Source: Phyllobates terribilis
Taxonomy: Eukaryota
Assembly (NCBI RefSeq): GCF_046119375.1
Contig: NW_027367250.1
Coordinates: 1 to 60,268, forward strand
Length of the DNA: 60,268 nt
Direction: 5' to 3'
Part shown: piece by piece, positions 1 to 60,268 of the stretch
Layout of the letters: each line of letters begins with the position of its first letter
Numbering within the stretch: the first letter of the stretch is position 1
Notes under the pieces: model-generated
What the model saw: the letters and a program-made list of their open reading frames with translations, nothing else
The model's database searches: none
Told to the model about the DNA's origin: nothing
Made by a program: the position numbers and the translations under genes

Positions 1-1058
1 ATCTGAAAAACTCTTCCTTACGGATACTATTAGCAAAGTGAATATAGCTCCATCTACAAAATGTATGGTTTTAATTAGATACAAATAAAGTAAGTGACGA
101 AGAGGTGTTTGAAAAAGGAGAAGGAAATTATAATTGGGACCTTCGTGACACCTTAACCATAGGAATTTAGTGCTAAAAAAACCCATAGGAATTTGTGTTG
201 TATATGTACAAGCCATGAGAGATGCAGCAAGGAGAACCATTAGTCCAAAAAGATGAAAACATGTGATCAAATCCAAGTGTAAGGATCCATCTCCATGTGA
301 ACATCCCAAAGATAGGATTATCTTCGGGAACTGCTTAAAGGAATATTCAGGAGCTTCTCCTTGATCAATCACATACCTGTTATTGACACTGTTATGAAAC
401 TCTATACAAGATACAAAGTAGAAAGCAAACCCCTAGAATTTTGCCAAGTTATTGCACCTAACCTCCTTAATAAGCATAAGTATAAAGCTAACCATGATCT
501 CATGGTACACACAAAGCATGTAACAATCACCTTAGCAATTAGTAATCAGGATCAGTTTACAGGTTGCTACATTGAAAAGAGAGAGAAACTAAAAGAACTT
601 GTTGGCTCAATTGCACGACCGAAAATTGTGCATGGCAATGTTCTGAATTCCTGTAACATTTTTCCTGTAGTATCTGTGAGATATGATATATACAAGACAA
701 ATACATTAACTATATATAACTTTTCTTACTGGTTGTGTATATTGCTTGTATTTTCTCATATACATACAGTTTTTATTCTTTCAATCTTTCTTGTGATATT
801 AGTTGAATTCAAAACTTAAATTATACAACAAATTAACTAATTCAGTGTTGTACTCATATATACATACATTATTAATCTTTCAATCATTCTTCTAATTAGG
901 CAAAGTAGTTTTATTTTGTTTTCACATTGAGAAAAATAAGCCCACTTACCTAATTACCTGTACATAAAAGTTGTAGTCGGGGGTTTATTTCAACAGTTGG
1001 TTTTCTTCTACTTCACATTTATTATGTAATTTATAATGTGAGTTACCATGGGTTTCAG

Positions 1059-1578
1059 GGCTCAGAATGGAAAGAGAAAGCAGAAAAGCTTGAGCTTCAT
1101 TTGCAGCAATGTTATAAATCTCAATCAGTGCTCTCTGAGAAGCTCGCAATAGAAGTTGCAGAGTTAAGAACTTTAAGACCTGCAATTCAAGAGAAGGATT
1201 CTTTAATAGCTGATTTGAAGAAGGAGGTCACTGAGCTAAGGTTAGTCCTAAAATATCGGTCCTCATTAATCTCTTACTTATATCAAAAGAAATTAGGTCA
1301 AGGATATCATCTGAAGCAATAATATTTTGTCTGATAGGCATGGATTTTTGTATTTGCTCATATGTTGTAATTTGTGATGCAGAGGTGAATATTCTCAATT
1401 AAATTCACATCTAGAAGAGAAGGTTAAATCCATAGAGCTGGTTGTTAGTGAAAACAATGAAATGAATAAACAGATTGAAGAGACAATATTGAAAGCTAAG
1501 ACAACTGAAGATGAAAATTAAATGTTAATAGATCGTTGGATGGTGCAGAAAATGCAAGATGCTGAGCACCTAAATGAG
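1059..1578 (+). pseudogene. ATG16: Autophagy-related protein 16 coiled-coil region; two exons (1059-1240, 1383-1578) with a premature stop
   Basis: The spliced translation GSEWKEKAEKLELHLQQCYKSQSVLSEKLAIEVAE...DEN*MLIDRWMVQKMQDAEHLNE matches plant ATG16 as I recall it (GSEWKEK..LQQCYKAQSRLSEQLV.EVAE; ENKMLIDRWMLQKMQDAERLNE). Splice sites are canonical and the phase is kept. TAA at 1519-1521 replaces Lys. No first exon or WD40 exons were recognised in the window. Confidence 0.85.
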
Positions 1579-1694
1579 GTTTTTTCCATACAATAGTTTC
1601 ATCTCTGAAACTTGTAGTTGATTTCTTTTAGTCATACTTTTCAGATCCATAGAGTTGCATAGGTTAATAATGAAGCTGCTCACCACATGCACCC

Positions 1695-1745
1695 TAAGGC
1701 CCCGTTTGGTATAAGATTTTGGCAACGGAAATGGAAACGGAACCA
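1695..1745. mobile_element. Possible single end of a Tourist/PIF-Harbinger-like MITE
   Basis: TAA followed by GGCCCCGTTTGG resembles a Tourist TSD plus TIR. No partner TIR was found. Confidence 0.3.
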
Positions 1746-2191
1746 ACACTGTATCAGGGTTAGAAAGAAGTTAAGAACTCATGTTGGTGATGTTGATGTA
1801 GTAGTTGTTCCTTGTGGTTTTGGATGTGTTATTGACAATAAGTTGTAGCTGCTATTTTGCTTATATAACTTAGAAAAGTATATATATCTGGCCTTGAATC
1901 TATTTTCTATTTGTGAAATTCATAAATTGTTAGGTTGGTATTAATATATAAATATGCCTAACTGAAGTAAGCTATCAGTTTAAAACTCACCTTCAAAATG
2001 AAATAGAAAAATATTTCATGTATATGCATATTTGCATCTTTTTCTTTGGGTTGAAACATATATGCATCTTATTGTATCTTCTTTATTGCTATATAAAGGC
2101 CTACCTATATATCTGAAAGACACTATTAGAGCATAATATCCCACATTGTGGTTTCAGAAATAATGAATTGACGTAATTTGTTGTCTTTCAG

Positions 2192-2641
2192 GTTCAAGGA
2201 ACTCTTGAAAATGGTCGATACCTGCCAGACTGCTACTCTATTCGATCAGGTTTGTAATACTTGATAGATACTTAAGACTACTTTTATCTATTATGAGACT
2301 GGTAAATGTGGTGAGACTACATAAACTAAGAATTGATCATTTAGGAGATGCTGATGATCCTATGAAATTTTACATAACTTTTTTTATGGGTTCATTTGGA
2401 ATCTTAGCTTAATTACTACTACATTATTGAGTACAATTCTCTTAAATGCTTTTTCTTGGTAATCTATGACGTCTACAAGTTGAAATCAGAGTTCAAAAGT
2501 TATGCTAGGAGGCATGCACAAGTTGATGGGTGGTCGTCTACCATTAGGGATCAGGTACAAAATGTAGCTTATTGTCGCTTACTTCACCATCCTTGTCAGA
2601 TGGAGTTGCAAGTGCAAGAGCTGGTGATGCTGCTGCTTGAG
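2192..2641 (+). pseudogene. Two small candidate exons of an unidentified gene (2192-2249, 2600-2641)
   Basis: Both have a pyrimidine-rich tract with CAG acceptor and a GT donor. Spliced, they read VQGTLENGRYLPDCYSIRSDGVASARAGDAAA* or FKELLKMVDTCQTATLFDQMELQVQELVMLLLE. The protein was not recognised. Confidence 0.4.
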
Positions 2642-4505
2642 GTTTCTGTTTCTTTAGCTTGTGCACAGTCTGGCTACTTGGTAGAAAACTGCACACTATT
2701 ATCTGCTAATCAGCAACATCAAAAATGAGGTAAGTGGATTAGTATTAGTTTGTACTAAAGATTCTTGAGCAACTTATATATGTAGACGAAAGTGATAAAG
2801 TCAGTAAGATTGCCAATCAATGAGATTATCCATAACGAAATTGCAACCTTTAATCAATATACAAATGATAAATTTATAGAGTATCAATGAACAAGAAGCT
2901 GTACATTGTCAGCGACTGAAATCTCAGAGGCAATCCTAATAGTTCGATCTATCCAAACAAGCAATACTTCAACTGCCTTATCTACTTATGAATCTGATAT
3001 TTCAAGATCAAGAATAACCGACAGAGGTCTATGACAACAATTTCAAGAGAATAAGGATGAGAATGAACTCGGATTGATCGCCATTACATTAAGAAGAAAC
3101 AGTGTCAAAATGAACCTGGTTAAGAAGAGATACAGATAGAGATTTTCTGTTTACAACCACAAAATATGACCTTAATGCACTACGGAAGCGGTGGATGGGC
3201 AATTCTGGCATTTATGTTAGCATCTCTTCTTCTTTATAGGAATCAATACACCCATGAACTTAAGACTTTGAAAATGGTTTATAAACAAGGTTTTAATGAA
3301 CTATTTCTGTTTCATTCTCAACTATATCCTATACCTTCTTAGCTAAGGTATATCCAGTATGTTGCAAGATGAAATGTGGGTTCAAATTGGCCTCCTGTTA
3401 ATGAGGCTTTACATTTGATTTGTGTTATTGTGAATTGAACAAGGAGACAATGTTTAGAGTAGATGTCGGTGATCGTTGCGTCTGTGTGGTGGGAAAATAA
3501 ATCAAACTCCTCAGTAAATAAACATTTTATAGAAGTTGATAACCTCGACAAAGAACCGGGTCACGAGGTTGACGAATTTGCATGATTTAACGGCCCTGGA
3601 GGCGGGTAACTTTATTATAGTTATATTATGGGGCCAATGGGTAGGTTGAACCCATTGATTCAACAATTCACTACGAGTCATCTCAATTCTTATTTAAGTA
3701 ATTTATTATGTTTTTATCAAGAAAAGTGAAAAAATGTAAATCTGACAGTTCGGGGGCGGGTGGTGGGAACGTCAATCAAAATCGGGCAGGATTCGCTCAA
3801 ACAAAGACAGTTCAATTTGATCTGATTTCGGGAGGACGGGAATGATTTTGTTTAAGCTTAAGATTCGGATTCGGCAGATGAAAGGGCAAATTCTTATTCT
3901 TCATTTTAGTTAACAACATCTTCAAGTGTTTCTTGTTAATCTTAGGAAGTTGTAGGTTTCCCCCGGTAGTCTTACGAGTAGGTTAACACATTTTATTAAG
4001 CTACGAAATGATAAGAGGGATAGAGCAGGGTAACCCAAATCAAATTCCAGTCGATTATATATAATATATAGCAGTCAACCATCAAGAAATCATCCACTAT
4101 TTAACCGGAGATAGTGGAGGTTCTTGTGGAAAGCGTCCATCCTTGCTGGAGTGTCCTAGATGTCAAGGATCTGTGCAGTGGGATGTAATATGGTGTGGGA
4201 GCCTTTAGTTGGTTGTCCCCGAAACCTATTATAGGAGGCCTTGTCCTAGGGGTATGAGCAGAACTGGGATGGGAACTGCCCTATCCCGACAAATTCGGAT
4301 TTTTTGATTAGTTTCGATAACTCCAGCAAGCTTCATGCTTTCTCCAGGAGCGGCTTCGTCCCCCCGAGATGTGATTTTAGCATGTAGGTTGTGAATGACG
4401 ATTTCGTCTCATTTATTGGTATCCACCATGATCATCAAAAGAAAATAATCATCTCATTCAGTAAAATAAAACAACACATAAATAGTAGGAAAAAATTGAA
4501 CAACA

Positions 4506-4535
4506 CGCGGGCGCTTGCGCCCGCGCCTCACCTAG
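4506..4535 (+). mobile_element. Helitron 3' terminus (GC hairpin plus CTAG)
   Basis: CGCGGGCGC-TT-GCGCCCGCG forms a perfect inverted repeat (4506-4525), followed by 6 nt, CTAG (4532-4535) and T. This is the canonical Helitron 3' end, which inserts between A and T. Confidence 0.75.
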
Positions 4536-4814
4536 TAAATGTTAAAGTTACTTAGAGCTTCGTTTACTGGGTTAGATATGATGAATTCGTCAGGTGTAAC
4601 ACGAAATCCCAATTGCGACTATCTTTACCACCACACACTATTTCTCATATTTGCTTGACAGTCCGTCAAATTGTGATCAATTTGTCTCATCAAGCAGATT
4701 TCCCACTCTCAAATGATTAATAAGAAAGGTGATAATTTGTTTTCTGCTTCCATCCTTGGTATTACTGGTTTTTTATAGCTGAAGTGAAACACCAAAAAAA
4801 CTTTTTATGGCTTA

Positions 4815-6358
4815 TATTGGACCGGAATAATGTAGCAGGCCCAAAAGTCCAACTTAAGTGAAACCCAAGGCTTCTAGGTCTTAATTAGTATATATAGAGA
4901 TTGGGTATTAGGGTAAAGGAGGGGGGGATTAGGGGCTATAAAAAGTCTAAATTGCTGATTAGCACAAGGAGGTGGAAGTGATTACGGAGATAATAGGGTA
5001 AGCCCTGCCGCCTCCGTAAACAAGCCTTCCGCTTTCGTCAACCGGTGCCCTACACCGCATCAGCACATATCGAGGATGTAGGTCCTGCCGGCACTCCCGA
5101 CCACCTCGCCCCACCAAATCCGTCTGAGTTCGCTCCTCCTGAGGTTACTATACTGGTCAAATCTCACCGGAAGCCCCGAACTCAAGCCTCGCCGGAGTTA
5201 CAACACCTCGTGGACCTTTGCCGGCAATCAGGCACCGAGCCTCTCGGTCGCGGATGATTAATAACGACGCCTCGACGACACTCCCAACCCTCGTCCTCAC
5301 GAGCGCTCTCGTCGAGCCTAGCCGGAAACAAGGGACGAGCCCCGACCTCTTTGGAAGCCAAGGATGAGGCTCTCGAAATCCGCCCTCCCAAAGTCGCCCT
5401 TCCGAAGATATCGCCGAGTAGAGTTTCGCCGAGGACCTTGCCGTGCTCGCGCAATACCGGTCGAGTTGGTTCACCGGAGAAGCCCCGACATCCATCTCTG
5501 CGGCTCGACAAAGACGGAGCAGTGAAAGCTGGCGGGCCCTCTCTTTTCCTATCCTGGGCCAAACAAAGACGCTTTGGGCAAAGAAAAAGACGAAGAACTG
5601 GGCCCCTGTTCCTGACGAAGAAGAAGAGGAGGATCTGGGCCTGTTTTCTATCCTTTGGGCCGAGTAGTGCAAGAGGCCCACTTGGCCTCGTCGAGCAGCA
5701 CATTCTGTCTATCTCGTCGAAGCAGTACACTATGGGGGACGAATTCCTATCACTTGGGCCAGCACATCGAGCAACAGAATACGGAGAATGATGTCCTATC
5801 ATTTGGGCCAGCAGGTACAAGCGGGCTAATTTGGGCCGAGCAATTATACAAACAAAAGGTATGATTGTGACCAATCCGTACTCCTTAAAGCGAGGTAAGT
5901 AATCTCCATTAAGCACGAATCATATATATCATGGTTCCGTCCGAGCGTACTATTTAGTCATGGGCAAACCATGACGTATTCGCACCGCTCGTATTGTATT
6001 CACGGTACTAATTAGCGGTACAACATACCGGGAGGGACGTATTCATCCCCTCCCAAGGGGGAGTCATCAGATGAACGAGACATAGAGTTTCATAATCTTA
6101 ATATTCATTTGTCAAATATATTATATATACGCATTTGAACACATTACTGACTTGAGCGTCGGAGAGCCCGTCCCGGAGACCCCCACCTCCGGTTCTGGGC
6201 CATTTGCAGGTAATAAAAGGTATCAACTCAGAAACGATGGATGAGAGCCTCGGACTCTGGAAGCTTAAACCGTCTTTACCCTCAGCTAAGGAAGTCAAGA
6301 GTGAATCTAAGCCTCTCGTCGAGACGTGTTGACTCTACGAGGATCTTGGGCTTCAACA
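4815..6358 (+). repeat. 5' LTR of Tat element 1
   Basis: Runs TATTGGACCGG...CTTCAACA; the start is TG mutated to TA. Roughly 95% identical to 10597-12135 by eye. Confidence 0.92.
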
Positions 6359-6359
6359 C

Positions 6360-6376
6360 TGGTGCCGACCGTGGGG
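6360..6376 (+). other. Primer binding site, tRNA-Lys-like
   Basis: TGGTGCCGACCGTGGGG lies 1 nt after the LTR and has 2 mismatches to TGGCGCCCACCGTGGGG, the complement of the plant tRNA-Lys 3' end. Confidence 0.75.
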
Positions 6377-6650
6377 ACCCTCTCACACAATTAAGCAGAA
6401 CTAGGGTACCGAATGGCGTACGAAATCCTATGTGCCGAGAGTTTTCAATCTCGCCCTCGAGTGGGAAGGTAACCCTCACGCAACTCGACGAGGTACGTAA
6501 CCTATCATTGCTATCTTCGTGAACTCTATACATATATAACAACAACTACATCTAATTGGCGAGGGAGCGTGTTAGGGTTCGCCGAAGCCTTAACAATGAA
6601 TAAGCGGTATGACTGAGAGAGCCATACTCACTCGGCCAATCAAGTGCAAA

Positions 6651-6833
6651 TTATATTTATTTCGGCTGCGATCTCGAGGTTCGAACGCCTCAAGCCAGTC
6701 ACGGTTACTATCATATTTATATATCCGGCTGCGGTCTCGGGGCTCGAACACCTCGAGCCAGTGACGGTTACTATTATATTTATTTCGGCTGCGATCTCGG
6801 GGCCTGAGCGCCTTGGACCAGTCACGGTTACTC
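6651..6833 (+). repeat. Tandem array A: 3 units of 60-63 bp; related copies at ~8395-8515
   Basis: Core CGGCTGCGATCTCGGGGCTCGAACACCTCGAGCCAGTCACGGTTACT is repeated. Confidence 0.85.
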
Positions 6834-7112
6834 ATACAAGGTACATACCTTAACCCATTCATTAATCCAGAGCATGACTCGATGACCACTAAATCCAGAG
6901 CATGACTCGACAATCACTAATACAATTATTATCCCCTGCTCCGCAGGGATGACTAGACTCGATTATTAAATCATGAGCGTGGCTCGATGTACATAACTCT
7001 CGAACATGCCTCGATGATCATTAACGCAAATTTTCCCCCCTTATGCAGGGATGAGATTATTACACACTATACACAACCACGCCTTGCAAGGATGAGTTTA
7101 CCCCCTTGCAGG

Positions 7113-8275
7113 GGTGATTAGATACATTATACGGCTGCGACTCAGGGGCACGACGACCCCGAACCAGTCACAGTTACTTACGAGTGATGACTAGATACAT
7201 TATACGGCTGCGTCTCAGGGGCACGACGACCCCGAACCAGTCACAGTTACTTACGAGTGATGATTAAATACATTATACGGCTACGTCTCAGGGGCACGAC
7301 GACCCCGAACCAGTCCCAGTTACTTACAAGTGATGATTACATACATTATACAGCTGCGTCTCAAGGGCACGACGACCCCGAACCAGTCATAGTTACTTAC
7401 GAGTGATGATAAGATACATTATACGGCTGCGTCTCACGAGCACGACGACCCCGTACCAGTCACAGTTACTTACGAGTGATGACTAGATAATTATATGGTT
7501 GCGTCTCAGGGGCACGACGACCCCGAACCAGTCACAGTTACTTACAAGTGATGATTAGATACATTATACGGCTGCGTCTCAGGGGCACGACGACCCCGAA
7601 CCAGTCACAGTTACTTACGAGTGATGATTAGATACATTATACGGCTGCGTCTCAGGGGCACGATGACCCCGAACCAGTCACAGTTACTTACGAGTGATGA
7701 CTAAATACATTATACGGTTGGGTCTCAGGGGCATGGCGACCCCGAACCAGTCACAGTTACTTACGAGTGATGATCAGACATTATACGACTGCGTCTCAGG
7801 GGCACGACGACCCCGAACCAGTCACAGTTACATACGAGTGATGACTAGATACATTATACGGCTGCGTCTCAGGGGCACGATGACCCCGAACCAGTCACAG
7901 TTACTTACAAGTGATGATTAAATACATTATACGGCTGCGTCTCAGGGGCACGACGACCCCGAACCAGTCACAATTACTTACTAGTGATGATTAGATACAT
8001 TATACGGCTGCGTATCAGGGGCACGATGACCCCGAACCAGTCACAGCTACTGACGAGTGATGACTAGATACATTATACGGTTGGGTCTCAGGGGCACGAC
8101 GACCCCGAACCAGTCACAGTTACTTACGAGTGATGATCAGATACATTATACGACTGCGTCTCAGGGGCACGACGACCCCGAACCAGTCACAGTTACTTCC
8201 GTGGGATGATTAGATACATTATACGGCTGCGTCTCAGGGGCACGCCGACCCCGAACCATTCACAGTTACTTACGA
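7113..8275 (+). repeat. Tandem array B: 16 units of 73 bp
   Basis: Unit starts traced at 7113, 7186, 7259, 7332, 7405, 7478, 7550, 7623, 7696, 7769, 7840, 7913, 7986, 8059, 8132, 8205. Consensus GATGATTAGATACATTATACGGCTGCGTCTCAGGGGCACGACGACCCCGAACCAGTCACAGTTACTTACGAGT. Confidence 0.95.
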
Positions 8276-9531
8276 GATACACCCCTCAATCTAGTTGCCA
8301 TTTCCGATCATGACTCGATGGGTTTTCCGATCATGACTCGACGAGCATTAATACATTTTTTACACCTTGAAACCCAGGGATGATCAGACTCCACTACTAT
8401 ATAAGGCTGCGTGCCTGGGGATCGAACACCTCGGGCCAGTCACTGTTACTATCATATTTATGTATTCGGCTGCGATCTCGGGGCTCGAACACCTCGAGAC
8501 AGTCGCGGTTACTATCGACAGGAGCAACCGTAATTAACATTGGACTAGGCCGTCAGGGGGCTATATGCCTCGAGCCGATCCAGAATAACTAAATCGGCTT
8601 GGGTTGTAGTATCGAGCGTTGTACGCCTCGAGCCGACCGCGAGCAACAAACATAGAGCTTGGCTTGTATCGACAAGCGCTTAGCACCTCGAGCCAACCAA
8701 GGGCAAAAGGCAGTTCAGGTTGTATCATCAGACGCAACACGTCTCTAAACCAACCTCGAGTTGATGAGAGCATCGAGTTGAATTATCGAGGGCTATACGC
8801 CTTAAGATATATGACATCATTTTTGTACCAAAGACAAGGGGTTGTAAACCGAAGTACGCATCGAGAAGTAAAAATCCTCGTATTATACGGCCTGAACGCT
8901 TTATGATGTCAGGACCGTATAGAGTACATTCGGCAGATTGCCACGATGATAAGATTTAGTGTCGCTTTATTAGAGTCATCGCGCTAGAAAAACCATTGGC
9001 TCGCTACACTACATTTTTACCTTTTTCTATACATTACTACACAAGTATAGAACAAGGCAAGTGGTAGTAGAGTAGGGGTCGCAAGACAATAAGTATAGAT
9101 AAGTCGCGCAAACCAAAAGAGAGATTCAGAATAAACGTCAAGTCAGGCACCGGGCACGGAAAGCATCGAGCTGGTCGTCGAGTAAAGAGTTACGATGAAA
9201 GCACCGACTCCGCCGTCAAGTCAGTACAACAATCCCAAAGTCAGTACAAGCTTCACCAGAAGCAGGGGGTTGTAGTCCTCACGCCAATCACAATAACCGG
9301 ACCCTCACACTCTCGAACCAGGCGGATCAAACCCCTCGAACTACACTCGTCGAGCAACCCTATATATATATGTTGTAAACCTCGATTTCATCGCCGAGCA
9401 AATCGGTGTACACCGCAAGCCTTTTCCGAATTACAGAGTAACCTTGTAGCGATGAAAGCCTGTGTGGAGCCACAGAGCTTTATGCGAAGCATGTAGGCTG
9501 GCTTCCTCCTTGACGCACAACAATCCTAAAG

Positions 9532-9656
9532 TAATGAAGCCTTCGTTCTCGCGAAACAACAAAGCCTTCGCTCTCGCGAAGCAACAAAGCCTTCGCTCTT
9601 GCGAAGCAACAAAGCCTTCATCCTCACGAAGCAATAATACCTTCAATCGCACGAAG
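9532..9656 (+). repeat. Tandem array of 5 x 25 bp, each with a CTTCGC-N4-GCGAAG hairpin
   Basis: Hairpins start at 9541, 9566, 9591, 9616 and 9641, and degenerate towards the right. Confidence 0.85.
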
Positions 9657-10596
9657 AGAGAGCCGAGCTCCCGTCTTTTGAAAGATCTAAAGCATCTAAC
9701 TACATTGAAATATAGTACGGACTACTAAGGTAGTCGACACAATTAGCCCCTCGTAACGAGAAGCGTGCCACGACCATCATCTCAAATATCATGGCCGGGG
9801 GTCACGAGCCTCACCGAGGCTAATGGTTCGTCTCGTTTTCCTTAGAATAACACCAAACCCAAGGCTCACGGCTCGCAACTTCGAGGCCTCGCATAGCATG
9901 TAATCCATGCGAACACCATCGCTCGGGGCTCTACCATCTGATCGATGTGCACAAACCGGTCGGGGCTCTATCACTCAGATGATGAATACAAGAACTCGGA
10001 GCCCTATCGTCCAATTGGCACGTACAAATGACTCGGAGCTCTACCGCTCGATTAGCACGTAACAAGTATAGATGCTCGGGGCTCCTTCGTCTAATTTACG
10101 AGAATAAGCGATCTGAAACTCGACCACCAATGCACCACGATCAAGAGACTTGGTCCGTAATGTGTAACAGAAACAATAGTTCTTTAAACAGAACTTTGTT
10201 TATCTGGAGAGGAATGCAGAAAGCAACAATAGTTGTGCCGTCGTATGAACGTGCACAAAGATGGCGCGTAGAACTCTTGCGTAATCCCTTTGTTAGATTA
10301 AAGCGAGCCGAGGGCTCTACGTCTTCGTTTCCTATCTACTCGTGACTAATTAAGAATGCCAGAGCCCATACGACCACTAAACCGGGGTTCATCCATGATC
10401 GAGTAACCCACGGTCCAGTGGCTAGTGAAAGATAACGGCGTTTCCTTAAGGTTCCGTACAAATATATGCACCCGAAAGTTCGCGTAGAAGATCGTAGAAA
10501 TATTTGCGAGATGACCGACGTATACGACCCGGAACAGGTCCAACTAAGCAAGTCTTTGTCTCCCCTTCGCGAAGTCAAAGGACTTGCATGGCTGGA

Positions 10597-12135
10597 TGTT
10601 GGACCGGAATAATGTAGCAGGCCCAAAAGCCGAACTTAAGTAAAACCCAAGGCTTCTAGGTCTTAATTAGTATATATAGAGATTGGGTATTAGGGTAAAG
10701 GAGGGGGGATTAGGGGCTATAAAAAGTCTAAATTGCCGATTAGCACAAGGTGGAAGTGATTACGGAGATAATAGGGTAAGCCATGCCGCCTCTGTAAACA
10801 AGCATTCCGCTTTCGTCAACCGGTGCCCTCCACCGCATCAACACGTATCGAGGATGTAGGTCCTGCCGGCACTCCCGACCACCTTGCCCCACCGAATCCG
10901 TCTGAGTTCGCTCCTCCTGAGGTTACTATGCTGGTCAAATCTCACCGGAAGCCCCGAAGTCAAGCCTCGCCGGAGTTACAACACCTCGTGGAGCTTCGTC
11001 GGCAATCAGGCACCGAGCCTCTCGGTCGCGGATGATTAATAACGACGCCTCGACGTCACTCCCAAGCCTCGTCCTCACGAGCACTCTCGTCGAGCCTTGT
11101 CGGAAACAGGGGACGAGTCCCGACCTCATCGGAAGCCAAGGACGAGGCTCTCGAAATCCGCCCTCCCAAAGTCGCCCTTCCGAAGACATCGCCGAGTAGA
11201 GTTTCGCCGAGGACTTGCCGAAATCGCGCAATACCGGTCGAGTTGGTTCACCGGAGAAGCCCCGACATTCATCTCTGCGACTTGATGAAGACGGAGCAGT
11301 GAAAGCTGGCAGGCCCTCTCTTTTCCTATCCTGGGCCAAACAAAGACGCACAGGGCAAAGAAGAAGACGAAGAGCTGGGCCCCTGTTCCTGACGAAGAAG
11401 AAGACGAGGATTTGGGCCTGTTTTCTATCCTTTGGGCCCAGTAGTGCAAGAGGCCCACTTGGTCTCGTCGAGCAGCACATTCTGTCTATCTAGTCGAAGC
11501 AGTACACTATGGGGGACGAATTCCTATCACTTGGGCCAGCACATCGAGCAACAGAATACGGAGGATGATGTCCTATCATTTGGGCCAGCAGGTACAAGCG
11601 GGCTAATTTGGGCCGAGCAATTATACAAACAAAAGGTATGATTGTGACCAATCTGTACTCCTTAAAGCGAGGTAAGTAATCTCCATTAAGCACGAATCAT
11701 ATATATCATGGTTCCGTCCGAGCGTACTATTTAGTCATGGGCAAACCTTGACGTATTCGCACCGCTCTTATCGTATTCACGGTACTAATTAGCGGTAAAA
11801 CTTACCGGGAGGGACGTATTCACCCCCTCCCAAAGGGGAGTCATCCGATGAACGAGACATAGAGTTTCATAATCTTAATACTCATTTGTCAAATATATTA
11901 TATATGCGCATTTGAACACATTACTGACTTGAGCGTCGGAGAGCCCGTCCCGGAGACCCCCACCTCCGGTTCTGTGCCTTTTGCAGGTAATAAAAGGTAT
12001 CAACTCGGAAACGATGGACGAGAGCCTCGGACTCTGGAAGCTTAAACCGTCTTTACCCTCAGCTAAGGAAGTCAAGAGTGAATCTAATCCTCTCGTTGAG
12101 ACGTGTTGACTCTAAGAGCATCTTGGGCTTCAACA
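10597..12135 (+). repeat. 3' LTR of Tat element 1
   Basis: Runs TGTTGGACCGG...CTTCAACA and is followed by the TSD GCTTA. Confidence 0.92.
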
Positions 12136-14099
12136 GCTTATGTTCATCAATTAATTATCTGAATCACTTGACTCAACTTTATAAAAAGTCATAGCTTCAG
12201 ACCCTGAACCATTTAATATCAATTATTGACCTCATATATATACACTCGACTATCAGTTTGACAGACCCAAGGATCAAATTGGTAAAAAAAGATCAGAGTC
12301 TAGAGATTTTACCCTATTGTTGTTCGGTAGAGTTACAAAAGAGAAGGCGTTGGTTGTGTAGTTTTAGTTGATACAATCTGTTTAAGAAGATGTAGTACCG
12401 AAATGGTTGCAACTCCAATTTGATGAGTAAAAAGATATAAGAGATTCTAGGAATATTTCTTCTTAAAAAATCGGTTAAGGTTCGGTTTTGCAAAGTTTTT
12501 TGGGAGCTTAAAGTAGCTTTATTTTCCTTAAGCTACATCTTGAGTGTTCGGCATAATAATATTAAACTAGATTAAGGAGCTTAAAATAGCTTAAAAACTC
12601 ATTTTGTTAACGTTCCCACGACATTAAAGGAGCTTAAGATAGTTTAATAAAATTATCTATGTTCATTTTATTTCTTCACTAACAACATGTTACTTAATTA
12701 ATCGAAAATCATTAAAACTATTTTCGAAAATTCTATATTAAATTTATTATGTATCATAAAATTCATAAAGTTAACTTTTATTAAACTTTACTCCTAATGA
12801 AATAATTATATTAGGTCACGTGTGAATGGCTTTTGAAATCCCAAACTCCACCATTATTTACTATGGCTTGTATGCATCCACCTTTCGTTGTACAAAATGG
12901 CTTGAGTTTTCTTTGTTCTTATTCAAATCAAGTTTCTAAAACTATCCATCCCTTAACTCCTACTACCCTCTATAATTTTTCTGACTTCATTCTTACCTAA
13001 TCTTTTTCTTAGCTACATACTTCCATTTTTGGTCATTAGGCATGGCTCTTTAAATTTCCCGAATGATAGGCATATTGATTAGATCATCATAAACAGGTCC
13101 GCTATATGTTTGTAGACGATTTTTTTCTGCATCTGCAAATCCATGACATCCAGCTTTCTAGTATGAAGATAACTTTAGTGTGATTCATATATCAAAGTGT
13201 TCATCTACGACAAAAGAAGAAAATGTTAATTTATATGTGCAGAAAATGGTTTTGGTGGGAACTATTATCCCACGTCGAAACACATGAGGAAGATAGTGGA
13301 ACTTCCCTGATTTTATCTTCCCAAATTGACCACTATTAGAAAATCTGTTTTAGTGACGGATCTTGATTTTGTCTCAAGTATTAAAAAATTAGCGACAGAT
13401 TTAACGACGGATAACACATCCGTCGAGCATATTGTCACAAACTCAGAACCTAGTTGATTAGCGACGGAAATTCGTCGCCATTTCTGCGTTAAAGGTTGCC
13501 GCCATATATTAAGGATTCACGACAGATTTCCGTCGCTAAAAGGGGGGAGGAATGGAATTAGCGATGAATATTACTGGTCCGTCGTTAATTCTACCCCCCT
13601 CCCCCCGATTAGCGACGGAAATCCGTCGCTAATTTTGGGGCCTTCCTGGGTGTACAGGTTGGCGACGGATATATCCGTCGCTAACCTGTCACCTTCTATA
13701 AATTTACGCAGAAATCCTCTGTTGCTTTATTTCTCTACTACTCTTCCGATTTTCCCTCCCTTCTCGCCCGCCGCCGCATTCCCCGCCCCCCCCCCCCCCC
13801 CCCCCCGGCTCTCCTTTCCTTTCCCTTCTCTTCTCTCCCTCCTTTTCCTCCCTCTTCTCTCCCTCCTCTTCACTCTGGCCTGTCACTCCCTCCGATTCGC
13901 TCGCCCCGCCTCCAGCTCCTTTCCATCCTCTTCGGACTTCGCCTGCCCGCCCAGCAGCCGGTTCAGCCCGCCCAGTAGCCGAAGTTCTCCCCACCACAGC
14001 CGTAGGTGTTTTACTAGCCACCCACTAGAGTTTTGCCCACGACAACCGCCCCCCGGTGTTTTGTTCGCCCGCCTATTGGTATATATTTTTATATTTTTT

Positions 14100-14770
14100 T
14101 AAATTAGTTATATTAAATGTATTATTGTTTACAAATTATTCAGAAATTGTTTATAAATTGTTTATTTAGAAATTTTTTAGAAAAAATAGTATTAGATAGT
14201 TTATATAGAAATTATTTTTGATATAGGTTATTAGATAGTTTGTTTAGAAATTATTTAGAAAATAATAGTATTATTGTTTAGAAAATACATAGATTGTTAG
14301 ATAGGTTTTTTAGAATTATATAGAATTTTTTTCAGAATTATATATGATTTTTTAAGAATTATATAGATTTTTTAGGAATTTTTATAAATTATAAATGATT
14401 TTTAGGAATTTTTAGGAAATAGAATTGTAAAGAATTATATAGAATTTTTTAATAAATAGAATTATAAAGAATTATACATAGAATTTTTATTGATTTAGAA
14501 TTTTTATGCATTTAGGATTTAGAACTTAGAATTTTTTTTGGATTTTAGATTTAGAATTATATAGAATTATGTTGAATTTTTATGGCTTTAGAATTTTTGT
14601 GGATTTAGGGTTAATATATGATTTATGTGAATTTAGGATTATATATAATTGTGGATTTAGGATTATATATATATACTCATGGAATTTGAATAATATAGGA
14701 TTATTTAAATTGTTATTGGAGAGTCTTAAAATATTAAAATATTACCATATAAGAAATGAGAATTAGGATT
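14100..14770. repeat. AT-rich low-complexity minisatellite (TTAGAATTATATAG-like) in the presumed first intron of the CACTA gene
   Basis: AGAATT/AGAAATT/GATTT units are reiterated downstream of a TATA (~13697) and a CT-rich leader. Confidence 0.7.
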
Positions 14771-14953
14771 AATCCTAATTCTCAGTGTACATGTAATACA
14801 TGTGACACATTCAAATAAATTACATAACATGTTATTAAGATAATAAAAACGATTAGATATGATTAATTAGATGTAGTTCACTTTCGACATCATAATATAT
14901 TAAGTTATTAATTATGGTTGGATCTGTCCATTTTAATATATATAGTTCTAGAT

Positions 14954-16520
14954 ATGAGAGGACAAGGAGGTAGTGGTGATCCCGCTGGAGCCGTTTGTGG
15001 GTGCGGTCGTGGTCGAGGCCGAGCCAAAGGATGGGGTAGGACGTCCTTGGGTATCGTTCCCGAGGTTGAGCCTACCCAGGATAGTCTGGCTCAGGGCGAC
15101 CATGGAGTATCTACTGCTCCACGGTCACCACTGGATGCCCGTGGAAGAGTATTCATTTATCCAGACCCCAACGGGTCTATGCTCCATGACTGCGGATGAG
15201 TCTCTCGTTCTATGCGAGAGATCTTCCGGAAATGTTTTCTCTTACCGGTAGCGCATGGTGGTTTCTGATGTCTGAGGTGACCGATTTGTACTGGGAGGAG
15301 TTCAAGGTAATTATTTATCCATTTTTAGCTTTACGATTACACTAACGTACAAATGCAAAGTGAAACATGTTTTTCTGATTTCCAGAAAGTATTTTTCTGG
15401 GACAAGTCCGAATACGACGAGGATTACATCAAGCATATTTTCATGAGACATGTGGCGACTCGGTACGTTGCAAATCTCTACGTTTGTAATGACTTATTAG
15501 TTTTACTATGCAATTTTTGAGATATTTCTATTTCACAGGTATAAAGACGTCATTCAGAAGATGAAGAGGTCTGGTATACGACATCGTTCTGTGAGAGGCG
15601 AGGTTTGGGCCACCTGGAAGGCCTTCTGGGATTCAGAGGACCAGAAGAAGAAGTCCTGCATTGCTCATTCCAACCGGACGAGCGAGTATGCTGGTGAGGC
15701 CACTGGATTAGTGCACCACACGGGAGGCTCCCGTTCCTTTATGGTATATTACGACGTCATGGTTTGATTCTTAACATTATTTTTTCATATAATAAATTTT
15801 ATTAATTTTCTATCAAACTAATAATTTGTATTGTTTTTTGTTAGTCCAAAGACCTCGGTCGCACTCCGACTGCAACCGAATTGTACACTCATACACACAC
15901 GTCGAGGAAGGACAAGGACAAGACTGTCCCGGTAGACTCAAGGGAGAAGAAGATGACGGTAATTCAAAAATTAAATATATGTTATGACGCATTTTTTGTA
16001 CATAACTAATATGTTTTTCTTGGTTATTGTAGGAAGTGATCGCCCAGAAGATTGCTGCTTCGTCCCATCCACCGACCGGAGAGGGTCAAGATACGAGCAT
16101 GGATGACGTGGACGAGACGTAGCTGTTTCTGTACATCAAGGACGTGAACAAGAAGCACCGGGTGCACGGACACGGTTCAGTAGCCGGTGGATATATCAAC
16201 CCATCTCGCAGCCGGGTGCATCGAGCTAGCTCATCTTGCCCCGGTTTGTCCTCTCAGATGAGCAAAGATGATGTTCGGCGCCGCATGTAAGAAATGCAAG
16301 CGCAGATGGAAGTGTAGATGCAAGCGCAAATGCAGCAAATGCAAACGCAATGGAAATCGCAAATGTATTCACAAATGCAGGCACAAATACATGTAGATAT
16401 GCAGACATAAATGGACGATTTCATCCGAGCTGAGGTGGCCAAGATGATGCCGACCATCCTCCAGAACATCGCCCACCACCGAGAGACGACGACGACGACA
16501 ACGCCGAATAATAGTTTTTT
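14954..16520 (+). pseudogene. TnpA-like (Ptta/En/Spm, Transposase_24-type) pseudogene with 5 exons
   Basis: Exons 14952-15306, 15386-15462, 15539-15761, 15845-15958 and 16033-~16520 have GT-AG borders. Motifs LYWEEFK, WATWKAFWDSEDQKKKS..NR..HHTGGSRSF, DLGRTPTATELYTHTH and KKHRVHGHGS are present, with a frameshift and several stops. Confidence 0.85.
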
Positions 16521-18389
16521 TAATGATTTGTATCTTTGTTATTGTTTGTACGAACTATGTTTGTTACGGTTAATTTTATAATATCAATTTCGGTTTAACT
16601 TATTAGTGTTTTTTATAATATTATGTTCCAATAAACTTTTAATTAATTAAAAATGTAAAACTATGAAAGTTAACGTTAACGACCACGTGAAGGTGTATTT
16701 GATAACGATAATCGATGACGTGACAAAGCTGTAGGGGTCAAATTAGGACGGGGTTTGCGACGGAAAGTCGGTCGCCACTATCGTTCTCCAAGGGGTCCAA
16801 ATTAGCGGCGGATTTCCGTCGTAAATTCCGTCACTAAAATCGGTTTCCCAAGGGTCCAAATTAGAAACGGATTTCGGTCACAACTTCCGTTGCCACAATC
16901 GGTCTCCGGGAGTCCAAATTTGGAACGGACATCTATCGCTAATTAGCGACATACCGTTTGGTCTGTCGCTAACTTCATTTGATACCAATTTGGGTGCGAT
17001 GGGTGACATCCATCGCTAAATCATTTTAGCGACGGATCTTTGTTGATTAGTGACGGAAATATCCGTCGCTAATCAACAGTATTCTAGTAGTGGACCCTTG
17101 TGTTCGATTTCAACTACTATACATATGTGGGTTTATTTGTAAGGGTTGGGTAGCTATTAAAGGAGGCTATCTCATGCACACAACCTCCGTTGTCTGTCAG
17201 GGTTGTGCGGTACCGGTCCGTGACACGTGCGTAGAGCGGTGGATCCCGTTTTGTGAATCATATTCCTTTTGGGACATTTTCAAAATGGAAATTATTTTAC
17301 TTTTCAATTCTTAACATATTTAAAACGGCTCTTTTAACTAGTCAAAAATAGGTTTCCTGATTTTCCTCCCGATTTGGCTGTTACACCCCACGGTTTCAGT
17401 AAGTGGAGTGTTGGCTATTTTTTCCTCCTATATAAATAGAGACCGCCATCAACGTTTTAGACACTGAACATTGATCTTTATTTTAATGAAACACATAAAC
17501 ACTCTGAGCATCCCAATTGATTCCAGTCCTTTGTTGGCGAGATCTCGCGATCGGAGGACGTTGTGCTAACATTAAGGGCGACGCCGATCTAACTCTGCTC
17601 TGAGACTCACGGCAAAATCATATCTAAGGAAGGGGCTACTGTACCACGATGCAACAATCGACTTCAATTGTTTTCTCAAAGGATTTTTTAATGAAAGAAT
17701 TTTAGAAACTAACCCCGTTCACTAGTTTTAATTACTCTCTAGACCCCATTTTATTAGTTACATTAATTAACCCTTGCTTAAATAGGTTTACTTTTATTTC
17801 TCTCTCCTCTCTCTCCTTTCACGTCTCTTTTCCTATCCCGTGTACGCCGCCTCTGTTCTTCTCCTCTCCTCTCCATTTTCGCGATCTCCATTTTCGACTC
17901 CTCTCCTCTCTCTCAACCTGCCGCCGGCGTCGACTCTCCATTGCCGGTCGGTCTCTCTCTCCATCGCCGGTCGATCTCTCTCTCCATTTTTCTCCATCGC
18001 TCTGGTGCTATCTCAATCGGTCTCCATCAAATCCGGTGCTATCTCCGGCGATTTGCTCCGTCTCCCGCCGACGTTACAGGTTAATCTTCCCTTTTCTTTC
18101 TCATAATACTTCGATTAGTGTATTTTTTGGTTTAAAGTCAGATTTTAAGATGCCACGTATTTTCAAGGGTTCTTAAATTTGTTCACTCTCCATTTTTGGC
18201 TCCTATCTCTTACTCTCCATTTAAGGTGTCACGTTGATTTCTAGGGTTTATATTCAGATTTAAGTTATTAATTGTATTTTCTAGGGTTCTTGAATTTTTT
18301 CACTTCGATTCAATACTTCGGCTATGCAGTTTGTTCGTTTTTAGCTTCCATTCAACACTTTGGTACCCGAAGTTGCCTCCGAATGCAAT

Positions 18390-21300
18390 TGGTGTGATGA
18401 CAATGCTGATACTTAAATTGACGTGTTGACGGTTTTAATATTAATATGATGACGGTGTTAAATTAGTGTGATGACAATTTAGTATCAATATGTGTTGACA
18501 CTTTTTAGTGTTATGTAGTGATGACAGTTTTAAATTAATGTGATGACGGTGTTAAATCAATGTGATGACAATTTAGTATCAATATGCGTTGACACTTTTT
18601 ATTGTTATGTAGTGATGACGATTTTAAACTAATGTGATGATGGTGTTAAATCATTGTGATGACAATTTAGTATCAATATGTATTGACACTTTTTAGTGTT
18701 ATGTAGTGATGACGGTTTTAAATTAATGTGATGATGATGTTAAATCAATGTGATGACAATTTAGTATCAGTATGTGTTGACACTTTTTAGTGTTATGTAG
18801 TGATGACGCTTTTATGTTATGACAATTTAGTAGTGATAAGTTGACACTTTTCAGTTTTGATGTTAGTTTATTCTATGTGATGACTCTTTTTATGTTGTGA
18901 CATTTTAAATCAATGTGAATACAATTTAGTATCAATGTGTGTTGGCACTTTTTTAGTGTTATGTAGTGATGTCGCTTTTATGTGACGACAATTTAGTAGC
19001 GATGTGTTGACATTTTTCAGCTTTGAGGTTAGTTTATTCTATGTGATGTCTCTTTTTATGTGGTGACATTTTATATTCATGTTTTGACAGTTTTATATGT
19101 TGTTGACATTTATTGATTATTTGATGACATGATGGTTTATTCTATTGAATTTGGTAATTTCTATGTGCTAGAGGAATTGCGTTATAACAGAAAGATCAAC
19201 ACCTATTATAGTGCTGGATTGATCAATACTTTGAAGAAGCATCTCCAGATAGATGTTTACGAAGAGGTAATACGTGGACCGTTTACTCCAATAATCAAGT
19301 TGACTAACAATTTATACTTCTCTGCTATCTTAGTTCATCATATGTTGATGCATAAGATCCACACTCCGAAGAAAAATGAGATGTGGTTTGAACTTGGTGG
19401 GAAGCTAGCTCGGTTTTTGTTAGTTGAGTATGCTGCAATTACAGGTTTAAATTATAAAGATTATCCTGAAATTGACATCCCTTCAACATACATTAAAGCT
19501 GAACTTGGTGGAAATAGTTGTGCATTTGCCAATCTACTTCGTCTATTTGTTGCTGAGACTGACTTGTCTAAGAAGAAGAGGTGGGCCCATGTACTACTTG
19601 TAGAAGGTTTTTTGCTATGCAAGAGAAAAACAGTTCTCATTGATCCATTGGTATATTTTCTTTCGAGTGATAGTAAAGTATTTGCTGAATATCCATGGGG
19701 AAGAATGTCATACACTTGGCTAGTGAATTCTCTTAGGCAGTTGAATAGAAATGGTCATCATAAACCAACTAATGGTACTCGTTATGGATACAATATATAT
19801 GCTTGTGTATTTGCTTCTCAGGTAATTTTAATTTTCAGAATTTATTGTTGTTTAATGATCTAGTTGTTTATTTGTATCTGATGACACTTTTATTTTTTAT
19901 TTTGCAAGGTTTGGATTATTAAAACATTCCTAAATTTTGCTAATGTTTGGGGTGTAAAAGCCAATCTCGAAAAGCGTGTCCTATTCTGTGCACGTTGGTC
20001 AAGCTCAGGGACTTCTAAACTGACCACCAAGATTAAATTGAGGTTGTTGCCAAACAACCAAGATTTGTAAGTTCTTTTTTTATGTGATGACAAATTAATT
20101 CTCTTAACTCTACCGTTATGTGATGACAAATTAGCGCTCTTAACTCTTTCTTAATTTTATGACACTTTTCTTATAACTTTATGAATTGTAAGTTCTTTTT
20201 TATCTGATGACTGCATTGTACCTTTTATCCAATTAATTGTGACATGGTGAATCTGAAATCTGAAGATAAGGTTGATGATCTAGCCTTCGATACTTATGTA
20301 CATTTGAGGAGAAATGGGAGTGCTACGACAAGGATTTCAGATATTGCTGCTGATAATAATCCTGAAGATACCGAGATGGATGATTTCACTGTTGCTACAA
20401 AGCCCCCAGTACAAACACTATTGAGAAAGAGGAAGATTGTTGATAACCCAGATGAGATAGAGGAAGATTCCAAGATGAAGAGTTTGAATTTGATAGTTGC
20501 CAAGGATCCCAAGGTTGCCGATGAAGTTGTTGTAGTCCATCAACTGCCTCGTAAGTTTATATTAATTGACGTGATGACAGTTTAGCTTTAAGTAATACAC
20601 CATAGACTGATGTGATGACAATTTAGCTTTAAGTGATGACACTATAGAGTATATATTGGTGTGATAATAGTTTTTGAGAATATGTGATGACAGTTTTAAC
20701 TATATGTGATATGTTATGACATTTTTTTTTATTAGATGACACTTTAGAGTTATGTGATGACAGTGTTTTCTATGTGTGAAATCTATGTGATGACACTTCT
20801 ATATGCTCTTTCGATGTGATGACACTTCTATATGTGATGATACTTTTTGTATTGATGTGATGACAGTTTAGCCTTAAGTGATGACACTATAGATTGATGT
20901 GATGAAAGTTTAGCTTTAAGCGATGACCCTATAGAGTATAGATTGGTGTGATGATAGTTTTTGAGAATATGTGATGACAGTTTTAACTATATGTGATATG
21001 TGATGACATTTTTTTATTAGATGACACTTTAGTGTTATGTGATGACAATTTTTTTTATGTGTGAATTCTTTGTGATGACACTTCTATATTTCATGACACC
21101 TTTTCTATTTTATGTAATGACAGTTTAGCTTTACGTGATATGTGATGACAATTTTTTTACATGACACTTTAGATTTATGTGATGACAGTTTTTATTGATG
21201 TGTGAATTCTATATGATAACACTTCTATATGTGATGACATTTTATTTATTTATATGAGAACAGTTTAGATTTATGTGATGCCAGTCTTAGATTGATGTGA

Positions 21301-24300
21301 TGACAGTTTTAATAATATATGTGATTTAACTATATGTGTTTTCATGACATTCTGGATTGATGTAATAACATTTTCATTTATGTGACATCTGTACCTGCTA
21401 AGATCATCGATTCAAGCTGAAGTTACTAAGAAAAGAGAGACCAACGAAGGAGATACAAACAACAGTGCTACCAAGTTCTGAGAGGCCAGTGAACACCACT
21501 TCCCAGATTTTGGGGAAGGTAAAAGCCCCCAATAAAGTTGTAGATGCTATCCCTTTGACTACATTTGAATCTAGTAAAAAGATTATCACTCCACCGGAGG
21601 AGTCGACTCCAAGATGGGCCAAGTTTATAGTTGAAAAATTTGAAGCTCAACAGAAATTCTTGAAGAACTTGCAATCCAAAGTGAATGATAACTCAATGCT
21701 ACTTGAACAACTTTCCAAGGATGTGAAGTCTGTTTTAGCTCACTTGAGAGGTTGGGACAAATCCAGTGATGACGGAAATGATTACTGTGAACAGATCTTT
21801 CATCAATGCAATGGCGATCAAGTAGCAAAACCACTCCAAGAGCCAAAGGCTGCTAAAGTGAAACTGGCATCAGAATAAGTTGAGGGAATACAACCAGTTA
21901 CTGAAATGAAAGAAGCCAAGCAAGGAAAGGATGTTGTCCATGAAGCTGTAATCCCCGAGCAAGACCAAGGGTTAACTACTGGACATTCAAATCCTCTCTC
22001 AGGTACCAACTATTTTGATGATATTGATCCTCGCGACCCAAATTATATTGAACTTGTGCGTGCCAAAGTAGATCATGATCAATATGATGTTGTAGAAGGT
22101 ATAATGGGTGATTGTTCTCAAATGACTAAACATGGGCAACTTTTTCATTGTTTTCTCCATGATCATCTTGTTGCTACAAAAAAAAAACATCGATCATGCC
22201 CATTTTGCCGAAGAGAAAGAGAAGTTGAGGTTTGTCGAAGAGAAAGGAAAGGAAGTTTTTGCTATTACAAAGTTAAGGAGGTCGTCAAGAGAAAACAAGT
22301 CTAGTCAATTTCTTTATGGTAGTCCATGGCTCAAAGAACCGAAAAAGAGGAGGCTCCCGAATAAATCTCGTTACTCCTTCTATGGTAATGAAGACCGTAA
22401 GGAATTCTATCAATGGTACAATGAGACGCAAGTGACATTTAACTCCTTTTCTATTTCACTATCCTGTAACAATTTTTCTATTTTTAATTCATTATGTTTT
22501 TGTTTAGTGATGAGAGTGCCACGATTATTGGAGGTGAAACACGTCATAGCAAGGATTTCTTCGATATTGTTTTGCCACTTAAATCTTGGCTAGCAAAGAA
22601 GTAAGTATTCTTTTGGCACTTTTGAATACATAACTGTAATGACATTTTCGTATGTGATGACACTTTTTTCATATGGGATGACACTTTTTCATATGTGATG
22701 AGACTTTTCGTATGTGATGACACTCTTAGTGTGTGATGACACTTTTAGTCGTGTTGACAGATTTTAGTATGTGATGACAGTTTTTATTTATGATGACAGA
22801 TTAATGAATGTGATTACAGTTTTAACATGTGATGAAACTTTTAGGCGTGATGACAGTTTTTAGTATGTGATGACAGGTTAATGAATGTGATGACAGTTTT
22901 AACATGTGATGACACTTTTAGGCATGATGACAGTTTTTAGTATGTGATGACACTTTTTATTTGTGGTGACAGATTAATGAATGTGATGACAGTTTTAACA
23001 TGTGACATGACAATTTTCATATGTGATGACATTTTTATAGTTGTGATTTAGGTTTTTAACAATACAGTGACACTTTTGTACGTGATGACACTTTTTAGCA
23101 TGTGATGAAATTTGTAACATTGTCATTGTTTATTGTGACGAACTTTTTATTACTATGGTGGCACTATTTTGTTATTTGATGACAGTATATACAAGAAGCT
23201 TTGTTCTACATGCGTAAGAGAATCAATAACAAGCCAGACAAGTTCAAGAACGTTGTCTTTGTAGATTGGATGCGGTACAAGTATTTTAATGAAAAGATGG
23301 TACAAAAGTACCTGAATGGCGAGGAATGCATACCAGATACCTTCAATGACTATTTTGCTGGAACACGTCCTGAGTTTTTTGGGAAGTCCTGGTATCAGGC
23401 TGTGACAACTGTTTACGCACCATTCTTATTGGAAAAGCACACTCCACACTTTGTTGGCTTAGAGTTTGACTTGGCTCGCTATAGAATAAGAGTTATGGAT
23501 TTTTTGTATTGGTTGACACCTGTGACAAACTTGTACAAATACTGAAACCCATTTGTAATTTTCTTCCATTTCTCATGAAGAAGGCGAGCAGATTTGATCA
23601 TCTCAGGAGTTTTGATGAAGAATTTCCCTTCTACAGAGATGTTAGTCTACCACAAGACGTTAAAGGGTAAATTTACATTTTCTACATGTTTTAACTTTCA
23701 CATAATATAATCTTACTAACTTATATTACTTTTATATTTTTTTCAGTGGCAATTGTGGCATTTTTACAATCAAGTAAATTGAACACACTGTATTCGATAG
23801 AAGTATGAAGGATTTAGACAAAGATCATAAAAAAACACGCAGAGAAAAGTTTGCCATTGATGTGTTCAAGCGAAATTGGGTGTGTGACCTTTTACCCACA
23901 AAGTAGATCTAGTTAATGTTATGTGATGACACTTTTATGGCTCTAATTGTAGAGAATGTTTCTAGACTATTTTGATGTTTCTTTGATGACACTAATTGCA
24001 GGTCTTCACCGACAACCTTGGAGAACCGAGTAAACGTAGTGACAAGGATGTGATGTTATCGGAGCAAATATTTTGTGAAGAAGGTGTTAGAATGCTTGAT
24101 GATATAGAGAAGAAAGAGCTCCCTAAGAAGAAGTCAATGAAGAATTGTAATTCTGGTGTTACTGATCGTATACCTAAGTTTAGTTTAGGAATATCTGGAA
24201 TTTAGTTGATGACAGTTTAGTTGTGATGACAGCTTATGTGATGATAGTTTTTGTTGTGATGACAGCTTATGTAAAGACAATTTCCTTTTGTTATGACAGT

Positions 24301-25210
24301 TTAGTTGATGACAGTTTTGTCGATGACAGTTTTGTTTGATGACAGATTCATTTTTCGCATGTTATGACACTTTTTTCGTATGTGATGACACTTTGTGTGT
24401 GATGACACTTTTAGTCGTGATGATAGTTTTTAGTATGTGATGATACTTTTTTGTATATGCTGAAACTTTTTAGTATGTGATGACACTTTATTGGATATGC
24501 TGAAACTTTTTAGTTTTGTATGTGATGACACTTTTCGTATGTGATGACAGTTTAGTGTGTGACAAACACTTCTAGTTGTGATTTTCTATGTGATGACAGT
24601 TTTTAGTTGTAATGACACCTTTGTATATGCTTACACTTTTTTTGTATGTGATGACACTTTTTATTACGTGATGACACTTTTAGTTGTGATTTCAGTTTTT
24701 AATAATGTGATGACACTTTAGTCGTGATGACACCTTTTTGTATATGCTGAAACTTTTTAGTATGTGATGACACTTTTTTGTATATGCTGAAACTTTTTAG
24801 TTGTGATGATAGATTAACGTATGTGATAACACTTTTTCGTATGTGATGACAGTTTAGTGTGTGATAAACACTTCTAGTTGTGATTTCGTTTTTTATTAAT
24901 GAGATGACAGTTTTTAGTGTGTGATGACACTTTTTAGTCATTACACTTTGAATATTGTGATGAAACTTCTAGTTGTCGTTTCGGTTTTTAATAATGTGAT
25001 GACACTTCTTGTTGTGATAATAGATATAGTTATAATTAGTTGATTGATGACATCCGACACACACTCAGAGTATTTCTAGTTAAAAATAAAACAATCTGTA
25101 GTAGCATCTTTGTGATGACAATCTGTAGTAACATCTTGCTATATTTGATAACACTTAAAAACATATATGATGACAACTAAACGTATTAATATTATCTTTC
25201 ATCTCGTGAC
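18390..25210 (+). repeat. GTGATGACA motif arrays on the plus strand, in introns and the 3' region of the DUF1985-Ulp1 gene
   Basis: Dense blocks at ~18390-19120, 20080-20245, 20570-21390, 22640-23185 and 23920-25210. They include 4 x 94-bp units (18447, 18541, 18635, 18729) and a 286-bp duplication (20571/20857). Confidence 0.95.
19129..23910 (+). pseudogene. DUF1985 (VANC-like) plus Ulp1/C48 SUMO-protease multi-exon pseudogene
   Basis: Exon 19129-19821 has FSAILVHHMLM..EMWFELGG..RF.L.EYAAITGL and FAEYPWGR.SY..L.NSL, continuing as Q|VW at 19909. The Ulp1 part has KSW...VYAPF..HF (His 23447), VMD, LPQ and GNCGIFTIK (Cys 23754). Stops include TAA 23775, and frameshifts are present. Confidence 0.85.
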
Positions 25211-28101
25211 AAACCCACTTTGTTGAAAAATTACTCTAATCCACTTGCATCGTAGCATTCTTACTGCTTGATGGTCTGAACTTGCATGATGTCTTGTTGT
25301 ATCCCATATTTGAACATTCCCCACACTTGATGGGCTTCCGTTTCTTCTTGATAAAACTTCTTCTAATTTCTATTTCACAAAGAAATCTTCGCTTCTTTGG
25401 CCTCCCGGTTTGTCTCATCACGAATTATGGATAACAAGCTATGCTCGCAATATCTTTGGGGACAACCGACTGCGACCTCATAAGCACCGGAAATATAGTT
25501 TCCTGGTATGACTTTGCCCAACTAGAATAGAGACAATACCTACTTACAAAATCCATAATATTACCCTTAACTTTTTGTAAGACAGTAATTGCATGTGCAC
25601 ACGGTATGTGATCCAAATCAAATACTTTGCAGCTGCAAGTCTTTCGTGATAGATCTACTATACCGGTAAACTTTCATCCAATAACCTCACTTTTCACCTT
25701 ATTCAACATCTTTACTTCGTATATCGATGACTCTTTATACCTTTCCTCCACCACTTTATGTACATGAGGAGGCAATTTATTTGTGCTCTTTTCAATAAGC
25801 TTTCTGCGTTTTGTAAAACCACCTCGATAGCAAATCTCGTATATACTCTAACAGAGCCACAAGTTGATATGACCGAGCTTCTTTCAATACTGAGTTTATA
25901 CTTTTTGAGTTGTTTGTTGTCATAATGTTGTATCTTTCACCTGCATTCGCAATCATTAGTAAGCATTAAAGTTATCTGTCAGGCGATTTTTAACAATATC
26001 TAAGTTGCCATAGTGTTATAGTGTCATCCATAATATTTTACAAAGTGTCATCACTATAAATAAAGTGATGACACTATCTAAGTTGATGATACTTTCTATA
26101 TATTGCCTTCAAATTTGATGACATTATCTATGTTGATGACACCTTATTTATTGTATAAGGTGTCATCGATATAAGTAAAACTGTCACCAGCCTTATTTAC
26201 ATAATTTGACGACACTATATAAGGGGTTATCATTATGGAATAGACGAAGATCATCACCTGGACAATATGAACAAGCCCAGTTCTCTAGCTTTGCTCGTAT
26301 AAGGTAATCCGTCATATTTGTATTCATTTCAGAAATTTTGTCAAAGTAGTGCTGAAACTCTATCTTGGTATAGCTTTCAGATGCTTGTGTGAACAAGTGG
26401 TGTATACCTTTGTTCTTGAACAGAGTTTTCAAATTCTCTTTAAGATGTCTTGTGCAAACCACATGTATGGAAGAACTGTAAATCTTCTCAAGGCTGGTTG
26501 CAATGCTCTTATGTCTATCCGACACAAACACTAAATTTGTCATACTTGGGATGACAGTATGGAGTTGCTCAAAAAACCATGTCCACGAGTTATCGTTTTC
26601 TAAATCAACGATAGACAACGCTAGAGGTTATATTTGATTATTGACATCTTGTGTTGTAGATATCATTAGATTTCCTTTATACTTCCCATGAAGATGTGTG
26701 TCATCCACCATGATGACCTTACACAAAAAAGTGTCAATAAAAAGTGTTCTCAAATATTAACTACAAATAGTGTCATCCATATTTAAAAAGTGTCATCAAT
26801 CAAAAGTGTCATCAACTACCAAACATGAAAAGTGTCATCAACTATGAAGCCTAAATCATAACTGTTAGTTGAGCATTAATAGACTTATTAAAGTTAATCT
26901 ATTTCTCTTTGTTTTGATAATAACAAACTAATATGTTTAATCTTTTAGTGTTTTTAAGCTTTCCAGGTTATTGTAATATCTACTAGCATTGACTTAGGTC
27001 ACTTAGAGATGCACTTCGACTAATCTCAGTCGCGCTTAACACCAAGCGGAGAAAGCAAGTTTCGCAAGCGGTGTTTAACAATCCCATTCAAGTCCAGAAG
27101 TGAGTATAAGCGAGCTTCTAAGGCATAGAAGATGCGCTTGAATGAAGCGGAAGTAGTGTTGATCATGAGGTTCCACCATAGCTTAGGGTGAACAATGGCG
27201 CAGAAGAAAACTACCAGAACGCAAGTGAAGGCTGGTGAGCGGGAGAATGCAAGTTGTGTGCCCAAGAGGTGCGAGAAGAATTTGTTATTCTTTGGGACGC
27301 AACTCCATGGATCGCCAACGTGGAGGGAGTTGGTTAGCACAAGTGCCCACGGATTGCTGAGGTGGCTTGCATCAACAAATGGAAGAACAAAACCAAATCA
27401 TACAAGCCGTTGATTAATTCTGGTGAAATGATCAAGGAGCACGGATTGATGAGGTGGCATTATGCTTAGTCTTTGTTTGTTACACGAAATTAAGTTAGAG
27501 TTGTAGCTTAAGGTTTGGTATAAATAGTGGACTGTTGCATTCACTCTAAGTATTACAAAGTGAGGAATTCAGAGAGAAGCTAGGAGAGCTTAAGTGTTTA
27601 CTCAGTTATAATCAAGAGAGTTGAAGTGTCATTGTTATAGAGAGCTGAACTCAAGTATTGTAAAGAGAGAGTTTACGAGTGAGCTTCAAAGTGTTGAAGC
27701 GAGAGATTGTAACCTACTTCTAATCAATACATTATAGCGGTAAGTTTTATCCCGAGGTCAATTAGTGACTTAGGGTTCTCACGTTTGGAAAAACTCTTTG
27801 TGTGCAAATCTAGTGTGCTTTAAACAACTTAAAGCGCGCTCTTATTGTTGTCTGACCTTTTCCGCGTTCAAGGACTTTAGTAAACCAATACTAAGTGTCT
27901 TACACTGGTCAAGCGCATCTCCAAGTATTAAAGCGCAATTCGATACTTGAGAAGCGCATCTAAGACTTAATGAAACTTAGAAGACATTGAACAATAGTGG
28001 CTTAAGAAAACACGAACTTACAATTGGTATCAGAGATACAGGTTTGCCTATTTTTGCACTAATCCTTTTTGCAGATCTCAAGGATTTTTAAGAGTAAGAA
28101 C

Positions 28102-30445
28102 ATGTCGAACTTCAACCTCGGAATCTCTCTCGCGAAGCCCCATGTGCTAATTGAAGGTGAATTGGAGTGGTGGATAACGATGACAAGAAATTACATCAAA
28201 CAAAGGGATTATCAGTGCTGGAAAATCATCGACAAGGGCGATGAGATAATTTCTGAGAAAGATGACTCCAAATGGAAGCCAAGGAGTACCAACTAATGGA
28301 GAAGAATGCTAAAGCGCGTCAGCTCATCCTAAATGCGCTTTCACGAAAAGACATTGATAGGGTAATGTCCCTTCCTACTGCTAAAGAGATGTGGACAGTC
28401 ATCATCAACATGCACTCAGGTAGTGAAGACCATGAAGGACAACAGGTTATTTGAGCTGAACCATGAATTTTTCTCCATTTAAAATGGAGAAAATGAGCTT
28501 GTATCTGACTATCATTCTCGATGTCAAATTCTTTATGACAAAATGCTATCCCCTGGAATGGAAAAGAAGGCTTGGGAGTACTCTATGGCATTCATCCATG
28601 GGGTGAACTCCAAGTACAAAACTCTCAAGCAGATTCTTCTCCAATCAAAAGCGACTCGAGAATTGCCTATTTCTGTGCTTGCAGGAAAGTTCAAGGTACA
28701 AGAAATCAAGAACAATGAAGAGAAAATCTCAGAACGTGAAACCAAGGCATGGCGCTCAAGCTCTCACGCGTCCTCTAGAACTAGAGAATGATGACGAAGG
28801 AGACGATGATGATGATAGAGATGTCGCCATGATGACCAAGGTTCTGAAGAAATTCTTTAAGAGACAAGGTGGATTCAAGCAGCGCACCCTACCACCAAGC
28901 AGCGTGATGTCCTAGACTTTACATGCTTTAAGTGCAACAAGAAAGGACATTTAGCCAAAGCGTGTCCTCATCCAAAGGTGAATCCCAAGCTCTAGCTTCG
29001 ACAAGCAGCCTCCTAAACAAGCATTTGTTACACTTTGGGGAGAATCAGATGGAGACTCTGATGATGGATCGCAAGACAATGTCTTCTTGATGGCTAGACT
29101 CTGGCTCTAAGATTGAGGTAACTGATCTTAACTATGAAATCTTACCCAAGCACAATCTTATAAATCTTTTAAAAGAACTGTTGGTTGATCATAAGTCACT
29201 AGCTGATGAAGCTAGGGACTTCTGGATGAGCTTAATGTTCTAAGGAAGAAGTAGTTGAGCTTTCCAAGCGCTTACATGACAACCCCACTCTCCTGACTAA
29301 ATCTTGTGAGCGTTGTCATTGAAACGAGTTGGAAAGAAACTCTGACTAAACTAAGGATGTAAAGCTCGATCAGATCATATCAAAGCTTGACATTCTTACT
29401 AAGCTAGTAGAAGCAAAGTCTGTCCCTCAAACAACCTTTGTGAAAGCTAGACCTGGATTGGGCTATGCCCCCAGGAGTCTTCCTCTAACTCCAGTCCCCC
29501 TCAATCAAGTGATCTCTCTACTAAATACAAATCACTTGAGCAAGACTTGAATGCTTACAAGGGTGAGAACTCTCAGTTGAAAAGCATGATCAAAGTTCTT
29601 GAGGAACAACCATCCGAAACCAAAGAATGGTTTCATGGGGAGAAAGCGCATCATTTATATGTGAAACAAGCGCGAACCCAACTCAGCCTCCTGTCTTACA
29701 GAAGAAAGAACCATTCAGACCAGGAAAAGGCAAGTATGGTTACGTAAGAGGTAACCCTTACTGTACCTTTTGTGGTCACAATGGACATAACAAACGTGAG
29801 TGCAAGGACCTAAAAGTCCTTAAGAATCAATTCTATAAGCCAATGGCTAAATCTGAGGGCAAGCGCATACGTCGTCGACATTCATCTGTCGAGAACGATT
29901 GCGCTTCAGCACAAGCAGGTACACTTCGTAAAGCGCGACCTCATATGGTGCTTGATCTGAATGATCCAAGTTATTACGAGCCAGTCCAAAAGACTAGCAC
30001 ATAATAGCTATGAGTAACGTTCCCACGAAGCGCAAGCATCTGTGGGAAATCAAAGCATGATCTTTGTATTTTCAGGTTGGAATGAAGAGTAGAGAATGCA
30101 CTGAAAGAGGTCGTTTGTGTCATGACGAACGATCCACAATTGCTACTCTCATTTCAAGCTAAGGAGGGAGATAATGTCTTCCTCAGTGACGAAAGAACAA
30201 GTAAAGATCAATGCTAGAGGACACAAGCGCAACCTATGATATTTTCAGCGCATTATAAGTATCCAGTACATCACTCACACTAAGCACATCGATGTACAAC
30301 ACCACTTTCTACGTGATCATGTGGAGCGCAAGAACATCGAGCTTACTCACGTATCTTCAGAAGGGCAATTAGCGGATATTTTACTAAAACGCTTAATCGA
30401 TAGGTCTTCTTAAACCTTCGGGTTCAGCTTGGCCTTATGCGACTC
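28102..30445 (+). pseudogene. SIRE gag (UBN2-like, two Zn knuckles), protease remnant and RNase H C-terminus; integrase and RT deleted
   Basis: NAKARQLILNAL..TAKEMW; CFKCNKKGHLAKAC (~28925); CTFCGHNGHNKREC (~29760); MTNDPQLL..KEGDNVF (~30120); HTKHIDVQHHFLRDHVE..QLADI (~30275-30385). Confidence 0.85.
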
Positions 30446-32105
30446 CATTAGCTTTGAGGCTATGGCACTGTAAGTATTCCACTTCATTGACTAGAACTAG
30501 CATGCTCAATATCAAGGTACGAACTATGGTAGCTTGTGCTTGATAGCTTTGAGTCATTCTTGCTCTATGGTTGTTCATTAAGATGAATAGTATTGAAGTT
30601 GTCTTACTTTCTTAGCTTGATCTGTTATAATCATAGCCATTACATGCTCTTCTTTGCCAAAACTTGACAATGGTGATCGTCTTCTACCCATATTACATGC
30701 ATAAGAAATGATCCATTGCATAGGTATCCTTAGCCTGACTAGATGTTACGCTTCTCTTACCCTTACTTGAACTCCACATATGAGAAGTATTCATTTGGTG
30801 ACATAAAGCCCAATTACCATTTTACATGTATATGCACATACGACCACATCAACTTGAGTGTTGAATGCTCTAATGTCCCCAATATGAAATGTGCATCTTC
30901 CTATTCATTACTTGCATTACATTGTGGTTGGTAAGTCAAACTTGACATCACATGGCTACACCTAACGCTTCAAGTCAGTTTTGTGCTACATCAGGGGTTT
31001 AATGAGTGGTAATTTGTTGAGCTTCACAGCGCTTCAAAGCGCACTTCAGCGTGTTGTGTTCAAATTTTCGGTTTTGCTTAAGTGTGAAGCAACGGCTACA
31101 TTCAACGGATCTGTCCAACGGCTATTTTTTTGCTTTCTGCGTTCAACGGCTAGTTTTCTGACCGTTGGAGCCTAGCACGTCTAATCAGCGATATTAGTGG
31201 ACCGTTGTTCCTTTTTCTGCCGTTATTTGTGATTGGCTTGTTTGAACGGTGAAGAGTGGAGGCCAAGTGCATAAATACCAGGTTTGTGTTGTTTCTTCCG
31301 CTTACCTTGTTATCTACCTCTTGTCTCTCTCTCTTTCTTAAACTCCTCTCAAGTTTCCTGACCATCACTACTTCACAATAAAAGGGAGAACGTGAACCTC
31401 GCCGACCTTGACCCGCCACCCGTGCCCAGGTCGAGTTGATCATAAAATATAAATCTTCCACATCCACTCCATCCGACCCAAACCCAGCTCCTCAAAATGA
31501 TCCAAATCCAAACACATACATCTGCCCCAAATCCCCTATTATAGACCTAACTACCACAAAAGACCTAAGCCCCACTAAAACACTCTTGCCCAAGAAGCTC
31601 CTCTCTACTCACATGATCCACAGGTGGATTTCTCACTCACAGCCGATGACTTAGATCTGGCTGGATATGATGTAGAGAAAGAGATCGCTCGAATCACAGG
31701 GGCTTTCCACTCAGGCTATTCCTTTTTCTACCCCGGCCAAGGGTAAAGTTATTCTGGAGATAGAGACACCGCCCAGACCTGGTGCTTCAACTCATCCAGG
31801 TACTCAGTCTCTCATGTCGCCTAAGGATTTGATAGTAGGTATTCCCTCCGACTCTGATGAAGATGGCGATTACCGTATTCAAACACGTTTCAGAGACAGA
31901 TTCCCCTCTCCCTCTAGTGACTCAACGCGCTGATAGACATAGTGATGCGCTTTGTCGTCAAAAGAAGAAGCGCAAGGCTCCTCTCGCTCCTCCTCCAGAA
32001 GAAGTAGAATCTTCAGATGGTTCTGAGCCGACTCACCACCTCAAGAGGTTGTCCCTGAACGTGCAGTTTCTACTCGCTCTAGAGGCGCCAAGGTAATAGG
32101 TGTAA

Positions 32106-32852
32106 ATGAATTCCCTCCAGTCCCCACAGGTATTGCCAAGCCGCTCATTCCTATTTCCAGAAATCGTCATCTCTGATCTATTCTCCGAGCTACAAGAGTC
32201 TTCGCACATCTCGCGCTTCTCCACATGGCTAAGTTTTCAAGGTTGGGATAAGCTAGAGACTGAGCCGGCACGGTGTAACGATGCAATGGTGTACCAGCTT
32301 TACGCCACCATGGAGTATCAACCTGCAAATCCCGAGTATAGTCAAGTATGGTTTTACTGGAGAGGGAATTTGAAGGAAACCTTCTTGGTGAAGGATTTGG
32401 CGAAGGCGATAGGGCTTACTGGCCAGTCCAATGGATTTGGACGTCTTTACAAGAAGAACTGGCCAGCCGGTGCTAAACGACTCAAAGAAGCGGTATTTGG
32501 ACCCAATGTGTCAAAGGGAACCCTTACAGTGGATATGCTAAAGCCGTGCCGCCGTCTCCTTCATCACTTCATCATCACGAACATCACCCAAAGGGACTAC
32601 GACAGAGAGAAAGTTACAATAGGTGACTGCTGCATCATGGCCGCTGTGATCTCCAATCAGGTAGTTAATACCGTTCAGCTCATGATGAGCCATCTTTTCC
32701 TTTGTCGTGCTTCTACTTCAGGACCCCTCCCTTTTCCTCATCTAATCTGTAAGATGCTCAAGGCCGACGGTCTGTACGATAGTGCCCTCACCGACTATGC
32801 GTGCTCTACTTTTTCTTACATCAGCTGCTATTTGCGCTATCCTTCTCCCTAA
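32106..32852 (+). pseudogene. SIRE extra (env-like) ORF with a plant-transposon-protein-type domain
   Basis: Lies between RNase H and the PPT. Motifs QGWDKL..VYQLYATM..LLHHFIITNI..KVT..LPFPHLICKML. Broken upstream (~31430 onward) and downstream. Confidence 0.7.
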
Positions 32853-35800
32853 AACTGAGCTCCTCATCCTTCAAGATCTCGCTCCGAGTTAAGTCCTCGC
32901 ACTCGCCCTCCTTCTGCTTCCTCAGATCGGGTGTAGTTGTAGCCCTTGAAGCGCCATTCATGATCGCGGTGAGAAGAGCATGTCTGATCTTTGTGAGACT
33001 GTTGAGAAGTTTATGACGTTGGTGCAGTCTTCTTTTGACCGTGTCTTCCAGCTGATGATCGAAGCAAATGAAAAGCGTTAGGTTGTGGTGGTGTTGGTTG
33101 TTTCTTGTTTCTCTTATTCTCTCCTTGTTTTTGCTTGTTCTGAATTCCTATCCCTAGGTATCCTATCCTATTTTGTGACAGCTACTTATGAATGATAATG
33201 TAGTATGTTCTGGTTTTATAACTTTGATAGCTTCGCTAACTTGCTCTTTGATACTTTGCCTTGATTTTTTGTTCACTATACTTTCTAGTTTGATTTCTTA
33301 GCTAGAAAGCGCAACCTCCTATCTTTCTTACTGTATGATTGAGCTTGAATTTTTTCGATGATGTCAAAAGGGGTAAGAAAACAGGTACATCCTTCTTTGA
33401 TTTATGGGGAAGTTTAAGATCATGCTTAAACTCAGGGGAATTTGAATAACTGTGTTGGTTAAGTACTTCGTAAGGTACTTCGATCTAATTCCAAATCTGA
33501 ATACTTGATTAACTTGTGTTTATTGTCTCCATTTTCATCATTAATGAAAGTATTCATGAGCTTACCTGTTCACTGTTTGTCATCATCAAAATGGGGGAAA
33601 TTGGTATTTGAGCTTTAATAGACTTATTAAAGCTTAATCTATTTCTCTTTGTTTGATGATAACAAACTAATATGTTTAAACTTTTAGTGTTTTTAAGCTT
33701 ACCAGGTTATTGTAATATCTACTGGCATGCACTTAAGTCACTTAGAGATGCGCTTCGACTGATCTTAGTCGCGCTTAACACCAAGCGGAGAAAGCAAGTT
33801 TCGCAAACGGTGTTTAACAATCCGTTCAAGTCCAGAAGTGAGTATAAGGGAGCTTATAAGGCATACAAGATGCGCTTGAATGAAGCGGAAGTAGTGTTGA
33901 TCACGAGGTTCCACCATAGCTTAGGGTTAACACTGGCGCAGAAGAAAACTACCAGAACGCAAGTGAAGGCTGGTGAGCGGGAAAATGCAAGTTGTGTGCA
34001 CAAGAGATGCGAGAAGAACTTGTTATTCTTTAGGACGCAACCAGGGATCGCCAACGTGGAGGGAGTTGGTTAGCGCAGTGCCCACGGATTGCTGAGGTGG
34101 CGTGGATCAACAAATGGAAGAAAAACCAAATCAATACAAGCCGTTGATTAATTATGGTGAAATGATCAAGGCGCACAGATTGATGAGGTGGCATTATGCT
34201 TAGTCTTTGTTTGTTACACAAAATTAAGTTAGAGTTGTAGCTTAAGGTTTGTGTATAAATAGTGGATTGTTGCATTCACTCTAAGTATTACAAAGTGAGG
34301 AATTCAGAGAGAAGCTAGGAGCGCGTAATTGTTTACTCAATTGTAATCAAGAGAGGTGAAGTGTCATTGTTCTAGAGAGCTGAACTCAAGTATTTGTAAA
34401 GAGAGAGTTACGAGTGAGCTTCAAAGTGTTGAAGCGAGAGATTGTAACCTTCTTCTAATCAATACATTGCAGTGGTGAGTTTTATCCCGAGTCAATTAGT
34501 GACTTAGGGTTCTCACCGTTGGAAAACTCTTTGTGTGCAAATCTAGTGCGCTTTAAACACTTAAAGAGCGCTCTTATTGTTGTCTGACCTTTTCCGCGTT
34601 CAAGGACTTTAGTAAAACAATTACTAAGTGTCTTACACTGGTCAAGCGCATCTCCAAGTATTAAAGCGCAATTCGATACTTGAGAAGCGCATCTAAGACT
34701 TAATGAACCTTAGAAGACATTGAACAATAGTGGCTTAAGAAACACGAACTTACAATAACTGTCATCAAACAATAGCGAAACTGTCATCAAAACCTAAATC
34801 TCAAAACTGTCATCAAACCTACATCAGAACTGTCATCAAACCATCAATAAACTGTCATTAAACCCTGAACCTCAAAAACCGTCATCAAACCTAAATCAAA
34901 ATATTCATCCAAACAAAAGTGTCCTCAACTTTGAACTATCAATACACTGTCATCAAACCATCAATGTCATCAAACCTAAATCGAAAGTGTCATCAATCTA
35001 TCAAAGCTAAATCAAAACTGTCAGAATTTTCATCAATTTGTTAAAAATGTCATCATACTATCAAAACTGTCCTCGTATTGTCAAAACTATCATCAATTTG
35101 TCAATATTATTATTAGACCTAGATTAGTTTTCGAACAAAATAAAACGAACTGGATTAGTGATGACATCAAACTTGTTGACAATATATACGATAATCATAG
35201 AAGTTTTGATGCGAGATTTTGCATACCATACCTGTCTCAAGTAATTGAAACCTCTAACACAAGTTCTTATTGAAACAAACGCATACTTGAAATGGTCTTC
35301 ATATTTAGTTTCAAACTTTTGTATATGTACCGGGGTTTACTTGTTCCCAAAATGTATAAATACGATGGTAGAAGTCTATAATTCAACTCAGATGTCCCTC
35401 TAATCATGTTTTGTTCCCATTCTTTAGCTCTCCAAGCCTTCCAATAACTAATATTTTGGGAGTAGCCATTCCTCATATCATTTTGTATTGACTTTGGATT
35501 TGGTCCATTTTTAACACCCGATGCATACCTGTACACAAAAGAATGATGAAAATCAATTAAAGTAATAATAATACATTATAGTTTCATCAACTGTGATGAC
35601 ATATTCTTTTATTATCATCACAATAAATAACCAGTATCATCAATGAATTTGATGACTCTAAAATTTGTTTAATCATACCTTGTTTGTATTTGTTCTCCAA
35701 TAGCTCTATAAGTAGGATGACAATGGTTTGCACATCGGGTGTCAAGTGAGCATGTATGAACGTCATTATATATTCTAATTTGAAAGAATTCCGTGTCTTT

Positions 35801-37969
35801 CACCTTTTCATCCCGAAAATTCCAAATGTAACTTTGATCAACACATTTTACCCTATACAAATACTTTGTTGATTTACTCACTCTATACCCAAAGTTTTTC
35901 TCTTAGGGCCATATGTTTTCTCTTAGGGCCATATTTTGCAATTGCAGTCTTAACTTCATCTTTGCTATTGAACAATTTTCTACATGTAAAAAGTCTATTG
36001 CACTTGACTGACATGTTGATTATACCTTTCAGAAGCGTCATCATGGTCATCATCAGTACTATCATCATGTTGCGTAATAGTGTCATCATGTTGCGAATAG
36101 TGTCGTCATGTTGCGGAATAGTGTCATCATGTTGCGGAATAGTGTCATCATGATGCAGAATAGGGTCGTTATGATGTGGAATAGAGTCATCATATTGCAC
36201 TTTAGCCCTGTCATCATTTCTCATGCTACTAATATTTACATCAATTGTCTTCCTTTTCTGGGGTTGAATGACTTCCATAGAATTCTCTAATGACACATAT
36301 AATGGTAATGACCACGATACTTCAGGGCTGTCATTTATAGCTATAAAAGACTTGAGATCATCGTTATCCTCAATTGTATATGGAGTTCTCAATATATGAT
36401 GAGGATGGAGGTGACCGAATATAAGATTAGAATCTTTGAAATCGATCTTGAATCTGTTAATAATTTGCATCTTTAGATCTTCTAGTTCAAAACCGTCATC
36501 AAGTACAAATGCTTTTGTTTTCATGTTTCCATGATAAGAACCATTATCTTCATCTACAATATTAAGTAAAACAAAAAATAAGCATCATCAATAAAAAAGT
36601 GTCATCGACTATTAACCGTTTTCAAAAGTGTCATCAATGAAAAGGTTTCATCAATTACTTACATTAAGTAAATCAATATTTCAAAAGTGTCATCTATAAT
36701 TAAAAAGTGTCATCAAACCTAAATCAAAACTAAATCTACCAACAACTCTAAACTGTCATCAAACAATCTACCAACCATGAAGGTGTCATCAGGTATAAAT
36801 AAAATGTGTCCTCAACTTTCCAACAATGAAAAGTGTCATCAAATATGAAACCTGAATCAAAACTGTCATCAAACCATCAATAAACTATCATCAAACCCTA
36901 GATATCAAAATTGTCATCAAACCATCAGACATAAATCCAAAACGTCATCAAACCAAAAAATGTGCACAACTTTGAACCATCAATAAGCTGTCATGAAACC
37001 ATCAATAATTTAGAAATTGTCATCAAACCTAAATCGAAAGTGTCATTATATTGTCCTCATAGTGTCATCAATCCATCAAAGCTAAATCAAAGTTGTCCTC
37101 ATATTGTCGAAATTGTCATCATACTATCGAAACTGTCCTCAAATTATAAAATTTGTCATAAAGTTGTCAATATTGTCATCAAACCTAGATCATTGAAATC
37201 GAATGCGATTTTACCATAGAATCGAACGAAATATCAGTTTTAGAACAAAAATCAATTGAAATAGAACATTTTACTGAAATAAGGAGAGGAATGAGACCGA
37301 AAATCAGTTTTCGCGGCTGAGATGTGGCCGCGATGCGTCTGAGAAGGAGGAAACCGGATAGACGATGACAAAAGGAGGAAGAAGACGAAAAGGACAATAG
37401 ACGGCTGGAAAACAATCACCGGTGTAGAACGATAGACGACGAAGGAATCGCCGGATAGAAGACGACGAAAAGGACGCGGCTGGTGCAGAACGATAGACGA
37501 CAAAGGAGGACACCGGTGTAGGCAAAGGAGGACGCCGGCAAGGCGACTCCGGTCAGGTGAGTTCGCGTGAGAGAGAGGAAGAAGAGAGTTCGCGTGAGAG
37601 AGAGGAAGAAGAGCGTTCGGGCGTAGAAGAGAGTACGCTGAGAAAGAAGAGAGAGAAATATTTTTTAGGTTTAGATTTTGTTTATATATTGGGGTTAGTT
37701 TTGTTAACTTAAAAAGTGGGGTCTGTTTATCTAATTTCAACTAAGGTTTGGACTAGTTAGCGAATCGACCTTTTTAATTGCCATCTGCATCTGGTTCTGA
37801 CTTCCTACTAAGAGAAAATATCCAACATAATACTCACACATGTATCCTAGGTTGAGTGATTAAATCCCGGGGTGTTGCAAATGTCACTCTAGCTGGATAA
37901 AAACTTGTGGTCTTTATGTGCTTTTTTTTCTTCTTCTTTTTGTACAAGCAAACAAAAGGCCTATCAAAA

Positions 37970-38460
37970 CTACAGGCCTAAATCATTTGTTAAGATGATT
38001 GAGAAGAACTCCCGCACCGAGGGGGATGAATGCTGAAGTGACAGGAACTCGTCCCTTCTAGAGTCCAAGTTGTCCGCTTCGCTAGATGAAGTAAGTTGTG
38101 CTGCAAGAGCAATAGTGTTGATGTTGACTTGCTTTGAAGCCACAAAATCAGCCGCTTTATTCCCTTCTCTTTTACAGTGTCTGACACCCACTTTGTTGAA
38201 ACCTGCAAGAAGAGTACCAATTTCTTGCAAAATAACCATAATTTCCCAAGGCACCTTACCCGCCCCCTTAATCCCATTGATAACTATCAGATTATCACCT
38301 TCCATGATAATCTCCCTATACCCCAAACCACGAGCTGCCTTGACTGCAACCAAGGCAGCCAAGGCTCCAGTCTGGAGTACTGTTTTATTGCTAATTCAAA
38401 CTTTGTCAAGAGCTTTAACCATACCCATATTATTTCTCGCAACATAGGCAATTAATGCAT
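37970..38460 (-). pseudogene. L1 LINE RNase H (RVT_3-type) fragment
   Basis: ALAALVAVKAARGLGYREIIMEGDNLIVINGI...VRHCKREGNKAADFVA is the typical plant L1 C-terminal RNase H pattern. Confidence 0.85.
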
Positions 38461-39100
38461 AATTACCCTTATTTATCCATTAATTTTTTTTATCAAACTT
38501 TACTCCTAAATCAGTTACATTAGGCCACGTGTGAATGACTTTTGAATTCCCAAACTCCACCATTATTTACTGTCTCAGTATTTAAGATATTATTGCTCAT
38601 TTAGACGACTATTAAATTCTTCTTAACTCTTTCATTAGAAAGAATTTTTTTTTAAGCCTTTTCAGTTTCTTCCACGACTATTGGCTTTGTAATTAAATCG
38701 CACTCCATCCAAACCTACACTGGTCTACCTTATTGTATCTTCATCTTCTGCATAGCGTAGCAAGCACAGTTCCAACCTTTCGATCAGATTTTGTGAGTTT
38801 TTCTCCCCCTTAGTTTCTAGAATGGAATAAAGGTTTCCTGCTATTCATGATACTCTTCTAGGACTTGGGCAGTGATTTGTTATAATGATTTCCAAGGTTG
38901 ATTGTGTAGTATATTATAGATAGTTGAGAATAAAAACGGAGTCAATTTATCCTTTCAACCTTCGTTTTTAATTGAGTTCTGATCTACTCTTAGTTTACTC
39001 ACAATGGTTTGAAAAAATAGAGATGTTTATATGTTTTTGTTTTTACTTGTGCGTTGAATCTGGGCACTCAAAGTGTAGACATTTTCCAACTCATACTACT

Positions 39101-42100
39101 TGTTTTGGACCAATTTAGACGAATAGATCTTAATTCCTTAGATTATAAGGTTAAGATAATTAATACATATCGATCAATCATACATCAAGATAATCGGATA
39201 AATAATGATAATAATGACTAGATTATTGAATTACAACGTCTGAGCTAGATTGAAAGATAAAAGTAATGTATGAAAAGAGTACATGGAAAAGAGCAATTGA
39301 ACTTATCTTCATCGGACGGGCCGACAGAATTACAGGACGGACTGAAAGAATTACAGGACTGAAACGAGTATATGGAGGATCACAAGATGGAAACAAGTAT
39401 ATGGAGATTCCGTAGTTTGGTGTTGGCGTACATATGAATTGTAGATCTGCATGGAGTAGGTTAGAAGGCAGGAGTAGGAGTTTATTGGAATTGGATCTGC
39501 TATCACAAGGGCATAACGACTCCCTTTTATAGCTGAAATCTACCTAGCAGCGTCGTGCTCCTCAAGTGATGAATAGTTACAACTGCTTCCGGATTTTAAG
39601 GAGAGAATGAAGAATAAATCTTCAGCAGGTTGAAGCCACAATAATAGGGATTCCCTAACGATTTGGACTTTTCAAAGTGGTTCCTATATACGGGGGATCG
39701 ACGGTCGTTTCGTTTACTAGCTGCAAAATCTCAACCACGATAATTGCCCCAAATTTATCTCGATCGACGATGCAAGGCGACAGATGAGATGAATTTCCAA
39801 AACCTTCGTTGAGGGTGTCACGTGACTATTGATTTCGTTCAGGTTGTATCTTTGTGTAGATGAATGCAAGTTAAAGTGATGTATTCTGATGTTGTCTTCC
39901 GTATGTTTAGTATTTCTACGTATTGTAAACTTGTAGTTGTAGTGTATCTGAATTAAAAAACGAGGTCTGTCACATAGACATTGACGTTAGTCACAAATTT
40001 TATATGAACCCCGACGTGATCATTTTGTATGCCTCAAACGTTGCCTAAGGCAGGCATTATGCCGTTATTTCTAGATGTTGCATTCTCGCCCGTCGACAAG
40101 TTGCAAGGCCTATGTTATTGTGTGTTTTGGACATGCATGTGTAAGTAATTCAAGGGAGACAACAAATGTAGTATGCTTTTATGTAGGATTTAGAAAGGTA
40201 CAACCCGTTTGTCGTCACGAGGCTGACTATGTCAGTGTCCTTTAACATTGTAACATCCTAATGCACAAGTTTGTTTACTTGTATGCATTGTAAGCATTAT
40301 TTGTAAAGTGTATGACCGGTCTGTTGAGTATGTACATATGCATATGTGTATTGTTTATGTGGATATATCCAGTTTGTAAATGTTGTGCATGTTAGTCATG
40401 ACTTGTGAATGTGTTACCCAAGGGGAAAGTACGTAGGCTAGGCCATTATTGTATAGGAGGTTTGGTTAGTACTGAGCTTATACAAAGTATAAGGTTCGTG
40501 GGGTACGACGTGCCAAACTCCGTTTGTAAACCCTTGTGAAACGATCGATCATGTATGTAAGGGTCGTCACCCATATGTATGTAATTGTACCGTGAAATGT
40601 CAAGATACTTCACTTGTAGTAGCAATTGCGTTTTGTGCGCCCTTGATTTTGTTTTGGTAAGACAAAATGAATGAAAGGAGCTTGGTAGCCGAATTTACTC
40701 GACAATTCTCCATTGTTTGAGTTAGTGGGCATTTAGAGGAATGACAATGACAATATGAGAACAAGAATAATATAGAATTAAAGGTAACAAATATGACCTG
40801 AATCTCCAATCATCTTGAGGTTAGAGATAAGTTTTGCATCGGTGTTGTGATCACACCGTTAGGATCTTCAAGTTGACCATGTTGATCAGACTAGAATATA
40901 AACATCTCTTCACAAGTATATTTTGCTAGTGGTTTTTAAATCTTTACTTTGTTTAATGCTCCTGTTGGTCATTAACGCAAAGCCTTAGACCAGGGAAGAG
41001 GTCGTCTATTGCATTGTACATTGTTCCACCATTTGGCTTGACCAAGTTTGAAAGTGGAGTGACAATTCTTCTCTGTTGAAGGACTATGAGTCAAGCGTTA
41101 TTTGATCTTTTGTTTAAAAGAGTAGATGGTCGGGAAAACGATTACAAAATAATATGAGTTGGACTGGTGATCTGATCAATAGTCTCTATAGACATAAGAG
41201 AGTCATACGAATGCATGAGACATGTATAAAACAAGATACAATAGACATATTGGTATAAGACTATTTTGTAAGCTATCTAGAATAGTCTATGTCTATAAAA
41301 TAAAGTGTCAAGGATAAGTGTCCTAGATTTGTGTGTAAGGTACATGAATGCTATAAGAACGAGGACGGTGCATAAGTATAATTCATTTGACAATTAAACG
41401 ACATGCATGCGGTTAACGGTAGAAAAGCTACGTACGTATGTACGCTAGGCATAGTATTAGGATTTAGATTTATCCAGGATAAAATGAATCATCCTTAGAC
41501 GAACACATTAAGTGTGGGTTCAACAAAACTATATCGAGCGAAATAATTTATTTTGACTATATCTAAGGTAATGTCATACAACATGCTTGTGTCATGAGTA
41601 AGACGGGACACATACTTTAAAGTCAAGAGTTAAATGTATGCGAGATTTGTAAAAGAATATTGTGTATGTGTTCATGAGTTCGTCGGTATTTAAACATGAA
41701 AGAACTCAAGCAATTAAAAGTCACATGATCAAGCATTTTAGTCATGATGCCCATTGTGTTTGTCCGTTGATGAATCGATTCACATATAAAGATAGAGTGA
41801 ATGAAGCGGAACATGATATTAGATGATGCAATGTATTAAAATTTTAAGGAGAGGGACTTATCTGTCACGGTTGGTGATTGCGTAGTCTGATGAACTTGTT
41901 GTAGTGGTCGTTTCATCTTGGTCGGATCTTGATACTTTGATATTGACTGTTTGCAAGGTGACACGACATAGTTAGAAAAAAGACTATTTTTCCAAATGTC
42001 GTGATGAACATGTAAATAATGTCCAAAGAATTGTCATTGGACGTGATGCTCAAAGTCGTATAGCCATGTGATGGATATCTAAGATTATATTTCTTATGCA

Positions 42101-45100
42101 GTACGACCATACTTTTTGTTATGCAAAGACCTTGTAGCGTGTTTGACTTGTAGAGTTATTTGGTGCCTTCATTCTGGGTTGTGTTTGTTTTCCTCTTCGT
42201 GTATGTGCGACCTTTGGGCTGGTCGGCTTTGTCCATAATAGTTTCTTGAACTAGCTCTGTATAATATAGATCTTCATCGCACTTATGTGTGTCACCGATT
42301 TTTGCGGCTTGTGTGTGTCGTACTTATTGTACAATGTCATTTCTAATGATTCTTTTTGTTTTGTCCAACTTTATGCATTTGCAACTCGTTAGTTGCCCCA
42401 AGTGGATATGGCCCCTTTGTAATGATTTTGAAGGTGTGTGACTCATGTTCAAGAGAGGTTATAAAGATATCTCTATGAGTGCTTCTATTTTCCCTTCATT
42501 AGTTGCCCAGTTTAGGAGTCGTCACGACCCTTTAAAAAGGATGGTCATTGTACATATAGACCTATGAAGGTATTGACTTGTGTCAAGCATTTCGTATTGT
42601 GTTGTCATATCTTCATTAGATACATCACCATTTCTTGTTTGCAAACGTGACCAATCACGATTTTGCATGTTTGACCAGATGGATATTATATGCTCGTTCT
42701 GATACGTGTGATAAGCTTATCAAGAAGAAGAGGTATTCCTAGACGCATGGATCTTATGTCATGAGTCATAACTTAAGACCAAGGAATGAAATGTTAAAAA
42801 TAAGTGCACATGTATTAGAATGCGTTTCTTAGAAAGTGATATTTTAAATGCTAGTTCTTCCTCGACCCAAGGAAGCGTGTGAGTGCATAATATGATGAGG
42901 GTGAGATGTTATGCGATATTGTAACTGAAACTCATAAGGAAAGTCATAATGAAATTCAAAATGGTTAGTTACATGTTTCAACATAAGTGCAATGATTGCC
43001 AAAAAGAAAGATGTATCTAAATGTCATGAAACATAGTTGCTAGAAGATTGGACATGATGCATGCGTATAGGTATAGCACAATTGTAGAAAATACGAAGTG
43101 ATAATCAATATATCCTTTTGTATCTCAGGATTGGTAGGTCAGACAAGAGAATGTGTATATGTATGCATGGTGTATAAGAGAAGCGAAGTAACGACCTCGT
43201 ACAAAGATGCATGTGTTTATAAGTCATGAAATTATTCAGATGGTCTAAATGCTAAATATTTGAATAAAATAGTTGTATCATTTAGAGTTATGAAAATAGT
43301 CTCCATGAACAAGAACTATAAGAATAGCATGTGCAAAAGCTATGAATGCATGACGCAAGTAATAAAGATTCACACCAAAGCTAACATAATAGCAAAGGCA
43401 TGAGAGAATTGAATTGTATTTGTGTGAACAAGTTAATCAATTGTGTGTACTATAAAGCAAGATTGGACGAGAGTATTAATTGTATTGAAACTGTATAGAA
43501 GGTACTTATGTTTTAAGGTTGATGAACACACGATCCATAGGTTTGACTGTTACCATCACTCAGATTTTCGATATGAATGAAAACATGGTCGACCTCTTGA
43601 CCCGACGCTTCTAGATCATCTCTATGTACATGGTGTTTTCAATTGCTCCAAGGGTGGAAATTTAGTAATTGTGAATGTCATCCTTTTGGTCAACTAAGAC
43701 ACTCGACGAGGTCTTGACCTTTAGCAAACAAACTTGTTTTGATGCAACTTGAGTCGGGATCGACTCAGTCGGCAATCTACAAGTCAAGACAATATCGTTA
43801 GTATAATATGAATGGAATTTTGGAGTTTTTAGACTATACCTTTGCTTATGATAGCTCTTCATTTCAACAAATAGTCATCTGTTTGTACGATTGTGATGTC
43901 GTTGAGGATTGTTGTGCTCCTTAACATAGTGTATTTTCCACATTTAAGGTACGAGTTGCCATTTGTCCCAGCTATTATGACTTTTGTCTTGGCTTTCCAG
44001 GGATAGTAAGACACTATGTAGTCGACCTAGTGTAATAGTACTAAATAGCAGACGAACATGAAAGTAACTAAAATATTTCAAGATATTATTCGTTAACAAA
44101 GATTATGTTAAACACTTAACAAATGTTCTGAATTCCTTGATCGTCAAAGAAAGCTACCAAGATATCCTCTAAAATTGAGAAAAAAATAATATGCGACATG
44201 GTATTGACGACTATATGTACGTTTAATCCAACACTAGAGGTAAAAGAGCGATCGATAGTTTTAACATTGGCGTTTATAGCAATTTTCTATTAAGACATGC
44301 TCAACATGTAAACTATAAAGTACTCTAGGGTGTATTTAGTAAGTAACCTGTACGAGGTTTAATCATAATTTCTAAAAGAGCTTGTGAGGTTATATGACAA
44401 GCATGCGACAATAGGTAGAATTGCATTGGAGAACTCTAAGTAGAATTAAGGACAACTAGTTTCATGTTCTAACATGTCAAGACGCAAGAATCAATCGGGA
44501 AAGAGTTAAATAGCGAAGCGTTGCAACACATTATTTGTTTAAAGTTATGAATGCATAGAGATATGAATTCATGAGTAAAATACATTGTTTGTGTACTAGA
44601 CCGGTTGTTCATACACAAAAGAGCGTTTAGACGATCATAATACGTGCAATTGACATGAAATAAAGATCTTGTATAAGTAAGCATTCGTTTGACTATATAA
44701 AGCATGCATGAGGTGAAGCAATAATTAAGTCGTATATTTAAACATAATGGATATAGAACGTATGTGAATTTATTAAGGAAGATTGTTTATGACTTATGCA
44801 GTTGGGTTACGTGGACGTACTAATAAAGTTAGATATAAAAAGTAGTACTAGTTAGAGATAGTATAGAAAGGACTTATCTCTCATGTGACGTTCGTATGAG
44901 GTAGTGGTTATATTACCGTCTTCATTTGGATCATGGTATGATATCTTGGTTGTGTAAATTCAAGATCGTCAATTTGGTGAGTTCGTCAGTGCCGATAAAT
45001 TAACGACATTGGTTTAGTGGTTGTTGTATAAAGACCATCGACATTTAGACCATCTAGACGGTCGTTATTACGTAAATTGTTATTCATTGGGTATGATGTT

Positions 45101-46848
45101 AACGATAAATTATATGACTTTAAGTCGTGTAAACAAAATTGATCGAGTAATGTAATTAGGTCGGACTGACTTTGTTGTATGTCAGGTCCAAATGAACATT
45201 TAGATTATGTCTTGTACCCTGGTCATACTGACTTGGTGGAATGTCAGATCTAATTATATTGTTGACATGGCCGAGACGTTAGACTTAGTCATGTTGTCGG
45301 ACCTAGTCATGTTGTCCGACTGGTGGCGTCGTCAGACATAGTCGTATCGATGGACTGATCAAGTCATCTTTCTGGTGGCACCGTCTGATATATTCGTATC
45401 GACGGACCGATCAAGTCCTCAGATTGATGGCTTCATTAGACATAGTCGTATCGACGGACTGATCAAGTCGTCAGACTAATGGCGTCGTTAGACATGGTCG
45501 TGATGGTTTAGTCGTGTACCAGATCCGAATGAACATTCAAATACGTCATCCCCAGGTGATACTGACTTGGTCGAGCGTCGGATTTGATTGTACCGTCAAA
45601 CATGGTCAGGATCTCAGACTCGGTCATGTCGTCCGTCGTGGTCCCTTCACCAAATTAGTTATGTAGTTGAACTAGTCAATGTCGTCAGACTAGGATGTGC
45701 CATCAGACATGGTCATGATTTCAGATTTGGTCAAGTTGTCAGACTTGTTACATCATCAGACCCGTCCGCGTTGTCAGACTGGGTGTGCCATCAGAAATGG
45801 TCGTGATGTCGGATTTGGTCATGTCGTCAGGCTTGTTACGTCATCAGATCCGTCCGCGTTGTCAGACTGGGTGTGCCATCAGACATGGTTGTGATAACGG
45901 ATCTGGTCATGTCGTCAGGCTACTTGCGTCATCAGACCTGTTTCTGTCGTCAGACATGTTCCAGTCGTCAGACATGTTTCTGTCGTCAGACGTGGTCGGA
46001 TCGTCCGACTGGTTACGTCGTTAGGTTTAGAAGTTTTGTTAGATCTGGTCATGAAGTCGGACCTGGATGAGGCTGTGGATTGTATCTACGACTTCAACAA
46101 TAATGCATACTAGATTAGATATGATGATTGTAAAGCGATCTAGATGAATAGATTAATCGAATGATTTTAACCATCTGCCCCACGGTGGGCGCCAAAGTGT
46201 TTTGGACAAATTTAGACCAATAGATATTAATTCGTTAAATAGTAGGGTTAAGATAATTAATACATATCGATCAATCATACATCAAGATAATCAGATTAAA
46301 AATGATAATAATGACTAGATTATTGAATTACAGCGTCGGAGCTAGATTGAAAGATACAAGTAATGTATGAAAAGAGTACATGGAAAAGATTAATTGAACT
46401 TATCTTTATCGAACGAGCTGACAGAATTACAGGACGGACTGGCCGAATTACAGGACTGAAACGAGTATATGGAGGATTACAAGATGGAAACAAGTATATG
46501 GAGGGAATCAGATTTCGTAGTTTGGTGTTGGCGTACATATGAATTGTAGATCTGCATGGAGTAGGTTAGAAGGCCGGAGTAGGAGTTTATCCGAATTGGA
46601 TCTACTATCACAAGGGCAGAACAACTCCCTTTTATAGCTGACATCTACCTAGCAGCGTCTTGCTTCTCAAGTCATGGACGGTTACAACCGCTTCTAGATT
46701 TTAAGGAGACGATGGAGAATAAATCTTCAGCAGGTTCAAGCTACAATAATAGGGATTCCCTAACGATTTGGACCTTTACAAAGTGGTTCGTACATACGGG
46801 GGATCGACGGTCGTGTCGTTTACTAGCTGCAAAATCTCGACCCCAACA
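39101..46848 (-). mobile_element. Older Tat-lineage LTR element with a degenerate interior
   Basis: Direct repeats 39101-39742 and 46198-46848, TSD CTACT/CTAAT (1 mismatch). The reverse-complement PBS GCCCCACGGTGGGCGCCA (46177-46194) is a perfect tRNA-Lys type, and GGGGCAAT serves as PPT on minus at ~39743-39750. No long ORF remains. Confidence 0.85.
45150..46070 (-). repeat. GTCGTCAGAC-rich tandem arrays next to the PBS of Tat element 2
   Basis: ~52-bp units (45328, 45381, 45432, 45483), 3 x 88-bp units (45697, 45785, 45873), and short ~19-bp units at 45940-45995. Confidence 0.8.
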
Positions 46849-48662
46849 CTAATCATCCTATATAAATATCTGATACTAAGCTTGTTTCTCCTCTCCATAA
46901 ATCGATAGTTTAGGCATGAGGTGTATGTGTTTGAAAAATTGGTAATTTATGCATTCATTATAACATGTATACTACCTGTGTAGTATTTGTTTGTATCAAT
47001 TGTTCATCATTCTCCATTGTATTTTGGAGCAGTCTTAATGTAAAGGCTTGATCCGAATACAAGACATTATGTGAACATGAAAACTCTTCTCTCTGTTTTT
47101 ACTTCATCCCTCTATTTTTTAAATATTTATGTTTTTTCTTTCTATTCTTTTCTTTTACTCTCAATTTTTTTGTTCGCTCTGTCTTTTTTACACTCAGAAT
47201 CTTTTTCTTCACAAAAGCTTGCTTTCACTTAGTTTCGAAAATATGGTTTAAAAGACCAAAGCGATTTTTCATTGTAGCCTAAAAATGTGTGATTTTTTTG
47301 ACTTGATACTGACTCAGTATATTCTAAGAATTGAAGCTAAACTAACTTAAATAATAGAAGAAAACTACCTCGCTTGGGCTATCTCCCGATAAGCGACTTG
47401 TTTAGAGTCGTGGCTCTACTCCTTATGCTTAACTCTTGTATGGGCTGTCAAAATCCTTTGGATCTTTTGCTCACCAAAATCGTAAGCAATTGATATCAAA
47501 GAATCTGTGAGTACGCCCTTGCTGGCATTTGATTTTAGGGTTTTTACCCTGTTCACTTAACTCCATGCGCATTCCCCCACACTTGCATTTCCTATGGACT
47601 ACTATCTGCTCTAAAGCTCATCCTGCACAACTAAATCAACATTTTGGGGACTATGCAAGATCAGTCTAGTGGGTCCAGTCCCCAATATCATCACCAGTAC
47701 CGAGTATCATCTTGCTTGTACCGCTATTTACATGATTTCCCAAACTTGGCACAACCGTGTCAATCCCGTATAAGGCTGAACCAAAGGCTTGTTGGTGATA
47801 GTCTTTCCAACAAAGAAAGTAACGGTTGTACCACCAAAACCCACTGACATCGTTCCATCTCGCACATCAATTATTGCACTACCGGTTCTCATAAATGATC
47901 TCCCTAAAATAACTGGGACCGTTTTGACCTCATAATCCATCTGGATTATGTAAAAGTGTGCGGGGAGAGTAAACTCACCCATGCATACCAATATGGTTTC
48001 CAACTTCCCTAATGAAAGGATATTGGATTTGTCGACCAACTGAGTAGGGACTCTAGTATAATTGAATGGAGCAAATCCTAAGGAATAATAAAGATAAGAA
48101 GGCAATAAATTTATAGATGTGCCCAAATTGGCAAAGGCTCAGACAATCCTCTCTCCCAATGTTGATTGGGATTGTGAACATTCCCTGTTCCTTGCACTTT
48201 TTGGGCATATGTCTAAGCATTCCAGAGCTATGTTTTCCCAATACCTTATTCTTAATAGATCTTATCCATTGCTCCCCTCTTTGTGCAATCATACCGTCTA
48301 AGAATCTCACTATGATTAGATAAACATGCATTTTAGCGTACAAGGGCCCATTTTGCTCAACGTCGTGAAACATCTCTAGCTTGGCCTTATGCATATTTAG
48401 CAGCTTCATTCTTCTCATCACAGTAGGGAAAGGTGAGTGCACATAAATCTCTTCCTTGGGCACCGTCGAGTTCATCTTTAAAGCTTTAAAGAACTATGTA
48501 TAAATGTAAGAGTTAATGCTCTTGTCACTCCCAAACAAAGAAGATTCATCCTCAATTTATATTGGTCGGTGGAGGGTGCCTGTGAATGGGCGAAAGTCGC
48601 CGCTCGCCTCTTCGGAGTCATCACTAACAAGCTTTGGATGGAAGAAGCCTCCTAAGGGTGGG

Positions 48663-49466
48663 ATGCGGTCGCCAATGGTATCATTCGAGTCATCACTCTC
48701 GAACAACAATCAGAGGCAGGCACCTGTAGGTGATTGATGGTCGCTGGAAACGTCAACCTCCACTTGGCTGTGGGCGTGTAAATTAGGGCGTCGGTCGCCG
48801 GTGTCCTCTTTCTTATTTTCCTCACTTCTCTCACAGCGACGGACACCTAAATCAGTGTGCTGGTCGCTTATGTATATTCTTTTCTTGAGGAAGTGAGCGC
48901 TCCATAATGTTCAAAGGGCACCACGCAGTGATTCATTATCTCTGAAATTCACCATTAGGGATCAACGGGAGCCGAAATCACGTAGGCCGCCTCCGATTAG
49001 AGCACATTTTTCATGTTTTCGTCGCTTTTGACTTGGCTCGACATGGGGAACGTAATCTGTCTCATCTTTCCTCTCAACTTTCCTCCATGCGATCGCCACA
49101 ACAATCAGCGGCGGGCGCCTATAGGTGATCGATGGTTGCTGGAAAGTTCAACCTCCACTTGGTTGTGGGCGTGTAAATTAGGGCGGCAGTCGCCGGTGTC
49201 CTCTTTCTTATTTTCCTCACTTCTCTCACGGCGACGGTCAACTAAATCAGTGTGATGGTCGCCTATGTAAATTCCTTTCCTGAGGAAGTGGGCGCTCCAT
49301 AATGTTCAATGGGCACCACACAGTGATTCATTTTCTTCGAAATCACCATTAGGGATCGACGTGTGCCGAAGTCACGATGGCCGCCTCCGATCAGAGCACA
49401 ATTTTCATGTTTTCGTCGCTTTTGACTTGGCTCGACATGGGGAACGTAACGTGTCTCAAATTTCCT
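48663..49466. repeat. ~394-bp direct tandem duplication within a ~1-kb insertion in Athila gag
   Basis: 48703-49072 aligns with 49098-49466 at roughly 85-90% by eye. The segment is GC-richer than its flanks. Confidence 0.85.
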
Positions 49467-50171
49467 ATGGTCTCCTCTTCACCACCAACATCCTCCATAG
49501 ACACTTCCAATATATTCACTTTATGAATACCCGGGTTTTTCCTCATACGTGATGGAAGTCGATCCAAAATTTGACTTTGAATCTGCTTCGGTTAATTGAC
49601 CCGGTTGTTTATCAAATGTGCCCATGATTTATTGGAGATTTACTTGGAAATGGTCACTTGCTTCAACCCTCCTTGTAGATCGGTGTTACTTGTAGCCAAA
49701 GACATTATAATCTTATTGTATGATTATTGAGGTGGCCTTATATGCAAATTCAACTGATTCTGTGTAATCCCCCACAACTCAACTGGTTGAATTAGTCGCT
49801 ATAGGGTGGTATCTGCATCCCTTGTAGATAATCCAGTGCAATAACCTCTTCTTGGAAAGATGGGCATGCATTAGTTGGGCGAAGGTCATCCCCAGACGCC
49901 TCACACGCCTTGACTTGCTGTGGTGTACCTATGAGCTCCAACCTCCTAATTTCCTCCTTAAGTAGTGCAACCTCATCTGGATCTTCTTGAGTCACACTTG
50001 AGATATTCCTCTTGCTAGAGATTCTCCCCGTGCATTGTATCGAATTATCTCCAAGTGTGAAAAAGATGGCAATGGCCTCCTTGTAAGTCAACTTAAGAAT
50101 GTTTCCATGTCAAGCTGCATTGACCATCAGATGATCATTCTCGCAGAGACCACTGTGTAGATATAGAATAA

Positions 50172-51593
50172 TGTTAGTTTGAGTTTTCTCAGACGAATCG
50201 ATTCTTTTGTTTTGATGATGAGATACACTATATTTGATATATCTTGTGTTTTCTAAGCGTGTACAGGAATAGCTTAAGAAGCTAAGAGAGTCGCTTTGAC
50301 AAAGAGAACAAGCTAGAGACTAGATTTGAGCCTTGCAAGTATCAGGAGTATCGCAAAAGTAGTCTAACCAACTCTGAAGTGAAGAATCATATTTTGAAGT
50401 GAAGATGTGAAGAGAGTTTAAGGCAAATGACTAGCACAAAGATGAGGAGAGTCGCTTCCGGCTAGAGTATCCAGTGCTTCAACTCCAGAGTAAATGAAGA
50501 AAAGAAAATCTGACCAGGTGGCTTATGCTACACTAGCGTGTAGAGGACTCTTGCCAGCAATGGGAAACACGTGAAGATCAGTATAGGCGAATGTGTTTCT
50601 ATCTATGTAGAGTGAGGAGGGTGGATCGCCGTGATGGATGAACTGAAGCGTAGTGGTGCGGAGCGGATTTCTAGCATGACAGAATTAATTACAAGTTTGT
50701 TGCTCATGAAAAAGGAGAATCTGGGGTGGAGCTTCGTGGTAGAGTAGTCACACGGATTGCCAAGGTGGCAATCTCATTTATTAAAATATTGTATAGAGTT
50801 TTCTAACTTGGGGAATAAGTTTAGGATTTCTATAAATAGTTGTAATAGTTGTCTACACTTTTACGAGCTTGGGGAACCTGATGAGAGAGAGAAAGTCTAG
50901 CTAGCACAAACACAACAAGATCAGGAAAGCTTGGGAGTTAGTACGCTGAGTGTCTTGGAGGGATACAACATGACTGAAAGCTGGGAAGTTAGTAAGGTTG
51001 AGTGTTTGGGGCAAGCTGGTGATCTCTGAGAGAGCAAGTGTCGTCTGTATAACTTGAGAGCAAAAATCCTTGTAGTGAGATGAACATGATTGTAGTGAGT
51101 GTAGTGTTATAAGGTCTTGTAATCCTATGTTCATTATATTCAATATATTGGCGAGTTTCATCCCGGACATGTATTATTGCTAAGGGTTCTCACCTTACCA
51201 AGTATCTCTGTGCATATTGAGCTGAACTTTATTTCTAACAATCTAAAGTTCATATTGTGGCTATGTCTCGAATTCTACAAATAAACAAACTAGCTACTCG
51301 CTTGTTGTGTTTACAAAGAGACTAAGACTCGCTTTATGTGTTTTTCTACTTCCGTATCTTAAAAACACTGCAACTAGTCTATCGAGCTACTCTTCTATAA
51401 AGAGTTAGTCGATCAAAGCTACTCTATTAAGTTTTCAATAGAGATTCATTCTTATCTACTCGCTTTGTTGAAAATGATTCATTGTACACTAGCTTACTAG
51501 CTGTTGTGCATTAGATTTTGAGTAATTGTAACATTATCATATCTAGTTACACTCGCTTTATGTTACTAGATCATTAACTCGTCATAGCCCACA
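50172..51593 (+). mobile_element. Solo LTR of a second SIRE family
   Basis: TGTTAGTT...CCCACA with TSD AATAA (50167-50171 and 51594-51598), TTTTGATGATGA near the start, TATA ~50830, and a U5 similar to the SIRE LTR at 27740-27800. Removing it restores the in-frame Athila gag EHDLILYLHSGL. Confidence 0.88.
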
Positions 51594-51935
51594 AATAAGA
51601 TCGTGCTCCCGATAACCATGATGTGGGATCTCTTAATTAATTTCTTGAATCTCTCAAAGTAGACAGAGAGACTCCTCACCTTGATGCTCAATGCTAAAAA
51701 TCTTCTTCTTTAACAAATTGGAATTGAGCACCGCAAAATATTTTGATAAAAGTGATTTTTCAAGTCAACCTAGTTGGTGACACTTTCCAGTGCTAACGTA
51801 TGATACCAATCCTTTGTAGGAATGCTTTAGTGGGAAGAAAAACAGATCACATTTTTATTTTCTCCTCGTCCACATCAGAAGGTCTCAGGTTTGTGCATAC
51901 CTTCATGAACTCATCCAGGTGCTGAATATGATTCT

Positions 51936-54900
51936 TGATGTGGAGTAGCTCTGATCTAGGACAATCTACACACCATCTCCTTCATTAACATGATCAACAA
52001 TAAAAGCAAGGAACAAGGGTGCAGAATTTGGTGGAAACAATGAAAAAATCAGCAAACAAACAACAAGGAAAACCAAATCAAGAAGGGAAAGATAGATGAT
52101 GCACAGTCTTTCAAACAAAGAGCCAAACCCTTGATTCAGTTGATCAAAGAACCAACCCAAATGATGCATAACCTTTCATTTACATTCTTAAACAGACATC
52201 TAGCAAGATATGAGGCACAAGGAGGAGGATATATGGTTACTAGGGCCATCAATTCTACTATAATTGACACCCACAAAGACAATATAGATCCAAGAAATCA
52301 ATCACAATCTCCCCTGATTGAAATATCTCTTTGGAATGAGGAAGAAGAAGACGTTCTAGAGAAAAACACAAATATGTTTTTCACTTCAGCCATACGTACC
52401 AATTAGAATGAGAAAAAAGCTTTAAATACTATTCTAAGTGAGCCCATGAACTGGCGCCTAATAATGTCTTAAAAATAATAACTAAACCATACAGAATAAT
52501 AACCTGAACCTAGTGAAAGGGTTTAATGAATCGGCCATGAAAAATCAGTGAACCGGCCCTTAAAGATCCTAACACTATTAAGTGACAATCCATGCTTGAA
52601 AACACTTAAAACCCCACATAAAATGCAACTAAACTATTACAATCTTGAATCAATATATGAACATGATGAGGGCTTTTGGTGCAAAGTCTCTTGATCTTGA
52701 AATTTTGATCATCTCCTAAAGTGCCAACTTGTATAGACAACTTTCTTGCTCTTGACCTTGTGATAGGTCCTAATAGATTTGACACTTGATGTTTAGGAGC
52801 TATCCTTGATGGTCCTGCATCATCCTCCCCTTCTTGAAGAGGATTCGACCTCGAATCATTAGGCTCCTCATCACCTTTATCATAGGGAGATAGATCACTT
52901 ACATCAAATGTAGGATTTACACCATAGCCCAATGGGAGATCTAAGACATAAACATTGTATCTTGATCACTTTGAAAGGTTCATCACCCCAAGATGAAGTC
53001 TTAGGGATGTTCTTGCGTGAAAACCTTTCCTTCTATTTATGGATTCAAACTAGGTATCCGAGTTCATAGGGCACTTGCATTCGGCCCTTGTCCTTCCTAG
53101 TGTTGATGGCTGCATCCTCTAGCTCCTTGTTGAGTGACATGAGTGTAATGAGAGTGTTGTATGGACTTGGCTGGCTCTGTGGAGGTCCATGGACAGAATT
53201 GAGCCGTGAGCTTCCTTGTTGCTTCTACTTGTTCCTCTTCCTCTCTCCGACCTCGTCAACCTACAATGGAGTCATAGGCTTGAAGGTAATAGTAGTGTCA
53301 TTAAACACAAACGGATATTTATTACTAAAACCATCATGAGTGACATTCCTATCATATTGCAAAGGTCTACCTAACAGGACATGACATTCTTGCATTGGAA
53401 CAACATCACAAACAATACTATCCATATAAGGTCCTAGCTTAATGGATATGCTCACTTGCTTATTGATCCTTAGATTTCCATATTCATTCATCCAATGGAG
53501 TCTATAAGGTCTAGGATGGAAAAAAGAACTGAGTTGTAACCTAGACACAAGATGGTACTTGCAATGTTACAACAAGATCCTCCATCTATAATTACATCAC
53601 AAACTTTGACCTTAACCATGCATCTAGTTTGAAATAAGTTTTCTCTTTGATTATCATCACACAAATCAGGTTGTACATGAAAACTTCTCATCATTAACAT
53701 TCATAGGCAAAGGAGTTGCATCATCATTATCACTAGCCGAATCATATTGTCCTAGTTGATTAACAATCATAGTTCTCCTATTAGGATAATCTCTCATGTA
53801 ATGACCCTTACCTTTACAGTTAAACTAGTCAATTTAACTAGTCTTTTCAACATTAGGAAGAGGATTAGAAACATTCCCTTTTATTCCATGTGAAATTTTG
53901 GTGGAAGGCTTGGAAAGATGGCCTTGCTCTCGGACATGGTTGCCTTGTTCTTGATCTTGGTCGTGGGGTTGGACAAACCTTTGATTCCCTTCCATTTGCT
54001 TGATATGAATCCTCCTCTACTGGATGGGAAGGCTCTTCATCTTTAGTTTCCTCGTTGTTTTGATGGTGGTTTGGAGCAACTCCGTCATAGTGCTATAAGG
54101 ATACATTTCAACTTGACAAGAAAGGTTAGTGTTCAAGATCCTTATATACCTTTCCATGATGGATTATTCATGGCAAGGATCACACAAACTTCATATTCTC
54201 TAACTTAAGCAAGGTTCTATGAGTGAAGAGGAGGCCTATAAGGATCTTGAACTGAAAGGTATATAAAGATCTTGAACTAAAAAGCAATCAATTTGTTTAA
54301 GCACTTTAGACTCAAGAGATTAGGAGATTACCTTGAGTGTTTCCACAATAGGATCATAAGAGACCCTTGGAGTGCTTAGACTTGTCTATGGAAGTGTATG
54401 TAGGCTTAGGGTAGGTGTGTGTTCTGTTTAGAGGTGTGTTGATGGCCAAACAAAAACAATGAACTTAGTTGAAGAATTTGTGAACTAGTGTGCAGAAAAC
54501 TATGAACCTGGGCGTAGTTTCTGTGAATTTGGGTGCCAAGGATGTTTCAAGATAGGGCAAGGCTAAGGGTTGTAAATTCATGGTAGAGGCAACCTTACGA
54601 TGTATGGTGAATGCACGCCTAGGGTTTGGATGGGTGTTGAGCATCGCAAACAGGGGGTGAGGGTGAGCGATGCTAGGGTTAGGGTGATTGGTTGATGAGT
54701 GATGAACTTGGAGACGAGCGTGAGCAAACCTGGTGGGTGAGGGTGGTAAACCTTGTGCACGAATTGCACGAATATAGCCTTGGTGTCGAGACTTGGGGGT
54801 CACTTTTGATGAAACTTGGAGGGCACATCTAAATTGCATTAACTGAAAACCCTACCTTATGATAGCGTTAAATACAATCTAAACTAGATGTAACTCTTTT

Positions 54901-56025
54901 CTTTCAACGTACAACTTTGTCTTCTTTTTTTGACTTTTTTTTTGTTTAAGTGAATCTCATATTCTAATTTCACTAAAAAAAGAAATACAAAAAAAATCAA
55001 GAAAATCATCTAAAAAGATCGAACTCTAGGAGAAGTTACACCACTTTCTCTCGCACCTTGCAGACTCAACTCCCACGTCCAATTTGTGATTTTTTTTTCT
55101 TCTAATTCGTCTTTTAATCAATCATCAACTGACCTCAAATGCTCTTCTATGATTTTGAATGGTTATAGGATGAAAGCTTGAGGATGAATTTGTAGTTCTT
55201 CAAAGAAGGTGAGTTTTTGGCCGGTTATGTTGCTGAGTTCGGGGCTTGATGGTTCGGCTATGGAGGCAGGTAAGGGTGAGGCTGACAAGCCTAAGCCATC
55301 TCCTACTAGCCTCCTTGGATGCAATTCGACCTTGGAATCAACATAAACAATACACCAATCTCACGATAAACTTGTAAACATGAATTCAGAAAATTTTGAA
55401 CCAAATTCTATTTTCTCTTGATTTGTGGCTATGGTGGTGGCTAGTGGTTGCAACGGTGAGGTGGATGGTGTCAATTGGTTGTGATACCACTTTGATGCGA
55501 AGTTGCTCAGACCTTGGCCAATATAGACATCATCTCCTTCATGAACATGATCAACAATGGAAGCAATGAACAACGAGGTGGAATTTGGTAGAAAAATTGA
55601 AAAAAATCAGAAAACAGACAACAAGGAAAAACAAAGAAAGAAGGGAAAGATAGATGATGAACAAACTATGCAAACAATGAACAAACCCATTTATTCAATT
55701 GATCAAAGAACCATGCCAAATGATGCATAACCCTTTTATTCTACAACCTTACATAAACATCTAGCAAGAGATGCAGCACAAGGAGGATGATCTATGTTTT
55801 CTGGGGCCACCAATTCTACTAGAATTGACATTCACAAAGACAATCTACATCAAGCAATAAATCACACTCTTCACTCCCAAAAACATCTCTTTGGAATGAG
55901 GAAGAATAAGACGTTTTGGATAAAACACAAATTTGTTTTTCAATTCAGCAAAACGTACCAATTACGTTGAGAAAAAGGCCTTAAACACTAGTCTATGTGA
56001 ACCCAGGAACCTGGCCCCTAATAAT
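51936..56025 (-). mobile_element. CRM (centromeric chromovirus) element with RT-RH-integrase core deleted and 5' LTR truncated
   Basis: 3' LTR 51936-52822 (TGATG..CATCA), PPT at 52823-52836 inside NPLQEGEDDA, CR motif GPITRSRARK, protease RENLFQTRC..IIDGGSCCNIAS, and knuckle at ~53800. A tRNA-Met PBS remnant GATACCA is at 55483-55489, and the partial 5' LTR spans 55493-56025. Confidence 0.85.
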
Positions 56026-56045
56026 ATAAATTGGCATCGTTTCCT

Positions 56046-57430
56046 CCTCGACAACGACACCAATTTGATGAACAACACTTTTGTCTGGTCGTATGGATTA
56101 GGCGAACAAAAGTACCATAAAGGCAAAGTTTGCGAGACAGGTAATCTCGCCAATTTATTTTCCTATCTAACCTCTAAATCCTAATAAATCAGGATTATAG
56201 TGCAAGTAAGGGTCGAACACACATGAAGCTATCAACTTGTAATCACTTTCTACTATGAAAATCAATATATAAAAAAGCGTTTTATGGTTTCTACTTCTAA
56301 GAAAGCAGTAAAGAAATTATCAATATAGGAGAAAAGTCTTATTAAAGCTGTGTTTCGGTATTCAATAATAATATTGATCATGGAAATTCCAGCATTAAAT
56401 TTATATGCAAATTGTTCCTATTCTTATAAGAAACTAACTACCATATCAAACAGAGTCAACTAATGATGTTCTAATTAGTTAACCACGACAAACCCGTGAA
56501 TGCAAAGAACATCAGGATACATAGACAACAAAGCAGTTATCCTATAATGCAGTTATCTAAATACAAATTCTAGTAGAAACAAAATCTAAAACTATATGCT
56601 TGCTTCAAAGGAATAGAATTTGACAAACGAAACAATATATCCTAGAAGTATGAAATATCCAATTCAATCCTATGTGATTAATAGATAATCTAACTAACAT
56701 CCAGTCAATAATTCATCACAAGAGAAAAACATACAACTTATGCATAAGAATAATCTGGAAAATCTTACAATAATTACCAATTGAATACCTTTACTATCTT
56801 TACTAAAAGATTAGAGTTTAATTACTCATACCTAATAAAAACTGCAAACTCTTGTATAAAACTTGAAGAATTCCATCACAAAGTCACAAAAACCTCATAG
56901 GATGAACGATAGAGAAGTACATAACATAGAACGATAGAACTTTGATATATTTCTTGGGATTAAGATAAGAGCCACATAAATAGCCTTAATTTAACCCTAG
57001 ATTCTATCTTCCGAGGATAATAATTAAAGTAACAGAAAACAAATTCAAACTAACAATATATGTACTATCTAATTCAGAAAAGGTAAAAAATAACAGAAAC
57101 CCCGTCTAGAAAATAAGCCTATTGGAGGGCGTCTGTAGGTCTTTGGTGGTTGTCACTGCTTGCATTCGGGAAACTCTAGTAACTCTATTGGCTGGAGGCG
57201 GAAATGGATAGGCGGTGTACCACTGACAGATCAACTAATTACTCCTCCAGCTCCTTCAGCTTTGTCTTGATCTTCAACTCCGCGTGTCCCCTCCTCTTCT
57301 CTTCCCTTCTCTTCTCTTCATAAACCTCCAAGAAGTAGAATAAAAAAGTATATATGGTCATAAAGCAATGCTCACCAAATATAATATACTACAACTCAAT
57401 ATAACAGTAATGTGTTAACTCTATGCTATT
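56046..57430 (-). mobile_element. Athila PBS (tRNA-Asp-type) plus 5' LTR; right end uncertain
   Basis: The minus strand reads TGGTGTCGTTGTCGAGG (56046-56062), close to the Athila PBS TGGCGCCGTTGCCGGGG. The LTR starts TGATG at 56066 and has AGTAAGGGTCGAA at ~56205. Confidence 0.65.
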
Positions 57431-57439
57431 ATACCCGTC

Positions 57440-58435
57440 GTAGACGTGTACACCATCCACCGTTACAATAAAACCGTTGAAGTCCATGGTCGCCCGGAGC
57501 GGCTTGCTGAGATCAACCTCAATACACACCCTGAAAAACTTGCCTCTCATTGTGCAAAGAGTATTCATGCCGATCTTCACATGCTCTCCAAGGCTGGACA
57601 CGATTCTTTTAATCACTCGTTGCTAATAGTAATGGACTGGTAGGTTCGAGAGACAAAACTAAGTGCAAATTATTTTGATGGAGTCTCAAGCATGGTTGAA
57701 GGATGGTGTCCGTCGGTTAGAGCATCGAAGAAATCATACTCCTTCTCGAAACGGATAACAGAGAAACAATTTGATAGATCGACAATGACAATCTTGCCAT
57801 TTGGATTCCAAAGTTCCCTTAGTTTTCTGTTAAGAAACTAAAAGGCAATGGATCTCCCGGGCAGTTTGATTATGACTCAGGAGCTCCAACCCTTGGCAAG
57901 GGAATAAAAGATATCATGGTTGATAATGATGAAGGGGTTTCTGATGTCGCCCAAAGGATACATGATTATGATTCCCTCCATGATTATATCATTATAAATA
58001 GCTTCTTTTTATTGTGCATGAAAGTTGTCTTTCAATTTTCCGGAAAAGGATACTGGAGGCGGCTGGTGGGAGAGGGGGAGAGGGGTTGGTGTTTTTGGGT
58101 CGCTAGGTAGGGGAGAAACCGATAGGTAGGGGGTAATCTACTCCAATGATGGGGGGGGGGGGGCGGGAGTGAGGCCTAGTAGGAGCTCCCCAGTGGTGGA
58201 AACGGACGAGAACACCACAGTCTCTGAAGCCACAATGGATGGTTGGGAGTTGGGGGTATGAGAGGGTTCCGCGAGGGCTCTAAAACTGTCCATCAGAGTG
58301 GAATACCGGATGGAGTCAGGCGGGTCACCCGGTACGGGAACAGACTACACAAGATCAAACATGGTCACATCTGCCAAAGGGTCGGCCAAATTTGCCATAA
58401 GGGGTAGAAAATTTTAAGGTGTGTGGAGAGAGTTT
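57440..58435 (-). pseudogene. L1 LINE 5' UTR plus ORF1 remnant (DUF4283-type)
   Basis: ATG at 58398 on minus, followed by PGDPPD, VIIKLPGRSI..RKLRELW..IVDL.N..VIRF and RGKFFRVCIEVDLSKPL. Stops and frameshifts are present, and ORF2 is absent. Confidence 0.85.
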
Positions 58436-58514
58436 TAGAATTTTATGTTAGTTGGTGATATAGAGCATGTATTGTGCATATCTTTTACACACGTACAGAG
58501 AGTGCTTTATATTT

Positions 58515-58885
58515 TTTTCCAAAAATTACCCTTACATGGTATTCCATTATACACAACATCTTTTACATGCAGTTTTGTTGCTCTATAATAGAATACCACT
58601 TAAGGGTGATTTTTGGAGAATTTTTTTTGACGATGTACACCATATTTCAGATAACCAAATTTTTTGAAGAAAAACAAACAAATAACTTATATTGGTAGTC
58701 TCTATTATTGAGTATCAGATTTTTTGAAAAATCTAAATTTGGTACTCTATAAGAGAGAGTACCAAATTGTATTCAAAATGTGATATAGGGCATCTTTATT
58801 TTGAAAATAAACTATGTTGGTACTCTATGTCTTAGAGCACCATATTTAGATGTAATTGGTATGCTATCTTTGAATGCACTGGTTC
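58515..58885. repeat. Cluster of inverted repeats, GGTACTCT-N7-AGAGTACC type
   Basis: Perfect 13-bp arms at 58736-58748 and 58756-58768, degenerate copies at ~58692, 58817 and 58856, and a 17-bp pair at 58518-58534 / 58600-58616. Confidence 0.65.
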
Positions 58886-59363
58886 CTTAAAAAAATTACT
58901 TTAGGTTTACGTTTAGGTTAAAATCCAGGTAAAAAGATGATTGTGGGATGAACTAGAAAAAACACAAAATACATGTGTTTATGATTTTTTTAAATTAATG
59001 AAATGCAAGATTTATGCTAACTTGCATTAGGGTTTTTACCATATAAGCCTCCAGTTCGTCTTCTCATGCCAAATCATCTTTCCCAATCCCGTCCCATTTC
59101 GTCTCTGTGTCGCCTCCGGCGCCCTCGTCCTCCCCGTCCTCCCCTTTGTCCTCTAGCGTCCTCTCTCATCCTTCCCTCTCTTCCATGTCCTCCTCCTCCT
59201 CCTCACTTCTCTTTCCCTCCTCCGACACTACTATCTCCGCCCACCCTGATCTCATATAAATGCATGAGTTATGATTATTTAAATTTTATAATATAAATAT
59301 AAGAATAATGTAAATTGTATATGTATAATAAAAAATGTACATTATATAATTTTATGAGTATAA

Positions 59364-60268
59364 TGTTGATAGAGAGGTCGTTAGGCACTCTAGTCAAAGT
59401 AATCCCTTTTACTCCTTTACTAAAGTAGAGTGACAAGTAGGGGTCGAATCACACAAGGAACCGAATCAATCAATTCTTATGGTATTAGAACGACTAACTA
59501 GTTAAAAGTAACTAACTGGGGGATTGTGGAAACTATTTTGATTAATTGGGAAAACACTTCATATGGTTGGTCTAATGTACTAGCCAGATTCAATGGTCCT
59601 AGGTTCCTTCTATTCGGGTTCTATCTCTATTCCTAATTCCTTTATGTTTTCTAATTTCCCTAATCCATGTACTAATATTGCTAGTTAGGTCAACTAGTCC
59701 TAACATCGTCTTGCCTACCAACCTAGCCTTGAAACTATCAAGACTAACTCCTAGGAAGCATTAAGTTCATGAATAAATAGGAAGGTATATTTCCCTTGGC
59801 GCCTAGAACTCATTAATATCCCTATCCTACAAGTCCAACTAGTCCAAGTAGAGATTCGTACTACTAAGCAAGCAAGGTTCTCCAACTAGGATAAACCAGG
59901 CCCTAGCAATATTAAATCGAACTAACAGCATAGGTGATCAATCTAGAAAGTGCATTCAATTCAATACATATTACACGCAAGAGATTAAAGAAATGGAGAC
60001 ATAATAACATTAAGAACCAAGGATAAGAACCTTACATTGAATCAGTCTAAAGGCACGAACCAACCATACAAAGTCTAAGGAGATTACTTCTGGCTCTTTT
60101 CTAATAACCTAATAAAGTAATTTAGAAAATGAGATAATGTATCTTTAGGGAGAGGCAAAGATCTCCCTATTTATAAGAAATGAGTAAGCTAACCCTAAAT
60201 GAGAACCCTAAAATGAGTTGCATGAAAGCCCAACCCGAAGGTGGGGCCGTGCATGTATCAGCGCGATT
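59364..60268 (-). mobile_element. Athila-type LTR running off the window end
   Basis: Starts with TG at ~59364, has AGTAGGGGTCGAATCACACAAGG (~59437) and CCCTATTTATAAG (TATA on minus, ~60165). No adjacent PBS. Confidence 0.65.

Follow-up and report, generated by a model that had tools for sequence, protein, structure and literature searches.

A decayed Mutator-like element with a DUF1985-Ulp1 gene and arrays of a short motif: a probable relic of a VANC-type anti-silencing module

VANC-type systems, which have been put forward as tools for epigenome editing, are the best-understood example of a transposon that counters the DNA methylation of its host by means of a sequence-specific protein. The motifs targeted by VANC proteins form arrays in the non-coding parts of the cognate elements (PMC5735166). 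The stretch of DNA analysed here, 60,268 nt long and called the window below, contains a Mutator-like element (MULE) in which a DUF1985 gene lies among many copies of one short motif. Are the gene and the motif an effector and its target, or is there another reason for the presence of the arrays?

Structure of the element and of its genes

The element is a dead, decayed copy of a plant Mutator-like transposon. Its own DNA amounts to 12.2 kb, to which a nested LTR retrotransposon adds 7.9 kb (Table 1). The termini are inverted and degenerate: end-to-end alignment revealed a shared CTAAC, AGACCCCAYTTT and TAACCC, together with a CT-rich leader. A candidate 9-bp target-site duplication, TTTTTTAAT (17684-17692) and CTTTTTAAT (37770-37778), flanks the element, with 8 of the 9 bases matching by eye. 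The left leader may serve the DUF1985 gene as its first, non-coding exon, because a related locus, L006, has the same layout of CT-rich leader, GT donor and motif-filled intron.

Table 1. Coordinates, strand and basis of the features of the element (positions in the window).
Feature	Coordinates	Strand	Basis
Whole Mutator-like element	17693..37769	none	Sequence read, end-to-end alignment
CT-rich leader, left end	17800..18090	+	Sequence; GT donor at its end
Array A, with 94-bp x4.2 repeat; variants GTGATGACG, GTGATGACA, GTGTTGACA	18394..19100	+	Motif and tandem-repeat scan
DUF1985 exon, open, 248 codons, predicted VANC21-type DNA-binding fold	19117..19860	+	Pfam, PDB profile, AlphaFold2, Foldseek
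Arrays B and C, intronic, with 286-bp x2 duplication; ORF 20211-20582 between	20073..21309	+	Motif and repeat scan
Middle ORFs of the accessory gene, no recognisable domain	21402..22590	+	ORF and Pfam scans
Array D, periods 19, 39, 77 and 96 bp; 14 core copies	22635..23090	+	Motif and repeat scan
Ulp1-like (Peptidase_C48-type) domain, complete but broken	23183..23860	+	Custom C48 profile
Array F, period ~20 bp, ~30 units, between the convergent genes	23923..25120	+	Motif and repeat scan
mudrA 3' exons	25284..26720	-	Pfam, tblastn with L003 transposase
Small array in mudrA intron, 3 copies on + and 1 on -	26046..26142	+	Motif and repeat scan
Left half of mudrA-intron array, interrupted by the LTR insertion	26709..26857	-	Sequence
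Nested LTR retrotransposon, outside the system	26863..34754	+	Sequence, LTR alignment
Right half of the LTR-split mudrA-intron array, variant TTGATGACA	34760..35104	-	Sequence and repeat scan
mudrA 5' exons	35175..36584	-	tblastn with L003 transposase
Array I at mudrA 5' end, 11 core copies, spacing ~20-22 bp	36600..37190	-	Sequence and repeat scan
CT-rich leader, right end, mirroring the left-end leader	37559..37640	-	Sequence, end-to-end alignment

The mudrA gene is convergent with the DUF1985-Ulp1 gene. On the minus strand, it has a MULE transposase domain (PF10551, E 5e-8, 26196-26627) and a SWIM zinc finger (PF04434, E 1.5e-10, 25428-25673), and 565 of the 757 residues of the transposase from the annotated related locus L003 map to the window by tblastn. 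The nested element has LTRs of ~1160 bp that are ~94% identical, a 5-bp target-site duplication (ATAAC) and a primer-binding site, TGGTATCAGAG; its sole domain match is PF20167.

The DUF1985 exon matches PF09331 at E 5e-18. Its sole match in the PDB is VANC21 (9lnj), with an E value of 3e-4 for the single sequence and of 5.6e-32 for the family profile. When an AlphaFold2 model of the exon (pLDDT 88) was compared with the PDB by Foldseek, the VANC21-DNA complex 9lnj_A was the only significant match (E 1e-8, TM 0.75), at 18% identity in the structural alignment. Judged by sequence profile and predicted fold together, the exon is a true VANC21 homologue. The nearest protein found among 1.84 billion representatives is only 49% identical, and a word-indexed protein search returned nothing at E 1e-10. 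The exon was also the only match in the window when 150 DUF1985 relatives were used as tblastn queries. No DUF287 domain was matched by Pfam in plus-strand ORFs of the gene (at least 45 codons) or in any of the 52 longer relatives.

Further downstream, a TAA at 21876-21878 splits two middle ORFs of the same frame, and the frame shifts within 22126-22301; these breaks may be lesions or introns. No similarity was found between the middle ORF and the corresponding exon of L006. The Ulp1-like domain comes next. The Pfam model PF02902 (Peptidase_C48) had no match in ORFs of at least 45 codons on the strand of the gene, but a custom profile, for which six DUF1985-Ulp1 relatives supplied the C48 domains, matched ORF 23183-23542 at E 9e-7. 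With the breaks bridged by X, the region reaches 48.5 bits and covers profile positions 26-224 of 230. The catalytic positions align as His (TPHF), Asp (VMDF), Gln (LPQ) and Cys (GNCG), where the profile has HW, LD and DCG, and the ESM Atlas features of the region lead to PF02902 clusters. The breaks are a frameshift in a T-run at ~23497-23502 and an in-frame TAA at 23775-23777; a GT-AG intron lies at ~23666-23744. With its reading frame disrupted, this copy should not yield an active enzyme. By comparison with the relatives, the DUF1985 and Ulp1 exons presumably form one gene with a single transcript.

A preliminary description of this DNA had recognised a Mutator-like element with degenerate terminal inverted repeats, a mudrA gene, a nested element and a VANC-related DUF1985-Ulp1 gene, all in a pseudogene copy. 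The alignment of the termini, the two mudrA domains, the PF09331 and VANC21 matches, the same-strand position of the DUF1985 and Ulp1-like domains and the frameshift and stop in the latter are in agreement with it, and the nested element, which it had left without a type, is now set as an LTR retrotransposon. Its link of Ulp1 to VANB is not supported: the papers cited here put Ulp1 on the VANC gene itself (Kaonashi/KIU; PMC13317346).

The motif and its arrays

The exact motif GTGATGACA is found 59 times in the window, against 0.75 expected, and no shuffle reached 59. When up to one mismatch is allowed, the MULE has 138 copies, against 3 for the nested LTR element and 15 for the remaining ~40 kb. 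What is common to the arrays is a core made of TGATGACA, then C or G, then TTT. This core has 98 copies in the MULE, one in the nested LTR element and none in the rest of the 60-kb window. Ninety-two of the 98 lie in non-coding stretches, in at least nine arrays; copies are mostly ~20 bp apart, and nearly every non-coding interval of the MULE is filled with them. The motif is also found within an open reading frame, in a 21-bp x6.6 repeat of the mudrA 5' exons (36062-36198).

Array periods are 19-22, 39-41, 77, 94, 140 and 286 bp, with the same core in all. Separated by exons and differing in both period and spacer, the arrays retain a single core of 8-12 nt. The units of the 94-bp repeat in array A (18423-18814) have 92% matches, and the two parts of the 286-bp duplication (20597-20804 and 20884-21089) are 93% identical.

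The orientation of the core changes along the element. Seventy-one copies, at 18.4-26.1 kb, are on the plus strand, and 27, at 26.0-26.9 and 34.8-37.2 kb, on the minus strand, so that the left 8.4 kb of the MULE has the motif in one direction and the right 3.5 kb in the other. The flip falls within mudrA (between 26142 and 26709) rather than at the junction of the two genes. In eight of nine arrays, the motif is carried by the sense strand of the gene in which the array lies, and on that strand the arrays are composed of 41-43% T and 10% C. A strict rule placing the motif always on the sense strand was rejected because of the array at 26046-26142, the only one off the sense strand of its gene.

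These counts are in line with the earlier statements that more than a hundred motif-like copies occupy introns and untranslated parts, and that nested tandem duplications amplified them. Two other statements needed correction. Neighbouring and nested DNA had been said to lack comparable arrays; within the window, arrays of the motif are indeed exclusive to the MULE, but the neighbouring DNA has tandem arrays of its own. The single motif first described is valid for the left arm, whereas the right arm carries the variant TTGATGACA in opposite orientation. The VANC21 and VANC6 motifs (YAGTATTAY and AGTTGTMC) are absent from the MULE, and the earlier suggestion that the motif is not a described VANC target holds for these two. 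A literature search for the motif returned primers and unrelated uses only.

Relatives of the gene and candidate readers of the motif

A tree of 40 DUF1985 domains places the window protein in a clade of 10, with support 100/99. DUF1985 and Peptidase_C48 are present together in 7 of the 52 longer relatives, and L003 has the same gene order, a DUF1985-Ulp1 gene convergent with mudrA. Contigs for two members of the clade carry the core, on the sense strand only: L006/L007 have 18 and 12 copies of TGATGACA, respectively (shuffle mean 0.2), and L002 has 9 copies of TGNTGACA in 754 nt (shuffle mean 0.07). In L006 and L007, the motif pervades the DUF1985 gene itself. The signal of L008 is weak; two other clade members, L009 and L010, have no array in the 200-320 nt of flank that their short contigs provide, and the contigs of L001 and L011 are too short for arrays to be judged. 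Three more distant loci, from the other clade, differ: the motif is TTTAGAAT in L003 and TCGATCGA, with a 24-bp phase, in L005, whereas no array is present in L004. In some relatives, the motif is found inside coding exons, as GDDK codons.

A second DUF1985/Ulp1 MULE, with a different motif, CATGAACC, has been noted in the same genome.

The motif had been called family-specific. This is only half right: the rest of the window is free of core arrays and distant DUF1985 loci differ, but the core is shared by two relatives whose proteins are 32-34% identical to that of the window. Metagenomes were scanned for two motifs 8-14 nt apart, and at least 120 contigs were recovered, among which no DUF1985 or MULE similarity was detected in the DNA available. 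Therefore, the scan is uninformative on family specificity. It does establish that TGATGACA arrays exist in other contexts: such tandem arrays stand in metagenome contigs whose available DNA includes neither a DUF1985 nor a MULE gene.

We consider that the element is probably a dead non-TIR MULE, of the VANDAL/Kaonashi type, which carries a relic VANC-type anti-silencing effector-target module. The effector would be the accessory gene, its first large exon providing a DUF1985 domain of VANC21 fold, with an Ulp1-like protease domain fused downstream. The cis target would be the ~100 copies of TGATGACA(C/G)TTT across the non-coding intervals. In an active sibling, the arrays would be recognised by the DUF1985 protein, DNA methylation would be lost locally as a result, and the loss would extend across the element. 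Both genes would then be transcribed, and the element would move. Recognition of the motif by the protein, and the demethylation that would follow, are suggested by the precedent of VANC21 and VANC6.

The fast co-evolution of protein and motif described for VANDALs is in poor agreement with a core common to proteins that are only 32-34% identical. Such sharing would follow just as well from another conserved binder, for example the transposase or a factor of the host. It could also be, although we find it unlikely, that this DUF1985 clade and the TGATGACA arrays are an effector-target pair of old origin and slow evolution, kept down to ~33% protein identity, and that the sense-strand polarity reflects a transcription- or RNA-coupled step of anti-silencing. 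For the VANDALs of Arabidopsis, by contrast, motif turnover has been described as rapid.

If the transposase were the reader, the arrays would be oversized subterminal repeats, bound by a MURA-like protein for transposition or for transposase-driven activation, and the DUF1985 protein would not be the binder. The opposite orientations of the motif in the left and right parts recall subterminal repeats, the flip within mudrA rather than at the gene junction is compatible with them, and the core that relatives share could just as well follow the transposase. Moreover, the AtMu1 transposase alone is reported to lead to sequence-specific activation and hypomethylation of cognate copies (10.64898/2026.08.24.746577, a 2026 preprint). 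However, the hypomethylation induced by TnpA of Spm1 is limited to the element termini (same preprint). The present arrays are not terminal only: they extend 8 kb into the element and fill introns (18.4-26.1 and 26.7-37.2 kb). Known transposase-binding subterminal repeats cover a few hundred bp. The saturation of the DUF1985 gene itself in L006 and L007, and the encoded homologue of VANC21, a protein whose crystal structure was solved on its target DNA, also argue against the transposase, which is an unlikely candidate.

Rather than being read by any protein, the arrays could be functionless minisatellites, in which a slippage-prone, T-rich unit was spread by tandem and segmental duplication in a silenced element. 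Nested duplications (94 bp x4 and 286 bp x2) are what would be expected, the copy is dead and older than the nested LTR element (LTRs ~6% diverged), and similar arrays exist in unrelated metagenome contigs. Yet at least nine exon-divided arrays of different periods and spacers have the same 8-12-nt core, which recurs, in other samples, beside the DUF1985 genes of two relatives that have diverged. Neither chance nor slippage alone would make an 8-mer recur in this way, and the minisatellite explanation is improbable.

Very unlikely is an action of the motif through a host factor (a TGACA- or TGACG-binding transcription factor) or through RNA (U-rich intron content, box-C-like GUGAUGA), for which the sense-strand position in eight of nine arrays and in all 18 L006 copies and the T-rich, C-poor composition would speak, and against which stand the array antisense to its gene and 20-nt units too short for snoRNAs. 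GTGATGA fits the box C consensus; a box C/D snoRNA cluster was discarded since Rfam, at gathering thresholds, gave no family match across the whole window.

As an effector-target module, the element would add a candidate protein-motif pair, the DUF1985-Ulp1 protein and TGATGACA(C/G)TTT, with very clean arrays. Its specificity could be modelled, as a solved homologue on DNA is available, and one core across divergent relatives would offer a handle on the DNA-reading residues and on the true rate at which such pairs change.

Comparison with known systems

The novelty of the system is modest, because Ulp1-carrying VANC genes (KIU VANDALs) with motifs of their own were already reported by Sasaki et al. 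2022, as cited in PMC13317346. On its own, one dead copy of a kind already known is no surprise.

With the subterminal repeats of CACTA (En/Spm) elements and their TnpA protein, the window element has in common a short motif, repeated many times and oppositely oriented towards the two ends, and the CACTA motif is linked to element-encoded, sequence-specific hypomethylation (10.64898/2026.08.24.746577). The CACTA repeats are restricted to the termini and bound by a helix-turn-helix protein, whereas the arrays described here are element-wide and their candidate binder is of the DUF1985 fold.

Kaonashi elements (KI-MULE/KIU; Hoen 2006, van Leeuwen 2007, Benjak 2008; PMC13317346) are non-TIR MULEs with an accessory gene containing a transduplicated Ulp1. 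The likeness lies in the presence of DUF1985 and an Ulp1-like domain on the same strand beside mudrA, in the layout of annotated DUF1985+Peptidase_C48 proteins such as that of L003. In contrast to Kaonashi, the Ulp1 of the window is too divergent for the Pfam model, and has a frameshift and a stop.

From the VANC21/VANDAL21 (Hiun) and VANC6/VANDAL6 systems of Arabidopsis (Fu 2013; Hosaka 2017, PMC5735166; Sasaki 2023, PMC10398659), the window element differs by its motif, TGATGACA(C/G)TTT instead of YAGTATTAY or AGTTGTMC, and by an Ulp1-like domain downstream of DUF1985, where VANC21 and VANC6 have DUF287 on the C-terminal side. VANC21 is only 18% identical to the window protein in structural alignment, and for the broken copy in the window the function is a predicted one. 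The likeness is nevertheless threefold: a MULE with degenerate termini, an accessory DUF1985 protein with the predicted fold of VANC21 (crystal 9lnj), and a short motif amplified in tandem in intergenic regions and introns and absent from the rest, which is here the rest of the window.

Anatomy of the element

The ends of the Mutator-like element (MULE) align as degenerate terminal inverted repeats, in agreement with the preliminary description, and a CT-rich leader lies inside both of them. Without its LTR insert the element measures 12.2 kb. The accessory gene is encoded on the + strand and converges with the transposase gene mudrA.

Coordinates of the main features of the element
Feature	Position or sequence	Strand or remark
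Candidate 9-bp target-site duplication	TTTTTTAAT and CTTTTTAAT	flanking 17693-37769
mudrA SWIM finger	25428-25673	- strand
mudrA MULE domain	26196-26627	- strand
mudrA, regions matched by related transposase	35965-35175, 26720-26256, 25944-25284	- strand
Nested LTR retrotransposon	26863-34754	5-bp duplication ATAAC

The nested LTR retrotransposon, inserted within a motif array, has LTRs of ~1160 bp (1099 positions matching, ~94% identity) and a tRNA-Met-type primer-binding site, TGGTATCAGAG. Its sole recognisable domain is PF20167 (Transposase_32) at 32106-32849, and it may be non-autonomous, because neither RT nor integrase was found in its scanned ORFs.

Three observations concern the neighbouring DNA. 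Directly right of the element, an ORF on the - strand (37973-38362) encodes an RVT_3 (RNase H-like) domain, and the MULE probably sits beside or within a retroelement fragment. Upstream of the element, 14124-14697 holds AT-rich tandem arrays of TAGAAT/TTTAGAA units, possibly the remnant of another MULE family. A further set of tandem arrays, made up of GTCGTCAGAC and GTCATCAGAC and repeating with periods of 18, 36, 52 and 88 bp, occupies 45282-46009; the DNA nearby yielded no coding domain, and the arrays may represent the subterminal repeats of a different DNA transposon.

Distribution and polarity of the motif

The window contains 59 exact copies of GTGATGACA, against 0.75 expected and at most 4 in dinucleotide-preserving shuffles. 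All of them fall within 18394-35601, and 58 are on the + strand. With one mismatch allowed, 138 copies lie inside the element, so that the earlier estimate by eye of well over a hundred was fair. Counting positions around every GATGACA gave the common unit, which consists of TGATGACA, one base that is either C or G, and TTT. In left-side copies (T)ATG precedes TGATGACA, and in right-side copies, which have the opposite orientation, the preceding base is T, not G. Of the core TGATGACA, the + strand carries 71 copies, between 18.4 and 26.1 kb, and the - strand 27, at 26.0-26.9 and 34.8-37.2 kb. A single further copy lies within the LTR insert, while the other ~40 kb of the window, outside the element and its insert, has none. 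Non-coding DNA (6.7 kb) holds 92 of the 98 core motifs, and exon-like DNA (5.5 kb) the remaining 6. If the arrays were transposase-binding repeats, their inverted arrangement would be accounted for, but their reach into every intron would not.

Neighbouring motifs are most often 18-22 bp apart, a second cluster of distances falls near 40 bp, and Tandem Repeats Finder reported many overlapping periods (19-22, 39-41, 59, 77, 96 and 140 bp). Both duplications described previously were recovered, the 94-bp one as 4.2 copies at 18423-18814 (92% matches, Tandem Repeats Finder) and the 286-bp one as two copies of 93% identity. Neutral minisatellites would explain such duplications, but not a core that is kept in separate arrays and shared by relatives. 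A 21-bp repeat (6.6 copies) containing the motif, at 36062-36198, lies within an open frame of 233 codons at the mudrA 5' end. No CATGAACC was present in the window.

In eight of nine arrays, the motif is carried by the sense strand of the gene in which the array lies. The exception, at 26046-26142, is inside a mudrA intron; the orientation flip is therefore located between 26142 and 26709, and not exactly at the gene junction. The sense strand of the arrays is rich in T (41-43%) and contains 10% C. Dicots need U-rich introns, and T-richness and polarity could possibly reflect this requirement, or else be inherited from the inverted arrangement of the element's two halves. Polarity is also the sole pointer to a suggested role of the motif via a host factor or at the RNA level, for which no Rfam match was obtained.

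The accessory protein and its relatives

ORF 19117-19860 (248 codons) is open and matches DUF1985 in Pfam (E 5e-18). Compared with all PDB sequences, its sole real match was VANC21, an anti-silencing protein of Arabidopsis VANDAL elements (9lnj/9lnk, E 3e-4), and a profile made from this ORF and 39 relatives again retrieved VANC21 alone (E 5.6e-32, 235 profile positions). The same alignment was the input of an AlphaFold2 model (mean pLDDT 88, pTM 0.85), for which Foldseek returned one significant match in the PDB, the crystal structure of VANC21 with its target DNA (E 1e-8, TM 0.75 by query over 238 columns; runner-up E 0.75).

No ORF matched an Ulp1 domain in Pfam. Peptidase_C48, the Ulp1-like domain, is present in six DUF1985 relatives; of the 52 longer relatives, 7 have it. 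A profile of those six relatives' domains picked ORF 23183-23542 from all 1964 six-frame fragments of the window (E 9e-7), and ESM Atlas features also pointed towards Ulp1. Reading in three frames revealed a GT-AG intron, GNCG at the position of the catalytic cysteine, a frameshift in a T-run near 23500 and a TAA five codons past GNCG; with an X at each break, the domain scored 48.5 bits over profile positions 26-224 of 230. The profile match and this read-through show that the Ulp1-like domain is real, divergent and broken. An extra TAA (21876-21878) and a frame change (22126-22301) in the accessory gene may be lesions or introns. The noted association of motif arrays, DUF1985, an Ulp1-like domain and mudrA in one MULE is confirmed.

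Among 1.84 billion representatives, the nearest protein to the window DUF1985 was 49% identical, and only 46 matched at E 1e-10. In a maximum-likelihood tree of 40 DUF1985 domains, the window protein belongs to a clade of ten (support 100/99). Contig L002 encodes P0002 (34% identity to the window protein), and the 754 nt upstream of its DUF1985 exon contain nine TGNTGACA on the sense strand and none on the opposite one (shuffles: mean 0.07, maximum 1). At L002 1-480, upstream of this exon, TGNTGACA alternates with plant-type telomere-like repeats (CCCTAAA/TTTAGGG). L006 and L007, contigs from different samples that are 99.5% identical, both encode P0003 (32% identity) and carry TGATGACA exclusively on the sense strand, with 18 and 12 copies, respectively (shuffle mean 0.2). 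In L006 the sites are in the first intron, later introns and one downstream exon; at 2400-3140 the motif is in coding sequence, in frame, as repeated GDDK codons.

Three loci of the other major clade (L003, L004, L005) lack the window motif. L003 is a distant DUF1985-Ulp1 MULE with the gene order of the window, in which the DUF1985-C48 gene and mudrA converge; directly upstream of its mudrA, at 16532-16918, is an array of TTTAGAAT/ATTCTAAA. On the chromosome-scale contig L005 (GCA_003260655.2), 20 copies of the palindromic TCGATCGA, often spaced by 24 bp, adjoin two tandem DUF1985 genes at 15551-21814, a candidate separate DUF1985-motif pair. L004 has no such array. Within the window's clade of ten, the 200-320 nt of flanking DNA of L009 and L010 are free of arrays. 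L008 is a weak case, and the contigs L001 and L011 are too short for a verdict. The pattern suggested by these few loci is that close proteins share a related motif and distant ones have other motifs or none.

Among the matches listed in a metagenome scan, TGATGACA-bearing tandem arrays also occurred on contigs without DUF1985 or MULE similarity; the motif by itself is therefore not diagnostic. Five such contigs (L017, L121, L116, L023, L103) have regular 19-23-bp units with TGATGACA or TGATGTCATCA, and the L116 units, GTGATGACAAG, resemble the L006-family motif.

Comparison with known anti-silencing systems

VANC21 and VANC6 both combine DUF1985 with DUF287, whereas DUF287 was found neither in the window gene nor in the 52 longer relatives. 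They bind YAGTATTAY (VANC21) and AGTTGTCC/AGTTGTAC (VANC6), neither of which is present in the element. The preliminary description had attributed the Ulp1-like domain to VANB; a 2026 review (PMC13317346, citing Hoen 2006 and Sasaki 2022) ties it to the VANC gene instead. According to this review, the VANC gene of some VANDALs (Kaonashi/KIU) includes a transduplicated Ulp1 domain, captured around the monocot-eudicot split, and these elements recognise motifs of their own and hypomethylate their kin. Ulp1-bearing VANC genes with own motifs being already described, the novelty is less than proposed, and the element would be a further example of that type. The VANC-type reading is supported by homology, DUF1985 being a relative of VANC21, and by architecture, and the anti-silencing function is a predicted one. 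On balance we favour, with some reserve, the view that the element is the relic of a putative VANC/KIU-type effector-target system. In Kaonashi/KIU, Ulp1 lies within the VANC gene; in the window, the DUF1985 exon and the broken Ulp1-like domain are probably parts of one accessory gene.
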